64,000 nucleotides of DNA from Chloroflexota bacterium. GTDB taxonomy: Bacteria; Chloroflexota; Anaerolineae; UBA4142. Shown here piece by piece: positions 1-64,000 of the stretch (position 1 is its first letter; the number at the start of each line of letters is the position of its first letter). A program made the translations under genes and the position numbers. The stretch is taken from the NCBI GenBank assembly GCA_016219275.1, contig JACRBM010000032.1, forward strand, positions 28,054 through 92,053. The letters are read 5' to 3'. The notes under the pieces are model-generated. The model had not been told where the DNA came from. It did not search any database and saw only the letters and a list, made by a program, of their open reading frames with translations.

Positions 1-154
1 GGCGTGCTTGACTTGCCACGTTGTTCACGGCACGAGCGCGGCGATGGGCACGTACTCAGGTGCAGTGCTACGACCCGGCGGTACAACGGCAATGGGTTCG
101 TCACTGCTCCGTCTCGACAACCGCGGCGTTTGCCAAGCTTGCCACAACAAGTAA
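1..154 (+). CDS. 3' end (start outside window) of a multiheme cytochrome c, paralog of the 1995..3038 product
   Basis: Frame 2 reads ACLTCHVVHGT...LLRLDNRGVCQACHNK, then TAA at 152-154. It has two CxxCH motifs. Its C-terminus aligns by eye with ...CLTCHRAHGT...LLRMDNRGVCENCHQK of ORF 1995..3038. It is missing from the ORF track because it has no start codon in the window. Confidence 0.6.
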   Translation, partial: ACLTCHVVHGTSAAMGTYSGAVLRPGGTTAMGSSLLRLDNRGVCQACHNK

Positions 155-177
155 GCCAAGCGTCGCACGCAAGGGAA

Positions 178-202
178 GGAGGGGAGGAAACATCTCCCCT
201 CC
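178..202 (+). other. GC-rich stem-loop between two cytochrome genes
   Basis: GGAGGGGA (178-185) pairs with TCCCCTCC (195-202) around a 9-nt loop. No U-tract follows, so it is only a weak terminator candidate. Confidence 0.3.
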
Positions 203-231
203 CAACCTGTATCCAATCCTGCACGCGCAAC

Positions 232-1515
232 ATGGGGAAACACATGTCTTTTCTTCCACGACTCACTTGGCATCGAACTGCAATTATTATTTTGGTTGCA
301 CTCTTAATCACATTGGCGCTGGTTGCCTGCGGTCCTCTGCCAATTCCGGTTGTTGCTACGCCGACGCCTGAACCGACGGCGACGCCGATTCCACCAACGC
401 CGACGCCGGTAATCCAAGTGCAAGTGGGACCGCGCGTGCCGCACGCCACCGAAGGACGCGGCGATTGTCTCGCGTGTCACTTGTCCATGTGGCCCATGCC
501 GGCGTCGCACGAAGGACGCGAAAATAAAACCTGCCTGGCGTGTCACATCGCGCAATCCGCGCAGATACCGGTGGTCGCGCACCGCGCCAAAGGGCGCGAA
601 ACGTGTTCCGCCTGCCACGCGCCAAACCAAATCGCGCCGCTTCCCGCCGATCACTCCGGACGTTCCGATAAAACGTGCGCGATGTGCCACAATAAAGTGA
701 TCGCGTCGGTACCGGCTGTGGCGCACGATACGCAAAGCAAAACGACTTGCTCAGCGTGCCACGCCAAGCCCGCCGCGGCTCCGATCTCCAGCGTCCCAGT
801 TCTGCCTGCCTCGCACAAGGAGCGCACCGACAAAATGTGTACGGCTTGTCACGAAGCAGCGCTAACGGTACCGCAAATCGGACACAAGACGCCCGGACGC
901 GAAAAATGCGATACCTGTCACGCGGCAAAAGCGATGTCGCCGCTGCCGTCATCGCACGGCCGGCGTTCGGAGCAAACATGCGCGATGTGCCACTCGCCCT
1001 CAACCGTTGCGATCCCCGCGATCGCGCACACCACCGGCGGAGTACGGAGAGCGTGTTCGGGTTGTCACACCGAGGGCAAGATGGCGAATGCCTTACCCGT
1101 TACGCACAAAGGTCGCGCCGATACGATGTGCCTGGCGTGTCACGATCCGATGGTCGTTAAACCGCCCGCGGTCGCGCACTTGGTCAAAGGTCACGAATCA
1201 TGCGCCGATTGTCACAGCGCTAAGGGAGTCGTGCTCTTGCCGGTCAGTCACAAGAATCGAACGGGCATTACCTGCGTGATCTGCCACGAATCAGAAATCG
1301 CGGTTCCATCAGCGCCGCATTCGGTCGCGGACAAACCGGGTTGTTCGGCATGTCACTCTGCCAAGGTGCTCAAGGTATTGCCGGTCACGCACGTCAAGCG
1401 CACCGATGCGATGTGTACGATGTGCCATTCGCCGATTGCCACGATGCCTGCCTTGATTCCGCACAAACTGGAAGGTCGCCAGGATTGCACGATGTGTCAC
1501 ACCGTGAAAAAGTAA
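232..1515 (+). CDS. 15-heme c-type cytochrome lipoprotein built from tandem heme-binding modules
   Basis: ORF track 4..1515. The first 76 codons overlap the upstream cytochrome 3' end and a hairpin, so I moved the start to ATG 232 (alternative ATG 244 after GGGGAA). Signal peptide with lipobox LALVAC. There are 15 CxxCH motifs, and each has a His 7 (once 8) residues before the first Cys. Confidence 0.85.
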   Translation: MGKHMSFLPRLTWHRTAIIILVALLITLALVACGPLPIPVVATPTPEPTATPIPPTPTPVIQVQVGPRVPHATEGRGDCLACHLSMWPMPASHEGRENKTCLACHIAQSAQIPVVAHRAKGRETCSACHAPNQIAPLPADHSGRSDKTCAMCHNKVIASVPAVAHDTQSKTTCSACHAKPAAAPISSVPVLPASHKERTDKMCTACHEAALTVPQIGHKTPGREKCDTCHAAKAMSPLPSSHGRRSEQTCAMCHSPSTVAIPAIAHTTGGVRRACSGCHTEGKMANALPVTHKGRADTMCLACHDPMVVKPPAVAHLVKGHESCADCHSAKGVVLLPVSHKNRTGITCVICHESEIAVPSAPHSVADKPGCSACHSAKVLKVLPVTHVKRTDAMCTMCHSPIATMPALIPHKLEGRQDCTMCHTVKK

Positions 1516-1545
1516 GCGTCAGGACCAGGTGGTCGAGTACGCATC

Positions 1546-1764
1546 GTGAAAGCAACATTCGAAAAAAAGTTAGGCATGTTGGTGCTCTGGGCTGGGTTGT
1601 CGTTTGCCGTGGTGTTGACCGCGTGTAAAACGGATGACATCCCATCGGTAGTTGAAATGCCGGCGGGCGCGGTTCGCACGTCGCTGGTTGATGCGCGTTC
1701 GGGGGGTGTTCGCGCATCGCCGGTTCCATCGGAGAACGGTGGACCATCCCATACCAATGGCTGA
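1546..1764 (+). CDS. small putative lipoprotein, unknown function
   Basis: GTG start. The N-terminus KKLGMLVLWAGLSFAVVLTAC looks like a lipoprotein signal (lipobox LTAC). No recognisable domain. Same strand as the flanking cytochrome genes. Confidence 0.4.
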   Translation: MKATFEKKLGMLVLWAGLSFAVVLTACKTDDIPSVVEMPAGAVRTSLVDARSGGVRASPVPSENGGPSHTNG

Positions 1765-1769
1765 GAGAA

Positions 1770-1982
1770 TTGGAACGAGCAACGGTCGAGATGCTAACGG
1801 GACTGGATCAGCGCGTGGATCATCTGCGAACGACGACGCGTGGCGCGGCGGCTCTCACGGAAACCTTGCTCTCCGCGCATCCGCATCTATCGGTGGAGCT
1901 GGAGCATTTGCGCGAGACGATTCGCGCGCTCGAAGATGGCTTGGCTGGCTTTCGATTGCCATCCGATCAAGAAGAAACGTAA
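1770..1982 (+). CDS. hypothetical small protein without signal peptide
   Basis: TTG start in the track (alternative ATG at 1791). Leu/Glu/Arg-rich composition with no motif. The coding call rests only on position and strand within the cluster. Confidence 0.3.
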   Translation: MERATVEMLTGLDQRVDHLRTTTRGAAALTETLLSAHPHLSVELEHLRETIRALEDGLAGFRLPSDQEET

Positions 1983-1994
1983 ACGAGGGAGACG

Positions 1995-3038
1995 ATGAAG
2001 TTTTCTAACGCAGTTTTCTTCCCAGTCGTGTTAGCTGTTCTATTTCTAGTCGTCGTTGGACTCGGCGTATCGCCGGTCACATTTGCCAACGGCGGACCGC
2101 ACGGAAATTATAGTCCGACGACGGACGCCTGCGCCGGTTGTCATCGCGCGCACAGCGCGGGCGCGAGCCGGTTGTTGATTACGCAAGTACCCGGTCTGTG
2201 TTTCACGTGTCACGGCAACACGAGCAGCGGCGCGTTGACGAATGTGCAAGATGGAATCTTCAACGGCGGCGGCGGTAGTTTGCTCGGCGGTGGTTTTACA
2301 AATTATCAGGCAAGGTCGGTAACTTCGTCCCACGGCGTAGACGGAACGTACCGCAACGCGTGGGGCAGCGGTACCACTTGGACCAGTACGTACGATTGCG
2401 CCGGCTGCCACAACGACGAATCCGGTTTGGTATGGCCCGGCGCGCCGCAATGGGGCATTAGCGCCAACGCGTGGGCAACCTTCCCCGGGCGTGGACAAAA
2501 CGTTACGATGCCGTTGACCTGCACCAGTTGCCACAATCCACACGGCGGACGCAATTATCGTTTGCTGCAACAACGTTTGCATCCTCCTAGCGCGCAACAA
2601 GAAGACCCGCCGGGCTATGTGTTGGTCACGTCGAATGAAACCGGCGGACAACGCCCGGATCAACTCGGTTATGTCGCCAACTACACCACGCCGCGCTATC
2701 GTTTGGGATTGGGCGATTGGTGCACGGGTTGTCATTTTACGTACCAACAACAAATCTCGGCGATGCCGTTCAACGCGGAAGATGGCAGAGGTCTGGTCAC
2801 CCGCTATCGCCACCGGATGAACATGACGCTGGGCGGTCTAACGACCACCTTGCCGCTCGAAGATCCGCTCGGCGATGGCGCGAACGCGAACGACCAGGTC
2901 TTTTGTTTGACGTGTCATCGCGCACATGGGACGAACGTTAACGCCAGCGGGTACGCCGCGAATGTGCAACCGACCAACAATAGTGCGTTGCTGCGAATGG
3001 ACAATCGCGGCGTGTGCGAAAACTGCCACCAGAAATAG
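1995..3038 (+). CDS. secreted heptaheme cytochrome c (doubled-CXXCH type)
   Basis: GAGGGAGA lies just upstream of the ATG. Hydrophobic N-terminal signal or anchor. Seven CxxCH motifs, including the paired TDACAGCHRAH...LCFTCHG arrangement. Confidence 0.85.
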   Translation: MKFSNAVFFPVVLAVLFLVVVGLGVSPVTFANGGPHGNYSPTTDACAGCHRAHSAGASRLLITQVPGLCFTCHGNTSSGALTNVQDGIFNGGGGSLLGGGFTNYQARSVTSSHGVDGTYRNAWGSGTTWTSTYDCAGCHNDESGLVWPGAPQWGISANAWATFPGRGQNVTMPLTCTSCHNPHGGRNYRLLQQRLHPPSAQQEDPPGYVLVTSNETGGQRPDQLGYVANYTTPRYRLGLGDWCTGCHFTYQQQISAMPFNAEDGRGLVTRYRHRMNMTLGGLTTTLPLEDPLGDGANANDQVFCLTCHRAHGTNVNASGYAANVQPTNNSALLRMDNRGVCENCHQK

Positions 3039-3050
3039 AAAAGAGCCAGA

Positions 3051-3401
3051 GTGAATCGCGCAGAAACTCGCGTTGCGATAATCCTGGGACTGGGGTTGCT
3101 GATCGTTTTCTTCTTCGTCGTTGCCTGGGTGGGCGCGCACATGTTCTTCACGCCGAATGAACCCGCGCGCGCCCAGTCAAATATAGCAACGCCGACGCCC
3201 GCGCCGGTTTCTGCGTCTCCGTCCGCGCCGGTTCCCGCCGCCACACACCCAAGCGTTCCGCGCGACACGACGCCGCGCCGGGCAACCGTGAGTGCGACCT
3301 CGGCGCGCAATGCAATTCAACTTCCAGCCGGCCATCCGGGGGTAGATGGATCTCAACCCTGCGAATCGTGCCACACGAATTTGCGCGGCAAGGGAAAATA
3401 G
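3051..3401 (+). CDS. membrane-anchored monoheme cytochrome c with Pro/Thr/Ala linker
   Basis: GTG start. One N-terminal TM helix (VAIILGLGLLIVFFFVVAWVGA), a PT-rich spacer, and a single CESCH motif near the C-terminus. Confidence 0.6.
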   Translation: MNRAETRVAIILGLGLLIVFFFVVAWVGAHMFFTPNEPARAQSNIATPTPAPVSASPSAPVPAATHPSVPRDTTPRRATVSATSARNAIQLPAGHPGVDGSQPCESCHTNLRGKGK

Positions 3402-3422
3402 CGCGACTAGATTGAGCGTACC

Positions 3423-5993
3423 GTGTCAGAAATCATCCAGCCCAACGATAATCTAGGAATGCCCGAACGATTGATCGAACCCGAGCGGAATCGCGCGTCG
3501 CGCCAACGCCTGATCCCGCTCGTTGGTTGGATCGTTTTTGTCGTTCTGATGATTGCGGTTTCTTTTGTCTGCCCTGGTTCTGCCAATGGCGCGCCCGGCA
3601 CGGTTGGATCGAACACGGCGACGAACACACGCGTCGCGTCGGCGACTGCGACGAATTCACGCGCGCCAACGCTCACCGCCACCGCGACGCAAGCGCCAAC
3701 ACTCACGCGCACATCCACCGCGTCGCCGACCGTCGCGCCCAAAGCGCAACCCAGCGCGACGATGACAAATTCGCTCACCCGTTCGCCGACCGCATCGGCA
3801 ACGGCGCTGATAACCGCTCCCCCCAGTTCGACCTGGACGCGCACCGCGACGCGCATACCCACCGCGCCATCATCGGCAACGCCCAGCGCCGCGCCAACGC
3901 CATCTGCCAGCCCAACCCGATTGCCAACCGCAGGGCTAACGGCATCGGCAACCACCACAAAAACGCGAACGCGCACGGCAACTGCGACGAATACGATCAC
4001 GCGCACGGCTACGCTGACGACCACGGTGTCGCCAACGGCAACGCGAACAATCACCGCAACTGCCACGGTGTCGCCAACCGCGACGCGAACGACAACCGTG
4101 ACTACTACCCTGTCGCCAACCGCGACACAAACCATAACCGCGACTGTCACGGCGTCGCCAACTGCAACGCCAACCGCAACGCGAACCATTACCGCGACGG
4201 CTACGCTTTCGGCGACGACAACCCTCACTGCGACGATAGCAATCACGCCAATCGTCACTCCCCCACCGTGGAACAACAGCGCCGGCATTCTTGCGCCGAT
4301 GGGTTTGTGGGGCACGGCTCAAACGCAAACCAACTGCTCGCTGGCGAACACGAACAACAGCATTGACATGGCGTTCAACAACGCGTACGCGACCTGCGCG
4401 GTTGCCACCGGACAAACGACCGGCGACTGGACGATTAGCGCGATCAGCGACGTTCCTTTTTCAACGATCGGTTCGCCGGTGACACTGGATGCCAAGTTCT
4501 ATGTTGTCGGCGCGCATACCGACGACACCGTAGTACTCCAAGTGAACAACGGCACGACTTGGACGACGCTCGAAACGTTTAACGCGGGCAGCCGTCTGCC
4601 GACCGCTGTGGTCACGCGCACGTATTCGGTCTCGACGCAGTTCACCAACCAGACCCAGGTCAATGCCGCGCAGATGCGTTTCAGTTGGGCGCGCGTGGGG
4701 GGCATGACGGATGCGATTACGTATTATTTGGACGAAGTGCGCTTGAATGTACCGAACTCTGCCCAGCCCACGCCGGTTCTACCGGCGCGCGCAGCGACCA
4801 AGGTTCCGATCACGAACGATCCGCATGTTGCCTACACGCCGACGACGGACAGTTGCGCCGGTTGTCATCGTTCGCATACGGGTAGTGGGACGGTGGTGCG
4901 TCGGGCGTGGCACGAGGAGAATGTTTGTTTTACTTGCCACACGAGCATTGGCAACGGGACGTACGTTCAACCCGCGTTCACGAGTTACGCGAACACGACG
5001 ACGAGTTTCTTCAAACATGAAATTGCCGGCACGAGCGGAATTCATCGCGTTGGGGAAACGGGCGGCGCGGTGTTTGGCGGCGCGAATCGCCATATTGAAT
5101 GTGAGGATTGCCATCAACCGCACGATGCCACGCGCGATTCAATCGCCGGGGCGACTCAAGCGCCGATGATTCAACCGGAGATGTACGCCGTGTCTGGCGT
5201 TGACCCGACCTGGACTGCAACCGGCGCGCCGTTCGCATTTACTTGGATGGCGCAAGCGCAACGCGATTATCAAGTCTGCTTCAAGTGCCATTCGAGTTAC
5301 ACCATGTTGCCGACCTATCAACCCGATGGCTGGAATGGCGCGGCATACACCACGAACGGCTTGCGGAAACTCACGAGCGCGAATACACGGCAAGTCTTGG
5401 ATAGTCGCGATCTCGCGCAGATGCTCAATCCTTACAATGCGAGTTTCCATCCGGTTGTCGCGCCGGGCAAGAATTCATCTGCGCCTGCCGGAGGATTTGT
5501 TACGGGGTGGTCGGCAACGAGCATGGTGTACTGCACGGATTGTCACACCAATGCGACGCCGGCGACCGGCGCGAGTGGTCCGCACGGTTCACCACGGCTG
5601 CATCTGCTCGACGGCGCGAACAACTATAGCACAGTGGATTCGAATGGAGCGAACGCGCTCGGCGCGGGCGAGGTGTGTTTCAAATGCCACAAGAGTAGTG
5701 CCTATGCGCCCGCGAACAATCAAGAAGCCACTAACACGCGTTTCCGTTTGGGAACGCAGACGAATCTGCACCAAGTACACGCGGGGTCTGGTGGCGCGCG
5801 CGCACCATGCTATGTTTGCCACAACTCGCACGGGAGCGAGCAGTTGCGGTTAATCAATTTTGATTTGGCGGTGGTGACACCCAATACCGGATTCAATTCC
5901 CAATCGGCGTGGTACTGGGATGGCACGACTGGAACGTGCTATATCAGTTGTCACGGCGCGAATCATGGCATCGGCTATTCCTACACGCCCTAG
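3423..5993 (+). CDS. anchored multiheme cytochrome c with a long Thr-rich stalk and a beta-rich (possibly CBM-like) middle domain
   Basis: GTG start and an N-terminal TM helix. About 220 aa are Thr/Ala/Pro/Ser low-complexity. A ~170 aa non-heme domain follows, then 7 CxxCH plus one CYISCH (CX3CH). The first pair, TDSCAGCHRSH...VCFTCH, matches the 1995..3038 family. Confidence 0.85.
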   Translation: MSEIIQPNDNLGMPERLIEPERNRASRQRLIPLVGWIVFVVLMIAVSFVCPGSANGAPGTVGSNTATNTRVASATATNSRAPTLTATATQAPTLTRTSTASPTVAPKAQPSATMTNSLTRSPTASATALITAPPSSTWTRTATRIPTAPSSATPSAAPTPSASPTRLPTAGLTASATTTKTRTRTATATNTITRTATLTTTVSPTATRTITATATVSPTATRTTTVTTTLSPTATQTITATVTASPTATPTATRTITATATLSATTTLTATIAITPIVTPPPWNNSAGILAPMGLWGTAQTQTNCSLANTNNSIDMAFNNAYATCAVATGQTTGDWTISAISDVPFSTIGSPVTLDAKFYVVGAHTDDTVVLQVNNGTTWTTLETFNAGSRLPTAVVTRTYSVSTQFTNQTQVNAAQMRFSWARVGGMTDAITYYLDEVRLNVPNSAQPTPVLPARAATKVPITNDPHVAYTPTTDSCAGCHRSHTGSGTVVRRAWHEENVCFTCHTSIGNGTYVQPAFTSYANTTTSFFKHEIAGTSGIHRVGETGGAVFGGANRHIECEDCHQPHDATRDSIAGATQAPMIQPEMYAVSGVDPTWTATGAPFAFTWMAQAQRDYQVCFKCHSSYTMLPTYQPDGWNGAAYTTNGLRKLTSANTRQVLDSRDLAQMLNPYNASFHPVVAPGKNSSAPAGGFVTGWSATSMVYCTDCHTNATPATGASGPHGSPRLHLLDGANNYSTVDSNGANALGAGEVCFKCHKSSAYAPANNQEATNTRFRLGTQTNLHQVHAGSGGARAPCYVCHNSHGSEQLRLINFDLAVVTPNTGFNSQSAWYWDGTTGTCYISCHGANHGIGYSYTP
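3594..4263 (+). repeat. coding low-complexity region with imperfect ~42-nt tandem repeats (SPTATRTITATATV-like units)
   Basis: Protein residues ~58-280 of ORF 3423..5993. Repeated units are visible: TVSPTATRTITATA / TVSPTATRTTTVTT / TLSPTATQTITATV / TASPTATPTATRTITATA. The antisense frame gives an artefactual VAVAV ORF (3407..4315). Confidence 0.8.
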
Positions 5994-6035
5994 TGCGAAA
6001 GGCAAGTTCTAGAGCGAATTCCGATTGGGATTACG

Positions 6036-6073
6036 GTATCGTAGAGACGTTGCACGCAACGTCTCTACGATAC
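6036..6073 (+). terminator. perfect 18-bp stem-loop downstream of the stalked cytochrome gene
   Basis: GTATCGTAGAGACGTTGC (6036-6053), loop AC, GCAACGTCTCTACGATAC (6056-6073). No U-tract follows, so terminator function is uncertain. It may be a REP-like element. Confidence 0.4.
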
Positions 6074-6107
6074 TGTCTGCACCGCGAGTCTGCCATATGA
6101 GATTCTC

Positions 6108-6791
6108 ATGTCCACGAATCAATGGTTAGTCATTGCCGTTCTTGCAGTTTGTGTTCTGTTGGTTTGCAGTGTGTTTTTGGTTGTGCTGGATGTGTTTGGT
6201 TTTCGCGCGCCGTCTGCCGAAGCAGTCCGCGTGGACACGCCGACACCAACGCCGCAACCCTCTTTCACGCGGCGATCCTCGCTCACATTCACCCCCACCT
6301 TAACTCTTGCGTCTACGGCAACGCCCACTCGGCAATCGAGCGCGACCCTCACGCGCTCTACCGGCACACCCGGCAAAGCAACATCAGTAGCGCCCGGCAA
6401 GACCACACCAACCCCGGCTTCCAAGATCAGTGCGACGCCAACGCGTCCAATTTCCCGCACCGCAACGGCAAAGCCAGGTTCGATGGCGAGTCCGACCGCT
6501 ACGCCGGCGCAAACGAATTCTGAGGTACGCTTTGTGTCAGTCTCGGTCGTGCGACCGGGAGGCAACGCCCAGGTTGTCGTCCAAACATCGCCGAATGCGC
6601 TGTGCTCGCTGATGTATGTTTCGACGGCGGGCAGTTTCGTAAATATCCCCGGCGCAAACCAGAAAGCCGATGGCAGCGGCAATGTCGCGTGGGGATGGAA
6701 GATTCCGTCAGAGGCGCGACCGGGGCGCGGTGTCGTCATCGTCACGTGCGGCAACGCGACTGCCGAATCGCCAATCACAATCGAACGGTGA
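6108..6791 (+). CDS. membrane-anchored protein with Thr/Pro-rich stalk and a small C-terminal beta domain
   Basis: N-terminal TM helix (LVIAVLAVCVLLVCSVFLVVL), ~110 aa TP/S-rich linker, and a ~90 aa C-terminal domain with two Cys. No heme motif. Confidence 0.6.
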   Translation: MSTNQWLVIAVLAVCVLLVCSVFLVVLDVFGFRAPSAEAVRVDTPTPTPQPSFTRRSSLTFTPTLTLASTATPTRQSSATLTRSTGTPGKATSVAPGKTTPTPASKISATPTRPISRTATAKPGSMASPTATPAQTNSEVRFVSVSVVRPGGNAQVVVQTSPNALCSLMYVSTAGSFVNIPGANQKADGSGNVAWGWKIPSEARPGRGVVIVTCGNATAESPITIER

Positions 6792-6794
6792 TGA

Positions 6795-7187
6795 CACCCC
6801 AGCCCAGACCGCGTCGAACGCGTCCACACCAACGATCTGCGCGAAGCGGTCGCGGCGAAACCCAGCATTGGCGCGCGGCTGGGCTAGTCGTTCGAGCAGA
6901 AATCCGTTCGTCGTCAGTGCGAGGTCGCGGATACCGTCAATCGGCGCAATCCTTTAGACGATATCGCCAATGTCGCGGCGCAAGAGCGGCTCGCCGCCGG
7001 TCAGCCAAATCTTGGTCACACCCAGGGCAACCGCTGAACGAACGACGCTTTTGATTTCGCGCAACGTCAGCGGCAAAGTGGCTGGCGTAACATACCCATC
7101 GGGCGCGCAGTACGCGCAACGAAAGTTGCACGCCTCGGTGACCGCGAGGCGCATGTACACGATGTTTCGACCAAACGTGTCTTGCAT
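6795..7187 (-). pseudogene. moaA: decayed moaA (GTP 3',8-cyclase): nonsense codon, probable internal deletion, 3' truncation
   Basis: ORF 6954..7187 is a MoaA N-terminus (radical-SAM CNFRCAYC, GGEPLLR). An in-frame TAA sits at 6954-6956. The same frame continues RIAPIDGIRDLALTTNGFLLERL...AGFRRDRFAQIVGVDAFDAVWAGV, which is MoaA-like but appears to lack the VNVSLDSL-type segment. Similarity ends near 6795, where the convergent gene 6108..6791 stops. Roughly the C-terminal 200 residues are absent. Confidence 0.7.
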
Positions 7188-7210
7188 GTTGGAATCCCAC
7201 GATCAAAAAT

Positions 7211-7286
7211 CAGAAGTCAGAATCCCGGAGTCAGAATTTTTCTTCTATCTCCGGAATTCTGAATTCCGCATTCTGAATTCCGCATT
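7211..7286. repeat. short direct/tandem repeats (AGTCAGAAT x2; CTGAATTCCGCATT x2)
   Basis: AGTCAGAAT occurs at 7215-7223 and 7229-7237. CTGAATTCCGCATT occurs at 7259-7272 and 7273-7286. The repeats encode the odd C-terminal tail (MRNSECGIQNSGDRRKILTPGF) of the FmdE-like ORF and fill the spacer to moaA. Confidence 0.75.
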
Positions 7287-7864
7287 CCGATTACGCTATA
7301 GTACGCGCCGAGGGCACAGGCACGACACAGAATTTGTCCTTCGGCGCGCACCTCGCGTTCGTTGATAATATCTTCGCCGCACTGCTCGCACACGACGCGC
7401 AAGCCATGCTTGCTAATGATCGCCTTGAGCGAAACGGTCAGCACGACTTGTTGCGCGCTCAAGAGTTCATTCGCCGGCATTACTTGGTACGCCGCCAGTT
7501 GCGCGTGCCAACGATCCGGCGCGTCGGGCGCGTAACGTACCGCGCGCTTGCGCGATTCGAGCCGTGGCCAGACGCGAATGGCGCGATTCGTTTCCGTGTC
7601 CACAAAGGTCGCGGCGGTCTTGCCGTAATCAATTACGTGCATCGTGCGATGTCCAATCGTACAATTCGTTGCGCTCGAAATTCCGTCAATCAAACAGCCA
7701 TCGGTTTCGACGAACGCGAACAGGCGTTTGTCGTCTTGCGGCAGTTCGAGGTCGAGCAATTCACCGGCGTACATGCCCATGCGCACCCCCAGCACTTGGC
7801 GCGGACAAAGATGCTGGTGATGTTGGTGTGCGCTGGCTTCGAACAACATTCTTAAATCCTGCAT
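7217..7864 (-). CDS. FmdE-domain protein with C-terminal zinc ribbon
   Basis: HLCPRQVLGVRMG matches the FmdE-family HxCPG..G.R signature. Zinc ribbon: CEQCG...CRAC. RBS GAGGAA lies 6 nt before the ATG. The last ~25 codons derive from a repeat element. Confidence 0.7.
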   Translation of the reverse strand: MQDLRMLFEASAHQHHQHLCPRQVLGVRMGMYAGELLDLELPQDDKRLFAFVETDGCLIDGISSATNCTIGHRTMHVIDYGKTAATFVDTETNRAIRVWPRLESRKRAVRYAPDAPDRWHAQLAAYQVMPANELLSAQQVVLTVSLKAIISKHGLRVVCEQCGEDIINEREVRAEGQILCRACALGAYYSVIGMRNSECGIQNSGDRRKILTPGF

Positions 7865-7875
7865 GATGGTTCCTC

Positions 7876-7912
7876 ACAAATAAAAATTGCCAGACTCGGA
7901 AAAGAGTCTGGC
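7876..7912 (-). terminator. intrinsic terminator forming the expression platform of the upstream riboswitch candidate
   Basis: The minus-strand RNA reads GCCAGACUC-UUUUCC-GAGUCUGGC followed by AAUUUUUAUUU. It lies between the aptamer candidate and the fmdE-like RBS. Confidence 0.8.
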
Positions 7913-7936
7913 AAAGCAAACACGCTCAACCAACCA

Positions 7937-8060
7937 GATTCTCCTTTCCAAATAGTGCGGAGGCACGCGCGTTTCCGCGCGTACCCACGACAACTTTTTT
8001 ACAGAAAAAAGTGTCCTCTGAGATTTGCTCAGAGTCCGGCTCGTTAGCCATAGCGAATCG
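7937..8060 (-). promoter_or_regulatory. candidate molybdenum-cofactor (Moco) riboswitch aptamer
   Basis: The minus-strand RNA contains CGAGCC, a hairpin (CUCUGAG-CAAAU-CUCAGAG), then GGACAC, an A/U hairpin, and a GAAA-tetraloop hairpin (GCGCG-GAAA-CGCGC). It ends GUGCCUCCGCACUAUUUGGAAAGGAG. From memory these resemble the conserved CCGAGCC / GCCUCC / GGAAAGG blocks of the Moco motif. It sits in the 5' leader of an fmdE-moaA operon. Confidence 0.55.
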
Positions 8061-8110
8061 CCACAGGCGTGCGAGCTTGGAGAAATTTCAACTTGTTAAA
8101 TGACACGACT

Positions 8111-8138
8111 ACTATACGACTTGAGCGCCGCCGTGTCA
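8111..8138 (-). promoter_or_regulatory. sigma-70-like promoter candidate for the riboswitch-fmdE-moaA transcript
   Basis: Minus strand: TGACAC (8138..8133), 16-nt spacer, TATAGT (8116..8111). It lies ~50 nt upstream of the aptamer candidate. Confidence 0.35.
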
Positions 8139-8155
8139 TCACCCGCTTGGGTGAT
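8138..8155. repeat. copy 1 of a recurring palindrome ATCACCC-N4-GGGTGAT
   Basis: ATCACCC GCTT GGGTGAT followed by TTTTT on the plus strand, immediately 3' of the radical-SAM gene stop. The same palindrome recurs at 22687-22704 and 34193-34210. Confidence 0.7.
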
Positions 8156-8157
8156 TT

Positions 8158-9483
8158 TTACACATCGGTCGCGAGGTCGAATGTTTGCGGCGTCGTCAGA
8201 TCCACTTTTAGTTCACGAATCACTGCGCCATCTGGTCGCGCTTCCATGACGCTCGTCGCGATGCCGATTTCGATGGCGAGGTCTTTCAGCGCGGCAATTT
8301 TCTCGACGTGAAACTCGAGATAGTACCGATCGCGGTTGCGTTGAAAATCGCGGTAACGCATTCGCTCGAAAATCGGCAAGACTTGATGGAGGTCTTTGCC
8401 GAACACCTTTGCCGATTTGAGAAAATAATCGCGCGGCGAAAAATAAAGATGCGCCGGAATCTTTTGTTCGAAATGCTGTTGATAGACTTGACCGGTATGT
8501 TTGTTTTCGAGCGAGCAATAGTGAACACCCAGTTTCAATTTCTGGTCGAGCGCAAACTCGACGAGATCGAGACACGCGGACTCGCTTTGCGCGACCGGCA
8601 ATCCGCCGGCGTAACTGTAATTGTACAACACGCGAAATGGGCGTTGCTTGATGCGATAGCCTTTGTCGCGATACATGTCGGCGTTGTTCAACGGAAAACA
8701 AAATTCCAATAGGTTGATGCCGGACACATCTAGTTCATCGAGTCGCGTCAACACCTGCTTCATCTCCGGCAATGTGCCGGGCAACACCGGCATCTCGACC
8801 ATCACGTTGGGAATGTATGCTTTGGTCAGCGCGATGCGGTCGTACGTGTGTCGCCGCGCTTGCTCGGAATCATACAGGCGGATGCTGAAACGAATCTCGT
8901 CGAGGCGTGCGCGTTGCAGCGCGGTCAAAAGTTCGACGTCAATATGGTCGCCGGACGTGTAGAGGCGTTTGTACGCGTGCGGAAATTTTTCGTTGGCGTA
9001 ATTGAAAAACTCGACTACCTCGGCGCGATGTAAGAGCGGCTCGCCGCCGGTAAGCGCGAGGTGTTCCAGGCGCGCGCCGCTTTGATAAATCTCTTCCAGC
9101 TCGCGAACGCAATTGCGTTTCTGCGTTTGGAACTCGGCGTAATTTTCCTGATTCGGGTTAAAGCAGAAAAAACAATTGCGATGGCACTTGAGCGAGATGA
9201 AAAACGTCGCCGTTCCCAGACCGGTCTGACACGCCGCACACGCGGGAGAAATGTGGTTTACGTAGATGCTCTTGTCGTCGTTGCGGAGAACCGCGCCCTT
9301 GCTCACCACGTTCGCAATCTTGGTTTGCGCCTCGGCGCGATCATCGCGCGGATCAAATTCCACTCCCAGCGCGCGGATGCGCGCAAAAAAATCCTGTTGG
9401 ATCTTGGCGTAGATCGCCGCGTAGTTTGCCAGATGGAGATTCTTGATTTGCGCGATGTTGTCGCGAGTAATTTCGACAATCAT
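8158..9483 (-). CDS. radical SAM protein with ~120 aa N-terminal extension
   Basis: CHRNCFFC is a CX3CX2C motif, followed by a GGEPLL glycine-rich motif. I moved the start to ATG 9483, which overlaps the upstream stop as ATGA. The longer track ORF (to 9606) would overlap the preceding gene. Confidence 0.75.
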   Translation of the reverse strand: MIVEITRDNIAQIKNLHLANYAAIYAKIQQDFFARIRALGVEFDPRDDRAEAQTKIANVVSKGAVLRNDDKSIYVNHISPACAACQTGLGTATFFISLKCHRNCFFCFNPNQENYAEFQTQKRNCVRELEEIYQSGARLEHLALTGGEPLLHRAEVVEFFNYANEKFPHAYKRLYTSGDHIDVELLTALQRARLDEIRFSIRLYDSEQARRHTYDRIALTKAYIPNVMVEMPVLPGTLPEMKQVLTRLDELDVSGINLLEFCFPLNNADMYRDKGYRIKQRPFRVLYNYSYAGGLPVAQSESACLDLVEFALDQKLKLGVHYCSLENKHTGQVYQQHFEQKIPAHLYFSPRDYFLKSAKVFGKDLHQVLPIFERMRYRDFQRNRDRYYLEFHVEKIAALKDLAIEIGIATSVMEARPDGAVIRELKVDLTTPQTFDLATDV

Positions 9484-10643
9484 GATTGCCCCTCGTGCGC
9501 GGTATGCGGGCGCAGACTGCCGAACGGATTGCGTCGGCGGAAATCGCAGATCGGGCAGAGAGTACCCGGAATGTGGTCGGCGAAGAGCGCGTTGCATTTC
9601 GCGCATTGTTTGAGCGCGCCGGCTTTCAAAACCATCGCTTCTGCCGCGACCAGTTCCGCGATGCTCGGCGCGCCATTGCGATGCAACGCTTGCGGTTCAC
9701 ACACATCGAGGCACACACCGCAGTCTGTGCATTTCGCAACCGCACAGGTCAGTCGGTACGCGTTGCCTTCGGTTGTTGAAAATTGCAACGCGCCGGTCGG
9801 ACATGCGCGCGCACAAACGCCGCACGCGGTACATTGATCATCGGCAGTCAGGCGAATCACGCCGGTAAATTGCGCGGGGACATTTTGCTCGCCGAGCGCG
9901 AGTTGCTTGAGCGCATTGATCAAGCGGACACGCTCGCGCGGCAAGACACTGCCCGCTGGCGCATCAGCGCTTTCGTTGGCGAACGCGCGCACGGCTGTGC
10001 GGACTGATTCGCCGGTCAACACGCGCAAGAAATCGCGCCGCGAGACGGGCGGCGCTTTGGCGTCGTACACGACGCGCGTTTTCGCATCGGTGCTGGGTCG
10101 GTCAGTCACGGCAATGACGCGTTCGGGAAATAATTGGCGAACGGGCGCGAGCGCGTTCACAATTTCCGGTTGCACGCGTCCGATAGAACATTCTTCACAC
10201 GCATCCATCCGAATGGCGACCTGGGAAACCTGGGTAAGCAAGCGCAGATACGTCGAAGACCCGAGCGCGGCGAGACAGGCGCTGGTACGAATAACCGTCG
10301 CGTTTTCGATCAATCCTTTTTCCGGCGCGGGATGACGCGCGCAGACAAGTTCGACGACCTGGGTCGCGGACAGACGCGCAATGCAATTGAAAATGTCCGC
10401 CGCGCTATCGTCGCCGGCGAATGCGCCGACCGGACACACGCGCAAACACAAGCCGCACGCGACGCACGCTTTTTCGTCGAGCGCGATCGGCGCATCCAAA
10501 CGCAACGCGTTGACAGGGCAACCGCGCACGCACAATTCGCACGTCGAGCGTTTATCTTTCGCGCGCACACACCGCGTCGCCTCGAGCGAGACCGGCGGTT
10601 GATCCGCCGGCGCGAGTTTGCCGGCGACTGAAAAAAGGTTCAC
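9480..10643 (-). CDS. cytoplasmic poly-ferredoxin-like protein (several 4Fe-4S motifs plus C-terminal Cys4 ribbon)
   Basis: Motifs CELCVRGCP, CVACGLCLRVCP, CTACGVCARACP, CTDCGVCLDVCEP and terminal CAKC...CPIC. No signal peptide. The GTG start overlaps the TorD-like stop (GTGA). Confidence 0.75.
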   Translation of the reverse strand: MNLFSVAGKLAPADQPPVSLEATRCVRAKDKRSTCELCVRGCPVNALRLDAPIALDEKACVACGLCLRVCPVGAFAGDDSAADIFNCIARLSATQVVELVCARHPAPEKGLIENATVIRTSACLAALGSSTYLRLLTQVSQVAIRMDACEECSIGRVQPEIVNALAPVRQLFPERVIAVTDRPSTDAKTRVVYDAKAPPVSRRDFLRVLTGESVRTAVRAFANESADAPAGSVLPRERVRLINALKQLALGEQNVPAQFTGVIRLTADDQCTACGVCARACPTGALQFSTTEGNAYRLTCAVAKCTDCGVCLDVCEPQALHRNGAPSIAELVAAEAMVLKAGALKQCAKCNALFADHIPGTLCPICDFRRRNPFGSLRPHTAHEGQS

Positions 10644-11314
10644 GCCTTCGTTCCTACGGGGATTTTCACATCCAGTATCGTGGCGGCTTCGCGGACGGCT
10701 CCACGCGTGAGGAGCGCGATGCCGCGATAAAAATCGGTGTGCGACTGCGCGTGAACCTGCTCACACCAGCCGAATGCCCAGCGCAACAAATGCTCAACCA
10801 TGAAGCGTTTCTGCGCGTCGAGCGTCTCTTCGAACTTGGCTTTGTCATTCTGTTCGAGCGCGCGCAGACCCAGTTTGGCAAGGTGCGCGATGAATTCGAG
10901 TTCGAGTCCGATGTGATCGTCCGGCTCTTGGTAAATTTTTTCGGCTTGGAGTCCAAAACGCCGGTACCACTCGCGCACCTTGAGCGTTTCTTCTTGAAAC
11001 GTCAAACGCTCTTCGCTAAAGTACACGGATTGCCACGGCGGCGTCAACACTTTGCCGGGTCCGATGAACAACCGCGTGTAATCCATGCGGACATCCTCAA
11101 GCGCTTCGTCCGATATGCCGCGACTCCACGCTTGCAATAATTCGAGCGCGGATTCCACCTCGGCTTGGTTGGATGCAAACGGCGCTTCGGAAAAAATATC
11201 GCCCTCCACCAGAGACTGCAACCACGTCTTTTCCGGATACACGTAGAATGCTTTACTGAGCAATCCAAAGGTCAACATTTCGCCGGTCAAGAGTTCGTTC
11301 CAATTCGATTCCAT
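10640..11314 (-). CDS. TorD/DmsD-family redox-enzyme maturation chaperone
   Basis: YTRLFIGPG...PPWQSVY...EPDDHIGLELEFIAHL is the family signature. I moved the start to ATG 11314 (MESNWNELL). The track ORF to 11500 would overlap the upstream gene. Confidence 0.8.
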   Translation of the reverse strand: MESNWNELLTGEMLTFGLLSKAFYVYPEKTWLQSLVEGDIFSEAPFASNQAEVESALELLQAWSRGISDEALEDVRMDYTRLFIGPGKVLTPPWQSVYFSEERLTFQEETLKVREWYRRFGLQAEKIYQEPDDHIGLELEFIAHLAKLGLRALEQNDKAKFEETLDAQKRFMVEHLLRWAFGWCEQVHAQSHTDFYRGIALLTRGAVREAATILDVKIPVGTKA

Positions 11315-11417
11315 GCCTACTCCACTTGCGACAGAAACACACGGAAGCGCACAGAAGAATGACTCTGTGTATTTCCGTGTGTTTCGACGACAGAAATTGG
11401 CTATGCCATTCCGGTTG

Positions 11418-13274
11418 TTAGTTTTCGCGTGGGCGACGTCGTCGCCACCACCAGATGATAGCCCAGAGAGGTGACAAGCCAAGTACCAAGATGATGACAA
11501 AATAGGTTACAAATGTGGTCACTTGCGCGATGCTAATGCCCATTTGCGCGAGTTGGTCCCGCAGGCGCGCATCGAGATTCGATTCCCACATCGGCGTGAT
11601 GGGTGAGGCGCTCGTTGGATGCAGCGCCGCGATCACAACCGCGTCGAGCGGGACGGGCGTCAAGCGTCCTGGATTTGACAGCACGAGCATCTCACCGCCG
11701 CGCACTAACGTTTCGCCGCGCGACGAACGAACGTTTGCAACGCCATCCATCAAATACAACCACACCGGACGATCCGGAAAATATTCGAGCGCGAATTGAC
11801 CGGCAGGCAACGTGATGGTCGCGTCCGCCACGCGAATCGTCACAGCCGAATCTCCGCCATTGCCCCATAGCCAACCGTACTCGAGCGCGATAGTTTGTTT
11901 TTCGACGCGAACCTGGGATTCGGGCGGCGCAACGATTTCGCCATTGCCCCACGCGATAGATTGTGTTTCCGGTCGTCGTGTCAACGTGAAATCGGCGACG
12001 CTGTTCGCGGCGGCATCAACGACTTGCGCTTGGTAGAAATAGCCGGGAGCGGATGCGACCAGCGTCAACGACTCGCGCGGTACATCGTCGAGCGTGTACG
12101 CGCCGGTGCTTGGCAGCGCATTCTGCACGATGCCGGTTTTTTCGCGCGTCACCCACGCGAATGGCAGAGGCGCGTTTTTTGAATCGCGCAGTGTTCCGCT
12201 CAGGGTCTTACCGCGTTGTGTCGCGACGAGCGGCAAGGTCATTGAAATCGCGGGCGAAGATTCGAGGTCAATCGTTTGTGGCGTGGATGCGAATCCGTGC
12301 TCGGCGAGCGCGCGGTCATCCGCGAGAACCAGGTATTGTCCAATCGGCACATTGACAAACGCGAACGTGCCATTCGATGTTATCTGCGTGGTATAGCTCG
12401 CGCCATCGGACAATCGAATCGCGCGAACCGCGACGGGTTTGATCGCGACATTGACGTTGCCGGTAATTTCACCGGTGCGACTGCGCACGCGTACTGTGAT
12501 CGGCGCATTCGTCGTCGCGCCCGGCGCGAGCGTCACCGTGATCGGCGCAACACTTTCGAACCACACGCCATCCACGACCGTTGGCTCGACGCGAAACGAA
12601 TATTGCGTCGGCGTTTGGCTCAGCGCTTCGACACGCAACTGCGCCTGACCATTCGCATCCGAGATGCCGGTATAGTGTCGCGTGCGCCACATGTAGAGAC
12701 GCGTGGAACCGTTCACTAGGATATTGGGCACTGGTTGTTGTGGGTTATCCGCGCGCACGACCTTGACCGGCACTGTTGCATAGCCGGAACGATCCACGAC
12801 AATATGTCGTTCAGCCGTCGCTTGCTTGCCATTTGGTTCCAGCGCGGTGATGCGGAGCGTTACCTTACCACGCGGCAAGATCACATTCGCCAAATAGTGG
12901 CACGCGTCACAGTTCCGTTGGTCGGGCGAAAATTCGCCGGCGGACGAATCCGCGTTGACCGTCATCCCAAACGAGAACGCGCCATCGTCGCGTAAACGCG
13001 CGGTCGTGGTCTGCGCCACTAGATTCCCGACCAGCACATCGAGCCGCACACGCACGAGGGAGGGTTCGGGATTACTCGTTACGACCCAGCCCGCGATGTC
13101 AATGCTGTACACCAACGAATAGGGTCCCGCGTAAAATGTCTCATTTTCAAGCGGAGTCGAGATGGTTACAGAAAGCGAGGATGATTGCGCGTTGGCTGGA
13201 TTGCCCGCGCACACAAATAATCCCAGCACAACCACAAGCAACCCAACCAGTTTGAACCAACGCCATGTCGTCAT
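11418..13274 (-). CDS. large secreted, C-terminally anchored protein: Ig-like domain with one CxxCH, CarboxypepD_reg-like repeats, possible FecR-like domain
   Basis: Start ATG 13274 overlaps the upstream stop (ATGA). N-terminal signal (WFKLVGLLVVVLGLFVCAG). CDACH heme motif. Repeats of the G.V.D..G.P...A.V...G.Y.L..L..G.Y type. C-terminal TM helix plus WWWRRRRP tail. Paralog of 22688..24538. Confidence 0.7.
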   Translation of the reverse strand: MTTWRWFKLVGLLVVVLGLFVCAGNPANAQSSSLSVTISTPLENETFYAGPYSLVYSIDIAGWVVTSNPEPSLVRVRLDVLVGNLVAQTTTARLRDDGAFSFGMTVNADSSAGEFSPDQRNCDACHYLANVILPRGKVTLRITALEPNGKQATAERHIVVDRSGYATVPVKVVRADNPQQPVPNILVNGSTRLYMWRTRHYTGISDANGQAQLRVEALSQTPTQYSFRVEPTVVDGVWFESVAPITVTLAPGATTNAPITVRVRSRTGEITGNVNVAIKPVAVRAIRLSDGASYTTQITSNGTFAFVNVPIGQYLVLADDRALAEHGFASTPQTIDLESSPAISMTLPLVATQRGKTLSGTLRDSKNAPLPFAWVTREKTGIVQNALPSTGAYTLDDVPRESLTLVASAPGYFYQAQVVDAAANSVADFTLTRRPETQSIAWGNGEIVAPPESQVRVEKQTIALEYGWLWGNGGDSAVTIRVADATITLPAGQFALEYFPDRPVWLYLMDGVANVRSSRGETLVRGGEMLVLSNPGRLTPVPLDAVVIAALHPTSASPITPMWESNLDARLRDQLAQMGISIAQVTTFVTYFVIILVLGLSPLWAIIWWWRRRRPREN

Positions 13275-14119
13275 CGCGTCGTGCTCTCGACGGTCTTGAG
13301 TCCCCAGGGGTTGTTTGGCGCGTGGCATTTGTTGCAATTGACCGCGCGTTGAATGCTGTGTGATTTGTACACCGCCGTGGTCGAGCGTCCCATCAATTCG
13401 GTTGTGCGGAATGTCATCCAGGTATCTTTGCCTTTTTCGATGCCCACTTTCATCCCCGCCGCATCGTGACACGCGATACACGATACGGTCGTGTGCGTCT
13501 TGTCGTGACCAAGGATCGGCTTGGCGGGATCGAGCGCGTTCGGGTGGCACGCTTGAGCCGAGCAACTCGCAATGGTGGAGTGCGCGTCATGGCAACGCGT
13601 ACAGGCGTAATCCTTGTGCGCGCTCTGCGACACATCGCGCTTGTGCCGAATCGTTTCGGTGTCGGTGTGACATTTTTCGCATAACGCCGTCGCGTTCGCG
13701 ACCGATTCGTACTGTCCGTTTGCGTTGTTGAGCCACGCGATTTGCGAACTGGTTACTCCGTTCGCAGTCGTGTGGCACACTTCGCAACCGATGTCTTTCC
13801 AATCCGCTTTAGCGACCGGCGGATTGCCTTTCGCGATCCGCATTGCAGGATCGAACGAGAATTTGCACGAGACGCAGTTGGGTTGCGGATCAATCTTTGC
13901 CGCGGGATCCCAGTTGCGCGGCGAGTGGCAACGCGCGCAGTACGTGTTCGGTCCCTTGCCTGGGTCGAACGTGTTGGCGTGCGGACTCTTTTGCCACGCT
14001 TGGCGAATGAGAGACGTGTCCGGTGTGGGCGCGGATGCCGGTGTGGGGGGGACTTGCTGGCACGCGGCGAGGACGAATGCGAAAACGATACTGAAAAACA
14101 ATCCCAGGATTCGATTCAT
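13271..14119 (-). CDS. multiheme cytochrome c lipoprotein (6 CxxCH, one CX4CH, one CxxCK)
   Basis: Lipobox VLAAC. Motifs CARCH, CEVCH, CEKCH, CTRCH, CIACH, CNKCH, plus CSAQACH and CVSCK. Paralog of 24548..25537. Confidence 0.85.
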   Translation of the reverse strand: MNRILGLFFSIVFAFVLAACQQVPPTPASAPTPDTSLIRQAWQKSPHANTFDPGKGPNTYCARCHSPRNWDPAAKIDPQPNCVSCKFSFDPAMRIAKGNPPVAKADWKDIGCEVCHTTANGVTSSQIAWLNNANGQYESVANATALCEKCHTDTETIRHKRDVSQSAHKDYACTRCHDAHSTIASCSAQACHPNALDPAKPILGHDKTHTTVSCIACHDAAGMKVGIEKGKDTWMTFRTTELMGRSTTAVYKSHSIQRAVNCNKCHAPNNPWGLKTVESTTR

Positions 14120-14131
14120 TTGGTTGATATA

Positions 14132-14158
14132 GTAGGGGCGGGGTTATCCCGCCCCTAC
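14132..14158 (-). repeat. intercistronic GC stem-loop (GTAGGGGCGGG family) after dmsC copy 1
   Basis: GTAGGGGCGGG / CCCGCCCCTAC, 11-bp stem with a 5-nt loop, in the 44-nt spacer between dmsC-1 and the cytochrome gene. No U-tract. Confidence 0.7.
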
Positions 14159-14163
14159 GAGTT

Positions 14164-15078
14164 TTATTGCAAGCCGAAATGCGTCGCCGTCGCGTAGAAC
14201 AAGAAGCGTCCCAATACTTCACCGACTAACACGAATGCAAATGCAACGTAGGCAACTGCGCCCATCACCTTCTCTTGCCCCGGACTCGAGGCGGCGCGAT
14301 ACAGGAATATACCCAGCACGCCCGCACCCAGGAATACCAACGCGAGACGCAGCGCAAAGACGATGCCGAATTCACCCACCAGCATTGTTGCACTGGCGCT
14401 GGAACTGCCCGCCATCAACGCGACCCACAACGGTAACAACACGAATTGGAAACCCAACAGTACGATGGATGCCATCCCAAACCAGCGGAGCGAGTCGCGC
14501 AACAACACGCATTGATCGCTCGCGCACCCAGGATTCTTGCGTTGCACGTACCAATAGTTTGCGACGAACGCCGCACCCATTGCCAACACGCCCAACAACA
14601 ACGTCGTCACGTAGAACGACAACGGAGTTGTGATGACGTTCCATCCAGGACGCGTCGGCATCATATACACCATGGACATGCTGTACACGAGCGCAACGCC
14701 GATGATTGCCGCGACCAGCGCGACGACGTTACGCACCGTGAATGTCGCGATCTTTTTCCACTGCATCACCGCAAACACTGCGCCCGCCACCGCGAACAAC
14801 ACGCCGAAGAAAATCTCGCGCGAGAGCCACGAGGTTCCCAGGTTCGTCACGGCTTTGTACGCGTTGATCGGATTGCCGAGGTGCAGAAGCGATGCCGCCA
14901 TACCGAGCGCGAGCACGGGACCGATCGCGAGGAGCGCGCGGTCGGAGAGTTCGTCCGCCTGTTTCTCGCCGGATTTCTTCGCGGTGAAATAGTGGACGAT
15001 GCCCAGCACGATGAACGAACCGACCGACATCTGTGCCAGAATCGTGAACGTAATCAATGCCCATTCGCGAACGTTCAT
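14164..15078 (-). CDS. dmsC: DMSO-reductase-family membrane anchor subunit, copy 1
   Basis: MNVREWALITFTILAQMSVGSFIVLGI resembles the E. coli DmsC N-terminus (EWPLMIFTVFGQ...GGFIVL, from memory). About 8 hydrophobic helices. I moved the start to ATG 15078, just after the dmsB stop. Confidence 0.85.
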   Translation of the reverse strand: MNVREWALITFTILAQMSVGSFIVLGIVHYFTAKKSGEKQADELSDRALLAIGPVLALGMAASLLHLGNPINAYKAVTNLGTSWLSREIFFGVLFAVAGAVFAVMQWKKIATFTVRNVVALVAAIIGVALVYSMSMVYMMPTRPGWNVITTPLSFYVTTLLLGVLAMGAAFVANYWYVQRKNPGCASDQCVLLRDSLRWFGMASIVLLGFQFVLLPLWVALMAGSSSASATMLVGEFGIVFALRLALVFLGAGVLGIFLYRAASSPGQEKVMGAVAYVAFAFVLVGEVLGRFLFYATATHFGLQ

Positions 15079-15079
15079 C

Positions 15080-15703
15080 TTACGCCTCCTCAACCAAATC
15101 TATAATTCTTCCCATGCCCTTGCCGCTCGCTTGCGCGTGACGATGCGGCTTGATGACGAGCGCGGGAAAAGTCAGCGTCGCTACCGGTAGCGGTTCGATG
15201 GCGTTGACGTTGCCGTGCTTGGCGCGCAATTCCGCGATGTCGCCGAACTCGAGCGCGCGCATTGGGCACGCATCCACGCATGCCGGGTTCTGACCCTGGG
15301 CGAGCAGGTCTTCACAGCCGTTGCATTTCGTCATCACGCCCTTGGCTTCATTGAACTGCGGCGCGCCGTACGGACACGCCCACTCGCAATAGCGGCAGCC
15401 GACGCATTGATCCGCATTGACGAGGACAAGCCCATCCGCGCGTTTCGCCAACGCACCGGTCGGACACACTTCGGCGCACGACGGTTTTTCGCAGTGATTG
15501 CATGCGACCGACACCGAATACACGAACACATTGTTCGGCGTCCACAGTTTGCCGGACGGAACCCAGCTCCCGTTGCCATACTGCCACACGCGCCGGAAAT
15601 TGACGCCGACCGGTAAATCATTCTTATCTTTGCAAGCGACCTGACATGTTTTGCAACCCATGCACGCGCTCGCATCGAAATAAAATCCAAGTTGCTTTGC
15701 CAT
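15080..15703 (-). CDS. dmsB: DMSO-reductase-family 4x[4Fe-4S] subunit, copy 1
   Basis: MAKQLGFYFDASACMGCKTCQVACKD...CNHCEKPSCAEVCP...CVGCRYCEWACPYGAPQ...MTKCNGC...CVDACP is collinear with E. coli DmsB. Confidence 0.9.
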   Translation of the reverse strand: MAKQLGFYFDASACMGCKTCQVACKDKNDLPVGVNFRRVWQYGNGSWVPSGKLWTPNNVFVYSVSVACNHCEKPSCAEVCPTGALAKRADGLVLVNADQCVGCRYCEWACPYGAPQFNEAKGVMTKCNGCEDLLAQGQNPACVDACPMRALEFGDIAELRAKHGNVNAIEPLPVATLTFPALVIKPHRHAQASGKGMGRIIDLVEEA

Positions 15704-15706
15704 CTC

Positions 15707-18295
15707 TTACGCTCCCTTCACCGGGATCCGCTGTGCCCACTTGGAATCCGGCGGCAGTGTCCCATTCCATTTTTCAACTTGAACGATGCACGTGTTGTGA
15801 CCGCTGTGTCCTTGCCCGGTTGCAAAATCGCCGTTCAAGGTGTTGGTCGCGCCACCGCGATCGATTCCGGTTTCTTCGTCAATGTCGATCCACGCGCCTT
15901 CGCCAAGAGTTGTCACGCCGGGCATCATGCGCTCCGTCACATAGACCGGGCGAACGACTGCGCCGTGCCGGCTCGTGATCTTGACGATGTCGCCCTGCTT
16001 GATGCCGCGCGCTTGCGCGTCGAGCGGATTCATCATGAACTCTTGCGGGTACGCTTCGCGCAGCCACGGCAAGCTGTCGAAACTCGAATGGCTTCGGCGC
16101 ATGTAGTGAATCGTGTAAAGCTGCAACGGATATTTCGGATCCTTGACCGTTTCTTCGTACCCTTCGATCGGCGGATCGTATTTCGGCAGCGGGTCTTTTG
16201 TGTTGAAACCACAGTCCTTGATCCAGTCCGACACGGCTTTGGAGTAAATCTCCAATTTCCCGCTTTTGGTCGCGACCTTGTTTTTCACTGGGTCTTGGAT
16301 GTACGCTTCAAATGCAGTGTACCCCAGTTTATCGTCCATCGCGCGTTGAACGCAGTAGACGCCTTTTTCTCGATATTCTTTGATCGTAATGCGACCTTGC
16401 TGCGGCTTGCCGGTGACGCCCATCTCTTTGATGTCATCTTCGGTGATCGTCACCAAGTTCTCCATGCCCGAGCCGTCGGGCTTCATCACTTTCGCGCCGG
16501 CGAGCTGATTGAAGATGCCTTGCGCCGGCGTAAGCGGATAAACTTTGTCGGCGGCAAGCCCTAGTTTTTTGCCGAGTTCTTGCGCGATCCACATATCGTC
16601 TTTCGCTTCATACAGCGGCTGCACGACCTGGTTCGCCCAGATCAACATGTCGCGATTGCCGGATTGGAAACTGCCATAGCGTTCCCAATCGGTCGTCACC
16701 GGCAAAACGACATCGGCGTACTTGCAGTGCGACGCGAGGTTGTGTCCATTGGCAAGCACGAATTCAACTTTGCGATGCGCTTTGATGCCCTTGCTTGCGC
16801 CGGTGCGCTGATTCAACGCCGAGCCAAAACCGGTCTCGATGATCATTTGGATGTTGATGTCTTTGCGACCCGCCGTGCCCGCCGTGTACTTGCCGTTCAG
16901 AATCGCTTCCCACATTTCGCAGTTGTTGATGACGTTGACGCCGCCCTTGTTCGTCGCCCCTTTCACCAACGGATTCGCAACGGCGGGTGCGCCCGCGCTG
17001 CCCGCGGTGACCAAAGCCGGACCGGCGTTGCCCGCGCTCGTGTGCATGTTCGGTCCGACGCCGGAGCCGGGAATGCCGATGTTGCCGGTCATCCATGCAA
17101 CGGTGAGCATCGCATGCGGCAGACATTCGCCGTTGTTGATGCGTGCCGGTGCGCCCGCGGTTTGGATCATCGTGGGCTTGGTCGTCGCGATCTCGGTCGC
17201 CAACTGACGAATCTTGTCTGCTGGCACGCCACAAATTTCCGACGCCCATTCCGGCGTTTTGGGTGTGTTGTCGTACGTTCCCAGGACGTAATCCTTGAAA
17301 TTATTTTTCGGGTCTGCGCTCTCGGGCATGTGCTCGGCGTCGAAACCGACCGTGTACTTATCGAGGAAATTCTGATCGTGCAACTTGTTGACGATCATGT
17401 GATGCGCCATGCCGAGCAGCATCGCCGTGTCGGTGCCGGGTCGAATCGGAATCCATTCATCGGCGAGAACGCTCGCAGTGTTGTTGTAGAATGGATCAAC
17501 GAAAATAAATTTCGCGCCGGCTTTTTTCGCCTGCAAAAAGTGATACGTCGGACTGCCGTTACTGCTCCACGCCGGGTTCGATCCCCACATGACGATCAAT
17601 TTCGCTTTGCGCAATCTCATGCGGTCGTTGCCGGCATTTGAGCCATTGCCCGCCACGCCGGTGATTTCGTGGTATGCTTCCGCCCACGTGCCCCACGACA
17701 CGAGTCCCCACCGATCGACATAGCCGCCGGTGAGCGCGAGCGCGCGCGCAATTTCCGCGCCGTGCGCGTTGAAGATCGCTTCGTTGCCGTACTTTTCGCG
17801 GATGCGCTTGAGTTCGCTCGCGACGATGTCGAGCGCTTCGTCCCAGGTAATGCGAACCCATTCGTCTTTGCCGCGCAATTCTTTTTTGCCGCCGCCCGGC
17901 GCCCAGTTCTTGCGCTTCATCGGGTACTTGAGTCGGTCTGCGCCAAAAACCAATTGGCGTTGCGCGCGACCGCGCGCGCAGGCGCGCTGCTGAATCCAGT
18001 CGGTACTGTCGGCGTGCGTGTCGTCGGTTTTGACGCGCGTTACCACGCCATCCACCACCTGGGCTTTGAGCAAGCAACGCCCGCCGCAGTTGTGCCAGCA
18101 CGACGCGGTGACCCACTTGCTTTCTTTCGGCGCGGCTGCCTCAGGCGCAGCGGCTTCTGCGTTTTGCAAGCCAACATTCAGTCCGTTGCTTGCAAGCGCG
18201 GCTGTGCCACCCAGCACCGCACTCCATTTCAAAAAACTGCGACGCGAGATTGGCGTCTCGGTCAATGCCTGAGTGATGACATTTGGTTCACTCAT
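15707..18295 (-). CDS. dmsA: Tat-exported DmsA-like molybdopterin (bis-MGD) oxidoreductase catalytic subunit, copy 1
   Basis: Start ATG 18295 after GGAGGA. Tat motif SRRSFLKW. Cys cluster CWHNCGGRC (C-x3-C-x3-C). Long collinear similarity to E. coli DmsA (RLKYPMKR, IPIRPGTD, FLDKYTVGFD, KTPEWAS.ICGVPADKIR). A Ser sits at the Mo-ligand position. Confidence 0.9.
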   Translation of the reverse strand: MSEPNVITQALTETPISRRSFLKWSAVLGGTAALASNGLNVGLQNAEAAAPEAAAPKESKWVTASCWHNCGGRCLLKAQVVDGVVTRVKTDDTHADSTDWIQQRACARGRAQRQLVFGADRLKYPMKRKNWAPGGGKKELRGKDEWVRITWDEALDIVASELKRIREKYGNEAIFNAHGAEIARALALTGGYVDRWGLVSWGTWAEAYHEITGVAGNGSNAGNDRMRLRKAKLIVMWGSNPAWSSNGSPTYHFLQAKKAGAKFIFVDPFYNNTASVLADEWIPIRPGTDTAMLLGMAHHMIVNKLHDQNFLDKYTVGFDAEHMPESADPKNNFKDYVLGTYDNTPKTPEWASEICGVPADKIRQLATEIATTKPTMIQTAGAPARINNGECLPHAMLTVAWMTGNIGIPGSGVGPNMHTSAGNAGPALVTAGSAGAPAVANPLVKGATNKGGVNVINNCEMWEAILNGKYTAGTAGRKDINIQMIIETGFGSALNQRTGASKGIKAHRKVEFVLANGHNLASHCKYADVVLPVTTDWERYGSFQSGNRDMLIWANQVVQPLYEAKDDMWIAQELGKKLGLAADKVYPLTPAQGIFNQLAGAKVMKPDGSGMENLVTITEDDIKEMGVTGKPQQGRITIKEYREKGVYCVQRAMDDKLGYTAFEAYIQDPVKNKVATKSGKLEIYSKAVSDWIKDCGFNTKDPLPKYDPPIEGYEETVKDPKYPLQLYTIHYMRRSHSSFDSLPWLREAYPQEFMMNPLDAQARGIKQGDIVKITSRHGAVVRPVYVTERMMPGVTTLGEGAWIDIDEETGIDRGGATNTLNGDFATGQGHSGHNTCIVQVEKWNGTLPPDSKWAQRIPVKGA

Positions 18296-18312
18296 CTGTT
18301 TTTCCTCCGTTG

Positions 18313-18345
18313 AATGTACGGGCGGGGTCATCCCGCCCGTACATT
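18313..18345 (-). repeat. intercistronic GC stem-loop between dmsC-2 and dmsA-1
   Basis: AATGTACGGGCGGG / CCCGCCCGTACATT, 14-bp stem with a 5-nt loop. Its core is related to the hairpins at 14132 and 25551. Confidence 0.7.
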
Positions 18346-18348
18346 TCA

Positions 18349-19266
18349 TTATTGCAATCCGATTTTCATCGTCGTTGCGTAGAACAAGAATCGCCCAACG
18401 ATCTCGCCCACGAGCACGAGCGCGAACGCGGCGTAGGCGTCAATCGCCAACATTTTTTCGCGTCCGGCGTTTTGCGCTTCGCGATAAACAAAGATGCCGA
18501 GCACGCCTGCACCCAGGAATACGAGCACGAGCCGCAGTGCAAAGAGCACGCCGAATTCGTTCGCGAGAATTTCCGCGCTCGCGCTTGCCTCGCCCGCCGC
18601 CATCAGAGCAACCGATAACGGCTGAATCACAAATTGGAAACCCAGGAGTACGATGGATGCAACGGCAATCCAGCGCAACGAATCACGCAAGAGTACGCAC
18701 TGCTCACTCGCGCACCCAGGATTTTTGCTTTGCACGTACCAATAGTTCGCAACGAACGCCGCGCCCATTGCGAGCACGCCCAACAACAACGTCGTCACGT
18801 AAAACGACAACGGTGTGGTCACCAGATTCCACGCGGGACGCGTTGGCATCATGTAGACTTGCGCCATACTGTACACGAGCGCGACGCCGATGACCGCCGC
18901 GACCAGCGCGACGACGTTACGCACCGTGAATGTCGCGATCTTTTTCCATTGCATCACCGCAAACACCGCGCCCGCCACCGCGAACAACACGCCGAAGAAA
19001 ATCTCACGCGAGAGCCACGAGGTTCCCAGGTTCGTCACGGCTTTGTACGCGTTGATCGGATTGCCGAGGTGCAACAACGACGCCGCCATACCGAGCGCGA
19101 GCACGGGACCGATCGCGAGGAGCGCGCGGTCGGAAAGTTCATCCGCTTGTTTCTCGCCCGACTTGCGAACGACGAAATAGTGGACGATGCCGAGGACGAT
19201 GAACGATCCCACGGACATTTGGGCGAGGATCGTGAACGTAATCAATGCCCATTCACGCACATTCAT
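18349..19266 (-). CDS. dmsC: DMSO-reductase-family membrane anchor subunit, copy 2
   Basis: Same N-terminus as copy 1. The 5' ~320 nt is nearly identical at nucleotide level to the other dmsC copies. Confidence 0.85.
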   Translation of the reverse strand: MNVREWALITFTILAQMSVGSFIVLGIVHYFVVRKSGEKQADELSDRALLAIGPVLALGMAASLLHLGNPINAYKAVTNLGTSWLSREIFFGVLFAVAGAVFAVMQWKKIATFTVRNVVALVAAVIGVALVYSMAQVYMMPTRPAWNLVTTPLSFYVTTLLLGVLAMGAAFVANYWYVQSKNPGCASEQCVLLRDSLRWIAVASIVLLGFQFVIQPLSVALMAAGEASASAEILANEFGVLFALRLVLVFLGAGVLGIFVYREAQNAGREKMLAIDAYAAFALVLVGEIVGRFLFYATTMKIGLQ

Positions 19267-19267
19267 G

Positions 19268-19900
19268 TTAGACCTCCTGCTCTAGCGTTAGAATTTTGCC
19301 GGTACCCTTGCCGCTAAATTCGGTGTGCCGATGTGGCGTGAGAACGATGGCAGGATTCGTCAGATTCGACGGCGGCAACGGTTCGATGGCATTGACCATG
19401 CCATACTTGCCGCGCAATGCAGCCAGATCGCCGAACTCGATGGCGCGCATGACGCACGCGTCAACGCACACCGGGTTTTGTCCCTGCGCGAGCAAGTCCT
19501 CGCAGAAATTGCATTTGGTCATCACGCCTTTGGCTTCGTCGAACTGGGGTGCGCCGTACGGGCACGCCCATTCGCAATAGCGACAGCCCACGCATTGATC
19601 TTGATTGATCACGACGATGCCGTCCGCGCGTTTCGTCATCGCGCCGGTTGGGCACACGTTCACACACGCTGGGTTTTCGCAGTGATTGCACGACATCGAG
19701 AACGAGTAGACAAAGATGTTGTTCGGTGTGGCGAGATGTTTGATCGTCGGATGCGGTTGCCACGCGCCGCCGCCGTACTGCACGACGCGTCGCCACAACA
19801 TTCCAACCGGCAAATCGTTCTTGTCTTTGCAAGCGACCTGACATGCTTTGCAACCGGTGCAAATACTCGAGTTGATATAAAAGCCGAGATGCTTGCCCAT
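19268..19900 (-). CDS. dmsB: DMSO-reductase-family 4x[4Fe-4S] subunit, copy 2
   Basis: MGKHLGFYINSSICTGCKACQVACKD... with the full set of DmsB-type Cys groups. Confidence 0.9.
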   Translation of the reverse strand: MGKHLGFYINSSICTGCKACQVACKDKNDLPVGMLWRRVVQYGGGAWQPHPTIKHLATPNNIFVYSFSMSCNHCENPACVNVCPTGAMTKRADGIVVINQDQCVGCRYCEWACPYGAPQFDEAKGVMTKCNFCEDLLAQGQNPVCVDACVMRAIEFGDLAALRGKYGMVNAIEPLPPSNLTNPAIVLTPHRHTEFSGKGTGKILTLEQEV

Positions 19901-19903
19901 GAT

Positions 19904-22519
19904 TTATGCCTCCTTCTTGAAGATGATGCGCTGGGTCCATTTGGCATCGGGAGGCAATGGCTTGTCATACTTTTCAACCTGGACGATGATCGTATTGTAC
20001 GGTTGAGTGCCTTGCCCGGTCGGATTGTTTCCCATCAGCGTATTCGTGCAACCCGCTTTATCAACGCCAGTTGCTTCGTCAATCTCTGCCCATGCGCCTT
20101 CGCCCAGCGTGGTCACGCCAGGCATCATGCGGTCGGTCACAAACACCGGACGAATCACTGTGCCGTGCGGACTCGTCACTTTGACAATGTCGCCGTTCTT
20201 GATGCCGCGCTCCGCCGCGTCCAACGTGTTCATCATAAATTCTTGCGGGAACGCTTCGCGCAACCAGCCCACATTATCGAGCGTCGAGTGCGAGCGACGC
20301 ATGTAATGAATCGTGTACAGTTGCAGTGGATACTTGCCCTTGACCTGGTTCTTCCAATCGGAGAACGTCGCTTCAACGCCTTCGACCGGTGGATTGTACT
20401 TGGGCGTCGCCGGCAGTTTGTTCCAACCGTACGAACCAATGACGTTCGATAGCGCTTGACAGTGAATTTCGAGTTTGCCGCTCGCCGTCTTGAGCGGACT
20501 CTTTTCAGGATCTTTGCGGAACGCGGCTTTGGCGATGAAACCGAACTTGTCGCCGGGCGCGCGCGCAACCTGGTAGATGCCCTTGTCTTTATATTCCTTG
20601 AGCGAGATGCGACCAGTTTGTGTCTTGCCGGTCACACCCCATTCCGCGAGGTCGGCTTCGGTGATCGTGACGAGCGGTTCGTACCCCGACGCGTCCGCTT
20701 TGATGACGGATGAGCCGGCGACGGCGTTGAACACTTGTTGCTTCGCCGAAAGCGGATAGAGTTTCTGCGCGTCCAGTCCCAATCGTTTGGCGAGTTCGCT
20801 TTCGATCCACCCATCGTCTTTGGCTTCGTACATCGGCTCAACGACTTTGCTGTAGTAAATCAGCATTTCTTGATTGCCGGTCAGCAAGCCGCCTTCGCGT
20901 TCCCAGAGTGTTGTCACGGGCAGCACCACGTCCGAGTAGCGCGCGTTCGTCGTGAGAAAACTCGATGACGAAACGACGAACTCGACTTTGCGATGCGCTT
21001 CGATGCCGCGCTTGAGGAACGGAGTTTGATTCAACGCCGCGCCGTTGCCGAGATGCGAAATCATTTTGATATCGCAGTCCAGTTTGCCGCGCACGGTCGC
21101 CGTGTACTTGCCATTCACGATTGCGTCCCACACTTCATCCCAAACAAATCCATACCAATCGGTCTTGGCAGGGTCGGGACCTGGAAAGGTGGGTTGATTG
21201 AAAAGTGGATTCGGCGTGGCGGGAACACCGGCGCTGCCGCCGCGTACGAGCGCGGGACCGCCGAAACTGCAACGATTGTGCCGGCTGTCGCCGACCATCG
21301 CGCCGGGCAAGCCGACATTGCCAGTCATCCAGCCCACCGTCAAAAAGATTTGCGCGAATTGTTCGCCCAGGTACGTGCGCGCCGCCGCGCAGGAACTCAG
21401 GAACGTCATCGGCTTGATCGTCGCGATTTCTTGCGCGAACGCGCGGATCAATTTTGGATCCGTGCCGCAAATTTGCGACGCCCATTCGGGAGTCTTGGGT
21501 GTGCCGTCGTACGTGCCAAGCACATAATCCTTGAAACTTTCTTTCGGGTCAGCGCCCTTGGGCATGTGGTCCGCATCGAACCCAACGGTGTACTTGTCCA
21601 AGAACGTTTGGTCCTGGAGATTGTTCGTGATCATGTGGTACGCCATGCCGAGAAGCAACGCGCCATCGGTCGAGGGTCGCACCGGAATCCACTCGTCGCC
21701 CAACATCATCGCCGAGTCGTTATAGTACGGATCAACAAAAATAAAGCGCGCGCCGGCTTTTTTCGCTTGGAGATAATTGTAGGTTGGATTACCGGCGCTA
21801 CTCCAAATCGGATTCGCGCCCCACAACACGATCAATTTCGAATTGCGATAGTCGAGCCGATCATTGTTGCTGTCCGCCGTGCCGCCGGTGCCGCCCTGCA
21901 TTTTCATGTTCGGCTGGGGCCATGCGCCGTCCGAGGTTGTACCCCAGATCGTCATGTTGCCGCCGTACGCGGAAAGAAACGCCATGTTGTTTTTCGAGAG
22001 AATCGCCTTGTTGCCGTAGGTTTCTTTGACGCGTTTGATCTCGCCGGCAACAATGTCGAGCGCTTCGTCCCAGGAAATGCGAACCCATTCGTCTTTGCCG
22101 CGCAATTCTTTTTTGCCGCCGCCCGGCGCCCAGTTCTTGCGCTTCATCGGATATTTCAACCGATCCGCGCCAAAAATTTGCATGCGCTGCGCGCGACCGC
22201 GCACGCAGCCGCGTTGTTGCGGAAAGTCCGGGCTATCGGGGTGCAGGTCGTCGGTCTTGACACGCGTGACCACGCCATCCACCACGTTCGCGCGAATCAA
22301 ACAACGACCGCCGCAGTTATGCCAGCACGCGGCGGTGACCCATTTACTTTCTTTCGGCGCTGTCTCAGGCGCGGCAGAAACCGCTTCTTGCAATCCGATG
22401 TTCAATCCGCCGCTAGCCAGCGCCGCGGTGCCGCCCAATGCCGCGCTCCATTTCAAGAATGTGCGCCGGGTCAGCAACGTGTCTTGCAACACTTGAGTGA
22501 TCAAATTTTTTTCACTCAT
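19904..22519 (-). CDS. dmsA: Tat-exported DmsA-like catalytic subunit, copy 2
   Basis: RBS GGGAGGA. Tat motif TRRTFLKW. CWHNCGGRC cluster. DmsA-like throughout, but clearly diverged from copy 1. Confidence 0.9.
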   Translation of the reverse strand: MSEKNLITQVLQDTLLTRRTFLKWSAALGGTAALASGGLNIGLQEAVSAAPETAPKESKWVTAACWHNCGGRCLIRANVVDGVVTRVKTDDLHPDSPDFPQQRGCVRGRAQRMQIFGADRLKYPMKRKNWAPGGGKKELRGKDEWVRISWDEALDIVAGEIKRVKETYGNKAILSKNNMAFLSAYGGNMTIWGTTSDGAWPQPNMKMQGGTGGTADSNNDRLDYRNSKLIVLWGANPIWSSAGNPTYNYLQAKKAGARFIFVDPYYNDSAMMLGDEWIPVRPSTDGALLLGMAYHMITNNLQDQTFLDKYTVGFDADHMPKGADPKESFKDYVLGTYDGTPKTPEWASQICGTDPKLIRAFAQEIATIKPMTFLSSCAAARTYLGEQFAQIFLTVGWMTGNVGLPGAMVGDSRHNRCSFGGPALVRGGSAGVPATPNPLFNQPTFPGPDPAKTDWYGFVWDEVWDAIVNGKYTATVRGKLDCDIKMISHLGNGAALNQTPFLKRGIEAHRKVEFVVSSSSFLTTNARYSDVVLPVTTLWEREGGLLTGNQEMLIYYSKVVEPMYEAKDDGWIESELAKRLGLDAQKLYPLSAKQQVFNAVAGSSVIKADASGYEPLVTITEADLAEWGVTGKTQTGRISLKEYKDKGIYQVARAPGDKFGFIAKAAFRKDPEKSPLKTASGKLEIHCQALSNVIGSYGWNKLPATPKYNPPVEGVEATFSDWKNQVKGKYPLQLYTIHYMRRSHSTLDNVGWLREAFPQEFMMNTLDAAERGIKNGDIVKVTSPHGTVIRPVFVTDRMMPGVTTLGEGAWAEIDEATGVDKAGCTNTLMGNNPTGQGTQPYNTIIVQVEKYDKPLPPDAKWTQRIIFKKEA

Positions 22520-22544
22520 CCGATTTTCCTCCCTGTTGTTTCAA

Positions 22545-22590
22545 TCGCAACAAAAACCCTGTCACGGCGCGAGACGCGCCGTTGACAGGG
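22545..22590 (-). terminator. intrinsic-terminator-like hairpin inside the dmsA-2 leader (attenuator candidate)
   Basis: Minus strand: CCCTGTCAACGGCGCG-TCTC-CGCGCCGTGACAGGG followed by TTTTTGTT, about 25 nt before the dmsA-2 RBS. It has the same architecture as 34053-34098, with compensatory stem changes. Confidence 0.6.
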
Positions 22591-22634
22591 TTATGATCTT
22601 CATCAATCATCTCTTCATCCTGAAACCGACACGT

Positions 22635-22688
22635 TCAGGATACGGCAAAGTCAGTTTGAGCGCATCTCTCTTTGGAGTAATTTGGCAT
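22635..22688 (-). CDS. candidate 17-codon leader peptide (uORF) MPNYSKERCAQTDFAVS
   Basis: The ATG overlaps the TGA of the upstream gene (TGATG). The stop TGA lies in the 5' arm of a hairpin. A same-length counterpart, MPDYSKERCARHHFSVF, lies at 34141-34194. Confidence 0.35.
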   Translation of the reverse strand: MPNYSKERCAQTDFAVS

Positions 22689-22704
22689 CACCCGGTTGGG
22701 TGAT
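22687..22704. repeat. copy 2 of palindrome ATCACCC-GGTT-GGGTGAT
   Basis: Identical to copy 3. It encodes the last residues (NHPTG stop) of ORF 22688..24538 and contains the uORF ATG. Confidence 0.75.
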
Positions 22705-24538
22705 TTTGGCGGTTTGCGCGCGACCACATCGCCCAAATCAAGAGCGGCGCGCCTAGAATTGCCAGAGTGATGAATCCGTACGTCGTGAACGTGACGAGTT
22801 GCGCCACACTGATGCCGAACAGCACTACCCCGTCGCGCACTTGGGTGCTGAGAGTTGGCTCGGTCACAAATTCGGAAGGATCGCTGAACGTTCCGGTAAG
22901 TGCGCGGATAGCGAGGGGCTCGATCGCAACTGCACGCAGATTTTCAAAATGCGAATCAATCACCAGCATGTGCCCGGCATTCACGGTTGTTTGGCGCGAT
23001 GAATCGAGCGCCACGTTCGCGTTGCCTTCCATCACGTACAACCACGCGCGCTCGGCTTGTCGTTCGATGGCAACGCGCGCATTCTCGAACGTGATGGTCG
23101 CGCCAGCGGTTTCGATGGAAAACGCGCCGGTGCCCTTGCCCCACATCCAACCGTGCGTCAAAACCAGATGACCGCCGACCGATTCGGTGAGTGTTTCCGG
23201 TGGCAACATCGTCAAGCCGTTGCCCCACGCGATTTGGCGCAATTCGTTACGCGGCGCAAGCGTGATGGACACTGCCGCATCATTTTTGATCGCGATGCTC
23301 TGGCTCCAAAATCCCGGCGCAATCACGCGCAGCGTTTGCGCGTTTGCCGGAACATCGTACAACACAAACTCGCCGGTCGCAGGATTGGTTCGCGTGCCGC
23401 CGGATGCTCCATCTAACGCGACCCAGCCGAACGGTACTGGCTCGCCGTTGCTAGCGCGAATCGTTCCGTGCACCACGCGCGGCGAGGCAACATTCGCAGT
23501 TAACGCGACCGTGGCTTGCGCCGATGACGCGATGGATAAATCAATCTGGGACGCATTGGCTTGGAGCGAGCGCGGCGCGAGTTCGGCCGGGTCGAGCGCG
23601 ACGAGATAGCGCGCAACCGGCAATTCGGAAAATGCAAATGCACCCTCGCGCGCTTGCGCGACAAAACTCGCGCCGGTTTGCCCGTCAATCGCGCGAACCG
23701 TCAATACCGAATCTCCGACGCCGCGAATCGTTCCGGTGATTTGACCGCGCCGCGCGCGCACCGGCAAGGTCAACATTTCGCCGAACGCTTGTCCGGGTTT
23801 CAAAGTCGTTTGTTTCGATTCGACGCTTTCGTACAATACGCCATTGACCACGACCGGCGGTACGGTAAAAATGTAACGCGTCGAAGATTGCGCGAGCGCT
23901 TCAACTTGGACGCGCGCGTGACCAGTCGTATCGGTCGTTGCCGTACTCGTTCGGGCGCGCCACAGGTACATTCGCGCGGAACCCAGGACTGGGATATTCG
24001 GAATCGTCTGCTCAGGATGATCCGCGTCGACGACCTTGACTGGAATGATCGCGCTGCCCGAATGATCCACGATGATGGTCCGCTCGGCGACGGCTTGGTT
24101 GCCCGCGGGGTCGGTCGCGGTGACGCGCACAAGCACTTTGCCGCGCGGCAAGGCAATCGGCGACGTGAAATGACACTCGATGCATCCAGTGTGCGGATCA
24201 GGAAAATCAGCGCCAGCCGGATTCGCGGTCACAGAGAAAGAGAAGGAGCCATCGGGGTTCGCGCGCGATTTAAGATTCGCGGTCAGTTCCGTTCCGCGCA
24301 ACAAATCCAATTGGAGTTTGATCAGACTAGGTTCGGGATTGCTCGTGACGATCCAACCGTTGATGTAAATGCTGTACAAAAACGCACTGGGCGAAACGTA
24401 AACTGTTTCGCCCTGAGCAGGAGTCGCGATCACAACCGCGAGACGGCTAGATTGCGCGTGGGCTGATCGAGTCCCCAAAAAGAAAAGCGCGGCGACCAGC
24501 GCCATTCGCAGAATCCAAAAATTTTTCGAAGAGAGCAT
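22688..24538 (-). CDS. paralog of 11418..13274: secreted, C-terminally anchored CarboxypepD_reg-like protein with one CxxCH
   Basis: Signal peptide (ALVAALFFLGTRSAHA). CIECH motif at the position equivalent to CDACH. Collinear with its paralog (…WIVTSNPEPSLIKLQLDLL… vs …WVVTSNPEPSLVRVRLDVL…). C-terminal TM helix. Confidence 0.7.
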   Translation of the reverse strand: MLSSKNFWILRMALVAALFFLGTRSAHAQSSRLAVVIATPAQGETVYVSPSAFLYSIYINGWIVTSNPEPSLIKLQLDLLRGTELTANLKSRANPDGSFSFSVTANPAGADFPDPHTGCIECHFTSPIALPRGKVLVRVTATDPAGNQAVAERTIIVDHSGSAIIPVKVVDADHPEQTIPNIPVLGSARMYLWRARTSTATTDTTGHARVQVEALAQSSTRYIFTVPPVVVNGVLYESVESKQTTLKPGQAFGEMLTLPVRARRGQITGTIRGVGDSVLTVRAIDGQTGASFVAQAREGAFAFSELPVARYLVALDPAELAPRSLQANASQIDLSIASSAQATVALTANVASPRVVHGTIRASNGEPVPFGWVALDGASGGTRTNPATGEFVLYDVPANAQTLRVIAPGFWSQSIAIKNDAAVSITLAPRNELRQIAWGNGLTMLPPETLTESVGGHLVLTHGWMWGKGTGAFSIETAGATITFENARVAIERQAERAWLYVMEGNANVALDSSRQTTVNAGHMLVIDSHFENLRAVAIEPLAIRALTGTFSDPSEFVTEPTLSTQVRDGVVLFGISVAQLVTFTTYGFITLAILGAPLLIWAMWSRANRQNHPTG

Positions 24539-24547
24539 CCGGTCAAC

Positions 24548-25537
24548 CTAACGCTTCGGCGTCGGTGTTGGATTCGGGTCTGGGTTGCGTGGAAAGTTGG
24601 TGCACCAAAAGAGCGACGCGCCTTCTGCGTGGCACACATCGCATCCAATTTGCGATGCGACGACCGTTCTCAATGTACCTTGGGGATGATGACAGCGTTC
24701 GCAATCTACTTCCAATTGCAAATTGTGCGAGGGCCACGAAGTTAACGTGTGCGCAAAGCGGAGTGTGATGTACGTGTTCAAGTGACGCGCGGCAATCCGT
24801 GAGGGCGCCTCGGTTTCAAATCCGACACTCAACCCGCCCGCGTCGTGACACGCCGTACAATTCACCTGCGGATGCTTGGCGTGTTCCGCCGCGCCGCGCC
24901 CTTTGGTCGGGTCGTGGCAATCCGCGCACTTGACCGGCGCGTTGTGCGCGCCGTGACATTGCGTACACGCCCAACCCTTGTGCGCCGGAGAAATTTTTTG
25001 TTCGGTCATTACTTCAAAGCCGTGGCGACCTTCGTGACAGTGCGCGCACAATTCATTCGCATCGTGAACGGCTTGGTACTGTTTCGTCTCATTGTTCCAA
25101 AACGACAGCGCGGTCGAATACGAATTGCCCACCGGTTGATGGCACACGTCGCAACCGATATTCTGCCATGCGCTCGTCGCCACCGGCACACCACCTTCGA
25201 GGTCAGGTCGCGGCGCGCCGGGCACGCGCTTGCACGCGCCGCAATCCAACGCCGATTGCGCCGCGGGCGCTTTGGCATCCCAGTTGAACGGCGACTTGCA
25301 CCGCGCACACGTGGTGTTCGCGCCCGCGCCGTTATCGAACGTACTCGCATGCCCAGATTGCGTCCAGTCCAGTTTCGCCTTGGCAACTTGAGCGGCGGTC
25401 GCCACGCGCCCGCTTGCTCGCGTTGGCGTTGGCGTCGTCCCAGATTGGCGTGGCGGCGCGGCGGAGACCTGGCTTGTGAGCGAGAACAAACCCAGGAGAA
25501 AGATTAAACCTAAAGCAAATGCAATTTTATTCGTCAT
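24548..25537 (-). CDS. multiheme cytochrome c (7 CxxCH, two CxxCK), paralog of 13271..14119
   Basis: I moved the start to ATG 25537 (MTNKIAFALGLIFLLGLF signal). Motifs CDVCH, CAHCH, CTQCH, CADCH, CTACH, CERCH, CDVCH, plus CARCK and CGACK. Confidence 0.85.
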   Translation of the reverse strand: MTNKIAFALGLIFLLGLFSLTSQVSAAPPRQSGTTPTPTRASGRVATAAQVAKAKLDWTQSGHASTFDNGAGANTTCARCKSPFNWDAKAPAAQSALDCGACKRVPGAPRPDLEGGVPVATSAWQNIGCDVCHQPVGNSYSTALSFWNNETKQYQAVHDANELCAHCHEGRHGFEVMTEQKISPAHKGWACTQCHGAHNAPVKCADCHDPTKGRGAAEHAKHPQVNCTACHDAGGLSVGFETEAPSRIAARHLNTYITLRFAHTLTSWPSHNLQLEVDCERCHHPQGTLRTVVASQIGCDVCHAEGASLFWCTNFPRNPDPNPTPTPKR

Positions 25538-25550
25538 AGATTTTAGACAT

Positions 25551-25578
25551 GTAGGGGCGTTCAACTGAACGCCCCTAC
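25551..25578 (-). repeat. intercistronic GC stem-loop after dmsC copy 3
   Basis: GTAGGGGCGTT / AACGCCCCTAC, 11-bp stem with a 6-nt loop, between dmsC-3 and the cytochrome gene. Confidence 0.7.
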
Positions 25579-25583
25579 AAGTT

Positions 25584-26501
25584 TTACTGCAAACCGAAAT
25601 GCGTCGCCGTGGCGTAGAACAGGAATCGCCCGACGATTTCGCCAACCAGCACAAACGCAAACGCGCTGTACGCGAGAATGCTCAACATCCGTTCGTGTCC
25701 CGCGTTTTGCGCTTCGCGATAAGCAAAGATGCCGAGCACGCCTGCGCCCAGAAACACGAGCACGAGACGCAACGCGAACAGCACACCGTACTCTCCTACG
25801 AACATCGCCGCGCTTGCCGCTGCGCCACTTGCCGCCATCAATGCGATAGACAAGGGCAAGACGACGAACTGAAAACCCAGCAAGACGATGGACGAAATCG
25901 CAATCCAGCGGAGCGCATCGCGCAAGAGTACGCACTGCTCACTCGCGCACCCAGGATTTTTTCTCTGCACGTACCAGTAATTCGCGACGAATGCCGCGCC
26001 CATCGCCAGCACGCCGAGCAACAACGTCGTCGCATAAAACGATACCGGCGTCGTCACTAGATTCCATGCGGGGCGCGTTGGCATCATGTAGACTTGCGAC
26101 ATACTGTACACGAGCGCGACGCCGATGACCGCCGCGATCATCGCGACGACGTTACGCACCGTGAACGTCGCAATCTTTTTCCACTGCATCACCGCAAACA
26201 CCGCGCCCGCCACTGCGAACAACACGCCGAAGAAAATCTCGCGCGAGAGCCACGAGGTTCCCAGGTTCGTCACGGCTTTGTACGCGTTGACCGGATTGCC
26301 GAGGTGCAGGAGCGACGCCGCCATACCGAGCGCGAGCACGGGACCGATCGCGAGGAGCGCGCGGTCGGACAACTCATCCGCTTGTTTCTCGCCCGACTTG
26401 CGGACGACGAAATAGTGGACGATGCCGAGGACGATGAACGATCCTACGGACATTTGGGCGAGGATCGTGAACGTAATCAATGCCCATTCACGCACGTTCA
26501 T
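25584..26501 (-). CDS. dmsC: DMSO-reductase-family membrane anchor subunit, copy 3
   Basis: I moved the start to ATG 26501 (MNVREWALITF). The long track ORF to 26705 overlaps dmsB-3. Confidence 0.85.
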   Translation of the reverse strand: MNVREWALITFTILAQMSVGSFIVLGIVHYFVVRKSGEKQADELSDRALLAIGPVLALGMAASLLHLGNPVNAYKAVTNLGTSWLSREIFFGVLFAVAGAVFAVMQWKKIATFTVRNVVAMIAAVIGVALVYSMSQVYMMPTRPAWNLVTTPVSFYATTLLLGVLAMGAAFVANYWYVQRKNPGCASEQCVLLRDALRWIAISSIVLLGFQFVVLPLSIALMAASGAAASAAMFVGEYGVLFALRLVLVFLGAGVLGIFAYREAQNAGHERMLSILAYSAFAFVLVGEIVGRFLFYATATHFGLQ

Positions 26502-26503
26502 GG

Positions 26504-27127
26504 TTACAACTCCTCCGGCAGATTCATGATCTTGCCTGTGCCTTTGCCGCTCGCTTGCGCGTTGCGATGGGGGGTAACGACCGCGTGCGGTTGAGTGATC
26601 TTTGCCGAGGGCAGGGGTTCGATTTCCGCGAGCGTTCCGTATTTCGCGCGCAGTTCGGCGATGTCGCCAAACTCGATCGCGCGCATCGGGCACGCATCCA
26701 CGCACGCCGGGTTTTGTCCCTGCGCGAGCAGGTCTTCGCAGAAATTACATTTGGTCATCACGCCTTTAGCTTCGTTGAAATGCGGCGCGCCGTACGGACA
26801 CGCCCATTCGCAGTAACGACAACCGACGCATTGATCTTGATTTACCAGGACGACGCCATCCGCGCGCTTGACCATCGCGCCGGTCGGACATGCTTCGACG
26901 CACAGTGGTTTTTCGCAGTGCATGCACGCGAAGGACACACTGTAACTGAAAACGCCATTCGGCATCCAGCGTCCATCTTTCTCGACCCAGTTGCCGCCGC
27001 CGTACAGAACGACGCGACGCCAACGAATTGCCGTCGGCAGATTGTTCTTGTCCTGGCACGCGATTTGACATGCTTTGCAATTCGCGCAGACACTCGAGTT
27101 GATATGAAAGCCAAGTTGCTTTGCCAT
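26504..27127 (-). CDS. dmsB: DMSO-reductase-family 4x[4Fe-4S] subunit, copy 3
   Basis: MAKQLGFHINSSVCANCKACQIACQD... with DmsB-type Cys groups. Confidence 0.9.
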   Translation of the reverse strand: MAKQLGFHINSSVCANCKACQIACQDKNNLPTAIRWRRVVLYGGGNWVEKDGRWMPNGVFSYSVSFACMHCEKPLCVEACPTGAMVKRADGVVLVNQDQCVGCRYCEWACPYGAPHFNEAKGVMTKCNFCEDLLAQGQNPACVDACPMRAIEFGDIAELRAKYGTLAEIEPLPSAKITQPHAVVTPHRNAQASGKGTGKIMNLPEEL

Positions 27128-27130
27128 CGC

Positions 27131-29803
27131 TTATGCCTCCTTGACCGGGATTCGCGGCGACCATTGATAGTCGGGTTTGAGTTCGATGGACCCCGTGTAC
27201 TTTTCGACCTGAACGTTACACGTGTTCCAACCAGAGACACCTTGACCGGTCGGAACCGATCCGTTGATGATGTTATCCGCACCGGCTTTATCCACGCCGC
27301 TTGCTTCATCCATTTCGACCCACGCGCCGTGCGGCAACGTGACGACGCCGGGCAAAATGCGTTCGCTCAAACTGACGGGGCGAATCGCTTTGCCATGGCG
27401 ACTCTTGATCAACACGATATCGCCGTGTTTGATGCCGCGCGCTTCCGCATCAATCGGGTTCATAAAGAACTCGTGCGGGAAGGCGCGCCGCAATTGCTGA
27501 ATGTTGTCAAAGACCGAGTGCGAGCGGCGATAATAGTGAATCGTGTAGAGTTGCAGTGGGAACTCGCCCTTGACCTTGGCTTTGAAATCTTTGAAGGTCG
27601 CTTCGTACCCTTCCTGCGCCGGATTGTAGGTCGGGATCGGTTTGATCGTTGACCAGCCGCGCGACTCGATAATGTCCGCGAGCGTCTTGCTGTGGATTTC
27701 GAGTTTGCCGGATTTGGTCGGCAAGCGATTCTTTTCCGGATCGTCGCGGAATGCCTTGAGCGCGACGTACTCGAAATTGTCGCCTGGCTTGCGCGGCACT
27801 TGATAGAATCCCAGTTCTTGGAATTTTTGGAGCGACACGCGCCCGGCTTGCGGCTTGACGATAATCCCCACCTCTGCGAGCGACTTGACATCGCTTTCCG
27901 TGATCGTCACTAGCGGCTCGGTCGTCTTGCCGTCTTCCTTGAGAACCTTGGAACCGACGATTTGATTGTAAACTTGTTGCGCGTTCGAAAGCGGCGCAAT
28001 CTTGGTCGCATCGAGACCCAGGCGTTTGCCAAGTTCCGCCGCGATCCACATGTCGTCGCGCGCTTCAAACAACGGCTTGGTCACTTGCTGACCCCAGATC
28101 AGACCAAACTCGCGATTGCCGGTAATAATCATCCCACCATCGCGTTCCCACGCCGTTGTCACCGGCAAAACCACATCGGAGTACCGCGCATTTGTCGTGA
28201 GGATTTGCGCGTTGCTGACGACGAACTCGACCTTGCGATGCGCTTCGATGCCATCGTTCATGCCGTCCGCGGTTTGGAGTTTGGCGCCGCCGCCGTGATA
28301 GATCATTTGAACGTTCAGGTCGCGCCACTGCCCCTTGACGGCTTGATACTTGCCCTTGGCAATCGCGTTCCACATCCACGATTCGCACAAGCGCGTGCCG
28401 GGAACTTGGGGTAATGCTGTCCACGGATCCGCCGCTTTTTCTTCGACGGGATTCGCGCCGACGCTTGGCAACCCACTACTGCCGGGCTGGACGATATCCA
28501 CCATGCAACGCAGTCCGCTGAAACCTTGGTGATAGTAACCGTCCGCCGTAAAACTGCCGGGCTTGCCAATGTGCCCGCTCATCGCGCCGAACGTGTAGAA
28601 CATTTGGGGCCACGAATCCGCGTTCTGCTGACGGCAGGTCGCGCTCGACATACCCAAGCCAACGTTTTTCGTCTTGGCGATTTCGAGCGCAAGCGAACGA
28701 ATGCGGCTCGCATCCACACCACAGATCGCCGCTGCCCATTCCGGCGTTTTAGGCACCCCGTCGTACGTGCCGAGCACATAGTCTTTGAAATTTTCTTTGG
28801 GATCCGCGCCGGCGGGCATGTGGTCTTTGTCGAACCCGACCGTGCAACGATTCAAGAAATCCCAGTCAATCAATGGATTCGTTTTGGCATCGTCTTCGGC
28901 GAGCAACGCGTGCGCCATGCCCAACACCATCGCGTGATCGGTGTTCGGGCGAATTGGAATCCACTCATCCGCGAGAACCTGGGCGGCATCCGTGTAGTAC
29001 GGATCAATCGCAATGATCTTGGCGCCGTTCTTGCGATCTTGCAGATGGTTGAAGGTGGGATTGCCGCCGCTACTCGAAATCGAGTTGAGTCCCCAGTGCA
29101 CGAACAAGGTCGTCTTGCGATGATCCATGCGATCATTCATCATCACGTTCGTGTACGCGGTGTAACCCAGCACCGTCGTCTTGGTCGAGTGGAGGGTGCC
29201 ACCCGAGGTCGTGCCATAACTGGGAACGTATCCGCCGAACAGTGTCAGCGTGCGACCGATCTCGGAACCACCTGGAACAAAGATGGACGTGTTGCCGTAC
29301 TTGGCTTGAATGCGAATAATTTCATTCGCGACGATAGTCAGTGCCTCGTCCCAGGAAATCCGCACCCATTCGTCCTTGCCGCGCAATTCTTTCTTGCCGC
29401 CGCCGGGCGCCCAGTTCTTGCGCTTCATCGGGTACTTGATGCGATCCGCGCCAAAGACCTGGTGCCGTTGCGAGCGACCGCGCGCACAACCACGTTGTTG
29501 TGGAAAGTTCGGGCTGTCTTCGTGCGTGTCATCCGTTTTTTGGCGCGTCACCACGCCGTCTTGGACGAGCGCGTAATTGACACACCGACCACCGCAGTTG
29601 TGCCAGCACGCGACCGAAACCCACTTGGCTTCCTTCGCGGCGGCGGGCGCTGCCGCGACTGTTTCAGTGAATTTCAAACCCAGGTCTAACCCGCTACTTG
29701 CCAATGCGGCAGTTCCGCCGAGCGCCGCGCTCCATTTCAAGAAACTGCGCCGCGTCATTGGCGTCGCGGTCAATGGTCGAGTGAAATTGTCTTGATCACT
29801 CAT
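27131..29803 (-). CDS. dmsA: Tat-exported DmsA-like catalytic subunit, copy 3
   Basis: ATG 29803 is preceded by GAAGGAG. Tat motif TRRSFLKW. CWHNCGGRC cluster. It is the most divergent body of the four, with several insertions. Confidence 0.9.
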   Translation of the reverse strand: MSDQDNFTRPLTATPMTRRSFLKWSAALGGTAALASSGLDLGLKFTETVAAAPAAAKEAKWVSVACWHNCGGRCVNYALVQDGVVTRQKTDDTHEDSPNFPQQRGCARGRSQRHQVFGADRIKYPMKRKNWAPGGGKKELRGKDEWVRISWDEALTIVANEIIRIQAKYGNTSIFVPGGSEIGRTLTLFGGYVPSYGTTSGGTLHSTKTTVLGYTAYTNVMMNDRMDHRKTTLFVHWGLNSISSSGGNPTFNHLQDRKNGAKIIAIDPYYTDAAQVLADEWIPIRPNTDHAMVLGMAHALLAEDDAKTNPLIDWDFLNRCTVGFDKDHMPAGADPKENFKDYVLGTYDGVPKTPEWAAAICGVDASRIRSLALEIAKTKNVGLGMSSATCRQQNADSWPQMFYTFGAMSGHIGKPGSFTADGYYHQGFSGLRCMVDIVQPGSSGLPSVGANPVEEKAADPWTALPQVPGTRLCESWMWNAIAKGKYQAVKGQWRDLNVQMIYHGGGAKLQTADGMNDGIEAHRKVEFVVSNAQILTTNARYSDVVLPVTTAWERDGGMIITGNREFGLIWGQQVTKPLFEARDDMWIAAELGKRLGLDATKIAPLSNAQQVYNQIVGSKVLKEDGKTTEPLVTITESDVKSLAEVGIIVKPQAGRVSLQKFQELGFYQVPRKPGDNFEYVALKAFRDDPEKNRLPTKSGKLEIHSKTLADIIESRGWSTIKPIPTYNPAQEGYEATFKDFKAKVKGEFPLQLYTIHYYRRSHSVFDNIQQLRRAFPHEFFMNPIDAEARGIKHGDIVLIKSRHGKAIRPVSLSERILPGVVTLPHGAWVEMDEASGVDKAGADNIINGSVPTGQGVSGWNTCNVQVEKYTGSIELKPDYQWSPRIPVKEA

Positions 29804-29844
29804 TTGCGTCTCCTTCAATCGTTTGAATCATCCGATTTCTGTTT

Positions 29845-29879
29845 TCGGTTGGGCAGAGCGATTGACCCTGCCCAACCGA
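29845..29879 (-). other. intercistronic stem-loop between dmsC-4 and dmsA-3
   Basis: TCGGTTGGGCAG / CTGCCCAACCGA, 12-bp stem with an 11-nt loop. No U-tract. Confidence 0.6.
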
Positions 29880-29895
29880 TTTCAACGGTCACGAA

Positions 29896-30810
29896 CTACT
29901 GCAATCCGAAATGCGTTGCAGTCGCGTAGAACAAAAAGCGTCCCAATACTTCGCCGACCAACACGAACGCAAACGCGACGTAGGCGACCGTGCCCATCAC
30001 CTTCTCTTGCCCAGGACTCGACGCCGCGCGATACAAGAAAATGCCGAGCACGCCCGCACCCAGGAACACCAACACCAAGCGTAGTCCGAACATGATGCCG
30101 AATTCGCCCACGAGCATCGCGGCGCTCACCGCATCGGTTCCCGCCATCTGCGCGATCCACAGCGGCAACAGCACGAACTGGAAACCCAGGAGTACGATGG
30201 ATGCCGTTGCAAACCAGCGTAGCGTGTCGCGCAACAGTACGCATTGATCGCTCGCGCACCCAGGGTTCTTGCTCTGCACGTACCAATAGTTCGCGACAAA
30301 CGCCGCGCCCATCGCGAACACACCGAGCAACAAGGTTGTCGCAAAGAACGAAAGCGGCGTCGTCACCAGATTCCAACTCGGGCGCGTCGGCATCATGTAG
30401 ACCATGGACATGCTGAACACCAACGCCACGCCAATCGCTGCCGCGACCCACGCGACGATATTGCGAATCTGAAACGTCGCGATCTTTTTCCATTGCATCA
30501 CGGCGAACACCGCGCCCGCGACCGCGAACAACACACCGAAGAAAATCTCGCGCGAGAGCCACGAGGTCGCCAGATTCGTGACCGCTTTGTACGCGTTGAT
30601 CGGATTGCCGAGGTGCAGCAGCGATGCCGCCATGCCGAGCGCGAGCACAGGACCGATCGCGAGGAGCGCGCGGTCGGAGAGTTCGTCCGCTTGCTTCTCG
30701 CCGGATTTTTTCGCGGTGAAGTAGTGGACGATACCCAGCACGATGAACGAGCCAACCGACATCTGTGCCAGGATCGTAAACGTAATCAATGCCCATTCGC
30801 GAACGTTCAT
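29896..30810 (-). CDS. dmsC: DMSO-reductase-family membrane anchor subunit, copy 4
   Basis: I moved the start to ATG 30810 (MNVREWALITF). Eight-helix DmsC pattern. Confidence 0.85.
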   Translation of the reverse strand: MNVREWALITFTILAQMSVGSFIVLGIVHYFTAKKSGEKQADELSDRALLAIGPVLALGMAASLLHLGNPINAYKAVTNLATSWLSREIFFGVLFAVAGAVFAVMQWKKIATFQIRNIVAWVAAAIGVALVFSMSMVYMMPTRPSWNLVTTPLSFFATTLLLGVFAMGAAFVANYWYVQSKNPGCASDQCVLLRDTLRWFATASIVLLGFQFVLLPLWIAQMAGTDAVSAAMLVGEFGIMFGLRLVLVFLGAGVLGIFLYRAASSPGQEKVMGTVAYVAFAFVLVGEVLGRFLFYATATHFGLQ

Positions 30811-30811
30811 G

Positions 30812-31435
30812 TTACAACTCCTCCGGCAGATTGAGAATTGTGCCTGTGCCTTTGCCAACTGGTTGCGCCTGGCGATTTGGCGTAATCACCAAATGCGGTT
30901 GCGTGATCGTCGCGACCGGCAACGGCTCGACCGCGCTGACGTTGCCGTGCTTGGCGCGCAGTTCGGCAATGTCGCCAAAATCGAGCGCGCGCAACGGACA
31001 CGCGTCCACGCACGCGGGGTTCTGACCCTGGGCGAGCAAGTCCTCACAGAAATTGCATTTGGTCATCACGCCTTTGGCTTCGTCGAATTGCGGCGCGCCG
31101 TACGGACATGCCCATTCGCAATACCGGCAACCCACGCACTGATCTTGATTGATCAGGATCACGCCGTCGGCGCGTTTGACCAGCGCGGTCGTTGGGCACG
31201 CGTTCACGCACAGGGGATTCTCGCAGTGATTACAACTCAGCGAAAGGTTGTAACCAAACACATTGTTCGGGATCCATTGATCGCCTTGCGGAACCCAACT
31301 GCCGCCCGCGTACTCGAACACGCGACGCCAGCAGACGCCCAGCGGCAAATTGTTTTTATCCTTGCACGCGATTTGGCAGGTTTTGCAACCGACGCACGCG
31401 CTCGAATCGAAATAGAATCCAAGTTGCTTTGCCAT
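30812..31435 (-). CDS. dmsB: DMSO-reductase-family 4x[4Fe-4S] subunit, copy 4
   Basis: MAKQLGFYFDSSACVGCKTCQIACKD... with DmsB-type Cys groups. Confidence 0.9.
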   Translation of the reverse strand: MAKQLGFYFDSSACVGCKTCQIACKDKNNLPLGVCWRRVFEYAGGSWVPQGDQWIPNNVFGYNLSLSCNHCENPLCVNACPTTALVKRADGVILINQDQCVGCRYCEWACPYGAPQFDEAKGVMTKCNFCEDLLAQGQNPACVDACPLRALDFGDIAELRAKHGNVSAVEPLPVATITQPHLVITPNRQAQPVGKGTGTILNLPEEL

Positions 31436-31438
31436 CGC

Positions 31439-34030
31439 TTATGCCTCCTTGATTGGAACGCGCGGCGACCATTTGTAATCTGGTTCGAGCGGCTTGCCGT
31501 TCCATTTTTCGACTTGCACGACACACGCTTGCCACGATTCGATGTCCGGTCCCGACGCGTAATCGCCCGAGAGGGTATTCGTCGCGCCGGCAATGTCGTT
31601 GCCGTTCTCGTCGAATTCGGGCCACGCGCCTTCGCCGAGGAACACGACGCCGGGTCGCGCGCGCGGGGTGACGCTCACGCGGCGCAGGACGGCGCCGCTC
31701 TTGTTAAAGATGCGCACCGTATCGCCGTGTTTGATTCCGCGCGCGTCGGCGTCCAGCGTGTTGATCATCAATTCTTGGGGCCATGCTTCGCGCAACCAGG
31801 TCACGTTGTCGAGCACCGAGTGCGAGCGGCGCGGATAGTGAATGTTGCACAGTTGGAGTGGGAATTGACCTTTAACCTGCTTTTCCCAATCCGCAAACGT
31901 CGCTTCGTACCCTTCGGTCGGCGGATCGTACACCGCGATGGGATAGCCCTGATTCCATCCGGCATTCGTCACCAAATCCGCTAATTCTTTCGAGTGCAAC
32001 TGTAGTTTGCCGGATTTGGTTTGAAGCGGGTTCGCTTTCGGATCTTTGCGGAATTTTTCAAGGTGAACGTAACCGAGTTTGTCGCCCATCTTGCGCGGCA
32101 CCGCGTAAAATCCTTGCTCGCGAAATTCTTTGAGCGTGATGCGACCTTGTTGTGGTTTGCCGGTCACACCCATCGTCTTGATGTCCTCGTCCGTGATCGT
32201 GACGAGCGGTTCCATACCGGAACCATCAGTCTTCATCACTTTAGCGCCAACCACGATATTGAACGTGCTCTGCGCCTCGGTGAGCGGATTGACTTTGGAG
32301 ACATCCAAACCCAGGCGTTTGGCGATTTCGACCGCGATCCACATATCGTCTTTCGCTTCGAACATTGGTTGCACAACCTGGCTCGCCCAGACGACGAGTT
32401 CGCGATTGCCGGCTTGGAAATTCGAGTAGCGTTCCCAGGGTGTCGTCACCGGGAGCACCAGGTCGGAGTACTTGGCATTGCTGTTCAACCCGTACTGCTG
32501 AGTAACGACGAACTCGACTTTGCGATGCGCGGCGATGCCTTTGTTGATGTTGTTCGTTTGATTCAGGCGCGAGCCGCCGCCGTGATAGATCATTTGAATG
32601 TTGATGTCTTTTTTCGCGCCTTTGCCGGCGGTGTACTTGCCGGTCATGATCGCGTCCCAGTGTTCGTTACTGCACAGACGAATCTTGGTCAGCGGATTCG
32701 CGACCGCCGGCGTGCCGGCAGAACCCAGGGTCACGAGCGAGGGACCGCCGTTCGACGCGGAGTTGTGGCAACTGATTCCGCACGAGCCGCCGGAAATGCC
32801 CATATTGCCGGTCATCGCGCCCAGACTGATCACCGCGAAACAAACGTGTTGCGATTTTTCGACGCGCGCCGAGTTCCAACCAAAGAGGAGCGCAGTCGGT
32901 TTGGTGCGCGCAACTTCGAGCGCGAACGAACGAATTTTTTCGGCGGGCACACCGCAGATGCGCGCCGCCCATTGCGGCGTCTTGGGCGTGTTGTCGTACG
33001 TGCCGAGCACGTAATCCTTGAAACTTTCTTTCGGGTCCGCGCCCTCGGGCATGTGGTCTTTGTCGAACCCGACGGTACACCGAGTGAGGAAATCCCAGTC
33101 AATCAATGGGTTCGCTTTCGGATCGTCTTCGGTGAGCATCACGTACGCCATCGCCAACAGCATCGGCGTGTCGGTGGTCGGGCGAATGGGAATCCATTCG
33201 TCCGCAAGAATACTGGCGGTTGGATTGAAGAACGGATCAACGAAAATGAATTTCGTGCCCGCGCGTTTGGCTTGCAAAAAATTGTAGGACGCCAATCCCA
33301 TGCTACTCCACGCGGGATTGTTCCCCCACATCACGATCAATTTTGAATTGACCAAATCGAAGCGGTCGTTCATTTCGCTTTGCGCGGTCGTGCCCGTGAT
33401 GGGTTGTTGTCCCAATCGCCACGCGCCGCGTGAAGTGCTGCCGTAATTTTCGACGTACCCGCCGGCAAGCGCGAGCGTGCGTTGAATTTCACTGCCGCCG
33501 GTGCAGTAGATAGATTCGTTGCCGTACTTTTCCTTGATGCGTTTGGTTTCGCTCGTAACGATGTCGAGCGCTTCATCCCAGGTAATGCGTACCCATTCGT
33601 CTTTGCCGCGCAATTCTTTTTTGCCGCCGCCCGGCGCCCAGTTCTTGCGCTTCATCGGGTACTTCAAGCGGTCGCTGGAAAACGCTTGCATCCGTTGCGA
33701 ACGACCGCGCAAACATCCGCGTTGCTGCGGAAAATCCGGCGTGTCGGGGTGCGTGTCGTCGGTCTTGACGCGCGTGACGACGCCATCGGTCACGTACGCG
33801 CGAATCGGACAACGTCCGCCGCAATTGTGCCAGCACGCCGCGGCAACCCACTTGCCTTCTTTCGCCGGGGCAACCGTCGCCGGCGCGGCATGGGTTGGTT
33901 TCAAACCAACATCCACCCCACTACTTGCCAACACGGCAGTGCCACCCAACGCCGCGCTCCATTTCAAGAACGTGCGCCGGGAAAGCAAGGTGTCGGTTAA
34001 GGCGCGAGTGACCACATCTTTTTCACTCAT
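31439..34030 (-). CDS. dmsA: Tat-exported DmsA-like catalytic subunit, copy 4
   Basis: RBS GGGAGGA. Tat motif SRRTFLKW. CWHNCGGRC cluster. DmsA-like throughout. Confidence 0.9.
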   Translation of the reverse strand: MSEKDVVTRALTDTLLSRRTFLKWSAALGGTAVLASSGVDVGLKPTHAAPATVAPAKEGKWVAAACWHNCGGRCPIRAYVTDGVVTRVKTDDTHPDTPDFPQQRGCLRGRSQRMQAFSSDRLKYPMKRKNWAPGGGKKELRGKDEWVRITWDEALDIVTSETKRIKEKYGNESIYCTGGSEIQRTLALAGGYVENYGSTSRGAWRLGQQPITGTTAQSEMNDRFDLVNSKLIVMWGNNPAWSSMGLASYNFLQAKRAGTKFIFVDPFFNPTASILADEWIPIRPTTDTPMLLAMAYVMLTEDDPKANPLIDWDFLTRCTVGFDKDHMPEGADPKESFKDYVLGTYDNTPKTPQWAARICGVPAEKIRSFALEVARTKPTALLFGWNSARVEKSQHVCFAVISLGAMTGNMGISGGSCGISCHNSASNGGPSLVTLGSAGTPAVANPLTKIRLCSNEHWDAIMTGKYTAGKGAKKDINIQMIYHGGGSRLNQTNNINKGIAAHRKVEFVVTQQYGLNSNAKYSDLVLPVTTPWERYSNFQAGNRELVVWASQVVQPMFEAKDDMWIAVEIAKRLGLDVSKVNPLTEAQSTFNIVVGAKVMKTDGSGMEPLVTITDEDIKTMGVTGKPQQGRITLKEFREQGFYAVPRKMGDKLGYVHLEKFRKDPKANPLQTKSGKLQLHSKELADLVTNAGWNQGYPIAVYDPPTEGYEATFADWEKQVKGQFPLQLCNIHYPRRSHSVLDNVTWLREAWPQELMINTLDADARGIKHGDTVRIFNKSGAVLRRVSVTPRARPGVVFLGEGAWPEFDENGNDIAGATNTLSGDYASGPDIESWQACVVQVEKWNGKPLEPDYKWSPRVPIKEA

Positions 34031-34052
34031 TGGCTTTTCCTCCCAATTGATT

Positions 34053-34098
34053 CAAAACAAAAATCCCTGCCCTTGCGCGGAACGCGCAGAAGGCAGGG
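34053..34098 (-). terminator. intrinsic-terminator-like hairpin inside the dmsA-4 leader (attenuator candidate)
   Basis: Minus strand: CCCTGCCTTCTGCGCG-TT-CCGCGCAAGGGCAGGG followed by ATTTTTGTTTT, about 20 nt before the dmsA-4 RBS. Confidence 0.6.
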
Positions 34099-34140
34099 AA
34101 AAATGACACTGACTCCTGAAAACGGTACGTTCAACTGTTT

Positions 34141-34194
34141 TCAGAATACGCTAAAATGATGGCGGGCGCATCTCTCTTTGGAGTAATCCGGCAT
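34141..34194 (-). CDS. candidate 17-codon leader peptide (uORF) MPDYSKERCARHHFSVF
   Basis: The ATG overlaps the TGA of the response-regulator gene (TGATG). The stop lies in the 5' arm of hairpin CTGAAAACAG...CCGTTTTCAG. Counterpart of 22635-22688. Confidence 0.35.
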   Translation of the reverse strand: MPDYSKERCARHHFSVF

Positions 34195-34210
34195 CACCCG
34201 GTTGGGTGAT
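34193..34210. repeat. copy 3 of palindrome ATCACCC-GGTT-GGGTGAT
   Basis: Part of a ~50-nt block shared with 22660-22710 (GCGCATCTCTCTTTGGAGTAAT..GGCATCACCCGGTTGGGTGATTTT). Confidence 0.75.
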
Positions 34211-34880
34211 TTTGCGGCGTCGGCGAAAATGCCAAGCCCGATTGGACGGCGTATGTGGCGACTTGGGTCCGATTTTCGAGACGCAACTTGGCGAGGATGT
34301 TACGCAAATGCACCTTGACGGTGTTGACGGTGATGCACAAGTTTTCGGCGATTTGCGGATTGCTCTCGCCTTGCGCGACGAGGCGGAGGACTTGAATTTC
34401 GCGCTCGGTTAACGCTTGCTCGCCGGTGTTTGCATCGGCATTGTGATGTGCGATGCCTTTGAGCAAACGCGCCGCCATCGCGCGCGTCATCGCGACTTCG
34501 CCTTGCGCCACCCCGCCGAGCAAATCGAACAACTCGGCGGCGTCGAGACTCTTGAGTAAATACCCGGCGACGCCTTGCCGCACCGCGCGATAGAGTTGCT
34601 CGTCGGATTCGGACGCGGTCAAGATGACGACGCGCACATCACTCCAGCGTTGTTGAATTTGCGCGGCGGCGTGCAATCCATCGCCGTCCGGCATTTGCAA
34701 ATCCATTAACACGACATCAGGGTGATGACGCTCGACGAATAGAATGGCTTCGCGCCCGGTCCCGGCTTCACCGACCACATGGACGAGATCGGGTCGCGTG
34801 TTCATCAGCCCGATCAAGCCCTGGCGAAACAGACGGTGATCGTCTGCGATCAAAACGTTCAACGGACAACTTGCATTCAT
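34194..34880 (-). CDS. NarL/FixJ-family response regulator (REC + LuxR-type HTH)
   Basis: Canonical receiver residues (ADDH, VVLMDLQMP, ILTAS, YLLKS). C-terminal LTEREIQVLRLVAQGESNPQIAENLCITVNTVKVHLRNI. A ~12-residue tail runs into the shared repeat block. Confidence 0.9.
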   Translation of the reverse strand: MNASCPLNVLIADDHRLFRQGLIGLMNTRPDLVHVVGEAGTGREAILFVERHHPDVVLMDLQMPDGDGLHAAAQIQQRWSDVRVVILTASESDEQLYRAVRQGVAGYLLKSLDAAELFDLLGGVAQGEVAMTRAMAARLLKGIAHHNADANTGEQALTEREIQVLRLVAQGESNPQIAENLCITVNTVKVHLRNILAKLRLENRTQVATYAVQSGLAFSPTPQNHPTG

Positions 34881-34904
34881 ACGCTCCTCTTACTGGGTCA
34901 AAGT

Positions 34905-36827
34905 TCAACTTTCCAAAACGGGCAAAACCAGATTCACGCGTGTGCCGATACCGATTTCAGAATTGATCGTCAACACGCCGTGGATACTTTCCGCGCGCTC
35001 GCGCATCGTCTGCAAACCAAAATGATCCTTGACGGTGGTCGCCTGAAAGCCAACCCCGTTATCGGTGATACCGATTTGAATCGCGTGATGGCGTTTGGAT
35101 AAACGAACTTGAACGTGACTGGCTTGCGCGTGCTTGCGGACATTCGCCAACGCTTCTTGCACGATCCGCACCAACTGCGCTTCTGCCAACGGCGACAAGC
35201 GCGGCGGCTCTTGAATTTGATCAACGAATTGAACCTGGATGCTGGTCTGCACGCCAAATTCTTCGATGTAATCGCGGAGCGCGACGATCAAACCGGTGTC
35301 GCCCGCAAGCGTCGTGCGCAGACTCAATACATTTTCGCGCACATCGGCTTGCGCCGCATTGATGGACGCGCGCGTCTTGGTCAATTCGGCGCGAATCGAA
35401 TCGAGATCGCCTTGCCGCGTGAACGCTTCGATGGTCTGCATTTCCAAGTTGAGATAACCCAGGATTTGCAGTAGCCCATCGTGCATCTCGCGCGCGATGC
35501 GCGACCGTTCCTCGGTCACCGCGAGCGATTGCAGTCGCGCCGTCATCGCCGCGTGTTCGAGCGCGATCACCGCTTGATCCGCCAATCGTTCCAGTCCAAT
35601 GAGATCCGTCGGCGTAAATGACGCGGGCGACACGCGTCCGATCCACAGTCCACCCAGCACTTGGTTCTCTAACTGGAGCGGTACGCACGCGACCGCGTGG
35701 ATTTTCTGCCCCAGCATCGCGCACGACCATGGTTCTTGCGCCGTCGGCGCATCTTCAGGAAAACGCATCGCTTGATGCGCGCGCAAGGCTTCGATAATCA
35801 GCGGATGAGTCTGGGTCGGCAGATTTTCGTGGCGCGCCCCTTGCGCGGTCGCCAGGCATTTTAGTTCGAGCCGCGATTGGTCTTCGTTCCACAAACCGAG
35901 CGCCGCCAGATCGGACGACAACAATTTACGCGCCAGACTCACGGTCGCGCCAAGCACATCCTCCACGTTTTCCAAATCGGCAACGCGACGACTGATGCTG
36001 ACCAAACCTTCCGTCCAGTTCTCGGCGATTTCACGTTCCGCGCGTTGCGCGGACAGAGCCGTCGTTTGATCGCGTTCGTGTTCGAGTTGCAGCGCGTGTA
36101 ACTGCTGTTCCCGTTCGACCTCGAACACATCGAGCGCGCGCACGACGAAAAACGCGACAGCAATCGCCGATAGCGCGCGCCACATTTGAACGGGCAACCC
36201 CGTCAATTGCCGGACACTTTCATAATTGACCCAGGGGGCGAGTCCGTACGGCGCCGTCGGCACGACCAAGCCGGCGGCGATGCCGTTGAACAGAAACGCG
36301 ACTGCCGCGCCAAACATCAAACGCCGCGCTTGGACAATTCCGCCGCGCGACAATCCGCGCCATTGGCGGACGAATCCAAACACCGCCAAGAGACAGCCGG
36401 GAAAATAAAGCAAGTACCGCGACCAGACATCCGTCGCGATTTTGAGCATGCCGCCGCTCGCCGCCACCGTCAACGCGTACGCGACCAAAAACGCGAGCGG
36501 CACCAGAAGCGCCACCGGCACAAACGCGAGCCATTCCGGCAATGGACCGGCTTCGCTTACCAGTCCAACTCCAAACCGGATCAAGCAGAGCGCCGAAAGG
36601 GGCAACAAGATCATTCGCGCGCCAGTTAAGAATCCATGCGGCGCACCGTCAAGATAGACCATCATGAACATGTCGCACCACTCGACCGCGCTGTGGACTA
36701 GCCCAAACGCTGCGAGCCAGGGCAAATGACGACTGAGCACGAGTTCGCTACTGCGCCGCGCTTCGAGTGCGACGGCGAGACCCATCGCAAAAAATGCCGC
36801 ACCGTAAAAGAAATAAACCGCGAGCAT
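34905..36827 (-). CDS. multi-TM sensor histidine kinase (about 7 TM helices, GAF-like, HisKA_3, HATPase_c)
   Basis: Start ATG 36827 overlaps the upstream TAA by 1 nt. Hydrophobic N-terminal ~290 aa. H-box SRIAREMHDGLLQ. ATPase motifs ITDNGVGF and GLQTMRERA. Confidence 0.85.
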   Translation of the reverse strand: MLAVYFFYGAAFFAMGLAVALEARRSSELVLSRHLPWLAAFGLVHSAVEWCDMFMMVYLDGAPHGFLTGARMILLPLSALCLIRFGVGLVSEAGPLPEWLAFVPVALLVPLAFLVAYALTVAASGGMLKIATDVWSRYLLYFPGCLLAVFGFVRQWRGLSRGGIVQARRLMFGAAVAFLFNGIAAGLVVPTAPYGLAPWVNYESVRQLTGLPVQMWRALSAIAVAFFVVRALDVFEVEREQQLHALQLEHERDQTTALSAQRAEREIAENWTEGLVSISRRVADLENVEDVLGATVSLARKLLSSDLAALGLWNEDQSRLELKCLATAQGARHENLPTQTHPLIIEALRAHQAMRFPEDAPTAQEPWSCAMLGQKIHAVACVPLQLENQVLGGLWIGRVSPASFTPTDLIGLERLADQAVIALEHAAMTARLQSLAVTEERSRIAREMHDGLLQILGYLNLEMQTIEAFTRQGDLDSIRAELTKTRASINAAQADVRENVLSLRTTLAGDTGLIVALRDYIEEFGVQTSIQVQFVDQIQEPPRLSPLAEAQLVRIVQEALANVRKHAQASHVQVRLSKRHHAIQIGITDNGVGFQATTVKDHFGLQTMRERAESIHGVLTINSEIGIGTRVNLVLPVLES

Positions 36828-37540
36828 TACAACGACCTCGCCGGCAAATAACCCGGTCCATACTCCAAATCCAACCAGGTATCGCTGAGATGAATCAATG
36901 CGTCGAAAAACGGACTGGGCGCGCGATCCGACACGCGCCGACAAAATTCCGGAAACCAGCGTCCCAGGTGATCGTCGAGAAAGGTGCGTTCCTGCAATCG
37001 CAATTGCCGCGCCGATTCCGACGCGTTGACTTGCCACACGTCGGATTCGCGCGCGCACAAAAACGCCATGAATTCCAGTTCGACGGGGAGCAGGTCTTCT
37101 TGATTTTCACGCGGCGCTACGCCAAATTGTCCATAGTGTTGGCGAAGCGAACTCGCAAGTTCGTTCGCCGTTTCCAGGAGCGCCGATGCTTCGCGCCACC
37201 GGTACGCCGATTCCCGCATGGGGACGCGATCAATGCTTTTGCCAAACAACCGTTGATAATCGTTCTCCAGATCGGTCAAGGTGAGCGTGGTGCATTCGCG
37301 CAACTTGGTCAAACTCGCCAGAAATTTTTTGCGATCCTCACCGAACCAGACGGTCGCGAGCAAAATTTCTTCGACCAACCGACCGGAATTCACCGCCGAC
37401 ACGAGTTCAGGATCGGGCGCATAGAAACTCAGGGCGAGCCAGCGATAGACCTGACTGCGTCCGCGCGCAACCTGATGCAGAATCGCACAGGCGCGCAATG
37501 TTGGATCGGTTTCGATGGTGTTCGCGGTTGGAGTAATCAT
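36827..37540 (-). CDS. TorD/DmsD-like chaperone, second and more divergent copy
   Basis: YQRLFGKS...PMRESAY...EDLLPVELEFMAFL parallels the TorD-family core. The ATG at 37540 overlaps the upstream stop (ATGA). Confidence 0.65.
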   Translation of the reverse strand: MITPTANTIETDPTLRACAILHQVARGRSQVYRWLALSFYAPDPELVSAVNSGRLVEEILLATVWFGEDRKKFLASLTKLRECTTLTLTDLENDYQRLFGKSIDRVPMRESAYRWREASALLETANELASSLRQHYGQFGVAPRENQEDLLPVELEFMAFLCARESDVWQVNASESARQLRLQERTFLDDHLGRWFPEFCRRVSDRAPSPFFDALIHLSDTWLDLEYGPGYLPARSL

Positions 37541-38157
37541 GTCAAGTAATAGACCGATGGTTCGGTTCCTTTTTCGACGAGTAACTGAAAGTGCAAACGC
37601 GCGGCAAGCAATTGCGCGACCTCGCTTGTCGGATCGTTGAGATCGCCAAACTTGCGCGCTTGTACCGGGCACACATCCACGCACGCCGGATTTTCGCTGC
37701 GCGCAAGCCGATGCGCGCAGAACGTACATTTTTCGACAGTGTGCGCGCGATGCACGAGCGGATTGTCGCCGGTCGGAAACGGCAGGGCGTAACGCGGTTG
37801 TTCATCGGCGAACACGCGCACGCTCGTGAACGGACACACCATCATGCACGAGCGACAGCCGATGCACAGCCCAGGGTCTTGCACGACCACGCCATCTTGC
37901 TCACGACGACTCGTCGCCGTGGAAGGACACACGTCCACGCACGGACCTTGCGCGCAATGTTGGCACGCGAGCGGCAGATATTCGAGACGCAAATCCGGAT
38001 AATTGCCGGCGGGCAGATCGTCGCCGTTCCCGCCAATGGTGACGACGCGCGTCCACCACACACCTTCGGGCAAATTATTTTCCTGCTTGCACGCGACCGA
38101 ACACGTGTTACAACCCGTGCACAGTCGAAGGTCAATCAGCATCACGTATCTAATCAT
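37537..38157 (-). CDS. DmsB/NrfC/PsrB-type 4x[4Fe-4S] subunit without signal peptide
   Basis: CTGCNTCSVACK, CQHCAQGPCVDVCP, CIGCRSCMMVCP, CTFC...CVDVCP. The ATG at 38157 is preceded by AGAGGTGA and overlaps the catalytic-subunit gene by 8 nt. Confidence 0.85.
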   Translation of the reverse strand: MIRYVMLIDLRLCTGCNTCSVACKQENNLPEGVWWTRVVTIGGNGDDLPAGNYPDLRLEYLPLACQHCAQGPCVDVCPSTATSRREQDGVVVQDPGLCIGCRSCMMVCPFTSVRVFADEQPRYALPFPTGDNPLVHRAHTVEKCTFCAHRLARSENPACVDVCPVQARKFGDLNDPTSEVAQLLAARLHFQLLVEKGTEPSVYYLT

Positions 38158-41032
38158 TCGCGTTCACCTCTGCGCGCACGACCTCGACCAATACATCGGA
38201 CAACGACGTGCTCACCCCGAACGCGTTCGTCGCATTGCCGCCGCTGTACGTCAGCGATTGCGGGTGTCCCGCCTTGAAATCCTTGGACTGCCAACCCTGG
38301 GTCAGATAGACCGTGCCCGGCGGAACAGTTTGATTGAGCCGCGCGCGCAGAACGACGAACCCGCGTTCGTTGAACAAGCGCACCCAATCACCATCCTGGA
38401 TTTGCCGCGCGGCGGCGACCGAGGGATGCATCGCCGCGCGGGGTTCGCGATCGAGTTCGCGCAACCACGGCGCGTCGCTAAAGGTCGAGTGAACGCGATA
38501 GCGGCTGTGTTCGGTGATGCAAACCAACGGATAGCGGAGAATTTGTTCGCCTTCGGGATCAGCTTCGCCGGGCGGCTCGTAATTCGGCAACGCCGTGTTG
38601 AATGGCAACAAGCGTTCGACGTAGAACTCGACGCGCCCGGTCGGCGTGTTGAATTTCCAGTCGCGATGCGCGACCTGGGGTTCCGCCGGCACATTCCGAC
38701 GCAATACGCCGCGCGCACACAACTCATCGAACGAAAGTGTGTTCGTCGTTTCATCGGACGCGGCGAGAATTTCTGCGAGGTATTCACGCGGCGCGCGCGT
38801 AAAATAATCGCCGCAACCCAGTTTTTGCGCGACCAGCGCGGCGATGTCAAAATCGGAACGACACTCGCCGGGCGGCGGCACAATGGCGGGTTGATATTGA
38901 ATGTACGGCGTCGGTCCCTTGACCATATCCTCGCGTTCGAAAAACATCGCCGCCGGTAACACATAGTCCGACCAACGCGCGGTCTCGGTCATAAAATGAT
39001 CGGCGGTCACGATCAAATCCAAGCGCGGCAAAACTTCATTGAGCAAGTGCGCGTGATTGGGCCATTGATTGAGCCAGTTGCCGAACGCAACCCAGACCGC
39101 TTTGATCGGATAGGGTCGCCCGCTTATGATTTGTTCGGAGAGCATCACTGGATTGATCGGATGATGTGTTTTGCCGTCGGGAGAGTTGAAATTGTGATTG
39201 AACATCACGCCGTCCGTAAATCCATCCACGCCCGCACCGCCGCCGGGAATTCCCAGGTTGCCGGTCAACGCGGCGAGCGTCGCCATCAAGCGACCGAACG
39301 TCGCGCCGTGATGCCAGCGGTCAATCCCGTACAGCGTAAAAATGCGCGCCGGTCGCGTCGTCGCAAAATCGCGCGCAAGTGCGAAAATGTGATCGGGCGC
39401 GATGCCGGTTTTCTCGGCGACAAATGCCGGCGTGTACGGCTGGAGCATTTCGCGTAATCGGTCGAACGCTGTGCGGCACGCGATGCCGGCGATGTCGTAC
39501 CGACCAGCCAGCGCGGGCGCGCTGGCTTGGTGAGGCGCAACGACGCGACCTTGTTGCGCATCCCACACGAGATAGGATTCGTCGTCGGATTGCAAATCGG
39601 ACGCGCGCAGAAAACGCCCATTGTCCTCGCGCACAAGCAGAGGCGCGACGGTGTGTCGCAAAACAAAATCTTGGTTCATCCAATTTTGTTCGATGATGAG
39701 TCGCGCCAATGCGAGCGCGAGATACAAATCAGTGCCCGGTCTGATCGGTAGCCACGCGTCCGATTTGCTCGCGGTGATACTGAAGCGGGGATCAATCGTC
39801 ACAAGACGCGCGCCCGCGCGTTTGGCATCGAGGAAAGAATTCCACCAGTTCATCCGGCTCTGGGCTGGGTCGCCGCCCCAAATCAAAATCAATTTCGAAT
39901 TCGGGAGGTCGGTGAAATCATTCGCCGTGTAACCCGCGCCGCTACCCAGCGCGTCTTCGATGCCGCTGGGCACCGCGCTATCCACGCCGTACATCGCCGG
40001 ACTGACCGCTGACGCGCCGAGCGCGCTCGCCAAGCGTGAGTAAACACCGTTCATGCTGTTCAGTGTGCCTAGTTGACCGGAGTATGGAAAGAACATCAAA
40101 CTCGAATCGCCGTACTGGGTTGCAATCGTGCGCATCTGCGTGGTAATTTCATCTATCGCTTGATCCCAGGAGAGGCGTTGCCATTTGCCGCTGCCGCGCG
40201 CGCCGGCGCGTTTAAGCGGATGCAACAAGCGCTGCGGATGCGCGAGCATTTGCGTGTAACTGATGCCCTTGAGACAAATACGGCGATAGCGTTCGTCCGG
40301 AAAATCGGCGGGTTCGATTTTGACCACGTGGTTATCGCGCACGGTCACGTTCAATCCGCAAAAATGCGAGCCGCAGTTGAGATTGCACGCGGTTCGCGTC
40401 GTGCGCGTCGGCGCGATGGTAGACACGGTTTTCGATGTGAGGGTTAGCCCGCGCAAAAATGTTTGCTTTTCAGCCGCGTCCGGTTGATCGGCAGAATCCT
40501 GGGACGCCATCGTTGGAATCGTCGGCGCGAGTTGTTCGACGATTTGATCGCTGAGTTGCGCGAGACTGAGTTCCGCGCCATCGCGCGTGTACGCCGATTC
40601 GCCCAGCGGCGCGCCGTCCTGCGCGATCTGCGCGATCTTGTTCGCGATGCCGTTCGCCAACAGGGCGCGTTTGAGCACCTCCGCCACGGCGGGCGCTAGC
40701 TCCGTGGTCAAATCTTCAATGTTCACCACGCCGTTCGCGCCGGTGCGAATGGCGGCATCGCGATAATCGCGCGTGTCAAAAGGTAACAAGACAATCAACG
40801 GCACGGATGGCGCGCTCGATTTCAATTGTCGGAGCAAATCCAACCCAGGTTCGCCAAACGCGAACGGTTCCGCCACCACCACATCGGGTTTCATCTGCGC
40901 CTGCAGCATGAGGTCTTGGCGATTTTGGGCGACCAGGATTTCGGCATTCGCGGCAAGCGTTTGCGAAATGGTTTCGCGCAACCAAACGTGGGGAACGCCG
41001 AGCAAAATTCGAATAGGTGTTTTTGAATTCAT
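38150..41032 (-). CDS. fusion protein: degenerate receiver (pseudo-REC) domain, linker with fossil Tat motif, DmsA-like molybdopterin oxidoreductase
   Basis: ATG 41032 (MNSKTPIRILL) after GGGAG. Residues ~8-130 are CheY-like but the catalytic residues are substituted. EKQTFLRGLTLTS resembles a Tat leader without the twin Arg. Cys cluster CNLNCGSHFC-x27-C. MopB body (KLILIWGGDP, LVTIDPRFS, WLPIRPGTD). No signal peptide. Confidence 0.8.
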   Translation of the reverse strand: MNSKTPIRILLGVPHVWLRETISQTLAANAEILVAQNRQDLMLQAQMKPDVVVAEPFAFGEPGLDLLRQLKSSAPSVPLIVLLPFDTRDYRDAAIRTGANGVVNIEDLTTELAPAVAEVLKRALLANGIANKIAQIAQDGAPLGESAYTRDGAELSLAQLSDQIVEQLAPTIPTMASQDSADQPDAAEKQTFLRGLTLTSKTVSTIAPTRTTRTACNLNCGSHFCGLNVTVRDNHVVKIEPADFPDERYRRICLKGISYTQMLAHPQRLLHPLKRAGARGSGKWQRLSWDQAIDEITTQMRTIATQYGDSSLMFFPYSGQLGTLNSMNGVYSRLASALGASAVSPAMYGVDSAVPSGIEDALGSGAGYTANDFTDLPNSKLILIWGGDPAQSRMNWWNSFLDAKRAGARLVTIDPRFSITASKSDAWLPIRPGTDLYLALALARLIIEQNWMNQDFVLRHTVAPLLVREDNGRFLRASDLQSDDESYLVWDAQQGRVVAPHQASAPALAGRYDIAGIACRTAFDRLREMLQPYTPAFVAEKTGIAPDHIFALARDFATTRPARIFTLYGIDRWHHGATFGRLMATLAALTGNLGIPGGGAGVDGFTDGVMFNHNFNSPDGKTHHPINPVMLSEQIISGRPYPIKAVWVAFGNWLNQWPNHAHLLNEVLPRLDLIVTADHFMTETARWSDYVLPAAMFFEREDMVKGPTPYIQYQPAIVPPPGECRSDFDIAALVAQKLGCGDYFTRAPREYLAEILAASDETTNTLSFDELCARGVLRRNVPAEPQVAHRDWKFNTPTGRVEFYVERLLPFNTALPNYEPPGEADPEGEQILRYPLVCITEHSRYRVHSTFSDAPWLRELDREPRAAMHPSVAAARQIQDGDWVRLFNERGFVVLRARLNQTVPPGTVYLTQGWQSKDFKAGHPQSLTYSGGNATNAFGVSTSLSDVLVEVVRAEVNAND

Positions 41033-41068
41033 GATGACTCCCAAACATACCAAACGCGCACGCTCATT

Positions 41069-41105
41069 CTAAAACAACGAGCGACTCCTGTCAGTCAGGA
41101 GTCGC
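41069..41105 (-). terminator. intrinsic terminator after the second response-regulator gene
   Basis: Minus strand: GCGACTCCTG-ACTGA-CAGGAGTCGC followed by TCGTTGTTTTAG. It separates TCS-2 from the fusion-enzyme operon. Confidence 0.7.
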
Positions 41106-41140
41106 CCGATAGAATTTGTGGTAGTTTGTACGGACAGCGC

Positions 41141-41776
41141 TCAGTCGAGCAATTTGTGGTGCAACGCATACTCGACCAATTCGGAACGATGCGCCAAGCC
41201 CAATTTTTGCATGATGCGTTCGCGATATGTCTCGACGGTCCGCGGCGACAGCGCGAGTTGATCGCCGATTTCGCGGCTCGTGTACCCCTTTGCCGTCAAC
41301 ACAAGAACTTGGCGTTCGCGTTCTGAAAGTGGATCGCGATCGGGCTTGGGCGATTGATGGTCGCGCACCATCGCGGCAACACCTTCGGGTTGTAGAAACG
41401 ATTCGCCGCGTGCGACCGCGCGAATCGCCGCGACGACATCGCGGTCAGCCGCCGATTTGCGAACATACCCGGCGCCGCCGGCTTGTAGAAATGGCACGAG
41501 GTACGCATCCTCGTCGTGCATCGTCAGCGCGAGCACGTGCGCATTGGGTAAAGTTGCGTGAATGCGTCGCGTCGCTTCGACGCCGTCGAAATCCGGCAGA
41601 GTAATATCCATCACGACCACATCCGGTTGCAGATCGAGTGTTTGTCGAACGGCGCGCGCGCCATCTGCCGCTTCACCTACAACTACCATGTCGGATTGTT
41701 TTTCGAGCAACAGCCGCACACCGGTGCGCACGACCGCGTGATCATCCACAAGCAAAACGCGAATCGGCGCGGTCAT
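41141..41776 (-). CDS. NarL/FixJ-family response regulator, second copy
   Basis: VDDH, VVVMDITLP, ALTMH and YVRKS receiver residues. LSERERQVLVLTAKGYTSREIGDQLALSPRTVETYRERI HTH. The ATG overlaps the kinase stop (ATGA). Confidence 0.9.
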   Translation of the reverse strand: MTAPIRVLLVDDHAVVRTGVRLLLEKQSDMVVVGEAADGARAVRQTLDLQPDVVVMDITLPDFDGVEATRRIHATLPNAHVLALTMHDEDAYLVPFLQAGGAGYVRKSAADRDVVAAIRAVARGESFLQPEGVAAMVRDHQSPKPDRDPLSERERQVLVLTAKGYTSREIGDQLALSPRTVETYRERIMQKLGLAHRSELVEYALHHKLLD

Positions 41777-42951
41777 TTCGATTCTCCCAACGGCAACTCG
41801 ATCAAGATGCGGGTCCCGGCATCGGGTGCGGAATCTACTTGCAAGCGTCCGCCCACAAGCGCCACGCGTTCGCGCATGCCTTCCAAGCCCATACCGTTTC
41901 GATGGTCAATTCCAGGATTCATCCCTTTGCCATCGTCTTCAATCGTGAGCCAAACGGCGCGCGCGCCTTGTTCCAAGGTGACACTCGCATGATGCGCCTG
42001 CGCGTGGCGCACGATATTCGTCAGTCCTTCCTGCACCGCGCGATACAAAATAATTTCGTGGTCGGTTGGCAAGCGGTCTATGGTAGGGCTAGGAGTGAAA
42101 ACGATCTCGATGCCGCTTCGTTTGCACCATTCTTGAACGTACCCGCGAATCGCCGGCACCAAGCCCAGGTCGTCGAGCGCGGTTGGACGCAAATCCATGG
42201 CAAGTCGCCGTACCTCTTCGAGCGTTTCGCCGGTGAGATAGCGCAGACCATTGATTCGATCGTGAATCAATTCGAGGTCGGTTTCGGTTTGCAATGCTTT
42301 CAAGCGCAGCAAGATCGAGGTGAGCGATTGCCCGGTCTCATCATGCAATTCGCGCGCGAGGCGTTTGCGTTCCGCTTCCTGCGCGGAGAGGGCATGGTGC
42401 AAGAGGTGTTCAAGGCGTTCGCGCTTGGCTTGCACGTCCGCGAGCAAGCGCAGGTTCTCCTGATTCAACTCCGCCATTTCGCGTTGTTGGCGCAGCAAAG
42501 CCAGGTTCGTTTCGCGCAGACTATTCACCATCGTGTTGAATTCAGATTGCACCTCGCCGATTTCATCGCGCGCCCAAATCGGAATTTGGACGGTGAGGTC
42601 GCCGGCTTTGACGCGTCCCATCGCGCGCACAATATTTTGGAGTGGATGAACGAGGATTCGCGTAAAAATGACCGCCAGCCCCAAGCCCAGTAAAGCGACG
42701 CCGACAAAAACGGTCGCGGCTTGCTCAGTTAAAGCAATAAAGATTTGAGCTTGAATGGACTGCGCGCCGTGTATCTGGAGCAGTACGCCGAGACGCTCGC
42801 GGATGAACAATGCTCCACCAATGCCGCCAACCAAAAGCGGCAACACAATCAGCCCGATTACTTTGAGAGCAACCGGCGTCGCGCCAATCCATTGCCAGAA
42901 GATACCTATCCGTTCCTCCACGCGCGTCAAGATTGATTGATGCAATTTCAT
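41773..42951 (-). CDS. NarX-like sensor histidine kinase (2 TM, HAMP, HisKA_3, HATPase_c)
   Basis: H-box LARELHDETGQSL. HAMP-like VHPLQNIVRAMGRVKAGDLTVQIP. IEDDGKGM and GLEGMRERV ATPase motifs. Start uncertain (42951 MKLHQS, or 43020). Confidence 0.85.
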   Translation of the reverse strand: MKLHQSILTRVEERIGIFWQWIGATPVALKVIGLIVLPLLVGGIGGALFIRERLGVLLQIHGAQSIQAQIFIALTEQAATVFVGVALLGLGLAVIFTRILVHPLQNIVRAMGRVKAGDLTVQIPIWARDEIGEVQSEFNTMVNSLRETNLALLRQQREMAELNQENLRLLADVQAKRERLEHLLHHALSAQEAERKRLARELHDETGQSLTSILLRLKALQTETDLELIHDRINGLRYLTGETLEEVRRLAMDLRPTALDDLGLVPAIRGYVQEWCKRSGIEIVFTPSPTIDRLPTDHEIILYRAVQEGLTNIVRHAQAHHASVTLEQGARAVWLTIEDDGKGMNPGIDHRNGMGLEGMRERVALVGGRLQVDSAPDAGTRILIELPLGESK

Positions 42952-43086
42952 GCTCACAGTCCCGTTCCGATTCGGAAGACCACAACCCCGAACGTTCTTC
43001 AACACCTTCGCCAAAATCATAAATTGATCCGCGAATAACGCGAATCACGCGAATTTTCGAGACTGTAGCATGCCCGCCGGTAAAAT

Positions 43087-43203
43087 GGCAATTGAAATTG
43101 CCCCGCGTGAGCCGTTGGCTGGTCGCCCGCCTACGCGGGCGAATTTCGCGTCCACGTAGGTGGACGCCCGGCGGAACGCCCACCAAAGGCGATTTCAATC
43201 GCC
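43087..43203. repeat. quasi-palindromic array of four tetraloop hairpins in a long non-coding gap
   Basis: GGCAAT-TGAA-ATTGCC (43087-43102), CGCCCGC-CTAC-GCGGGCG (43124-43141), CGTCCAC-GTAG-GTGGACG (43149-43166), GGCGAT-TTCA-ATCGCC (43188-43203). Outer and inner pairs have reverse-complementary loops. Confidence 0.6.
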
Positions 43204-43390
43204 CCTGTCGGTCGCCTTGCTACACTGTCGAATAAAAAACACAATTAGCGAAGATGCGCGAGATTCGCGGATGAAGGAATACATCGGCGAAGGTATTGTT
43301 CTTACCAATGGATTATAAGCGTTCACCCAAATTTAGGCAAAGGTCATTCGGGGTGTGGGTGTGCGTCAAATTTTTGGGTGGTGAAAAAAT

Positions 43391-43444
43391 CTTGCGAAGG
43401 TTGAACGGCAATCCTATTTGTTTTGCCGTCAAAACCTTCGCAAG
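43391..43444. repeat. long inverted repeat with core CTTGCGAAGGTT
   Basis: CTTGCGAAGGTT (43391-43402) pairs with AACCTTCGCAAG (43433-43444), with an inner ACGGCA/TGCCGT pair. The same core recurs at 57905-57943. Confidence 0.7.
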
Positions 43445-43533
43445 GTTGAGTGTTCCAAAATTTTGACAGACACCCTCGGGGTGTGGTCGGGACAAGCCGC
43501 CCTCATTGCATGGTCGGGCGAATGCCACATTAC

Positions 43534-44361
43534 TCAAATCCATTTCCGCAAGCGCGGATCGAGAAAATCGCGGAGCGTATCACCAAAGGTGTTGATCGCA
43601 AGCACGATACCGGCGATCAAGAGCGAGGGCCACAACACATACAGCGGCGATTGGTACATGTAATTGCGCGCCGCTCCGATGATCAACCCCCAGGACGGCG
43701 TCGGCGGGACGACGCCCAGACCCAGGAAACTCAGACCTGATTCGAGCAGGATCGTCGCGGCGGCAGTGAGACTGGCTTGCACGATCAGCGGCGAGAGAAT
43801 GTTCGGCAAGATGTGTCGCCAGATCAAGCCGCGATTGTCCACGCCGACTGCCATCGCGACGGTGACGTACTCCATCGCCTTCACTTGCATCGTCGAAGCG
43901 TAAGCAAGCCGCGCGAACGTCGTCGAGTACAGAATGCCGATCACAATAACCAGGTTGGTGACACCGGGTCCCAGCAAGCCGACGACGACCATCGCGAGCA
44001 GAATCGGTGGAAAGCAAAGGAGCGCGTCCACGAGCCGCATCAAAATCTGTTCGATCCATCCGCGAAAGAATCCGGCGATGACGCCCAGGAACACGCCGAT
44101 CACCATTGCCAACGTCGTCGCACCGACCGCGACGATGAGCGACGGTTGCGCGCCGTAAATCAAACGACTGAGCACATCGCGCCCGAACTCATCCGTGCCG
44201 AGCGGATTTTGTGGAGAAGGTGATTGTAAAACGCGAAGCGGATCAATCTTGAGCGGATCGTAGCGCGCGAGCACGGGCGCGAAAATCGCGACGAGCACAA
44301 TCGCGAGAATGATCGCGCCGCTGACGAGCAACCAAAAGTAGCGTTGAATTTTTCGCCGCAT
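43534..44361 (-). CDS. ABC transporter permease (DppC/OppC-like)
   Basis: I moved the start to ATG 44361 (MRRKIQRYFWLLV...). FAPVLARYDP N-terminal motif. Six TM pattern. EAA-like loop (YVTVAMAVGVDNRGLIWRHILPN). Confidence 0.85.
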   Translation of the reverse strand: MRRKIQRYFWLLVSGAIILAIVLVAIFAPVLARYDPLKIDPLRVLQSPSPQNPLGTDEFGRDVLSRLIYGAQPSLIVAVGATTLAMVIGVFLGVIAGFFRGWIEQILMRLVDALLCFPPILLAMVVVGLLGPGVTNLVIVIGILYSTTFARLAYASTMQVKAMEYVTVAMAVGVDNRGLIWRHILPNILSPLIVQASLTAAATILLESGLSFLGLGVVPPTPSWGLIIGAARNYMYQSPLYVLWPSLLIAGIVLAINTFGDTLRDFLDPRLRKWI

Positions 44362-44372
44362 TGCGACTGCAC

Positions 44373-45323
44373 CTACGAGTAACGCACGCGCGGATCGAGC
44401 ACGCCGTACAGCATATCCACGATCATGTTGAAGATGATAAACAAACTTGCCGAGGTCAGAATCACGCCTTGCACGATGGGATAATCGCGCCGACCCAACG
44501 CGGTGACGAGCAACGTCGAAAGTCCGGGCCAATTGAAAATGTACTCGACCAGCACCGAGCCGCCGATGAGTGTGCCCATTTGCAAACCGATGACCGTCAC
44601 GATTGGAATGAGTGCGTTGCTCAACATGTGCCGCGTCACGACGACGCGCTCGTGCAGACCTTTGGCGCGCGCGGTGCGAACGTAATCCTGCTGAAAGACT
44701 TCGAGCATACTCGAACGCGTCATGCGCGTGATGATCGCCATCGGTCCAAGCGCGAGCGTGATCGCGGGCAAGGTCAAACGGCGCAGATGTTCGGTCCAAC
44801 TATCGGTGATCGGCGCGTAGCCGGCAATCGGCAACCAACGCCAGGTGACGCCGAATAAAAGCACGAGCAACGTGCCAACAACATAGACCGGCGAGGAAAT
44901 GCCAAGCGCGCCGAGGATCGAAAGCACGCGATCGGTGGGACGATTCCAACGTAACGCCGCGAAAATTCCCAGGGGTATGCCGATCAAGGTTGCCAGGATC
45001 ATCGCGACGGTTACGAGTTCTAGTGTGCGCGGCAGGCGTTCCGCAATCGTGTCCCACACCGGCGAGCCGTCCACGAGCGACAAACCCAGGTCGCGTTGAA
45101 TCAGTCCACCGAGCCAGCGCACGTACTGCACCGGCAGGGGTTGATCTAAACCCAGTTTCACGCGCACCGCTTCCACAACTTTAGGATCGGGCGTGCGTTC
45201 CGAACCCAGGATGATCATGACCGGATCGCCGGGGAGGAGATGCACCAAACTAAAGACAATGGTCTCGACGAGCAAGACCAACAGCAGAGAGATGAGTACG
45301 CGACGGATCAGAAATCGGCTCAA
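44373..45323 (-). CDS. ABC transporter permease (DppB/OppB-like)
   Basis: LSRFLIRRVLISLLLVLLVETIVFSLVHLLPGDP is the typical N-terminus. Probable TTG start at 45323 after GAGG. The track ORF to 45491 runs through an inverted repeat. Confidence 0.8.
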   Translation of the reverse strand: MSRFLIRRVLISLLLVLLVETIVFSLVHLLPGDPVMIILGSERTPDPKVVEAVRVKLGLDQPLPVQYVRWLGGLIQRDLGLSLVDGSPVWDTIAERLPRTLELVTVAMILATLIGIPLGIFAALRWNRPTDRVLSILGALGISSPVYVVGTLLVLLFGVTWRWLPIAGYAPITDSWTEHLRRLTLPAITLALGPMAIITRMTRSSMLEVFQQDYVRTARAKGLHERVVVTRHMLSNALIPIVTVIGLQMGTLIGGSVLVEYIFNWPGLSTLLVTALGRRDYPIVQGVILTSASLFIIFNMIVDMLYGVLDPRVRYS

Positions 45324-45356
45324 GGAGGTGACTCCGACCTCACACCCTACCCCCGT

Positions 45357-45418
45357 CCCCTCCCCCCTCTCCTCTAGCCACGCCCTTAAGGACGTGGCGA
45401 GAGGAGAGGGGGGAGGGG
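45357..45418. repeat. perfect 18-bp G/C-rich inverted repeat with nested palindromes
   Basis: CCCCTCCCCCCTCTCCTC (45357-45374) pairs with GAGGAGAGGGGGGAGGGG (45401-45418). Inner GCCACG...CGTGGC surrounds CCTTAAGG. It lies in the spacer between hyuB and the permease gene. Confidence 0.8.
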
Positions 45419-45447
45419 TGCCGAAGGCGGGGAGGGGGGTGAGGCAA

Positions 45448-47199
45448 TCAGACTCTCGCGACGCGCGCTTGCCGCGTTTTGTCTTCGTCAATCGCGGTGC
45501 CGTTGTCTTTCAACACGACGCCGTACAGTTCGAGTGCGGCGCGCGCGGTGATCTTGCCTTCGATTATATCATGCAATACAGCGTGCGGATCACGCAACTT
45601 TGCCGCGCCATAGCCACCCGCCGCCGGTGTGCGAACGCTAATCAGGTCTTCGCCTTTGAGCGCGACATCCGAAACCTTGGAACTCAGTTTTGCTTCCGAG
45701 CCATCGGTGCGTTGCAGCAAAAATTCCCCGACCGCGCCTTCGCCCGCGCCATCAAGACCCCAGGGCGCCATGCGTTGCCGATCCGCCAAACCGGAAAACG
45801 TGACGCCATCGTGCAGCGCGCGAATGTCGCGCTGAATGCCCAGCCCGCCGCGATATTTTCCCGCGCCGCCAGAATCGGTGCGCAACGCGTACCGCTCGAC
45901 GAGCAACGGATACTCGCGTTCGAGCGCCTCAATTGGCAGGTTCGACGTGTTCGTCATGTGAACTTGCACGCCGCTCAAGCCATCACCGGCGGAATGCGCG
46001 CCTTGACCGCCCGCAATCGTTTCGAGATAAACGTAGAACAGTCCGGTTTCCGGATGAATCCCGGAAAAGGTCGCGGTTGTTACACTGCTGTTGCTCGCCG
46101 CGATCACGCGGTCGGGCGCGGCTTTGGACATCGCGCCAAAAAATGTGTCCGCGATGCGCTGGCACGTATCAATGCGTTCGCCGACTGGCGCGGGCGCGCG
46201 GCAATTGACGATGCTTCCTTCCGGCGCGATCAAACGCAACGGACGATAGATGCCGTGATTCGATGGAATCGTCGGACCAACGAGTGCTTTGAAGCAATAA
46301 AACACCGTTGCCCAGGTTCCGTTGAGCGTCACGTTGATCGGTCCCGCGACCTGCGCGCTCGACCCGGTGAAATCCACTTCCGCATGATCGCCGTCAATCG
46401 TGACCTTGAGCGAAATTGGCACGGGCACACCCAGGTTGATGCCGTCGTCGTCCATGTAATCGGTGAACGAGTATGTGCCGGACGGCAGTGTCTGGATGCT
46501 CGCGCGCATCATCGCTTCGGCGTGATGGAGCAACGCGGCGACGGCTTGATTGTAGCGTTCGACGTCGTAATGCGCGACGACTTCGGAGAGGCGACGAATG
46601 CCCACGCGATTCGCGGCGATTTGCGCGCCCAGGTCGCCTTCGCGTTCCGCCGGCGTGCGACTGTTGAGCATCACAAATTCGATGGTCTCGTGAAGCACTT
46701 GATCGTTGCGGCAAATCGGTACGAGCGGAATGCGCAAACCTTCTTGGAAAATACTCGTCGCATCGCCCGACGTGCTACCCGGTACTTTGCCACCCAGGTC
46801 AGCGTGGTGCGCGATGTTCGCGACAAAGCCGATCAATTTATTCTCGACAAACACCGGCGCGACCATCGTAATGTCGGGCAAGTGCGTGCCGCCGCCCGAG
46901 TACGGATCGTTCGTCACAAACATATCGCCGGGGCGCAGTTGGTCGGCGGAATATTTTTTCAAGACCGCTTCGACAACACCCAGGAGCGAACCCAGGTGCA
47001 TCGGCAAACTTTCGGCTTGCGCGATCATTTGTCCGGACGCGTCGAACACGGCAGTCGAACAATCGCGGCGTTCCTTGATGTTCGTCGAGTACGACGTGCG
47101 AATCAACGCGGCGGTGATTTCTTCGCTGACCGCGAGCAAACGATTGCTCAATACTTCGAGCGTTACGGGATCCATCGGCGAATTACTCAAAGAGGTCAT
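45448..47199 (-). CDS. hyuB: hydantoinase B / oxoprolinase family protein
   Basis: MDPVTLEVLSNRLLAVSEEITAALIRTSYSTNIKERRDCSTAVFD... is the family N-terminus. Full length (~580 aa). Confidence 0.85.
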   Translation of the reverse strand: MTSLSNSPMDPVTLEVLSNRLLAVSEEITAALIRTSYSTNIKERRDCSTAVFDASGQMIAQAESLPMHLGSLLGVVEAVLKKYSADQLRPGDMFVTNDPYSGGGTHLPDITMVAPVFVENKLIGFVANIAHHADLGGKVPGSTSGDATSIFQEGLRIPLVPICRNDQVLHETIEFVMLNSRTPAEREGDLGAQIAANRVGIRRLSEVVAHYDVERYNQAVAALLHHAEAMMRASIQTLPSGTYSFTDYMDDDGINLGVPVPISLKVTIDGDHAEVDFTGSSAQVAGPINVTLNGTWATVFYCFKALVGPTIPSNHGIYRPLRLIAPEGSIVNCRAPAPVGERIDTCQRIADTFFGAMSKAAPDRVIAASNSSVTTATFSGIHPETGLFYVYLETIAGGQGAHSAGDGLSGVQVHMTNTSNLPIEALEREYPLLVERYALRTDSGGAGKYRGGLGIQRDIRALHDGVTFSGLADRQRMAPWGLDGAGEGAVGEFLLQRTDGSEAKLSSKVSDVALKGEDLISVRTPAAGGYGAAKLRDPHAVLHDIIEGKITARAALELYGVVLKDNGTAIDEDKTRQARVARV

Positions 47200-47221
47200 T
47201 CTTCACTCCAAAAATTCTTTG

Positions 47222-47291
47222 AACCGCGAAGGCGCAAAGAACGCAAAGTGTTTTTATTTTTTCTCTTGGCGTTCTTTGCGTCTTCGCGGTT
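47222..47291. repeat. 23-bp inverted repeat in the hyuA-hyuB spacer
   Basis: AACCGCGAAGGCGCAAAGAACGC (47222-47244) pairs with GCGTTCTTTGCGTCTTCGCGGTT (47269-47291), one mismatch, AT-rich loop. Confidence 0.8.
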
Positions 47292-47298
47292 GATGTTT

Positions 47299-49350
47299 TC
47301 ATTTCACATCAATCATCAAGTTGCCGTATTCATCCACGCGCAACGGCATTTGCGGCGGCAGCACCGTCGTCGCGTCCATCTGCTCGATGATCGCAGGACC
47401 GCTAAGGCAATCGCCTGCGCGCAAATCATCGCGCTGATACAATGGCGTTGGCGCATAACCACCGGCTTCTTCGAAAAAGACCTCGCGCTGTCCGAATGGT
47501 GTCGGCTGATTGCCGTTGCGCGGTGGACAAACTGGGATCGGCGCTTTGGGCAATTCGCCCACCGCAGTCAACCGAAAATTCACAAATTCGACCGGCGCTT
47601 GCGGACGGGCGTAACCGTACAAACGTTTGTGCTCTGCGTGAAATTTCTCCGCGAGTCCAGCAATCCCGGCTTGCGTCAAATCCTGGTCTTGAACCGGAAT
47701 CGGCAGTTCGAAATTCTGACGCTGATAACGCGCTTCGATCCAACGCGTCAAACGGCGTTTTGCTTCGGGAACATTTTCCTTGTCGAGCGCGCGGCGACCA
47801 TCGGCGACGAGTTCGTCGAAGATGCGAACAATCTTGGGCAACGATTCGGGATTCGGTTTGAGTGGGAGACTGCGGACGAAATCCACGCGAATGTCGGTGA
47901 CGAGCAAGCCGAGCGAGCAAAGTGTCCCCGGCGCTGGCGGCACGAGCACGCGCGGAATACCCAGTTCCTGCGCGAGCGCAATTGCATGCACCGGACCCGC
48001 GCCACCGAACGCGACCATCGTAAACTCGCGCGGGTCGTAGCCGCGCTCGACGGAGACCAGGCGCATCGCGCGCACCATGTTCGCGTTCACCACATCAATC
48101 ATCCCACTCGCCGCGTCAAGCACCGACAGTCGCGTCGGTTGTGCGATGTGGGTAAGAATCGCGCTCTCTGCATTTTCAGTTTTGAGCGCCATGCGTCCAC
48201 CCAGGATGCGTTGCGGATTCATTCGTCCCAGCACGACATTCGCATCGGTCACGGTCGGGAGCGTGCCGCCGAAACCGTAACACGCCGGACCTGGGTTCGC
48301 ACCTGCGCTCTGCGGACCGACCTTGAGCGCGCCGCCGGCATCGAGCCACGCAATCGAACCGCCGCCCGCGCCAATCGTCACGATGTCGAGCATCGGAATG
48401 CGGACGGGCAACCCTTCGACCGTGCGTTCCATCGAGAGCAAAGGTTGCCCGCGATGAATCAAACTAATGTCCGCGCTCGTGCCGCCCATGTCGAGCGTGA
48501 TCAAATTGTCAAGCCCAACCAGGTGACCGACGTGCGTCGCCGCCATCACGCCCGCACTCGGACCCGACACGGCAGTTCGCACCGGCGAGGCGATGCTCTC
48601 CTGCAACGACAAGATGCCGCCGTTCGATTGCGTGATGTACGGGTCTTGACGAATGCCAACCTGGCGCACCGATGTTTGCAAATTGGTCAGGTAGCGGCGC
48701 ATCACTGGACCCAGGTACGCATTGAGTACGGTCGTACTCAAGCGCGCGAATTCGCGAAATTCGGGAACGACTTGATACGACGCGGTGACGTACGCATCCG
48801 GAAACAAATCGCGCACGACGGACAGCGCGGTCTTTTCGTGATCGGGATTGACGAACGAGAACAAGAAACAGATCGCGATGGATTCGACGCCAGCGGAACG
48901 CAACTCGGCGACGGATTGTTTCAATGCGTTCACATCAATCGGCATACGCACGTCGCCGTTGTGATACACGCGTTCGGGAATTTCTTTGCGAAGATGACCT
49001 GGGACGAGCGGCGCGGGTTTTTCTTTTTGAAGATCGTACAGCGCGGGACGCGTTTGCCGTCCAATTTCCAACAAATCTTTGAACCCAGCTGTGACGAGCA
49101 ATCCGGTTTTCGAACCTTTCTTCTCGATGAGCGCGTTCGTCGCAACGGTCGTGCCGTGTCCGAAATAATCCACGAGGTTAAAATCCACTTGTTCACGCGC
49201 GAGCAATTCGGTGACGCCGGTCATGATCGCGCGCGACGGATCCGCCGGCGTGGAAAGCACTTTGTGAATCGCGACGCGTTGTGCCGCGACATCCACGAGC
49301 GTGAGGTCGGTGAACGTGCCGCCAACATCAACGCCAATCATATAACGCAT
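47299..49350 (-). CDS. hyuA: hydantoinase A / oxoprolinase family protein
   Basis: I moved the start to ATG 49350 (MRYMIGVDVGGTFTDLTL, an ATPase-fold N-terminus). Later GGTSAD and GGAGP motifs. Confidence 0.85.
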   Translation of the reverse strand: MRYMIGVDVGGTFTDLTLVDVAAQRVAIHKVLSTPADPSRAIMTGVTELLAREQVDFNLVDYFGHGTTVATNALIEKKGSKTGLLVTAGFKDLLEIGRQTRPALYDLQKEKPAPLVPGHLRKEIPERVYHNGDVRMPIDVNALKQSVAELRSAGVESIAICFLFSFVNPDHEKTALSVVRDLFPDAYVTASYQVVPEFREFARLSTTVLNAYLGPVMRRYLTNLQTSVRQVGIRQDPYITQSNGGILSLQESIASPVRTAVSGPSAGVMAATHVGHLVGLDNLITLDMGGTSADISLIHRGQPLLSMERTVEGLPVRIPMLDIVTIGAGGGSIAWLDAGGALKVGPQSAGANPGPACYGFGGTLPTVTDANVVLGRMNPQRILGGRMALKTENAESAILTHIAQPTRLSVLDAASGMIDVVNANMVRAMRLVSVERGYDPREFTMVAFGGAGPVHAIALAQELGIPRVLVPPAPGTLCSLGLLVTDIRVDFVRSLPLKPNPESLPKIVRIFDELVADGRRALDKENVPEAKRRLTRWIEARYQRQNFELPIPVQDQDLTQAGIAGLAEKFHAEHKRLYGYARPQAPVEFVNFRLTAVGELPKAPIPVCPPRNGNQPTPFGQREVFFEEAGGYAPTPLYQRDDLRAGDCLSGPAIIEQMDATTVLPPQMPLRVDEYGNLMIDVK

Positions 49351-49373
49351 AATTTCCGTTCTCCAATCTTTGC

Positions 49374-49465
49374 CCACGAAGGACACGACCCTGGCACTTG
49401 CGTAACCGCCAGGACAAGTGAGAAACACGAAGAAAAAATTTAGTGCTCCTTCGTGTCTTTCGTGG
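49374..49465. repeat. 15-bp inverted repeat spanning the frlD-like stop codon
   Basis: CCACGAAGGACACGA (49374-49388) pairs with TCGTGTCTTTCGTGG (49451-49465), one mismatch. The right arm encodes the kinase C-terminal tail (STKDTKEH). Confidence 0.7.
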
Positions 49466-50294
49466 AAAATATTTGCACGCGCGGGTCGGTCATATCCATC
49501 GCGTGCCCGTGACCGAATCCGCCGTAATGCGTGCACACTTGCGCGCCGCGCTGCGCGCCCGCCGCGAGCGCGGCTTGAATGTCGCCGGATTTCAAGTACT
49601 CGACGATGAAACCGGCTTGAAATGCGTCACCCGCGCCGAGCGTGTCCACGACCGTTGCCGGCAGTGCGGGCTGGCGATATTCGCGTGCGCCATCGAATGC
49701 AATGCTCCCGCGTTCGCCAAACGTCATCACGACGACGCGCGCGCCTTGGTGTTGATACGCGACGACTCTTTCGCGTGCGTTCGCCGGTTCAATGTGTTGC
49801 CCGGAAAAGAACGCGACGGTGATGTACGGTAGCAAGGCGATTTGTTCCGGCTTGGCGCGATGACTGAAATCATACGAAATTTTTCGTCCGGCACGATGCC
49901 ACGCCGGAATGTGCGCGTCCACGCGCCCATCGAGCGTTGTGTGAATCAGATCGAACTTGCCAAGGTACGCATCCATCTCCGGCGTCACGCGCAACTGATC
50001 GCGCACGCCGCGATCACTGCCGATGAAAGTGCGATCAGCGTTGATGAGGCGCACGAAGGCGAGCGCGGTTGGACCTGGGACGCGCATCATGAATTTTGTT
50101 TCGACGCCTTCCGCGTTCATCGCGTCCGCCATCCAATCGCCATACCCGTCATTGCCGATGACGCCGACGTACGCAGTTTGCGCGCCGGCGCGACGTGCGT
50201 GCACGGCAAAGTTCACCGCGCCGCCGCCGGGAAATCCTTGCTGGAAATTGGTGTACACATCAACGCAGTTGTCGCCAATCGTAGCAATTCGCAT
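49440..50294 (-). CDS. frlD: PfkB-family kinase, fructoselysine-6-kinase-like
   Basis: MRIATIGDNCVDVY...GGGAVNFAV...DTLGAGDAFQAGF is collinear with E. coli FrlD as I remember it (MKTLATIGDNCVDIY...DTMGAGDSFIAGF). Confidence 0.7.
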   Translation of the reverse strand: MRIATIGDNCVDVYTNFQQGFPGGGAVNFAVHARRAGAQTAYVGVIGNDGYGDWMADAMNAEGVETKFMMRVPGPTALAFVRLINADRTFIGSDRGVRDQLRVTPEMDAYLGKFDLIHTTLDGRVDAHIPAWHRAGRKISYDFSHRAKPEQIALLPYITVAFFSGQHIEPANARERVVAYQHQGARVVVMTFGERGSIAFDGAREYRQPALPATVVDTLGAGDAFQAGFIVEYLKSGDIQAALAAGAQRGAQVCTHYGGFGHGHAMDMTDPRVQIFSTKDTKEH

Positions 50295-50393
50295 GATAGA
50301 AATTTTCCGCCGCAGGGGACACAGAGGGCACAGAGTTTTCCTTTATTTTCTTCATTTCCCTCATTTCCATTCTATTCCCTGTTTCCTTCCTGA

Positions 50394-51416
50394 CTAGTAC
50401 GGCACCTTGCCCATATAGCGACGTGTCGAAACCGGATGATTGCGCTCGACACCCAGGTACCAGTTGAACCATTGCAACGGTAGATGTACGCCGAACGGCG
50501 CGAGCAAAGGATGAATACCGGGGATTTCTTTCAAATCGAATGCGATAATGCTTGCCCCGTGTCGCCGCGAAAATTCCATTGCACGTTCGGTTTCGGCGCG
50601 CGTTTCGTCCGCGCCGAGCAAAAAGATCATCGGCAAGCCAGGTTGCACGATTTCGAGCGGACCGTGCCGGAACTCGGCGGCGTTCAACGAGGTCGCGTGT
50701 GTCCATTGCATTTCAAGAATATTGCAAATTGCGAATTGATATGCGAGTCCAGCCAGCAAGCCGGTGCCGATCACGTAAAAGTTTTTCGCGTCACGGTACT
50801 GGGTCGCCAGCGTGCGGCTGTGTGCTTCAGTTCTTTGAATCGCCGTGTGCATCACCTCGGGCAAAGTTCTGAGCGCGTTCTTGAGTTCTGCGCCAACAGA
50901 TTGATGGTCACGCTGAACGAGCAACTCGGTGATAATCAAATAGCCCAGCAGTAATTTGGAAAGATTCGCGGCGGGCGAGTTGTAAGTCAGCGCGAAATCG
51001 GCAGCGCGTGTGAGCGGCGTGCCCGCTTGCGAAAACGAAACGGTGGTCGCGCCACGCGATTTGGCGAGCCGCAATGCCTCCAAGACTTCTTCGGTTGTGC
51101 CCGAGTGTGAACCCAGGACGACGGCGGAACGCGCGCCCAGGCGCGCAGGCGCGCGACGCACAAACTCCCACGCGGAATAACGATCAACGGGTAAGGTCGA
51201 GTACTTGTCAGCCAGCCACTTGGGTGGTTCGTGCGTGGCGAACGATCCGCCACAGCCAACCAGGTAGAGTTGTTCTAGTCCGCGCGCGAGCCAATCGGCG
51301 ACGAGTTTTTCAACGCGCGGCGTCTCGCGATCCACAATATCGCGCAGTCCATCACGAACGGTCGTCCCTTCCATGTAATTCGCTGGTCGCGCGGCGACCG
51401 GTGCGTGTGTACTCAT
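50394..51416 (-). CDS. frlB: double-SIS-domain protein, fructoselysine-6-phosphate deglycase-like
   Basis: I moved the start to ATG 51416. LYLVGCGGS, SHSGTTEEV and AEFRHGPLEIVQPGLPMIFLLGADETR..TERA match the FrlB pattern (EFRHGPLEIVEPGVPFLFLLGNDESR..TERA, from memory). Confidence 0.7.
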   Translation of the reverse strand: MSTHAPVAARPANYMEGTTVRDGLRDIVDRETPRVEKLVADWLARGLEQLYLVGCGGSFATHEPPKWLADKYSTLPVDRYSAWEFVRRAPARLGARSAVVLGSHSGTTEEVLEALRLAKSRGATTVSFSQAGTPLTRAADFALTYNSPAANLSKLLLGYLIITELLVQRDHQSVGAELKNALRTLPEVMHTAIQRTEAHSRTLATQYRDAKNFYVIGTGLLAGLAYQFAICNILEMQWTHATSLNAAEFRHGPLEIVQPGLPMIFLLGADETRAETERAMEFSRRHGASIIAFDLKEIPGIHPLLAPFGVHLPLQWFNWYLGVERNHPVSTRRYMGKVPY

Positions 51417-51474
51417 GTGTGATTCTCCAAAAGACCTTCCAGGTTTTTGAATCCTGGAAGGTCTCGTTGTGATT

Positions 51475-53166
51475 TTACTTTTTGATCGTCGCCTCTTCCA
51501 GCACAATGCCGGATTGGAAGCTGAGAAAACCAGGGAGTGGGGTGAAACCGTCGAGCGATTTCTTTGCCGCGTAACTTTGATCGCGCCACATCAAGAACAC
51601 GAGCGGCGAGGCGTCGAGCACACGTTGTTCGAGTTCGGTGTAGATGGCTTTCCGTTGCGCCGGGTCAATCGTCTCGCGACCCTTCTTCAGCAATTCGTCC
51701 ACCTTGGGATCGCTCCAGCCGGGCGCGTTGTTCAAGCGGATGTCGCCGGACTCGTAGTAATCGCTGAGGTAATCGGGATCGGCAATGTCACCTGCGGTGC
51801 CGACGACGAGCAGATCGTACTCGCCTTTCAAATTCTTTTGCAGACGTGTCGCCCAGTCCGGCAAATCGAGTTCGAGGTCAATGCCAATTTTTGCGAGTTC
51901 GGCTTTGGTAGCGACCGCGGTATTTTGGTGGAAATCGTACTGCGAGGTCGCGAGCAATTTGGCTTTGAACCCGTTTGGATAACCGGCATCGGTGAGCAAT
52001 TTCTTGGCTTGCGCGGGATCGTACTTGAAGTAATTGTCGAATTTGGCGTCGTACGCAATTGAGCTGGTCGGAACCGCCATGCCAAAGATCGGCACGCCTT
52101 GTCCGGAGAACGCGGTGTTGATGATCGCCGCGCGATCAATCGCGTAAGCGACGGCTTGGCGCACGCGCGGATCCGAGAACGGCTTGAACGTGGTGTTGAA
52201 AATCAACCCCATGAATGGACCGGTGCCGCCCAGGATTTTGAGATTCGTGTCGGCTTTGATGGACGGCACACTTTGCCAGGGCACGTACTCGATGAGATCA
52301 ACATCGCCGCTACGCAGCGCGTTCACGCGTGTGTTGCCGTCGGCGTAAAATTGGAAAACGATGCGGTCGCTCTTGGGCATCTCCTTCTTGTAAAAGCCGG
52401 CAAACTTTTCGACGACGATGCGCTGACCCTTCAAGTATTCCTTGAACACGTACGGACCCGCGCCCATCGGATTTTCGCTCAACTTGCCCTGCTTGTCATC
52501 CGACCATTTCTTGGAGACGATGGACGATTCGGCGAGACTGAGGTAATCGAGCAAAGGCGCCATCGGATATTTCAATTTGATTTGAACCGTCTTGGCGTCA
52601 ACGGCGGTGACGCTTTGAATGACCGACATCGGTTTAGCGAAGGTCGCGCCGGTCTTGGGTTCGAGAATGCGTTCGAGCGAAAATTTTACATCGTCGGCGG
52701 TGACCGTATCGCCGTTGTGGAATTTCGCGTCGCGCAGTTTGAACGTGTAGGTCAGTTTGTCATCGGAGACGGTGTACGATTCAGCGAGTTCCGGCGCGGG
52801 CTTGCCGTTCTTGTCGTAGTTGTACAAGCCGCGATAGATCAAAAGACGCACCGCGCGCGCCGAAGTGCCGGCGTTGATGTGCGGATCGAGATTCGGCGGT
52901 TCGCCGGAAAGTCCGACGATGACCGGCGCCGTTGGCGCAGTCGTCGGTTTAGGCGCGTCCGTTGGTTTTGGCGCGGCGGTCGCGGCTGGCGCGGCAGTCG
53001 GCTTGGGCGCGTCGGTTGGTTTTGCCGCCGACACATCGGTTGGTTTCGCCGGAGCAGTGGTCGGCGCGGCAGTGGGTGCGGGTGCGGGCGCGCACGCGAC
53101 GATGACTGCCAACACTGCAACGAGTGCCAACAGCAATAATGATTTACGCGTCAATCGAGCGTTCAC
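51475..53166 (-). CDS. ABC transporter substrate-binding lipoprotein, family 5 (DppA/OppA-like)
   Basis: GTG 53166 after GAGGAGG. Lipobox VIVAC. Pro/Thr linker. SBP_bac_5-like body (EPPNLDPH, LAESY..SDD..YTFKLR..KFHNG). Confidence 0.85.
   Translation of the reverse strand: MNARLTRKSLLLLALVAVLAVIVACAPAPAPTAAPTTAPAKPTDVSAAKPTDAPKPTAAPAATAAPKPTDAPKPTTAPTAPVIVGLSGEPPNLDPHINAGTSARAVRLLIYRGLYNYDKNGKPAPELAESYTVSDDKLTYTFKLRDAKFHNGDTVTADDVKFSLERILEPKTGATFAKPMSVIQSVTAVDAKTVQIKLKYPMAPLLDYLSLAESSIVSKKWSDDKQGKLSENPMGAGPYVFKEYLKGQRIVVEKFAGFYKKEMPKSDRIVFQFYADGNTRVNALRSGDVDLIEYVPWQSVPSIKADTNLKILGGTGPFMGLIFNTTFKPFSDPRVRQAVAYAIDRAAIINTAFSGQGVPIFGMAVPTSSIAYDAKFDNYFKYDPAQAKKLLTDAGYPNGFKAKLLATSQYDFHQNTAVATKAELAKIGIDLELDLPDWATRLQKNLKGEYDLLVVGTAGDIADPDYLSDYYESGDIRLNNAPGWSDPKVDELLKKGRETIDPAQRKAIYTELEQRVLDASPLVFLMWRDQSYAAKKSLDGFTPLPGFLSFQSGIVLEEATIKK
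52924..53091 (-). repeat. coding Pro/Thr/Ala-rich linker with KPTDAPKPT repeats
   Basis: Residues 26-81 of the binding protein: APAPAPTAAPTTAPAKPTDVSAAKPTDAPKPTAAPAATAAPKPTDAPKPTTAPTAP. The repetition is also visible at DNA level. Confidence 0.75.
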
Positions 53167-53298
53167 TTTTCCTCCTCTTGAAAATCGGGCAGACAATCTG
53201 GGATTCGCGATGTGGTAAATGCGAGATTCGAGATAGAACCGACCTCCTTCCACGGATGGTGTAAGAAAATGCAACATAGAAACAAATTGACATGTCAA

Positions 53299-53325
53299 AA
53301 TGTAAATATTACAATTATTTACATT
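53299..53325. promoter_or_regulatory. 10-bp inverted repeat, candidate LacI-family operator
   Basis: AATGTAAATA (53299-53308), 7-nt spacer, TATTTACATT (53316-53325). It lies in the AT-rich divergent region between the binding-protein gene and the LacI-family gene. Confidence 0.4.
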
Positions 53326-53376
53326 TAATTTAGTGTAATTATATCACATTTAGGGATTCTGTCAATATCAAACCAC

Positions 53377-53404
53377 TTGACTTTAGTCGAAAAAAGTGGA
53401 TAAT
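53377..53404 (+). promoter_or_regulatory. sigma-70-like promoter candidate for the LacI-family gene
   Basis: TTGACT (53377-53382), 16-nt spacer, GATAAT (53399-53404), ~45 nt upstream of ATG 53452. Confidence 0.4.
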
Positions 53405-53451
53405 ATGTACGATTTACTTTTCTTACATTTTGTTTTCAGGGGGTGATTGCC

Positions 53452-54489
53452 ATGAGAAAACGTGCTACGCGTCCTACGCTCGCCGACGTTGCCAAGCACG
53501 CGCGGGTCTCGACCGCGACCGCGTCGCGCGTGATTCACAATACCGGTCCAGTCAGTCACGAACTGCGTAAACGAATCCAGGGTGCGGTCGCTTCGATCGG
53601 TTACGCGCCGCGCTCGACCACGATCCCGGTTTCCGAAGCGACGCTTGCCGTGCTCGCGGGCAATCTCGCCAACCCGTACTTTCCCGAAGTCATTGCCGGC
53701 ATCCAGGAAGAAGCCGCGAGTTATGGCATCGGCTTGATTCTGTTCAACCTCACCGACAGCCCACAGAATCAACAACAAATCTTGCATCGCCTCGAAAAGC
53801 GCGCGCTCAATGGCGTCATCGTGATGGGCGGGCAACCGTTTCCCGAATTGTTCACCTGGCGCGACCAAGCCAAGATTCCGCTCGTCCTCATCAATCATTT
53901 CGTGGACAAGCCCGACGTGTATTCGATTGGGATTGATATGGAAAATGCAATGTGCCGCGCGACCCAGTATCTCATCAGTCTGAATCACACGCGCATCGGG
54001 CACATTGCCGGACCGAGTAGTTGGGGGGAGATATCACAATCGCGCCGGCGGGGAATCGAACGCGCGATGGCGGAGGCGGGGTTGACGTTTCGACCGGAAT
54101 GGTGTTCGGTCGTTTCGCCTGGCTCGCAAGCCGATGGCGGTTTTCACGCGATGAACAACTTGCTGGGGTTGCCGAGCGCGGAACGACCGACCGCGGTGAT
54201 CGCGTTCAACGACATGGTCGCTTTTGGCGCGTTGCACGCAATTCACGCGAGTGGCTTGCGCGTACCGCAGGACATTTCGCTAATCGGCGTGGACGATATT
54301 TTCGTCGCCGCGCATTCCAAGCCGCCGCTCACGACGATTGACCAGCCCAAGTACCGGATCGGCAAACTCGCGGTGGAGATCGCGCACCAGGCATCCCAGG
54401 GACGCGAAGATTTACGCAATTGCACCTTGCTCGAAAGTCCGCTGATCATTCGCGAATCTGCCGCGCCGTACAATCCAAATGCGAATTGA
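53452..54489 (+). CDS. LacI-family transcriptional regulator
   Basis: ATG 53452 after AGGGGG. TLADVAKHARVSTATASRVIHN HTH. Periplasmic-binding-fold body (VIAFNDMVAFGAL, ISLIGVDD). Confidence 0.9.
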   Translation: MRKRATRPTLADVAKHARVSTATASRVIHNTGPVSHELRKRIQGAVASIGYAPRSTTIPVSEATLAVLAGNLANPYFPEVIAGIQEEAASYGIGLILFNLTDSPQNQQQILHRLEKRALNGVIVMGGQPFPELFTWRDQAKIPLVLINHFVDKPDVYSIGIDMENAMCRATQYLISLNHTRIGHIAGPSSWGEISQSRRRGIERAMAEAGLTFRPEWCSVVSPGSQADGGFHAMNNLLGLPSAERPTAVIAFNDMVAFGALHAIHASGLRVPQDISLIGVDDIFVAAHSKPPLTTIDQPKYRIGKLAVEIAHQASQGREDLRNCTLLESPLIIRESAAPYNPNAN

Positions 54490-54557
54490 CTCGATTCCAA
54501 TCGAGCTTGTAGCAGAATCCTTTCCCAGGATTCACTTGCTGAAAACTCTTTGAAAAA

Positions 54558-54605
54558 GATGCCGATGGAAAGTATTTTTCCCATCGGCATCAATTCATTT
54601 TATTG
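54558..54605 (+). terminator. intrinsic terminator after the LacI-family gene
   Basis: GATGCCGATGG (54558-54568) pairs with CCATCGGCATC (54581-54591), followed by AATTCATTTTATT. Confidence 0.6.
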
Positions 54606-55027
54606 AATCACTCCTGCCTTATCGCGTCCTGCATTCAGAACCACGTTGCAGTTCGTCATACTCACACCTGGGTCATTGATCACACGTCAGGGCTGACCTA
54701 CACTGTTCTTTTTCCACCCGAACGGCTTTTGTTTTTCTGCGCACACCCAGGTTCAAAAATCATCTGGAACGCGAATTGCATGCCACGTAAGTTGACCCAA
54801 TCGGTGAGCATACAGTGAGCAGCTGGTTGTGTCTTCCAAGATTCACCATTGAGAATGCCAGGAGCATTGTCAGTATCTGCGCAGGAATGTGGCGAGTGCG
54901 CGGTGCTGTGGTTTCCGCCGAGCGTTCGGCATTTGGGAAACCGCGCTGCGCGCTTTCCCCCGCAATGACAGAGCAGGCGAATTGTGGTATCATCAACATA
55001 GCAAGGCATACGGACGGGAGGCGCAGT

Positions 55028-56866
55028 ATGAACCCGACTAATCCGTCGCAGCCGTTCGCAGAGCACGACTTTTCAGAACAAGCGCGCCATTTGCGCGATG
55101 CGCGACTCGCGGCGCTGCAACACGTCGCGCTAGGGCTTACGTCGACGCTCAAACTCAGCGACGTGTTGCAGCGCGTTGCCCGGATGGCGCAATCGTTGAC
55201 TGACTCTGCCCACGCCCACATTTATCTGTACGATTCCCAGGCGGACGAACTTCACTTGAGCGCGAGTCACTGGGCAAACGAACAGACCCCGATTCTCCTC
55301 AAGCCCCGTCGAACCGGGATCACCTATACCGTTGTCCAATGCGGCACGCCCATGTTCATCGAAGATTCACGGAATCACCCGGCATACGAGGACGTCCCAC
55401 TCGATCAACGTCCCGGGGCGCTGGCTTGTCTGCCACTGGTTAAAGGCGAACACATCCTCGGATCGCTCAACATCGGCTATTGGCAAACGCATCCCTTTGA
55501 TAGTGATACACGCCGTTTCCTTGACCTGATGGCGCGCTATGCCGCCATCGCGATTGAGAATGCGCAACTGTACGAATCTGCCACGCGCGCAGCAACCGAA
55601 TTGCGGCGGCTGTACGATACGAGTCTAGACATTGCGAGCCAGTTGGACACCCCCAAGCTTTTAGATCTCATCCTTCATCGCGCCGCGGAATTGTTGCATG
55701 GCACTTCAGGCAATTTCTACATCTACAACGCGCAGACGAATGCGCTGGTCCCGTGTGCGCCATTCGGTCAGCCTGAGGTGGAACCAGTCCAGGGTTTGAA
55801 ACCGGGTGAGGGAGCGACCGGGCGGGTATTTCAGAGTGGTGAGCCGCTCGTGATTCAAGACTATGATTCCTGGGAAGGTCGGGTCGCCCACATTCCGTTA
55901 GGTCGCTACGGGCGCGTGCTCCACGTGCCGGTCAAGCAGGGCGAACATATCATCGGTGTGATGTCGGTCAATCGTCCCAAGACCGCCCCCGCGTTTACCG
56001 ACGCCGAGACGCGTTTGTTGTTGCTCTTTGCCAACCAAGCCGCCGTCGCGCTCGAGAATGCGCGACTCTATCAGGTCGCCGTGGAAAAGGCGCGCATGGA
56101 GCAAGAGTTGGCAGTGGCGCATCGCGTACAAGTCAGTCTGATGCCCCACGATATCCCGCAGGTCGCCGGTTGGGAATTCCAAGCGCGCTGGTACCCCGCG
56201 CGCGAAGTGAGCGGCGACTTTTTCGATTTTGTGAATCTGCGTTTGCCTGAACCGGCCGGGGCATCGCCGTTTCAACGTTTCTTGATTGCCGATGTTTCGG
56301 ACAAAGGCGTGCCCGCGGCGCTCTTTATGGCGCTGACGCGAAGCACTCTGCGCGCAAGCATCACGGATGATCGGTCGCCAGCGGAATGTCTCACGCATGC
56401 CAACCGCTTGGTGAGTGTGGACACGGCGAATGGAATGTTTGTTACGCTCTGCTATGCCCAACTTAATCCTGTGACGGGGGAGCTGGTGTATGTCAATGCG
56501 GGGCACAACTTACCGTTGTGGTATCACTGTCAAGAAGATCGCTTGATCGAATTCGTCCGCACGGGTCCGGCGCTTGGTGTGTTTGACGAGCGGATCTTTG
56601 CTCAGGAAAGCGTGTGGCTTGACCCAGGTGATTTTGTCTTGTTCTACACCGATGGAGTGACCGACGCGTTGAATCCCGCCGAAGAAGACTTTGGTGAGAC
56701 ACGTTTGCATCAAGTCCTCGTCGAACAGCGTTACGGCTCTGCCGGCGAGATTGTTGCGGCGCTGGAACAATCCCTCTGGGCGTTCGTCGGCGACACACCG
56801 CCCGAGGACGACATCACCTTTGTGCTCGTTAAACGGCTCGGAGCGAACGTTCGCGGAGCGCATTGA
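55028..56866 (+). CDS. GAF-GAF-PP2C (SpoIIE-type) serine phosphatase
   Basis: ATG 55028 after GGGAGG. Two GAF-like segments. The C-terminal PPM/SpoIIE pattern is SGDFFDF...ADVSDKGVPAALFM...NAGH...TDGVTDA...DDITFVLV. Confidence 0.8.
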   Translation: MNPTNPSQPFAEHDFSEQARHLRDARLAALQHVALGLTSTLKLSDVLQRVARMAQSLTDSAHAHIYLYDSQADELHLSASHWANEQTPILLKPRRTGITYTVVQCGTPMFIEDSRNHPAYEDVPLDQRPGALACLPLVKGEHILGSLNIGYWQTHPFDSDTRRFLDLMARYAAIAIENAQLYESATRAATELRRLYDTSLDIASQLDTPKLLDLILHRAAELLHGTSGNFYIYNAQTNALVPCAPFGQPEVEPVQGLKPGEGATGRVFQSGEPLVIQDYDSWEGRVAHIPLGRYGRVLHVPVKQGEHIIGVMSVNRPKTAPAFTDAETRLLLLFANQAAVALENARLYQVAVEKARMEQELAVAHRVQVSLMPHDIPQVAGWEFQARWYPAREVSGDFFDFVNLRLPEPAGASPFQRFLIADVSDKGVPAALFMALTRSTLRASITDDRSPAECLTHANRLVSVDTANGMFVTLCYAQLNPVTGELVYVNAGHNLPLWYHCQEDRLIEFVRTGPALGVFDERIFAQESVWLDPGDFVLFYTDGVTDALNPAEEDFGETRLHQVLVEQRYGSAGEIVAALEQSLWAFVGDTPPEDDITFVLVKRLGANVRGAH

Positions 56867-56902
56867 CTCGAGGCAACCATTCCGTTGCGCGCGTATTACG
56901 AT

Positions 56903-57859
56903 TTACGCCGCACGCGAACCCGGCACCGCAACCGAGTGAATCAACTCGTCCACGACCCCGCGCGAGTCAACATTCTTCAAACGCGCCGCGGGGCTGACGA
57001 TGAGGCGATGCGCGAGCGCGGGTTCGACCAGCGCCTTGATGTCGTCGGGCGTGATGAAATCGCGACCCTGGATTGCCGCGCGCGCTTGCGCGGTCTTGTA
57101 GAGCGCAAGCGAACCGCGCGGACTCGCGCCGAGATAAATGTCCGGATGCTTGCGCGTCGCTTCGACGAGCGCGAGGATGTACTCTTTGACAAGCGCATCC
57201 ACGTACACGTCTTTGACCGCGCGTTGCGCCGTGAGCAACTCATCCGCGCTCGCGACCTGCGCGGTTTCTTCGATGGGATGCGCGACGCGTTGCGCGTCGA
57301 GCATCGCCAATTCGTGTTTGCTGTCGGGATAGCCGAGCCGGATGCGGAGCATAAAGCGATCTAATTGCGCTTCGGGCAGGGGGAAGGTGCCTTCGTACTC
57401 GATGGGGTTTTGCGTTGCCATCACAAAAAACGGTTGCGGCATCGCGTACGTCATGCCGTCCACCGTCACTTGATGCTCTTCCATACATTCGAGCAACGCG
57501 CTCTGGGTTTTCGGCGTCGCGCGATTGATCTCGTCGGTGAGGACGATCTGCGCGTGGACGGGACCCGGACGAAATTCAAACTCGCGCGTTTTTTGATTGA
57601 ACACACTAACACCGGTCACGTCGGTCGGCAACATATCCGGCGTGAACTGGAGCCGCTTGAACGAACAGCCGAGTGATTTCGCGATCGCGCGGGCGAGCAT
57701 CGTCTTGCCGACGCCCGGCACGTCTTCGATGAGTATGTGCCCGGAGCACAACAGCGCGACCATCGCGAGTTCCACTTCGGCGTGCTTGCCGAGAATGACG
57801 CGCTCGACATTCGCGGAGACTTTTTCAGAGAGCGATTGAATGGGTTGAATGTTTGACAT
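56903..57859 (-). CDS. MoxR-family AAA+ ATPase
   Basis: [13 protein letters not shown] (Walker A), LTDEINRA (Walker B), and collinear MoxR motifs ([22 protein letters not shown]). Start at MSNIQP. The coordinate comes from the ORF frame and may be off by one base. Confidence 0.85.
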
Positions 57860-57904
57860 GGCTAGATTATACTCACAATCGCGCAAAACGAAAAGAGTTT
57901 GGTC

Positions 57905-57943
57905 AACCTTGCGAAGGTTCACGCTTCGCGCCGGCGCAAGGTT
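57905..57943. repeat. inverted repeat sharing the CTTGCGAAGGTT core with 43391-43444
   Basis: AACCTTGCG (57905-57913) pairs with CGCAAGGTT (57935-57943). CTTGCGAAGGTT at 57908-57919 is identical to 43391-43402. Confidence 0.65.
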
Positions 57944-58006
57944 GTCCTGAGTTGTCGCCGTGATTGACGTGTGACTCGGCTGAGGTATACTTGAAGCGGG
58001 GGCAAG

Positions 58007-59221
58007 ATGGAACTAGGACAAATGGCGTGGGATGACTGGCAGAACCGCGTGGGACAACTACTTGCGTCGAACCGCGTCACGAGCGACGGGCGCCGCTACA
58101 CGCGTCCCGCGCCGACGACGTACGAACAGCAATGGCTGTGGGATTCGTGCTTTCACGCGATTGCGTATCGCTGGATTGATCCGGCGATGGCGCGCGATGA
58201 ATTGCTCGCGGTCGTCGCGCATCAAGTTGAAACGGGCGACGACGCCGGGATGATCCCGCACATGACGTACTGGCGCGGCGGCGGCGAAGTTTTGTGGGGC
58301 AATGCCGAGCGGAGTGTGATTACGCAACCGCCGCTCGTTGGCGTCGCGGCGCGCGCGCTGTACGAGACGACCCAGGATCGCGACTTGCTCGTGACGCTTT
58401 ACCCGCGCCTCGTCGCGTACCACGCGTGGTTTGATCGTCGCCGCGACCCGGACGGCGATGGCTTGGTCGCGTTGCTTCATCCCTGGGAATCGGGCTGGGA
58501 CGCGTCGCCGCGTTGGGACGCGGCGATGGGCATTGCCGGAAAATTTTCGCACGAGGTTGGACGCCAGGCGCGCATCGCGCTCGCGGCGCGTGTCCTCGAG
58601 TTCGGCGGCGACGCGCGTGAAATGGCGCGCGCCGGTCTTTTTCACATCGAGGTGATGGATTTCAACGCGATTCGCGCGGCAGACCTCGAAGCGCTCGCGT
58701 TCATCGCGCGCGAGTTGGATAAATCGGCGGAGGCGACGCGCTGGCAAACGCAAGCCGAAACGATTCAAGCCGCGATCCGCGCGAAAATGCTCGCGCCGTA
58801 TCCGCACGATTTACAGGGAACGAATGAAACGCCGATTTGGGTGGAGAGCGCGTCGGAATTCGTCGCGTTGTTTGGTGGATGCGTTACACAAGACGACGCG
58901 CGGCAGCTTGTCGCGCGTTTGCAGTTGCCAAAATTCTGGATGCCGTTCCCAGTTACGACCACGCCACTCGACGCAGAAGGTTTTTCGCCCGAAGGGTATT
59001 GGCGCGGCAATGTGTGGTTGTCGGTGAATTGGTTGATCTATGCTGGGTTGCGCCGTTATGGTTTTGTGGATGCGGCGCGTCAATTAGCCGAGAAGAGTTT
59101 GCAGTTGGTGGATGCCGCGGGTTTCTGGGAATACTATCATCCATTGACCGGGCAAGGTCTCGGCGCGCATCCGCAAAGTTGGTCGGCGATTGTGCTCGAC
59201 ATGTTGGCGCGCGAACGATGA
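58007..59221 (+). CDS. (alpha/alpha)6-barrel glycoside hydrolase, GH63/MGH1-like
   Basis: [34 protein letters not shown] and [16 protein letters not shown] are signatures I associate with GH63-like mannosyl/glucosylglycerate hydrolases. The family call is from memory. Confidence 0.6.
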
Positions 59222-59389
59222 ACGATTTTTGGAGACGGTAGCAGTGTACCGAAGAAATTAATGAATTAACCGCCGACGCGGAGAGCGCAGAGGGCGCAGA
59301 GAGAAATTTTCCAAGACGATTTTTGCGCGAATCGGCGCGAAGATTGTATAATGCTCGCGAGAATCCCAAGTTGATGATGGAGAAAACAC

Positions 59390-60175
59390 ATGCCCAAGTT
59401 TGCCGCTAATCTTACGATGTTGTACACCGACAGTCCCTTTCTGGAACGCTTTGAGCGCGCGAAAGCGTCCGGCTTTCACTTTATCGAGTACCTGTTTCCG
59501 TACGAGCACGACCTTGCCGCGCTCACGCGCGCGCTCGAAAAGAACGCGCTGACCCAGGTGCTGTTCAACTTGCCGGCGGGTAACTGGGGCGCGGGCGAGC
59601 GCGGCATCGCCGCGTTGCCCGATCGCATCGCCGAATTTCAGCAAAGCGTCGCGCGCGCGCTGGAAGTGGCGCGCGTGTTGAAGGTCAAGCAACTCAACTG
59701 TCTCGTCGGCAAGCGCGACGAGAAAATTCCGCGCGAGGATCAAACGCGCGTGATGATCGAGAATCTGCGTTACGCCGCGCACGCCCTCGGTGAGCAGGGC
59801 ATCCTGCTCGTCATCGAAATGCTCAACCCGTTCGACGTGCCGAACTTTATGCTCGCAAGTCCGCGCGCGGCGTTCGAGGCGCAGGATGCGGTCGCATCGC
59901 CGAACCTCAAGATTCAGTACGACGTGTATCACGCGCAACGCGCCGAAGGCGAACTTGCCAACACGTTCCAGAAAAATCTCGCGCGTATCGCGCACGTCCA
60001 GATTGCGGACAACCCAGGTCGCCATCAACCCGGCACTGGCGAAATCAACTATCGTTACTTGTTCAATTTCATGGATCAGGTCGGCTACACCGGCTACGTC
60101 GGTCTCGAGTACATTCCCGACGGGACGACCGAGCAATCGTTGAATTGGGTGAACGAGTACGGCTATTCGTTGTAA
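59390..60175 (+). CDS. hyi: hydroxypyruvate isomerase family (Hyi/OtnI-like TIM barrel)
   Basis: MPKFAANLTMLYTDSPFLERFERAKASGFHFIEYLFPYEH parallels E. coli Hyi (MLRFSANLSMLF...FLARFEKAA..GF..VEF.FPY, from memory). Confidence 0.8.
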   Translation: MPKFAANLTMLYTDSPFLERFERAKASGFHFIEYLFPYEHDLAALTRALEKNALTQVLFNLPAGNWGAGERGIAALPDRIAEFQQSVARALEVARVLKVKQLNCLVGKRDEKIPREDQTRVMIENLRYAAHALGEQGILLVIEMLNPFDVPNFMLASPRAAFEAQDAVASPNLKIQYDVYHAQRAEGELANTFQKNLARIAHVQIADNPGRHQPGTGEINYRYLFNFMDQVGYTGYVGLEYIPDGTTEQSLNWVNEYGYSL

Positions 60176-60212
60176 GTCGCCTGTCAAAATTCTTGATTCA
60201 CAAGGAGCAATC

Positions 60213-61100
60213 ATGGAACACATCGGATTTATCGGGCTGGGCATTATGGGCAAACCGATGTCCCAGCATTTGTTGAACGCGGGTTATCCGTTGACCGTAC
60301 TCGATGTGGTCAAGCCGGCGATGGATGAACTGTCCGCGCTGGGCGCGAAGACTGCCGCGTCGCCAAAACTGGTCGCGGAGCAAAGCGACATCGTCATCAC
60401 GATGTTGCCCGATTCGCCCCAGGTCGAGCAAGTGGTGTTTGGCAACGATGGCGTGCTCGACGGTATGCGCCCGGGAAGTTTGCTGGTTGACATGAGCACG
60501 ATCATGCCGTCGGTCGCGCGCAAAGTGACGGACGCGGTGCGCGCCAAGGGCGCGGACGCGCTCGACGCGCCGGTGTCCGGCGGCGAGGTCGGCGCGAAGA
60601 ACGCGACGCTCACGATCATGGTCGGCGGCGCGCCCGCCGCGTTCGAGCGTGCGAAACCGCTTTTCGAAAAGATGGGCAAGAACATTACGCTTGTCGGCGA
60701 GGCAGGCGCGGGACAGGTAACCAAAGCCGCGAACCAAATCATCGTCGGCGTGACGATTGCGGCGGTGAGCGAAGCGTTGCTCCTCGCGGCAAAAGCGGGT
60801 GTGGACCCAGCCAAGGTGCGTGAAGCATTGATGGGCGGATTTGCCTCGTCGCGCATCCTTGAATTGCACGGCAATCGCATGATTCAACGCACATTCCAAC
60901 CTGGGTTCAAGATCAATTTGCATCGCAAAGATATGAACATCATCTTGAACACCGCGCGCGAGTTGGGCGTGACTCTGCCGATGTCCGCGAACGTCGCCGA
61001 ACTGATGAACGGCTTGATCGCGAATGGCGGCGGCGAGTTGGATCACTCGGCGTTGGTGACAATTCTGGAAAAGCTCGCGAACTTTGAGATTGGCAAGTAG
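60213..61100 (+). CDS. garR: 2-hydroxy-3-oxopropionate (tartronate semialdehyde) reductase-like dehydrogenase
   Basis: IGFIGLGIMGKPMSQHLL Rossmann motif. Collinear beta-hydroxyacid dehydrogenase pattern (MLPDSPQVE, DAPVSGGE.GA, KDMNI). Confidence 0.8.
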   Translation: MEHIGFIGLGIMGKPMSQHLLNAGYPLTVLDVVKPAMDELSALGAKTAASPKLVAEQSDIVITMLPDSPQVEQVVFGNDGVLDGMRPGSLLVDMSTIMPSVARKVTDAVRAKGADALDAPVSGGEVGAKNATLTIMVGGAPAAFERAKPLFEKMGKNITLVGEAGAGQVTKAANQIIVGVTIAAVSEALLLAAKAGVDPAKVREALMGGFASSRILELHGNRMIQRTFQPGFKINLHRKDMNIILNTARELGVTLPMSANVAELMNGLIANGGGELDHSALVTILEKLANFEIGK

Positions 61101-61121
61101 TTTGGCGGAAGGGAGATCACC

Positions 61122-63008
61122 ATGTCGTATGGTTTTGCCGGTCGCATTTTGCATGTGGATTTGACGCGCGGCGCGTTGACGATTGAAACGCCGCCGGCAA
61201 GTTTCTATCGTCAATACCTGGGCGGCTCGGCGATGGGACTGTACTATATTTTGAAACACGCGCCGAACGCGGTGGACGCGTTCGCGCCGGAAAATGTGTT
61301 GACGCTGATGGTCGGTCCGTTCACCGGCGCGCCGATTGCCGGGCAGAGCCGCATGACGGCGAATGCCTGGTCGCCGTTGACGGACGGGATCGGCGATAGT
61401 CAGTCGGGCGGATATTTTCCGGCGGAAATGAAATTCGCCGGGTTTGATGGCGTCGTCGTCACCGGTCAATCGCCTGAGCCAGTTTACCTATGGATCAAAG
61501 ATGGTCGCGCGGAATTGTGTCCTGCCGCGCATCTGTGGGGCAAGACGACGTCGCAAGTGGATGATATTCTGAAGGAAGAACTTGGCGACAAGCACATCCA
61601 GGTCGCGCAGTGCGGTCCCGCCGGAGAAAACCTCGCGCGCGTTGCTTGCATCATCAATATGGCGAATCGCGCGAATGGTCGCACTGGCATGGGCGCGGTG
61701 ATGGGCGCGAAAAAACTCAAGGCGGTCGTCGTGCGCGGTTCGTCCAAGCATGTGAACATCGCGCATCCCGATCAATTCAATCGGCTCGCGCGTTGGGGTG
61801 TGACGAACATACCCAACAACTCTTCGATGCTCTCGTTGCACCGCGATGGCACCGCCGGCGGACTGAGTTCGCAACATTCGGTGGGCGGTTTGCCGACGCG
61901 CAATTTCGGCGAAGGTCAATTCGAAGATAACGAAGCGATTGACGGCGCGACGATGACCGAGACGATTCTCAAACAAACGGACTCGTGTTACGCGTGCGCG
62001 GTGCGTTGCAAGCGCGCGGTCGAAACGGAATGGGACGGGCATCGCGTTGCCAAGCGACACGGCGGACCCGAGTACGAAACGATGGCGACGCTGGGTTCGT
62101 ACTGCGGCATCGGCGATCTCGACGCGATCGCGTACGGCAATCAACTGTGCAACGAGTACGGTCTCGATACGATTGGCGCGGGCGCGACGATTGCATGGTT
62201 GATGGAATGTTTCGAGAACAAACTCGTCACCGAAAAAGAAATCGGTTTTCCCGCGCGTTATGGCGATGCTCACGCGTTGATTCAACTGCTCGAAATGATG
62301 ACGCGGCGCGAAGGCATCGGCGATGTGTTGGCGAACGGCAGTCGCCGCGCGGCGGATTTGCTCGGACGGGGACACGAATTTCTCATCACGGTCAAAGGCG
62401 CGGAAGCGCCGGCGCACATGCCGCACGTCAAACGCTCGCTCGGTTTGATCTACGCGGTCAATCCGTACGGCGCAGATCACGAATCGTCGGAGCATGATCC
62501 CAGCATCGCGTCGAACGATCACAAAGATCGGCTGGGCTTGTTTGGTTTTACGCAGCCGATGGAGGTGGCGTACCTGGGTCCGGAAAAAGTACGCTATGCG
62601 TACACGACCCAGTTGTTCTATTCGTTTCTCGATTCCGCGTCGCTCTGCACGTTCGTCTACAGCGCGGCGTGGACGCTGTTCGGTCCGGCGGATGCGGTTG
62701 CGCTCGTGTGCGCGGTGACGGGCTGGGATGATTTCTCGCTCGACGAGTTGTTGCAAGTCGGCGCGCGACGCTTGAACATGATGCGCGTGAGCAACGTGCG
62801 TCGCGGCGTGGATCGGCGCGCGGATGTGTTGCCGCAAAAATTCTTCAAGCCGCTCGCCGGCACGGGACCGAGCGCGGGCGTCGCGTTGTCACACGCAGAA
62901 ATGGATCACGCGCTCGACGAGTATTACGCGCTTGCCGGATGGAACGCGCAAACCGGCGCGCCAGAAACAGAGACGCTCGACAAATTGGGCTTGGAGTGGT
63001 TGGTGTAG
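61122..63008 (+). CDS. aor: aldehyde:ferredoxin oxidoreductase family (tungsto/molybdopterin)
   Basis: GFAGRILHVDLTRG...YLGGSAMGLYYIL N-terminus. DSCYACAVRCKR Fe-S Cys motif. GPEYETMATLGS and the EAPAH segment are typical of the AOR family. Confidence 0.85.
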   Translation: MSYGFAGRILHVDLTRGALTIETPPASFYRQYLGGSAMGLYYILKHAPNAVDAFAPENVLTLMVGPFTGAPIAGQSRMTANAWSPLTDGIGDSQSGGYFPAEMKFAGFDGVVVTGQSPEPVYLWIKDGRAELCPAAHLWGKTTSQVDDILKEELGDKHIQVAQCGPAGENLARVACIINMANRANGRTGMGAVMGAKKLKAVVVRGSSKHVNIAHPDQFNRLARWGVTNIPNNSSMLSLHRDGTAGGLSSQHSVGGLPTRNFGEGQFEDNEAIDGATMTETILKQTDSCYACAVRCKRAVETEWDGHRVAKRHGGPEYETMATLGSYCGIGDLDAIAYGNQLCNEYGLDTIGAGATIAWLMECFENKLVTEKEIGFPARYGDAHALIQLLEMMTRREGIGDVLANGSRRAADLLGRGHEFLITVKGAEAPAHMPHVKRSLGLIYAVNPYGADHESSEHDPSIASNDHKDRLGLFGFTQPMEVAYLGPEKVRYAYTTQLFYSFLDSASLCTFVYSAAWTLFGPADAVALVCAVTGWDDFSLDELLQVGARRLNMMRVSNVRRGVDRRADVLPQKFFKPLAGTGPSAGVALSHAEMDHALDEYYALAGWNAQTGAPETETLDKLGLEWLV

Positions 63009-63043
63009 AAATTTATCGCATCTTCTTTTTTCGCGATAGAAAA

Positions 63044-63088
63044 ATCGCGCGAGGGTGTCTCGGAGACGTACTCGCGCGATTTGTATTT
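63044..63088 (+). terminator. intrinsic terminator after aor
   Basis: ATCGCGCGAG (63044-63053) pairs with CTCGCGCGAT (63071-63080), followed by TTGTATTT. Confidence 0.55.
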
Positions 63089-63109
63089 CAGCACGGTCGG
63101 CTGAATTTC

Positions 63110-63634
63110 TCAGGGATGGCTTGCCAGGTCAAGCTGATAGCCCTTGACCAAAATGCCTGGCGCTGGATTGAAATCGAGTTTGGGCATTCGTACGAACCCG
63201 ATCCGCTCGTACATCTGCATCGCGGTTTGCATCATATCACTGGTGTGAAGGGTCAGGACAACCGTCTTCTGCTCACGCGCGCGACGAATACATTCGACGA
63301 CCAGTTTTTTTCCCGCGCCTTGACCACGCGCGGCAGGTGCCACCGCGAGTAAGCGTATCTCCGGGTATTCGAGTGTGAATGCTGATCCGTCTGGAGCGTG
63401 CACTGTGGTTCCATCCGGAAACAACAGAACGGTACCGATAATCGCGCCATCCACTTCGGCGACGATTTGCTCGGCGGGTCGCACGTCTGCCAGCGTGGCA
63501 AGGATGTTTTGACGATAGCCGAGCCATGCTGGTGGCGGCATGACGGCGGCGTACTCTTGGTAAGCGGACAGCGTCACCTCGCGAATTTGATCTTGGTCGC
63601 CGTCACGCGCGTCGCGGATATGTAAATGATTCAT
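63110..63634 (-). CDS. GNAT-family N-acetyltransferase
   Basis: I moved the start to ATG 63634 (MNHLHIRDARDGD). Acetyl-CoA motif LLAVAPAARGQGAGKKLV. Confidence 0.75.
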   Translation of the reverse strand: MNHLHIRDARDGDQDQIREVTLSAYQEYAAVMPPPAWLGYRQNILATLADVRPAEQIVAEVDGAIIGTVLLFPDGTTVHAPDGSAFTLEYPEIRLLAVAPAARGQGAGKKLVVECIRRAREQKTVVLTLHTSDMMQTAMQMYERIGFVRMPKLDFNPAPGILVKGYQLDLASHP

Positions 63635-63662
63635 GGACGAATCTTTATAGAGCCGTTCGGTT

Positions 63663-64000
63663 TTATGCCTGCACCATGCTAAAGAAATCGTTTTGCTCCA
63701 GTCGCCGCTTTGCCAGTTCGTAATACTCGGGATTGATCTCTGCGCTGAAGCATCGTCGTCCTGTTCGCTTGGACGCGACTGCTGCTGTGCATAATCCGCC
63801 AAACGGTTCCCAAACGACATCGCCGGGATCGCTCGATGCCAAAATAATGCGCTCGATCAAGCGGAGTGGTTTTTGGTTCGAGTGCAAACTTTTGCTGCCG
63901 TTTTCTTTTAGTCGTTCGTTTCCGCGCACCGCCGGCTCTGCCCACACGTTGGTAACTCCGTGTTCGTGATTCCACTTGGCGCGCATCCGCGTCCATTGTT
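63663..64000 (-). CDS. C-terminal part of an N4/N6 DNA methyltransferase (start beyond window edge)
   Basis: SNQKPLRLIERIILASSDPGDVVWEPFGGLCTAAVAS..GRRCFSAEINPEYYELAKRRL is the QKP...(D/E)PFxG SAM-binding C-terminal module of beta-class MTases. The reading frame is open to position 64000. Confidence 0.7.
   Translation of the reverse strand, partial: QWTRMRAKWNHEHGVTNVWAEPAVRGNERLKENGSKSLHSNQKPLRLIERIILASSDPGDVVWEPFGGLCTAAVASKRTGRRCFSAEINPEYYELAKRRLEQNDFFSMVQA

Follow-up and report, generated by a model that had tools for sequence, protein, structure and literature searches.

Why should genes for exported multiheme cytochromes sit among genes for DMSO-reductase-type enzymes? Classical DmsABC needs no cytochromes, as the earlier note on this DNA had pointed out, and a review gives DmsABC without an extra subunit (PMC8076601). 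To address this question, we analyzed a 64,000-nucleotide stretch (the window) from a groundwater Chloroflexi genome in which a dmsC gene (Pfam DmsC) directly precedes each of two pairs composed of a cytochrome gene and the gene of a large stalk protein, BIG. Altogether, the analysis suggests that these proteins probably connect DMSO-reductase-type enzymes with further electron partners beyond the cell membrane.

Two related gene pairs and their DmsABC-type neighbors

All four open reading frames were found intact on the minus strand. The first pair consists of cytA (25537-24548; 329 amino acids, 9 heme motifs, Pfam Cytochrome_C7 and c3_2) and BIG-A (24538-22688; 616 amino acids, a stalk protein with one heme motif). 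The second consists of cytB (14119-13271; 282 amino acids, a lipoprotein with 8 heme motifs) and BIG-B (13274-11418; 618 amino acids, a BIG-A paralog), and the cytB stop overlaps the BIG-B start as ATGA (13271-13274), just as had been described. CytA and CytB are 37% identical (E 2e-42), and BIG-A and BIG-B are 41% identical over 587 residues (E 1e-136). Thus, the claim of two homologous cytochrome-BIG pairs at these positions was correct. Their description as a duplicated module holds for homology but not for a recent event: CytA and CytB represent two distinct cytochrome subfamilies, and BIG-A and BIG-B fall into two deep halves of the BIG family tree. Recent tandem duplication of the pair was rejected on the basis of this tree, which makes the two BIG proteins old paralogs. 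The window contains a split version of an ancestral three-gene unit, cytA-cytB-BIG.

Two DmsABC-type units lie upstream of each pair, also on the minus strand: dmsA-4/B-4/C-4 and dmsA-3/B-3/C-3 (25584..34030) precede cytA and BIG-A, and dmsA-2/B-2/C-2 and dmsA-1/B-1/C-1 (14164..22519) precede cytB and BIG-B. A terminator-like hairpin with a T-run (~22550-22590) lies past the stop codon of BIG-A and ahead of dmsA-2. Searches of Pfam and NCBIfam identified a Tat signal with FeS and molybdopterin domains in the DmsA copies and a four-cluster ferredoxin in DmsB. The DmsA copies scored 484-587 bits against TIGR02166, below the family cut-off of 777, and are therefore DmsA-like rather than equivalogs. 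In alignments, DmsC-1, DmsC-2 and DmsC-3 retain the quinol-site residues H65 and E87 of the E. coli protein, suggesting that the cytochromes add to quinol input and do not replace it. Furthermore, the sequences support the prediction that export takes CytA, CytB and BIG across the membrane to the side where the Tat-exported DmsAB reside.

Conservation of the module within and outside Dms operons

A word-index protein search with BIG-A alone returned 14 relatives, and the wider set was obtained by HMM scans of loci and an exhaustive search. Clustered at 50% identity, the BIG proteins form ~300 groups, and homologues of the cytochromes number more than 500; so far, the module has been found only in MAGs and metagenome contigs, mostly assigned to Anaerolineae. 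In a survey of 10-kb flanks around each locus, the usual order in ~30 Anaerolineae species was dmsA-dmsB-dmsC-cytA-cytB-BIG, followed by genes for a DmsD-like chaperone, a polyferredoxin and a radical SAM protein. The same tail follows BIG in the window (8158..11314, minus strand), with a DmsD/TorD-like chaperone at 10640-11314, the polyferredoxin at 9480-10643 and the radical SAM protein at 8158-9606. As the module is positioned between the dms structural genes and the chaperone gene, it lies inside the Dms unit. The earlier note had proposed that the pair could be a new accessory module of Dms-type enzymes and had named a lack of synteny with dms genes elsewhere as refuting this; such synteny was found, with dmsC immediately upstream in 34 of the 38 assessable loci, which supports a conserved accessory module of Dms-type operons.

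Stem-loops occupy both spacers between dmsC and the cytochrome gene on the minus strand. One, with a 13-bp GC-rich stem (25550..25579), separates the dmsC-3 stop from the cytA start; the other, a 12-bp structure (14132..14158), lies past the end of dmsC-1 and ahead of the cytB start, and its stem, GTAGGGGCG, is common to both spacers. In some relatives the dmsC/cytA stem-loop has a U-tract. A structure of this strength suggests that the two parts may be expressed separately or at different levels. No RNA run containing sequence of the window genes or of an ortholog was found. A separate MtrC/MtrF-like cytochrome cluster is present at window positions 1-5993.

These features could mean that the module is an autonomous extracytoplasmic conduit, e.g. 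for extracellular electron transfer with its own quinol oxidase, which shares location and regulation with dms genes in an anaerobic-respiration island but exchanges no electrons directly with DmsAB. Consistent with this idea, trios were found without dms genes (L021, which has its own GAF kinase and NarL-type regulator, and L036 and L004, which have none within 10 kb), one occurrence adjoins rdhAB (L003), and related CxxCK cytochrome pairs are accompanied by a six-helix membrane protein of ~232 amino acids, again without dms genes (L043-L067). The stem-loop, or leaky terminator, between dmsC and cytA and the MtrC-like cluster of the window also fit a conduit of this kind. However, in the ~30 species the module has dmsC on one side and the Dms chaperone gene on the other, and BIG comes after dmsC even in loci lacking a cytochrome gene (L001 in its second copy, L006, L010, L068 and L071). 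In addition, the 10-kb flanks of other loci do not show the MtrC-like cluster next to the module, and DmsC is the sole conserved candidate quinol oxidase beside it. We therefore consider an autonomous conduit unlikely.

Heme motifs of the cytochromes and architecture of BIG

CytA carries CARCK (25295-25309, minus strand) as heme motif 1 and CGACK (25229-25243, minus strand) as heme motif 2, followed by seven CxxCH motifs. CytB carries CARCH, CVSCK (13862-13876, minus strand), five CxxCH and one CX4CH. Both the CxxCK reported for each cytochrome (CVSCK in CytB, CGACK in CytA) and the additional CARCK of CytA, where CytB has CARCH, are therefore present. All heme motifs, including CxxCK, are strongly conserved, and those of the cytochromes were invariant among 106 sequences; K103 was invariant in all 106, and K81 and K103 were both 100% conserved in the 78 type-A (CytA) sequences. 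A four-Cys zinc ribbon spanning motifs 1 and 2 (Pfam Zn_ribbon_4, E 0.028) was rejected: without exception, His or Lys follows the second Cys. The term multiheme lipoprotein, which had been applied to both cytochromes, fits only CytB, which has a lipobox (LAAC, in ..FVLAAC); CytA has an ordinary Sec signal (..QVSA/APP), with no Cys in or after the signal peptide, and ends in a Pro/Thr-rich tail.

We also considered whether the Lys-ligated hemes are catalytic and CytA, perhaps with CytB, is a new multiheme reductase of a small oxyanion or of an N- or S-oxide, with BIG as its anchor. Electrons would then come from the quinol-oxidizing DmsB/DmsC, as NrfA/NrfB draw on NrfCD in E. coli, and the combination of FeS subunit, membrane anchor and multiheme cytochromes does mirror NrfABCD. 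The invariance of K103 and K81 favors such an activity, as does motif 1, whose last residue switches between His and Lys in the two subfamilies; in NrfA enzymes, the catalytic heme is known to show this same exchange. CytB also has fewer conserved distal His residues (~6-7) than heme motifs (8), and the lone conserved Cys312 of CytA could be a further unusual ligand.

The likeness to the NrfA motif, which the earlier note had raised, did not extend to sequence or fold: 0 of the 106 members matched the NrfA family (Pfam Cytochrom_C552), the NCBIfam search gave no NrfA match, and neither profile searches of the PDB nor Foldseek recovered NrfA, HAO or OTR. Members instead matched c7, c3, paired-CXXCH, MtrC II/IV and NrfB-like families. 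The best PDB match by profile search was a decaheme protein, chain A of 6r2q (E 5e-5), and all matches were weak and of wire type only. CytA has no family in NCBIfam, and its AlphaFold model (pLDDT 81) gave nothing significant in Foldseek against the PDB (top hit 4qo5, E 2), with no relative among NrfA, HAO or OTR. Type-A cytochromes have 9 fully conserved non-motif His residues for 9 heme motifs, which is consistent with all hemes being six-coordinate and, as judged from sequence, makes an open catalytic site less likely. Neither the scanned window ORFs nor the 10-kb locus flanks contained a dedicated heme-lyase gene for CxxCK. Finally, the molybdenum subunit is always retained, so that the operon already has a catalytic site. 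Altogether, a catalytic role for these cytochromes appears doubtful. We regard as equally improbable the broader idea that CytA and CytB are a new class of multihemes with Lys-ligated hemes which, with the heme-bearing stalk, turn DmsABC into a branched respiratory supercomplex with a molybdenum outlet and a heme-based catalytic or extracellular outlet. If true, a single quinol-oxidizing anchor and FeS chain would supply both outlets, in a monoderm hybrid of Nrf and Mtr principles.

BIG-A consists of a signal peptide, an Ig-like domain with CIECH (24170-24184, minus strand; residues 119-123), further beta-sandwich domains and a C-terminal TM helix; in BIG-B the motif is CDACH (12897-12911, minus strand; residues 122-126). 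The sequences and an AlphaFold model thus agree with the description of an Ig-like domain bearing one CxxCH between a signal peptide and a C-terminal anchor. In the model (pLDDT 89.7), a signal helix at the N-terminus is followed by successive beta-sandwiches, a C-terminal helix (578-611) and a basic tail. About four to five beta-sandwich domains are predicted beyond the heme domain, in a chain that resembles Gram-positive surface stalks. Of the CarboxypepD_reg-like repeats that had been described, the domain was confirmed, but only one per protein reaches the Pfam gathering score (PF13620, about residues 356-430; 32.3 bits in BIG-A, equal to the cut-off, and 46.9 in BIG-B; 38.9 for the isolated middle part of BIG). 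A FecR-like segment was not recovered: residues 430-560 of either copy gave no Pfam match to FecR at E<=10, only faint matches to Cupin_2/Cupin_3 (E 0.025-0.06). BIG has no NCBIfam family, a profile search gave no match to solved structures, and Foldseek returned generic tandem Ig-like stalks only, with low TM-scores.

This fold, which is like that of pilin, adhesin and S-layer stalks, raises the question of whether BIG has no redox role and serves instead in the envelope, in adhesion or as a scaffold, with Cys-x-x-Cys-His forming a metal or disulfide site. Its single motif varies in spacing (CX2CH in 36, CX3CH in 43 and CX4CH in 1 of 82 representatives), and Tyr47 is the only apparent conserved candidate for a sixth ligand. 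However, among 43 sequences C122 and H123 never vary and at least 90% have C119, and heme c is also known to be attached at CX3CH and CX4CH motifs. BIG is also always encoded beside cytochromes or redox enzymes. Moreover, P0201 in L074, flanked by cytA and the chaperone gene, is a natural fusion of 8-heme CytB to BIG, and ~20 further fusion clusters combine WD40, two extra CxxCH motifs and BIG. A frameshift artefact was rejected for P0201, because the fusion has a Pro/Ala linker in place of the BIG signal peptide. These results make a non-redox role for BIG highly improbable.

A proposed heme relay and its relation to known systems

The best reading of these data, which we favor with moderate confidence, is that the proteins form a heme relay which is exported and physically attached to DmsABC-type reductases. 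The analysis shows the genes and their conservation, export signals, motifs, gene order and fusions, the predicted BIG fold and the intact DmsC quinol site; from these we infer the partner, heme occupancy, complex formation, contact with DmsB/DmsA and the direction of electron flow. CytA, CytB and BIG would form a three-protein heme module at the outer surface of the cytoplasmic membrane, next to the Tat-exported DmsAB. BIG, anchored by its C-terminal helix, would present one c-type heme in its N-terminal Ig-like domain, on which the lipoprotein CytB, with 8-10 hemes, may dock. CytA, soluble or wall-associated, would lengthen the chain with its 9 hemes, to give a relay of ~18. This relay would exchange electrons with the iron-sulfur chain of the menaquinol-oxidizing DmsABC, which would thereby gain, in addition to the molybdenum site, another point at which electrons enter or leave; possible targets are wall-spanning cytochromes, insoluble acceptors and other reductases. 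The CxxCK lysines would serve as axial heme ligands that tune potential and would not be catalytic. We counted against the relay the occurrence of the module alone or beside rdhAB, the dmsC/cytA stem-loop, the ability of classical DmsABC to work without cytochromes, and the two absolutely conserved lysines, which seem more than a simple wire needs.

The arrangement resembles E. coli NrfABCD, in which an FeS subunit and a cofactor-less, quinol-oxidizing anchor of the NrfD/DmsC kind are combined with two exported multiheme cytochromes, one of which has a CxxCK motif. However, the module described here occurs with the DmsA molybdenum subunit always, its cytochromes are not homologous to NrfA, two CxxCK motifs are found in one protein, an anchored one-heme stalk is added, and no dedicated heme-lyase genes were seen. 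Shewanella DmsEFAB, an outer-membrane system with the decaheme DmsE, likewise couples a DMSO-reductase-type enzyme genetically to a multiheme cytochrome. Sequence likeness to the DmsE/MtrA family is only weak: CytB scored 26.9 bits against TIGR03508 (E 2.9e-6; cut-off 192.2), CytA gave no match, and chain A of 6r2q was matched at E 5e-5. The cytochromes here have 8-9 motifs rather than the 10 of DmsE, DmsC is retained, the host is of monoderm type, and the anchor is a beta-sandwich stalk. No MtrB/DmsF beta-barrel porin gene was found beside or within the module, in the window or in the other loci, where dmsC and either BIG or the chaperone gene are the neighbors.

Thermincola OcwA and its partners, surface cytochromes of metal-reducing Gram-positive bacteria, are likewise exported multihemes in a cell that has no porin route through an outer membrane, and OcwA has nine hemes, the same count as CytA (PMC6703420). 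Unlike OcwA, to which we detected no sequence or fold match, the present module is embedded in dms operons together with BIG. Qrc and alternative complex III, which combine molybdopterin-fold, FeS and NrfD-like parts, stably attach multiheme cytochromes to CISM-type modules as well, but those cytochromes are unrelated and the molybdopterin-like subunit is cofactor-less, whereas DmsA here keeps its Tat signal and FeS domain. Finally, EbdC, DdhC and SerC of the type II DMSO-reductase family are heme-b gamma subunits, beta-sandwich proteins in which a single heme relays electrons between the FeS subunit and outside carriers. The same role is proposed for the BIG heme domain, although BIG differs in its covalent heme c motifs (CX2-4CH), five further domains and membrane helix, and no homology was detected.

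A literature search found no description of the cytA-cytB-BIG module. The natural fusions indicate which of its proteins to co-express. Heme-ligand chemistry could usefully be tested on the doubly conserved CxxCK, on the Ig-like fold with its CX3CH heme and on the lone conserved Cys. Groundwater, sediments and wastewater sludge all harbor Anaerolineae in abundance; these bacteria have many multiheme cytochromes, and the module is a concrete and widespread link between these multihemes and a defined respiratory enzyme. If the relay exchanges electrons with DmsABC, this would be the first DmsC-anchored molybdoenzyme with cytochrome subunits and would provide a route linking quinol oxidation to partners beyond the membrane in cells that have no outer membrane.

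Gene organization of the dms array and related loci

The window carries four DmsABC-type units arranged head-to-tail on the minus strand, i.e., dmsA-4/B-4/C-4 (34030-29896), dmsA-3/B-3/C-3 (29818-25584), dmsA-2/B-2/C-2 (22519-18349) and dmsA-1/B-1/C-1 (18349-14164). On the same strand, dmsC-3 is directly followed by the multiheme cytochrome gene cytA (25537-24548, 329 aa) and by BIG-A (24538-22688, 616 aa), which encodes a predicted membrane-anchored stalk protein with one heme motif, while dmsC-1 is followed by cytB (14119-13271, 282 aa) and BIG-B (13274-11418, 618 aa), which overlap as ATGA, as previously noticed. Genes for a DmsD/TorD-like chaperone, a polyferredoxin and a radical SAM protein lie downstream of BIG-B, and a hairpin followed by a T-run separates the BIG-A stop codon from dmsA-2. 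The array reads as two operons, and in each a pair of DmsABC units comes with a single cytochrome and a single BIG. Just past the end of the dms operon is a cluster for MtrC/MtrF-like multiheme cytochromes (window 1-5993, plus strand; Pfam PF22113, paired CXXCH), which is not kept beside the cytA-cytB-BIG module in other loci.

The earlier note described the two pairs as a duplicated module. The pairs are indeed homologous, with 37% identity between CytA and CytB (E 2e-42) and 41% between BIG-A and BIG-B across 587 residues (E 1e-136). However, a maximum-likelihood BIG tree placed BIG-A and BIG-B in its two deep halves (support 99/98), which rules out a fresh duplication, and each of them clustered with orthologs from other MAGs. 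The distribution of cytA+BIG and cytB+BIG over two operons is found in the window lineage and in a few relatives (L001/L002, L009/L042 and L010/L012).

A word-based search returned only 14 BIG relatives, on contigs that already showed the dms-linked gene pattern. An exhaustive profile search yielded 303 BIG clusters (E<=1e-30), the cytochrome profile matched more than 500 homologues, and its scan of species-representative genomes gave 65 loci, nearly all from Anaerolineae MAGs; every relative is a MAG or metagenome contig. Gene order was determined from HMM scans of all six-frame ORFs. The fragmented ORFs of some long-read MAG loci (L010, L029 and L041) look like sequencing errors. The gene content of L040, L062, L070 and L072 is of Anaerolineae type, although their bins bear the labels Desulfobacterales, Methanosarcinales or archaeon; the contigs are probably mis-binned.

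In approximately 30 species, the order is GAF kinase, lone DmsC paralog, NarL-type regulator, dmsA, dmsB, dmsC, cytA, cytB, BIG, DmsD-like chaperone, polyferredoxin and radical SAM protein, after which tatA and tatC sometimes lie. The first three genes were checked in L014 (L014:1775-5478). There, immediately ahead of dmsA, the gene for a GAF/HisKA_3 histidine kinase is separated from that for a NarL-type response regulator by a lone, diverged DmsC paralog, which could act as the kinase's partner in quinone sensing; most canonical loci appear to be laid out likewise. Conservation of the pair with dms genes was borne out, since dmsC is immediately upstream of the module in 34 of the 38 loci whose upstream side could be judged. 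The exceptions are L004, L021, L036 and L041; in L021, the trio follows its own kinase and regulator.

Each dmsC stop codon in front of a cytochrome gene is followed by a GC-rich stem-loop of 12-13 bp (window 14132-14158 and 25550-25579), and the stem GTAGGGGCG, shared by both, has no other occurrence in the window. In approximately 27 of 29 dms-linked loci (L001-L040), the corresponding dmsC-cytA spacer also contains a strong stem-loop, unrelated in sequence, with a U-tract behind it in some cases. This element may act as a leaky terminator or stabilise the mRNA, and thereby set how much DmsABC is made relative to the accessory proteins.

Two other arrangements were observed. In L003, a cytA-BIG pair is directly followed by rdhA-rdhB, encoding a reductive dehalogenase and its small anchor (L003:234-4836); because of this position of the RdhA gene, the module may also work with exported terminal reductases that are not of the Dms type. 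Furthermore, loci L043-L067 (e.g. L063:5711-8805 and L055:9845-12605), widespread in Anaerolineae, carry two tandem CxxCK cytochromes that belong to the CytA/CytB superfamily. Downstream of them is encoded a protein of approximately 232 aa (P0135, P0136), predicted to have about six membrane helices and matching no Pfam family, which may be the partner of the cytochrome pair; neither BIG nor dms genes are present. An autonomous conduit that is only co-located with dms genes would be favoured by these cytochrome pairs, which go with a six-helix protein instead, by the trios that stand alone, by the rdhAB genes next to one copy and by the stem-loop behind dmsC. We nevertheless consider such a conduit unlikely, since the module lies between dmsC and the gene for the Dms chaperone.

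Heme motifs and candidate ligands of CytA and CytB

The designation "multiheme lipoprotein" applies to CytB, which has a lipobox (LAAC), but not to CytA, which has a Sec signal without one. CytA contains nine heme motifs, the first two being CARCK and CGACK, and CytB contains eight, namely CARCH, CVSCK, five CxxCH and one CX4CH. Thus, CxxCK is present in both copies, and CytA has CARCK where CytB has CARCH, as reported before. The two proteins represent subfamilies that occur side by side in most genomes: type A combines a Sec signal with CxxCK in its first two motifs, and also has a ninth motif and a tail with the conserved WC..F.R pattern; type B is usually a lipoprotein, whose first motif is CxxCH and whose second is CxxCK.

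Pfam searches with CytA and CytB returned generic multiheme electron-transfer families only, and the matches among 106 family members were to c7, c3, paired-CXXCH, c554, MtrC/MtrF domains II/IV and NrfB-like families. CytA matched no NCBIfam family, and the match of CytB to the DmsE-family model was far below threshold. The best sequence match among solved structures was chain A of 6r2q (E 5e-5), which we take, despite its odd listed name, to be MtrA of the Shewanella MtrCAB complex. Foldseek found no significant partner in the PDB for the AlphaFold model of CytA (pLDDT 81).

Lys103 and every Cys and His of eight motifs are invariant in the 106 cytochromes. In 78 type-A sequences, Lys81, Lys103 and nine histidines outside the motifs (63, 172, 186, 198, 219, 222, 263, 271 and 284) are each 100% conserved; nine motifs and nine spare histidines would fit nine six-coordinate hemes. 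Motif 1 has His in type B and Lys in type A, an exchange that an axial ligand position would permit, and this alternation argues against reading the motifs as zinc ribbons.

The CxxCK motifs had been likened to the catalytic heme of NrfA. Under that proposal, the absolutely conserved lysines would mark catalytic hemes in an Nrf-like layout, with DmsB and DmsC as the quinol dehydrogenase. However, none of the 106 members matched the NrfA family, and this lack of any NrfA-type homology, along with the histidine count, makes catalytic lysine hemes rather improbable. A lone cysteine near the C-terminus, Cys312, is 100% conserved in the 78 type-A sequences, where it lies in the WC..F.R motif (cytA residues 311-317, window 24587-24607), and type B lacks it. 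This cysteine might serve as a cross-link or as an unusual ligand of a heme.

The BIG stalk and its fusions

The BIG model is of high confidence (pLDDT 89.7, pTM 0.74) and begins with a signal helix and an Ig-like domain (~33-159) that displays CIECH on a long loop. Four more beta-sandwich domains and two short helices follow, and the model ends with a transmembrane helix (578-611) and a basic tail, from which the bulk of BIG is predicted to be extracellular by the positive-inside rule. One of the four further domains reaches the CarboxypepD_reg threshold. No FecR domain was detectable in the protein, contrary to the FecR-like segment proposed in the earlier note. The Foldseek matches of BIG, with low TM-scores, were S-layer proteins and the stalks of Gram-positive pilins and adhesins.

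The His of the heme motif (H123) and the Cys before it (C122) never vary, and no fewer than 90% of sequences have the first Cys; the spacing among 82 representatives is CX2CH in 36, CX3CH in 43 and CX4CH in 1. Tyr47 and Glu44 are the sole other invariant polar residues of the heme domain. That BIG is a non-redox structural protein appears to us extremely improbable.

P0201 (907 aa, L074:597-3320) is a type-B cytochrome fused through a Pro/Ala-rich linker to the mature BIG N-terminus. It lacks the BIG signal peptide, and its neighbours are cytA and a DmsD-like chaperone. By the Rosetta-stone argument, this fusion suggests that CytB sits on the BIG heme domain. In approximately 20 further clusters of about 1000 aa (P0188-P0276; e.g. 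L006:7443-10430, L068:11307-13565 and L071:15223-18297), BIG carries an N-terminal extension with an exported WD40 propeller and two additional CxxCH motifs. The long BIG of these loci follows dmsC, with no separate cytochrome pair. BIG likewise follows dmsC without an intervening cytochrome gene in the second copies of L001 and L010.

A candidate heme relay for DmsABC

In DmsC, the quinol-site residues His65 and Glu87 known from E. coli are preserved, and the DmsA copies retain Tat signals and all cofactor domains, so the Dms complexes should oxidise menaquinol and reduce a soluble substrate by themselves. The heme module would thus be an addition to self-sufficient enzymes. The analysis shows its genes and their order, the motifs and fusions, the predicted fold and the export signals, and all of its parts would reside on the same membrane face, with BIG as a membrane-anchored holder carrying one relay heme, CytB as the membrane-proximal cytochrome and CytA as the distal one. 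We infer heme occupancy, complex formation, contact with DmsB/DmsA and the direction of electron flow. On balance, we somewhat favour an exported heme relay that would give the DmsABC FeS chain a second outlet or inlet.

A review of the NrfD family (PMC8076601) presents DmsABC without further subunits. Papers on Chloroflexi have noted many multiheme cytochromes and, separately, dmsABC genes, but do not describe the cytA-cytB-BIG module. Its nearest functional analogues are NrfABCD, Shewanella DmsEFAB, Qrc and ACIII, together with Gram-positive surface cytochromes and the one-heme gamma subunits of type II enzymes, and the module lacks at least one tested membership feature of each of these families. 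We therefore view it as a cytochrome-based accessory to a CISM respiratory complex, drawn from protein families without a described member.

Follow-up and report, generated by a model that had tools for sequence, protein, structure and literature searches.

Conserved leaders of two dmsA genes in a Chloroflexota bacterium: a probable response-regulator operator pair and promoter followed by a covarying hairpin and an upstream ORF

The dmsA-4 and dmsA-2 genes are each preceded on the minus strand by a leader (A and B, respectively) containing a shared block of about 50 nt, a hairpin and a terminator-like hairpin, which raises the question of how such a leader could control the operon behind it. 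A sequence-only reading of the window, i.e., of the whole analyzed stretch of 64,000 nucleotides from Chloroflexota contig JACRBM010000032.1, had proposed a ribosome-dependent attenuator built around an ORF of 17 codons (uORF1). All leader features lie on the minus strand, and each sequence feature named in that reading was found to be present; they are given below with the additional elements.

Leader A, before dmsA-4:
34194–34209, minus strand: P1, candidate operator, palindrome TCACCCAACCGGGTGA, centre at about −65.5 from the predicted start
34141–34194, minus strand: uORF1, MPDYSKERCARHHFSVF and a stop, 17 codons
34170–34187, minus strand: P2, candidate operator, ATTACTC-CAAA-GAGAGAT, degenerate P1 copy, centre at about −42.5
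34143–34148, minus strand: putative −10 hexamer TATTCT of the dmsA-4 promoter, predicted start near 34136
34114–34146, minus strand: P3, first hairpin, 5′ arm 34146–34137, 3′ arm 34123–34114
34023–34109, minus strand: uORF2, GTG at 34109, 28 codons, running through the terminator, TGA overlapping dmsA-4 codons 2–3
34054–34099, minus strand: terminator-like hairpin 34099–34064 (dG −27.5 kcal/mol) and T-run 34063–34054
Leader B, before dmsA-2:
22688–22703, minus strand: P1, overlapping the end of the gene for a 616-aa CarboxypepD_reg membrane protein
22664–22681, minus strand: P2
22635–22688, minus strand: uORF1, MPNYSKERCAQTDFAVS, 17 codons
22637–22642, minus strand: putative −10 hexamer TATCCT of the dmsA-2 promoter, predicted start near 22630
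22618–22640, minus strand: P3, first hairpin, TCCTGAA/TTCAGGA
22512–22610, minus strand: uORF2, ATG at 22610, 33 codons, running through the terminator
22549–22590, minus strand: terminator-like hairpin 22590–22557 (dG −27.8 kcal/mol) and T-run 22556–22549

Alignment revealed that leaders A and B are homologous from CCGCCAAAATCACCC onward. About 48 of the 50 positions of the block were identical, whereas the adjacent 5′ coding region of dmsA (dmsA-2 versus dmsA-4, repeat D16) had an identity of only about 75%, and the 22-mer ATTACTCCAAAGAGAGATGCGC occurred exactly twice (0 occurrences expected), which bears out the shared block described earlier. The statement that dmsA-1 and dmsA-3 lack this leader also held, since the palindrome has only three copies in the window. 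The block consists of two parts, namely, the invariant palindrome P1 and its degenerate second copy P2. The block already starts within the 3′ ends of the genes that precede the two leaders, which are unrelated to each other: the gene before leader A (34194–34880, with P1 overlapping its last codons and stop) encodes a NarL-type response regulator, and the gene before leader B encodes the CarboxypepD_reg membrane protein. Consequently, both genes end in QNHPTG before the stop. The whole leaders folded better than shuffled sequences (z = −3.7 and −4.5), and an Rfam search of both leaders (E ≤ 10) returned noise only, with no meaningful match.

Among 80 loci fetched by DmsA homology alone, an exact P1 was found once, 150–330 nt upstream of dmsA, in 28 loci, all from Chloroflexota-type MAGs and none from Firmicutes. 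The layout was also detected in about 35 metagenome contigs; the 47 metagenome sequences were fetched by a pattern that fixed P1 and TATYCTGA, so the invariance of these two elements in them is by construction. Several matches without DmsA downstream were regarded as chance (L101 and L118, with few ORFs, and L133, with the match inside an ORF). A NarL-type regulator gene usually lies directly upstream of the layout: a REC-GerE regulator gene was found there in the window, L009, L099 and L111, and at least 18 of 36 upstream flanks displayed the coding motif of the regulator C-terminus. The regulator ORF is co-directional and ends inside P1 or within about 70 nt of it, and at the window locus a GAF-HisKA_3 kinase is encoded together with the regulator. 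The exceptions are L076/77/81, L029 and L037, in which a terminator stands between the upstream gene and P1.

P1 has the form TCACCC-N4-GGGTGA. Its six arm pairs were invariant in 58–61 of 61 homologues, with a free 4-nt spacer, no double changes in the arms and single mismatches that were never compensated; P1 therefore shows conservation of sequence rather than of pairing, and its interpretation as an RNA hairpin was rejected. P2 keeps the 6-4-6 geometry of P1 and has the family consensus GATTnCTC-N4-GGnGGGATG. By eye, CTC/GAG, CCC/GGG and TCC/GGA in P2 resembled a small covarying RNA hairpin, but neither its pairing nor its covariation exceeded that of column shuffles (equaled by 54–117 of 500); thus, P2 is also read as a DNA site. 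The consensus of P1 equals 5′-TCACcCgnncGgGTGA-3′, which ChIP-seq and DNase I footprinting have identified as the site bound by BldM, a regulator of the NarL/FixJ family (PMC4125116). The earlier remark that TACTCCA in the block loosely resembles a NarL heptamer was right in its direction, as the block is best read as NarL/FixJ operators, but TACTCCA itself is part of P2 and not of a NarL heptamer pair.

A TAnnnT hexamer follows P2 after 22 nt. Its T1, A2 and T6 were invariant in 61 of 61 aligned promoters, among which are 31 rows chosen independently of the hexamer and a third copy from the window, and its positions 4 and 5 varied (TATGCT, TATCTT, TATATT, TATGAT, TACACT and TATAGT). In three promoters without P2 (at 8154 in the window, L055 and L057), the hexamer lies 22–23 nt after P1 itself.

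8111–8154, minus strand: third P1 (8154–8139, TCACCCAAGCGGGTGA) with its putative promoter

This P1 directly abuts the promoter ATGACA-17-TATAGT (8139–8111) and itself occupies the −42.5 position. The operator thus located at a fixed position relative to the −10 is accompanied by a weak −35, which in leader A is ATGCGC (34171–34166) and abuts P2. The family flanks upstream of P1 contained no conserved −35, −10 or extended −10; for this reason, and because A2 of the hexamer is often missing there, the alternative of a −10 in the A-rich flank 5′ of P1, with a repressor bound to P1 across the start, was discarded.

The alignments demonstrate the conservation of the operators and of the −10 signature, and the block most probably comprises a promoter and the site at which the response regulator encoded next door to leader A binds. 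The operators and the activator-dependent promoter form the well-supported DNA layer of the explanation that we prefer, namely, a two-layer control region of a DmsABC-type operon with a DNA layer and an RNA layer, which as a whole appears moderately probable. In the DNA layer, P1 would be the high-affinity site and P2 the degenerate site of an operator pair for a NarL/FixJ-family response regulator; their positions at about −65.5 and −42.5, with a good −10 and a weak −35, would correspond to the usual activator-dependent design. In leader A, the regulator binding P1 and P2 would be the one encoded immediately upstream. It should be noted that the centres of P1 and P2 are 23 bp apart, which is a non-integral number of helical turns, and that this spacing and the poor −35 (ATGCGC) count against the preferred explanation.

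The RNA elements begin with P3. In leader A, its 5′ arm overlaps the −10 and start region, and its 3′ arm holds the Shine–Dalgarno sequence AGGAG (34117–34113) of uORF2. Both first hairpins were predicted (CTGAAAAC/GTTTTCAG and CCTGAA/TTCAGG), and in the family alignment, scored from tool alignments and hand counts, 87% of the P3 cells were paired. Double-change cells numbered 53 versus 18.6 ± 3.2 in shuffles, and the covariation score was 0.296 versus 0.139, each value being reached by 0 of 500 shuffles. The differing and yet complementary arms pointed out in the sequence-only reading are thus confirmed by both prediction and family covariation, and, judged by the latter, P3 is a genuine RNA structure that the family as a whole has conserved. 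The covariation covers nucleotides 3–8 after the hexamer; since nucleotides 3–4 covary with their partners, the complete P3 would be formed only on RNA started upstream. In the predicted folds, AGGAG was sequestered when the RNA began upstream and accessible when it began at the predicted start.

Downstream of P3, the aligned leaders contain in uORF2 an upstream ORF with a conserved Shine–Dalgarno sequence and start: the former was followed 7–8 nt later by ATG or TTG in about 39 of 48 leaders, and in about 21 of these approximately 39 copies the stop lay at the dmsA ATG or slightly beyond it. Leaders A and B share the same stop (GAG TGA, over the dmsA start). Codon comparison (alignments and hand counts) revealed weak constraint on the peptide, with the 32 codons of L060 and L105 kept and all seven differences between them synonymous. 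About half of the copies stop early, one of them being ATG-TAA; nine leaders have only ATC, ATT or ATA at the start position; L007 has CAGAAG in place of the Shine–Dalgarno sequence and no start; and in L005 the ORF is interrupted.

The terminator-like hairpins reported earlier as strong, with compensating stems, proved to be so (dG values listed above): TTTTTGTT follows both, and among the four copies of the window clade (leaders A and B, L005 and L007) four stem pairs keep pairing through two-sided changes. Each stem has a bulge, owing to which a simple consensus scan missed these terminators. In leader A, the hairpin is followed by the Shine–Dalgarno sequence GGGAGG of dmsA-4 (34044–34039). 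A hairpin with the shape of an intrinsic terminator thus precedes the dmsA ribosome-binding site in the window clade; the strong form is limited to these four copies, and the terminator was rejected as a family-wide feature. An ORF led by a Shine–Dalgarno sequence runs through the terminator in leaders A and B and in L027, in which a weaker terminator has arisen independently inside a uORF2 ending on the dmsA ATG, and such an ORF is absent in L005 and L007. As the latter two keep the terminator without an intact uORF2, ribosome-dependent read-through cannot be general even within the clade.

In the RNA layer of the preferred explanation, P3 would pair the −10/start region with the Shine–Dalgarno sequence of uORF2. 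RNA started upstream, mostly read-through from the terminator-less regulator gene, would have this sequence buried, whereas a transcript initiated at the promoter of the operon itself would begin within the 5′ arm, so that the sequence would stay accessible. Ribosomes translating uORF2 would then reach the dmsA start that it overlaps and, in the window clade, would prevent folding of the terminator spanned by uORF2; read-through RNA would then be terminated, and RNA from the regulated promoter would pass. That the fold-back hairpin, the coupled uORF and the internal terminator of the clade filter transcripts by their start point, in a manner conserved across Chloroflexota DmsA-type operons, is proposed only tentatively and with more doubt than confidence. 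If this is true, one terminator would end the upstream operon and yet be transparent to the downstream promoter, the −10 region would double as an anti-Shine–Dalgarno sequence, and a tightly packed operon would be insulated from its own regulator genes. P3 is kept in L029 and L037 even though a terminator stands right upstream of P1, which silencing of read-through does not predict.

The attenuator would require that uORF1 be translated through coupling at TGATG and that the ribosome at its stop, in the 5′ arm of P3, decide the fate of the terminator in a trp-like manner; in a weaker version, confined to read-through RNA, translation of uORF1 would open P3 and relieve the fold-back. Much of this geometry is real, as the 17-codon ORFs exist (34194–34141 and 22688–22635), both start in a TGATG overlap with the preceding gene and have the stop inside the 5′ arm of the first hairpin, the terminator is present, and none of the five clade copies (leaders A and B, L005, L007 and L014) has an interruption of the frame. 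However, chance alone would give an open frame of 17 codons in about 44% of cases, and uORF1 of leader A coincides with the end of P1, P2, the −35-like region and the −10, its conserved part being P2 and the −35-like hexamer. The final T of the −10 hexamer is also the first base of the uORF1 stop TGA (TATTCT-GA), and the TGA and ATG of TGATG are part of the conserved GGGTGA-TG of the palindrome region. An ATG after GGGTGA was found in 9 of 61 homologues, five of them from the window's own clade. The distance from P1 to the hexamer was 44, 45, 46 or 47 nt, and indels of ±1–2 nt in at least 15 of 60 sequences break the frame. Neither leader has a Shine–Dalgarno sequence for uORF1 (GGGTG abuts the ATG), and in its variable part two codon changes between leaders A and B are synonymous and six are not. 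The predicted transcription start, deduced from the hexamer, lies downstream of uORF1, and most of the family lacks the terminator. Neither inspection nor the folds of both leaders revealed an antiterminator pairing beyond 4–6 bp, the best candidate (CAGGAG with CUUCUG, 6 bp) being too weak against the 16-bp GC-rich stem. Homologous leaders, which were expected to preserve both frame and hairpins, have lost the former and kept the covarying first hairpin. The role of uORF1 as a sensing element was therefore not upheld, the attenuator is considered highly improbable, and the 17-codon ORF is most likely promoter DNA read as codons, a caution for scans in which short ORFs in conserved intergenic blocks may have the same origin.

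It is also quite unlikely, in our estimation, that the region from P1 onward acts as one structured cis-regulatory RNA, riboswitch-like or protein-bound and transcribed from an unrecognized upstream promoter, in which P1 would be a protein-bound hairpin and GGAUG/UAUCC and P3 would be alternative pairings gating the Shine–Dalgarno sequence of uORF2. The covariation of P3 right after the hexamer, the ability of the conserved GGAUG to pair with UAUCC and the invariance of GUAUCCUGA are consistent with such an RNA, but P1 lacks covariation and equals a known DNA operator, P2 pairs no better than shuffles, and the variation of the hexamer follows TAnnnT and not a pairing partner. In L076/77/81 and L029, moreover, a terminator ends about 10–13 nt before P1, thus leaving no room for an upstream promoter, and neither conserved promoter elements upstream of P1 nor an Rfam match was found. 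Somewhat less improbable, though still unlikely, is a plain terminator of the upstream unit (the operon of the kinase and regulator before leader A, the cytochrome/membrane-protein genes before leader B) that lies by chance after the dmsA promoter and would allow constitutive partial read-through with no part for a ribosome or a uORF. Its restriction to the window clade, its retention in L005 and L007 without an intact uORF2 and the lack of any other terminator behind the upstream genes of leaders A and B agree with this. On the other hand, the promoter and operators lie upstream of the terminator, which would therefore also have to affect transcripts begun at the promoter of the operon itself. 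In addition, the ORF led by a Shine–Dalgarno sequence spans it in the same frame and with the same stop in the two window paralogues despite the diverged stems, and L027 independently has its weaker terminator inside uORF2.

Among known systems, the two-layer region is closest in its DNA layer to the Group I promoters of BldM in Streptomyces, with which it shares the 16-bp consensus, the 6-4-6 geometry and a regulator family with REC and GerE/LuxR helix-turn-helix domains. In Actinobacteria, BldM acts in development as an atypical response regulator and is an orphan (PMC4125116), whereas the regulator considered here has a GAF-HisKA_3 kinase as its partner, its targets are molybdoenzyme operons of Chloroflexota, a degenerate second site is present at −42.5, and the binding is predicted. 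The common operator consensus suggests an old recognition specificity shared among NarL/FixJ regulators. Other operators of the NarL family include the NarL 7-2-7 sites, the DosR box and the tripartite ComA box. They resemble P1 and P2 as dimer-bound inverted repeats, with a strong site and weaker auxiliary half-sites upstream of a weak −35, in systems that control anaerobic respiration operons; in sequence, P1 and P2 match neither TACYYMT nor the DosR or ComA box.

Fold-back inhibition in IS10/IS50 reportedly protects these elements from external promoters (Davis, Simons and Kleckner, 1985). There, as proposed for P3, the 5′ arm of a hairpin upstream of the element's own start buries a ribosome-binding site only in incoming transcripts; the leaders studied here differ in belonging to a cellular operon, in that the buried site is that of a uORF that would be coupled to the main gene, and in the overlap of the 5′ arm with the −10 hexamer, and any such function in them is putative. 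In the pyrBI attenuator of E. coli, a leader ORF is translated through an intrinsic terminator, with UTP as the input. Similarly, uORF2 of leaders A and B is led by a Shine–Dalgarno sequence, spans the terminator and ends at the start of the structural gene, so that a close ribosome would block the hairpin, but the closest relatives lack an intact copy of this ORF, and transcript origin would take the place of UTP as the input. The trp and his attenuators have in common with these leaders a short ORF, a hairpin and a terminator ahead of a structural gene; unlike them, the leaders lack regulatory codons and an alternative antiterminator pairing, neither the start nor the frame of the short ORF is conserved, and this ORF lies in promoter DNA.

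A literature search on the regulation of DMSO reductases in Chloroflexi found no relevant work, and to our knowledge there is almost no experimental genetics in Chloroflexota. The defined operator, promoter layout and candidate two-component system may thus provide a first regulon-level handle in this phylum, applicable to the multi-copy DMSO-reductase-family respiratory operons of Anaerolineae-type bacteria from groundwater and sediment.

The Moco riboswitch (RF01055) was not found in leaders A and B (Rfam, E ≤ 10) and was matched in the window at 7925–8094. The third P1 copy lies upstream of this riboswitch (8094–7925) and of an FmdE-like gene, and the predicted start of the promoter at 8154 is 10 nt before the riboswitch.

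The leaders upstream of dmsA-4 (leader A) and dmsA-2 (leader B) and the genes around them, with all relevant features on the minus strand, were arranged as follows:

34905-37058, minus strand: GAF-HisKA_3 histidine kinase gene, preceding the regulator gene
34194-34880, minus strand: NarL-type response-regulator gene, upstream of leader A
34031-34216, minus strand: leader A, between the response-regulator gene and dmsA-4
31439-34030, minus strand: dmsA-4, downstream of leader A
22520-22710, minus strand: leader B, between the gene of a 616-aa CarboxypepD_reg membrane protein and dmsA-2

The homology of the two leaders begins at CCGCCAAAATCACCC, with about 48 of 50 positions identical versus about 75% in the adjacent coding DNA, and the start of this shared block falls within two unrelated upstream genes (the response regulator and the 616-aa membrane protein). 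Because the block begins inside both genes, both proteins end in the identical residues QNHPTG* (34194-34211 and 22688-22705, minus strand), both ORFs entering the shared operator; the regulator ORF of the homologous locus L099 likewise stops at the TGA of GGGTGA. This suggests that the TGATG overlap takes its TGA and ATG from a non-coding element into which the ORFs extend. Of the sequence-only reading, the two 17-codon ORFs (uORF1), the TGATG overlap, the first hairpins and the two terminator-like hairpins with their T-runs were all seen, the last being strong (dG about -27.5 kcal/mol); these observations stood, and the ribosome-dependent attenuator built on uORF1 was mostly replaced.

A protein search with DmsA-4, one genome per species, yielded 80 loci, the closest matches being Chloroflexota groundwater MAGs (77-87% identity). 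In 28 of the 80 loci, all of them Chloroflexota-type, a single exact copy of the palindrome TCACCC-N4-GGGTGA (P1) lay 150-330 nt ahead of dmsA; the Firmicutes loci all lacked it. A metagenome scan with a pattern fixing P1 and TATYCTGA added 55 contigs; about 35 of these had DmsA spaced as expected, and some of the remainder were chance matches. Counts were obtained partly as script output and partly by hand on tool alignments. It should be noted that the leader of L076, labelled a Gammaproteobacteria MAG, was identical to that of L077, an Anaerolineales MAG, probably owing to misbinning in the public record.

P1 is a 16-nt palindrome (TCACCCAACCGGGTGA) inside the conserved block and, since its arms were invariant, its 4-nt spacer free and single mismatches never compensated in an alignment of 61 upstream regions, it behaves as a protein-binding DNA site and not as an RNA stem. 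A degenerate second copy, P2, follows after 6-7 nt (consensus ATTnCYC-N4-GRGGGAT) with the same 6-4-6 geometry; each of its halves matches P1 in 4-5 of 6 positions, and its apparent pairing was no better than in shuffled columns. In the hexamer located 22 nt after P2, positions 1, 2 and 6 (T, A, T) were invariant in 61/61 rows, of which 31 genome-derived rows and the copy at 8154 were not selected on the hexamer, and positions 4-5 were variable (TATCCT, TATTCT, TATGCT, TATCTT, TATATT, TATGAT, TACACT, TATAGT), the TAnnnT signature of a putative -10 element. Three promoters lacking P2 (window 8154 and loci L055 and L057) had a TAnnnT hexamer 22-23 nt after P1. If transcription starts 7 nt beyond the hexamer, the centre of P2 falls at -42.5 and that of P1 at -65.5, and in these three promoters P1 stands at -42.5 instead; the -35 position held only ATGYnn. 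The P1 consensus equals that of the site 5'-TCACcCgnncGgGTGA-3', defined by ChIP-seq and footprinting for the NarL/FixJ regulator BldM of Streptomyces (PMC4125116). All mechanistic steps were inferred from sequence, and on this basis the conserved block is read with fair confidence as a regulator-dependent promoter.

uORF1 opens at the A of GGGTGA-TG and closes with the TGA of TATTCT-GA; this is exactly the stretch taken up by the end of P1, by P2, by the -35-like region and by the -10 element. Of 61 homologues, 9 had its ATG, five of these 9 belonging to the window clade (leaders A and B and their close relatives), its frame was not conserved (P1-to-hexamer distance of 44, 45, 46 or 47 nt), and it had no Shine-Dalgarno. 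Its conserved codons coincided with P2, and elsewhere the window copies differed by two synonymous and six non-synonymous codons. With the predicted transcription start also downstream of it, uORF1 as a conserved coding element is refuted by the comparisons that the sequence-only reading had itself proposed; its translation on read-through RNA is possible.

Immediately ahead of P1, the window and loci L009, L099 and L111 carried a REC-GerE regulator gene, and the coding motif of the regulator C-terminus could be made out in at least 18 of 36 upstream flanks. The regulator of the window is a canonical member of the NarL/VraR/DevR family. The gene order in the three loci was kinase, DmsC-like protein, regulator, leader, DmsABC. 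This DmsC-like membrane protein (~306 aa, PF04976; L009 2158-3078, L099 2045-2965, L111 2314-3237), encoded between kinase and regulator, might act as an accessory sensor component, membrane-based or quinone-linked; the window differs in that its DmsC-like ORF (36827-37729) immediately precedes the kinase gene. A further copy of P1 was found in the following surroundings:

8154-8139, minus strand: third P1 copy, after the TAA of a radical-SAM gene, abutting a near-consensus promoter (ATGACA-17-TATAGT)
within 7925-8154, minus strand: Moco riboswitch (RF01055, 66 bits), preceding an FmdE-like gene
7217-7864, minus strand: FmdE-like gene, downstream of the riboswitch

The predicted start of this promoter is 10 nt before the riboswitch, and because the palindrome abuts the promoter, the same regulator may also control a molybdenum-cofactor-sensing transcript.

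The first hairpin of the sequence-only reading (P3) was kept throughout the family, with pairing in 87% of cells in 44 aligned copies (33-52% in slid registers). Double-change cells numbered 53 versus 18.6 ± 3.2 in shuffles, and the covariation score was 0.296 versus 0.139, neither value being reached in 500 shuffles. The 3' arm, ..UCAGGAG(A/G), is a Shine-Dalgarno; the 5' arm starts within the -10 hexamer, with the strongest covariation at nucleotides 3-8 after it. Because a transcript from the predicted dmsA start would lack nucleotides 3-4, the full P3 could form only on RNA started upstream. Such read-through RNA is expected, since most loci have no terminator between P1 and the regulator ORF, which stops inside P1 or at most a few tens of nucleotides away. 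Upon folding, AGGAG was buried in upstream-started RNA, and RNA beginning at the predicted start left it exposed. Read-through RNA from the regulator gene would form the complete P3 and bury the Shine-Dalgarno of a different downstream ORF (uORF2), whereas RNA from the operon's own promoter would leave it free. P3 would share this logic with the fold-back inhibition of IS10/IS50, and the chances that it acts in this way appear about even; it offers the simplest account of both the -10 signature and the P3 covariation, each a robust signal. Immediately behind the predicted start, a conserved GUGA-N7-9-(G)CACA (alignment columns 13-32; e.g., L099 3730-3750) might fold into a small hairpin at the 5' end of the transcript made from the operon's promoter and compete with the distal P3.

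An ATG or TTG was found 7-8 nt after the P3 Shine-Dalgarno in about 39 of 48 leaders; in about 21 of these the resulting ORF (uORF2, 26-37 codons) reaches the dmsA ATG, stopping on it or slightly beyond, and other copies stop early. Between the 32-codon copies of L060 and L105, 7 differences were synonymous-only and 11 were non-synonymous. Translation of uORF2 is probable, but the constraint on its peptide is only weak. In L111 its position held a minimal start-stop, ATG TAA (8671-8676), and in L100, L052 and L110 the start was replaced by ATC or ATA.

The strong hairpin with T-run was limited to the window clade, here leaders A and B together with L005 and L007, and L027 had a weaker one. Four stem pairs were preserved via double changes and, being situated after the promoter, the hairpin must affect transcripts of the operon itself. 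uORF2 (GTG 34109 in leader A; ATG 22610 in leader B) traverses the terminator in the same frame in both leaders, with the same GAG-TGA over dmsA codons 2-3. This geometry resembles pyrBI, in which a following ribosome would prevent termination. Since the Shine-Dalgarno and start of uORF2 were lost in L007 and the ORF was broken by an inverted-repeat insertion of ~135 nt in L005, such an effect of uORF2 on the terminator seems rather doubtful; no antiterminator pairing was found for the window terminator. The insertion in L005, the closest relative (~3845-3985, between terminator and dmsA), is a long perfect inverted repeat (GTCATTGCGAGGAGCGGTTTTTGCGACGAAGCAATC...GATTGCTTCGCAAAAACCGCTCGCAATGAC) and looks like a MITE or REP element.

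Every component has known counterparts (BldM-box NarL-family operator, activator-dependent promoter, fold-back inhibition, leader-ORF coupling or attenuation), and the literature search revealed no report of this architecture in Chloroflexota; the main value lies in a regulon motif that can be tested and, possibly, a filter of transcripts by origin, both in a phylum that has received little study.

A second two-component pair (HAMP-HisKA_3 kinase and REC-GerE regulator, 41141-43020, minus strand) lies directly upstream of the longer dmsA-5 (38150-41053), which presumably has a different operator, since P1 was absent from the 87-nt gap upstream of it. Five DmsA/DmsB/DmsC paralogue sets occupy one 27-kb stretch (14164-41053, minus strand), interleaved with multihaem cytochrome c7-like genes (13271-14119, 24548-25660) and two CarboxypepD_reg-domain proteins (11418-13565, 22688-24538). 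Since 0-63 nt separate dmsA-1 and dmsA-3 from the preceding dmsC, they are probably co-transcribed with dmsA-2 and dmsA-4.

What the first reader, a model, noticed from the sequence alone, without database searches (positions are those of the whole stretch)
38150..41032. DmsA-like molybdoenzyme fused to a degenerate receiver domain, with a fossil Tat leader between the two halves
This is one uninterrupted ~960-codon ORF. Residues ~8-130 have the layout of a CheY-like receiver (PIRILLGV...DVVVAEPFAF...PLIVLLPFD...ANGVVNIE). Aligned by eye to CheY, every catalytic position is substituted: no DD pair, Glu for the phospho-Asp, Pro for Thr87, Asn for Lys109. That makes it a pseudo-receiver. After a ~90 aa linker comes EKQTFLRGLTLTSKTVSTIA. 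This aligns with the genuine Tat leaders of the four DmsA paralogs downstream (SRRSFLKWSAVLGGTAALA), except that the twin Arg is Lys-Gln. Next is a Cys cluster, CNLNCGSHFC-x27-C, one residue longer than the C-x3-C-x3-C of the DmsA copies. A full MopB body follows, with a Ser at the expected Mo-ligand position (MYGVDSAV vs E. coli HYGDYSSAQ, from memory). The protein has no signal peptide and the locus has no anchor gene, so the enzyme should be cytoplasmic. I know of no characterised Mo/W-bisPGD enzyme carrying an N-terminal receiver domain.
Basis: partly seen in the sequence, partly recalled or inferred. Interest (0 to 1): 0.8.

Follow-up and report, generated by a model that had tools for sequence, protein, structure and literature searches.

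The report
Molybdoenzyme carrying a dead receiver domain
A non-exported molybdenum-enzyme subunit carries a non-phosphorylatable two-component "receiver" domain and the remains of an export signal, and it is always encoded next to sensor-less histidine kinases, which suggests the enzyme itself feeds signal into the kinase system.

Summary
Window 38150-41032 (-) is one 960-aa ORF under purifying selection. It consists of a pseudo-receiver (aa 7-140), a disordered linker with a decayed Tat motif (aa 189-205), a four-Cys FS0 motif and a complete Mo/W-bisPGD body.

- The body is closest to type II enzymes (PcrA, EbdA), not DmsA.
- The invariant Asp351 is a better Mo-ligand candidate than Ser352.
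- A DmsB-like 4Fe-4S gene (37537-38157) was missed.
- The architecture is not rare. About 70 protein clusters in Anaerolineae have it, including Aggregatilinea lenta.

A sister clade in Desulfitobacterium, Desulfosporosinus and relatives has the same pseudo-receiver in front of a fully intact Tat signal. That shows the query motif is a remnant.

The pseudo-receiver tracks a HisKA_3 kinase / NarL regulator pair. All 24 pseudo-receiver loci with enough flank have the pair. None of 57 related loci without the pseudo-receiver has it. The partner kinases have no sensor domain.

Best model (inferred): the pseudo-receiver couples the enzyme/FeS module to these kinases, much as the regulatory hydrogenase HoxBC couples to HoxJ. 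I found no paper describing this architecture. Substrate and mechanism are untested.

The parts
38150..41032 (-). pREC-MopB: a 960-aa Mo/W-bisPGD catalytic-type subunit with an N-terminal pseudo-receiver
   Evidence: ORF and translation; Pfam and NCBIfam; 62-member family alignment; AF2 pLDDT 85; best PDB fold match PcrA, 1.6e-54
40613..41014 (-). Pseudo-receiver domain, aa 7-140: (beta-alpha)5 fold with a long alpha5 helix. The Mg-binding acidic pair, Thr and Lys are all absent, and Glu55 replaces the phospho-Asp.
   Evidence: dN/dS is 0.09 against the closest orthologue.
40409..40612 (-). Disordered linker, aa 141-208. It carries conserved short motifs: SAPxGE with P142 and G144 invariant, and LSxxAVERL at aa 157-168.
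   Evidence: pLDDT below 50; column frequencies
40418..40468 (-). Remnant Tat signal, aa 189-205 (KQTFLRGLTLTSKTVST). The twin arginine and the hydrophobic h-region are lost.
   Evidence: No TM segment is predicted. The homologous position holds an intact Tat signal in the sister clade.
40250..40405 (-). FS0 [4Fe-4S] domain with C216, C220, C225 and C253
   Evidence: Pfam PF04879; the four Cys and His223 are invariant
39977..39982 (-). Asp351-Ser352, the candidate Mo/W ligand position
   Evidence: D351 is invariant in 62/62 family members. The equivalent Asp is invariant in the sister clade (35/35) and conserved in the short relatives. Ser352 is not conserved outside the family.
37537..38157 (-). 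DmsB/ArrB/NrfC-like four-cluster ferredoxin subunit, 206 aa. Its start overlaps the MopB stop by 8 nt.
   Evidence: It is 55% identical to the FeS subunit of the Desulfitobacterium cassette.
36827..37540 (-). TorD/NarJ-family chaperone, 237 aa. Best model match is the type II DMSO-reductase chaperone. Its start forms an ATGA overlap with the FeS stop.
34905..36827 (-). Histidine kinase with about 6 TM helices, then GAF, HisKA_3 and HATPase domains. Its start overlaps the chaperone stop (TAATG).
   Evidence: Present in every Anaerolineae locus with enough flank.
34194..34880 (-). NarL-type response regulator (RR_dn), the last gene of the five-gene operon
41141..41776 (-). NarL-type response regulator (RR_up), orthologous to the regulator upstream of pREC-Tat-MopB genes in Desulfitobacterium (54-62% identity)
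41773..43020 (-). HAMP-HisKA_3 kinase with two TM helices and a loop of about 17 aa, so it has no sensor domain. It is orthologous (47-55% identity) to the soluble sensor-less or GAF kinases of the sister clade.
41066..41108 (-). Terminator-like hairpin after RR_up (13-bp stem), overlapped by a promoter-like site (CTGACA-17-TAGAAT), just upstream of pREC-MopB
34065..34098 (-). GC-rich hairpin followed by a T-run, downstream of RR_dn and within the leader of Tat-DmsA1. It marks the end of the cassette.

Best explanation
What it is (shown). The ORF encodes a non-exported Mo/W-bisPGD catalytic-type subunit. It descends from a Tat-exported enzyme that already carried an N-terminal NarL-type pseudo-receiver. 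In this Anaerolineae lineage the Tat signal decayed and the NrfD-type membrane anchor is absent. [quoted passage not shown]

How it most likely works (inferred).
- The chaperone probably binds the remnant Tat peptide during cofactor insertion, as NarJ does on NarG.
- The pseudo-receiver cannot be phosphorylated. It most likely serves as a docking module for the dedicated HisKA_3 kinases, or for their NarL-type regulators.
- Through that contact, the substrate or redox state of the cytoplasmic Mo/FeS module would set kinase output. The module would thus act as co-sensor for kinases that have no sensor domain of their own.
- The output would be the expression of the cassette and probably of the neighbouring Tat-DmsABC respiratory operons.

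This would be a molybdenum counterpart of the regulatory hydrogenase HoxBC acting on HoxJ and HoxA.
For: Anatomy.

Purifying selection on all three parts: dN/dS is 0.09 (pseudo-receiver), 0.27 (linker) and 0.13 (MopB body).

Operon structure:
- MopB, FeS, TorD-like and GAF-kinase genes have overlapping stops and starts, and RR_dn follows about 25 nt after the kinase stop.
- A promoter-like site lies upstream of pREC-MopB.
- Terminator-like hairpins lie upstream of pREC-MopB and downstream of RR_dn.

Cassette conservation: the cassette is conserved in all Anaerolineae loci with enough flank, including the isolate A. lenta.

Sister clade:
- It has the same pseudo-receiver in front of an intact Tat signal, in the order HK-RR-[pREC-Tat-MopB]-FeS-NrfD-TorD.
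- Its kinase and regulator are orthologues of the window's upstream pair: 47-55% and 54-62% identity.

Co-occurrence with the two-component pair:
- 24 of 24 pseudo-receiver loci carry this pair.
- 0 of 57 related loci without the pseudo-receiver carry it.

The partner kinases lack sensors:
- D. dichloroeliminans: a 247-aa protein consisting only of DHp and CA domains.
- D. hafniense and the JGI contig L031: GAF plus kinase core, 383-387 aa.
- The window: two TM helices with a 17-aa loop.

Pseudo-receiver origin: it derives from NarL-type receivers, the cognate partner class of HisKA_3 kinases.

Respiratory neighbours: Tat-DmsA operons, often with tatA/tatC, lie next to the cassette in about 70% of Anaerolineae loci.

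Precedents: remnant Tat peptide and NarJ (PMC10609526); HoxBC-HoxJ (PMC6978683).
Against:
- The co-occurrence test is not corrected for phylogeny. It probably reflects only a few independent events.
- An adjacent two-component system could simply control transcription of the enzyme genes.
- The MopB body is as conserved as in a working enzyme, so a purely catalytic role is not excluded. The regulatory hydrogenase also keeps its catalytic site, so this point does not discriminate.
- A. lenta and some other loci have no Tat-DmsA operon within 10 kb.
- The most conserved face of the pseudo-receiver is alpha4-beta5-alpha5, which is a dimerisation or output face. It is not alpha1, the classical kinase-docking helix.
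- The direction of information flow (enzyme to kinase, or kinase to enzyme) is unknown.
Confidence: 0.5

Rival explanations
1. It is an ordinary cytoplasmic reductase, or another redox enzyme, with a soluble FeS partner. The neighbouring two-component genes only control its transcription. The pseudo-receiver is a structural or dimerisation domain, using its long alpha5 as a coiled coil, or an allosteric cap. It has no signalling role.
For: - The active-site region and cofactor-binding body are fully conserved.
- dN/dS for the body is 0.13.
- The FeS and chaperone genes are retained.
- Related short cytoplasmic MopB+FeS pairs exist without any kinase.
- Soluble Tat-less members are known in the catechol dehydroxylase class (PMC7028382).
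- The extended alpha5 resembles receivers that dimerise through it, such as WspR and PleD.
- Many pseudo-receiver structures are constitutive dimers (PMC12632262).
Against: - It does not explain why the pseudo-receiver occurs only where this particular kinase/regulator pair is adjacent (24/24 against 0/57).
- It does not explain why those kinases lack sensor domains.
- It does not explain why a receiver fold of NarL type was recruited.
- No electron donor or anchor is encoded in the cassette.
Confidence: 0.3
2. The pseudo-receiver is a maturation or quality-control module inherited from the exported ancestor. In that ancestor it sits in front of the Tat signal and holds the precursor in the cytoplasm, or recruits the chaperone or Moco machinery, until cofactors are inserted. 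In the Anaerolineae form it is a leftover of that role. The link to the two-component genes would then be indirect.
For: - In the sister clade the domain directly precedes a canonical Tat signal.
- A TorD-like chaperone gene is always in the cassette.
- Chaperones of this family bind Tat or remnant-Tat peptides and proofread cofactor insertion (PMC10609526).
- The linker contains conserved short motifs that could be binding sites.
Against: - Paralogues in the same genomes mature with TorD-like chaperones and ordinary Tat signals, without any pseudo-receiver.
- A receiver fold has no known chaperone function.
- Strong purifying selection on the domain persists after export was lost.
- It does not account for the strict kinase/regulator co-occurrence.
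Confidence: 0.13
3. It is an artefact or a decaying gene: a chimeric assembly that joins a regulator fragment to a MopB gene, or a pseudogene that lost its export signal.
For: The Pfam receiver hit is below threshold. The Tat motif is degenerate.
Against: - The same full-length architecture occurs in more than 60 independent assemblies and in the A. lenta isolate genome.
- There are no internal stops.
- All segments have dN/dS well below 1.
- The cofactor ligands are invariant.
Confidence: 0.02

Closest known systems
Type II DMSO-reductase-family catalytic subunits (PcrA perchlorate reductase, EbdA, NarG)
   Same: - These are the best sequence and fold matches: PcrA 6e-63 and Foldseek 1.6e-54 with TM 0.74.
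- The query shares with PcrA the insertion at aa 462-535, which DmsA lacks.
- An invariant Asp lies near the Mo-ligand position.
- The chaperone's best model match is the type II chaperone.
- NarG likewise keeps a remnant Tat peptide that is bound by NarJ.
   Different: - Identity is only about 25%.
- All curated NCBIfam cut-offs are missed (386 against 985 bits).
- FS0 is Cys-x3-Cys-x4-Cys rather than His/Cys-x3-Cys-x3-Cys.
- The FeS partner is the small DmsB/ArrB type, not NarH type.
- No heme or anchor subunit is present.
- It has an N-terminal pseudo-receiver.
E. coli DmsA and the four Tat-DmsABC paralogues in the same window
   Same: Same superfamily and domain order. Each also has a DmsB-like partner and a TorD-family chaperone.
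   Different: - Identity is 22-30%.
- There is no functional Tat signal and no DmsC anchor.
- The Cys spacing differs, and there is an extra insertion.
- TIGR02166 scores 332 against a cut-off of 778.
- The ligand is probably Asp rather than Ser.
Regulatory [NiFe]-hydrogenase HoxBC with the kinase HoxJ and the regulator HoxA (HupUV/HupT/HupR)
   Same: - Both are cytoplasmic paralogues of exported, energy-conserving metalloenzymes that have lost the export signal.
- Both keep their cofactors.
- Both are encoded with a histidine kinase and a response regulator.
- Both lie next to the respiratory paralogues they could control (PMC6978683).
   Different: - The metal centre and fold are different.
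- The proposed contact is through a fused pseudo-receiver, not a C-terminal extension binding a PAS domain.
- A sensing function is not demonstrated here.
Bacterial pseudo-receiver domains (reviewed in PMC12632262)
   Same: It has the receiver fold and homology but lacks phosphotransfer residues. It arose within a normal regulator family (NarL/FixJ).
   Different: It is fused to a 750-aa Mo/W-bisPGD enzyme body, and in the sister clade it is placed upstream of a Tat signal. The review has no occurrence of 'molybd' or 'oxidoreductase'.
Sister clade: pREC-Tat-MopB proteins of Desulfitobacterium hafniense, D. dichloroeliminans, Desulfosporosinus and Syntrophomonadaceae (uncharacterised)
   Same: - Same pseudo-receiver subtype, with Pro-His in place of the acidic pair.
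- Same order of modules.
- Orthologous kinase, regulator and FeS genes.
   Different: - The Tat signal is intact and an NrfD anchor gene is present, so the enzyme is exported and membrane-bound.
- The pseudo-receiver keeps Asp, Ser and Lys.
- There is no second kinase with six TM helices and a GAF domain.

Membership tests
Mo/W-bisPGD (MopB / DMSO reductase) superfamily, catalytic subunit | Molybdopterin oxidoreductase domain plus the C-terminal dinucleotide-binding domain | tested here: met
   PF00384 1.5e-50 and PF01568 1.4e-20, both above the gathering cut-offs. The fold matches PcrA and EbdA.
Mo/W-bisPGD (MopB / DMSO reductase) superfamily, catalytic subunit | N-terminal FS0 [4Fe-4S] motif with four ligands | tested here: met
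   PF04879 7e-09. C216, C220, C225 and C253 are invariant in 62 sequences.
Mo/W-bisPGD (MopB / DMSO reductase) superfamily, catalytic subunit | Protein ligand to Mo/W (Ser, Cys, Sec or Asp) and bound cofactor | tested here: inconclusive
   D351 is invariant and conserved in all related clades. S352 aligns without gaps with my recollection of E. coli DmsA Ser205. MAFFT and HMMER place the known ligands within 1-2 residues. Metal and cofactor content cannot be tested here.
DmsA/YnfE subfamily (TIGR02166) | Score above the curated cut-off; Tat signal; DmsC anchor in the operon | tested here: not met
   331.8 bits against a cut-off of 777.7. No Pfam TAT_signal hit. No TM segment. No DmsC or NrfD gene in the cassette.
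Type II DMSO reductase alpha subunit (TIGR03479) | Score above the curated cut-off; NarH-type beta subunit; type II chaperone | tested here: not met
   Alpha 386.5 against 984.75. Beta 102.9 against 480.7, and chaperone 70.4 against 152.3. It is the nearest known group but this protein is not a member by these criteria.
Response-regulator receiver domain (CheY-like, PF00072) | (beta-alpha)5 fold and sequence homology | tested here: met
   The Pfam hit alone is below cut-off (18.5-23.2 against 30.2 bits). The family profile hits PDB receivers at 3e-11. The AF2 and Foldseek top 50 are all receivers.
Response-regulator receiver domain (CheY-like, PF00072) | Phosphorylation machinery: acidic pair, phospho-Asp, Thr/Ser, Lys | tested here: not met
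   The positions read Pro14-His15, Glu55, Pro84 and Ile105. Across the family, position 55 is Asp in 44, Glu in 11 and Ala in 7 sequences, and no member has the acidic pair. It is therefore a pseudo-receiver.
Tat (twin-arginine) signal peptide | S/T-R-R-x-F-L-K motif, hydrophobic h-region, N-terminal position | tested here: not met
   The query has KQTFLRGL, a polar following stretch, and an internal position at aa 189-205. An HMM built from Tat leaders gives non-significant scores. It is homologous by position to intact signals in the sister clade, where R176, R177 and F179 are invariant. It is therefore a remnant.
Sensor ('regulatory') metalloenzyme coupled to a two-component system (HoxBC/HoxJ type) | Non-exported paralogue of respiratory enzymes, encoded with a kinase and a regulator | tested here: met
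Sensor ('regulatory') metalloenzyme coupled to a two-component system (HoxBC/HoxJ type) | Physical complex with the kinase, and control of the catalytic paralogues' expression | not testable with these tools
   Needs interaction assays, multimer modelling or genetics.

The most novel reading that the evidence does not exclude
This is a family of molybdenum enzymes turned into signal-input devices. A fused pseudo-receiver wires the enzyme directly to sensor-less HisKA_3 kinases. The cell would then sense a respiratory substrate, or redox flux, through the enzyme that handles it.
- In the Anaerolineae form, the enzyme has given up export and its quinone anchor and become a dedicated cytoplasmic sensor, the molybdenum equivalent of the regulatory hydrogenase.
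- In the Desulfitobacterium form, the pseudo-receiver stays on the cytoplasmic side of a Tat signal. It would report on an exported enzyme, or on its export.
Probability: 0.35. Interest if true: 0.88.

Novelty: new variant of a known kind. Interest (0 to 1): 0.72.

Why it matters
Mo/W-bisPGD enzymes and two-component systems are both heavily studied, but I found no description of a receiver-type domain fused to a MopB catalytic subunit.

The fusion is conserved in two phyla and in cultured strains (Aggregatilinea lenta, Desulfitobacterium hafniense, D. dichloroeliminans). It is under purifying selection. It is tied strictly to kinases that lack sensor domains.

If the coupling is real, four things follow:
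- It would explain how some of the many orphan molybdoenzyme paralogues in organisms like Desulfitobacterium are matched to their inducers.
- It would add a molybdenum example to the short list of enzyme-based sensors.
- It would give a concrete function for one class of pseudo-receivers, whose mechanisms are largely unknown.
- It would provide a dated series for how an exported respiratory enzyme becomes cytoplasmic: intact Tat signal, then remnant.

It also matters for annotation. Pfam-based domain architectures miss the receiver, because the hit is below threshold.

Tried and rejected
- **Tat-leader HMM.** I built it from 14 genuine leaders and scanned the 62 N-termini. Scores were not above shuffled controls, although the commonest best hit was at aa 187-196. 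By itself this could not establish a Tat remnant. The sister-clade comparison did.
- **Second candidate remnant.** MAFFT placed the DmsA leaders at aa 118-135 (A. lenta TRRGLVDSVA against E. coli SRRGLVKTTA). I judged this an alignment placement inside helix alpha5.
- **Kinase membrane domain as a disguised DmsC/NrfD anchor.** There was no Pfam match even at E=10. Not supported.
- **Same pseudo-receiver in other architectures.** The word-indexed search found only ordinary NarL regulators and one fragment. The exhaustive HMM search found only family members, fragments and the two Tat-bearing relatives.
- **Chimeric assembly and pseudogene.** Both rejected.
- **Rfam scan.** It found no known RNA in the cassette.
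- **Literature searches for the architecture.** They found nothing.
- **Catechol dehydroxylase class.** Whether the wider clade overlaps this class (PMC7028382) could not be tested, because I had no reference sequences.

Full report
**1. What is in the sequence**

On the minus strand there is one uninterrupted ORF, 38150-41053. The likely start is ATG 41032, seven bases after GGGAG, which gives 960 aa.

Pfam finds four domains:
- Response_reg at aa 19-103 (E=0.0023, 18.5 bits, below the 30.2-bit cut-off)
- Molybdop_Fe4S4 at aa 210-261
- Molybdopterin at aa 268-735 (1.5e-50)
- Molydop_binding at aa 836-919.

NCBIfam ranks the type II DMSO-reductase alpha model first (386 bits) and dmsA/ynfE second (332 bits). 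Both are far below their curated cut-offs.

The AF2 model of the whole protein has pLDDT 85. It shows a (beta-alpha)5 domain at aa 7-104 whose last helix extends to aa 140. A segment at aa 140-208 is disordered (pLDDT below 50). The rest is a confident MopB body.

**2. The N-terminal domain is a true but dead receiver**

Homology and fold:
- A profile of 28 family N-termini hits about 198 receiver domains in the PDB. NarL-family proteins are best (4e7o 3e-11; NarL 2e-8).
- 15 of the 28 members reach E below 0.1 against Pfam Response_reg.
- hhalign aligns the domain end to end with both NarL-type regulators of the window (2.4e-7 and 1.1e-5).
- A separate AF2 model of aa 1-150 has pLDDT 88. Its 50 best Foldseek matches in the PDB are all receivers, with TM up to 0.85. 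They include receivers with a long alpha5, such as WspR and PleD.

Catalytic positions:
- In those alignments the acidic pair is Pro14-His15, the phospho-Asp is Glu55, the Thr is Pro84 and the Lys is Ile105.
- Across 62 homologues the acidic pair is never present.
- Position 55 is Asp in 44, Glu in 11 and Ala in 7 sequences. Phosphorylation therefore cannot be required.

Against the closest orthologue the domain has dN/dS 0.09, the linker 0.27 and the MopB body 0.13. The domain is therefore maintained by selection.

**3. The enzyme body**

The four FS0 cysteines (C216-x3-C220-x4-C225-x27-C253) and His223 are invariant.

The nearest solved structures are the Asp-ligated type II enzymes:
- PcrA: phmmer 6e-63; Foldseek 1.6e-54, TM 0.74
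- EbdA next.

The query shares with PcrA the insertion at aa 462-535, which E. coli DmsA and the window's DmsAs lack. Identity is 30% to E. coli DmsA and 22-27% to the four window DmsAs.

On the Mo ligand, the evidence points to Asp:
- Asp351 is invariant in the family (62/62).
- The equivalent Asp is invariant in the sister clade (35/35).
- It is also present in the short relatives that were aligned (GDA, GDS or VDM).
- Ser352 is not conserved outside the family.
- Alignment programs place the known ligands (PcrA Asp170, DmsA Ser) within one or two residues of this pair.

I therefore consider Asp351 the more likely ligand. It rests on a gapless alignment that I could reproduce only from my memory of which DmsA serine is the ligand.

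**4. The neighbourhood**

All genes below are on the minus strand:

| Gene | Coordinates | Notes |
|---|---|---|
| HAMP-HisKA_3 kinase | 41773-43020 | two TM helices about 17 aa apart, no sensor domain |
| NarL-type regulator RR_up | 41141-41776 | |
| pREC-MopB | 38150-41032 | the ORF under study |
| TorD/NarJ-family chaperone | 36827-37540 | best model: type II chaperone |
| 6TM-GAF-HisKA_3 kinase | 34905-36827 | about six TM helices |
| NarL-type regulator RR_dn | 34194-34880 | |
| Four DmsA-type clusters | downstream | three are DmsA-DmsB-DmsC; the 25584-29818 cluster has DmsA, DmsC and a multiheme cytochrome but no recognised DmsB. All four DmsA carry an RRxFLKW Tat leader |

- Stops and starts overlap between MopB and FeS (8 nt), FeS and TorD (ATGA), and TorD and the kinase (TAATG).
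- A 13-bp terminator-like hairpin and an overlapping promoter-like site lie just upstream of the ORF.
- A strong hairpin with a T-run follows RR_dn.

The five genes therefore look like one operon.

**5. The family**

About 70 protein clusters of 940-990 aa share the full architecture at 47-81% identity. All come from Chloroflexota/Anaerolineae, including the cultured Aggregatilinea lenta. JGI's own annotation for several of them combines 'anaerobic dehydrogenase' with 'NarL/FixJ response regulator'.

In the genome loci that reach far enough, the order pREC-MopB / FeS / TorD / 6TM-GAF kinase is conserved, and RR_dn follows in most. The HAMP kinase and RR_up lie upstream in most, but not in Aggregatilinea. 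Tat-DmsA operons, often with tatA/tatC, follow in roughly 70%.

This recurrence rules out a chimeric join.

**6. The sister clade and the fossil Tat leader**

An exhaustive HMM search with the N-terminal profile separates the family (at least 105 bits) from generic receivers (at most 92 bits). It also uncovers two divergent members that have an intact internal Tat signal.

Searching with one of them found 36 proteins of 940-1014 aa among the best 120 hits. They come from Desulfitobacterium hafniense, D. dichloroeliminans, Desulfosporosinus, Syntrophomonadaceae and metagenomes.

These proteins have:
- the same pseudo-receiver subtype, with Pro-His in place of the acidic pair, but keeping Asp (34/35), Ser (29/35) and Lys (26/35)
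- a linker
- a canonical signal: S/T-R-R-x-F-L-K with both Arg and the Phe invariant in 35/35, an Ala/Gly/Val/Thr-rich h-region, and a conserved A-L-A
- the FS0 motif and MopB body after that.

In the query family the same position reads x-[R/Q]-[T/V]-F-L-R-G-L followed by polar residues. One member still has RR.

This is direct comparative evidence that aa 189-205 are a decayed Tat signal. NarG is the known precedent: its remnant Tat peptide is the binding site of NarJ (PMC10609526). The cassette's TorD-like protein is the obvious candidate partner here, but that is inference.

A coarse NJ tree shows the Anaerolineae clade as monophyletic. It shows pseudo-receiver-bearing and pseudo-receiver-free proteins interleaved in the Tat clade, which implies repeated loss or gain.

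**7. The link to two-component genes**

In D. dichloroeliminans, D. hafniense and a JGI contig the order is kinase - NarL regulator - pREC-Tat-MopB - FeS - NrfD - TorD.

Those kinases are soluble. One is only 247 aa (coiled coil, DHp and CA). Two are GAF plus kinase core.

They and their regulators are orthologues of the window's upstream pair: 47-55% and 54-62% identity, against 32-35% to RR_dn. The FeS proteins are 55% identical.

Relatives without the pseudo-receiver lack this pair:
- two Tat paralogues, in Desulfitobacterium sp. PCE1 and a Coriobacteriia MAG
- five short cytoplasmic relatives.

As a wider control I fetched 80 metagenome loci of related MopB genes:
- 78 lack the pseudo-receiver. 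Of the 50 with at least 2.5 kb upstream, none has a HisKA_3 kinase or NarL regulator within about 6 kb.
- One of the two pseudo-receiver loci has both genes directly upstream (70% and 75% identity to the D. dichloroeliminans pair).
- The other contig is too short to judge.

Overall the count is 24/24 against 0/57 (Fisher 4e-21). The test is not corrected for shared ancestry, so the true number of independent events is small.

**8. How it most likely works**

Shown:
- the protein is not exported
- it cannot be phosphorylated on the receiver
- it is selected as a whole
- it is co-inherited with a specific kinase/regulator pair whose kinases lack sensor domains.

Inferred:
- The pseudo-receiver docks to the kinase DHp domain or to the regulator's receiver. 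NarL-type receivers are the natural partners of HisKA_3 kinases.
- Through this contact the state of the Mo/FeS module (substrate-bound, reduced or assembled) sets kinase output.
- The loss of export and of the NrfD anchor, the retention of cofactor sites, the embedding in a kinase/regulator operon and the position next to true respiratory DmsABC operons all parallel the regulatory hydrogenase HoxBC-HoxJ-HoxA (PMC6978683).

I put about 0.5 on coupling in this sense and about 0.35 on the stronger reading that the module is primarily a sensor.

The main rival (0.3) is a working cytoplasmic reductase whose pseudo-receiver is structural. A maturation role is a weaker rival (0.13).

The substrate is unknown. 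The wider clade may overlap the catechol dehydroxylase class, which also has exported and soluble forms (PMC7028382). I could not test that.

**9. Novelty**

I found no paper describing a receiver-MopB fusion.
- The 2025 pseudo-receiver review does not mention molybdoenzymes.
- Internal Tat signals are known after Sec-inserted helices (PMC5449189), not after a soluble domain.

I class this as a new variant of a known kind. It could become a new kind of sensor if the coupling is demonstrated.

Noticed in passing
Sister-clade proteins P0252, P0345, P0361-P0464; loci L029 (9001-11916), L030 (9001-11958), L031 (9001-11898), L034 (4436-7459): In Desulfitobacterium, Desulfosporosinus, Syntrophomonadaceae and metagenomes, the same pseudo-receiver sits N-terminal to a fully canonical Tat signal (RR and F invariant in 35/35, conserved A-L-A) on an exported MopB with FeS and NrfD partners. 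A folded cytoplasmic domain in front of a Tat signal appears to be undescribed. After cleavage, a stub of about 200 aa (pseudo-receiver plus signal peptide) would remain at the membrane.
   Followed up: partly
L029 7475-8218 (D. dichloroeliminans CP003344.1): The histidine kinase next to pREC-Tat-MopB is only 247 aa. It has a coiled coil, DHp and CA domains, with no sensor domain and no TM helix.
   Followed up: partly
window 34166-34187 (-) and 22660-22681 (-); hairpins at 34065-34098 and 22556-22591: An exact 22-nt box, ATTACTCCAAAGAGAGATGCGC, occurs twice against 0 expected by chance. Each copy lies in the leader of a Tat-DmsA operon (DmsA1 and DmsA3). Each is followed by a CTGAA...TTCAG hairpin and a terminator-like GC hairpin with a T-run just before the RBS. 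This may be a shared operator plus attenuator. There is no Rfam match at gathering threshold.
   Followed up: partly
window 7925-8094 (-): A Moco/Wco riboswitch (RF01055, 66 bits, E=1e-13) lies upstream of the 215-aa ORF at 7217-7864.
   Followed up: no
window 34905-36827 (-), aa 1-240 of the GAF kinase: This is a membrane domain of about six helices. It has conserved motifs (including invariant WLA and RFG stretches in the 18-sequence alignment) and no Pfam match even at E=10. It is found only with the Anaerolineae cassette in the loci examined.
   Followed up: partly
window 14164-34030 (-): There are four DmsA-type clusters in a row; all four DmsA carry an RRxFLKW Tat leader. The 25584-29818 cluster also has a multiheme cytochrome c gene (24548-25660) and no recognised DmsB gene. 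Large CarboxypepD_reg-domain proteins lie at 22688-24538 and 11418-13565. A second TorD-like gene is at 10640-11500.
   Followed up: partly
L012 (JAJTYX010000073.1, labelled Gammaproteobacteria MAG): Its gene order over 22 kb matches that of the Anaerolineales/Chloroflexi contigs L010 and L018, and all three match the query equally (59% identity). The contig is probably misbinned.
   Followed up: no
window 40553-40667 (aa 122-160) and 40529-40564 (aa 157-168): The linker has conserved short motifs of unknown role: LVNGVAxxIxxxAxxSAPxGE (A137, P142 and G144 invariant) and LSxxAVERL. They may be binding sites for the chaperone, a kinase or the MopB body.
   Followed up: no
window 45193-49443 (+): A 1416-aa ORF with no Pfam match lies antisense to genuine hydantoinase A and B genes (47299-49536 and 45448-47199, minus strand). 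It is almost certainly a spurious shadow ORF in GC-rich DNA.
   Followed up: yes
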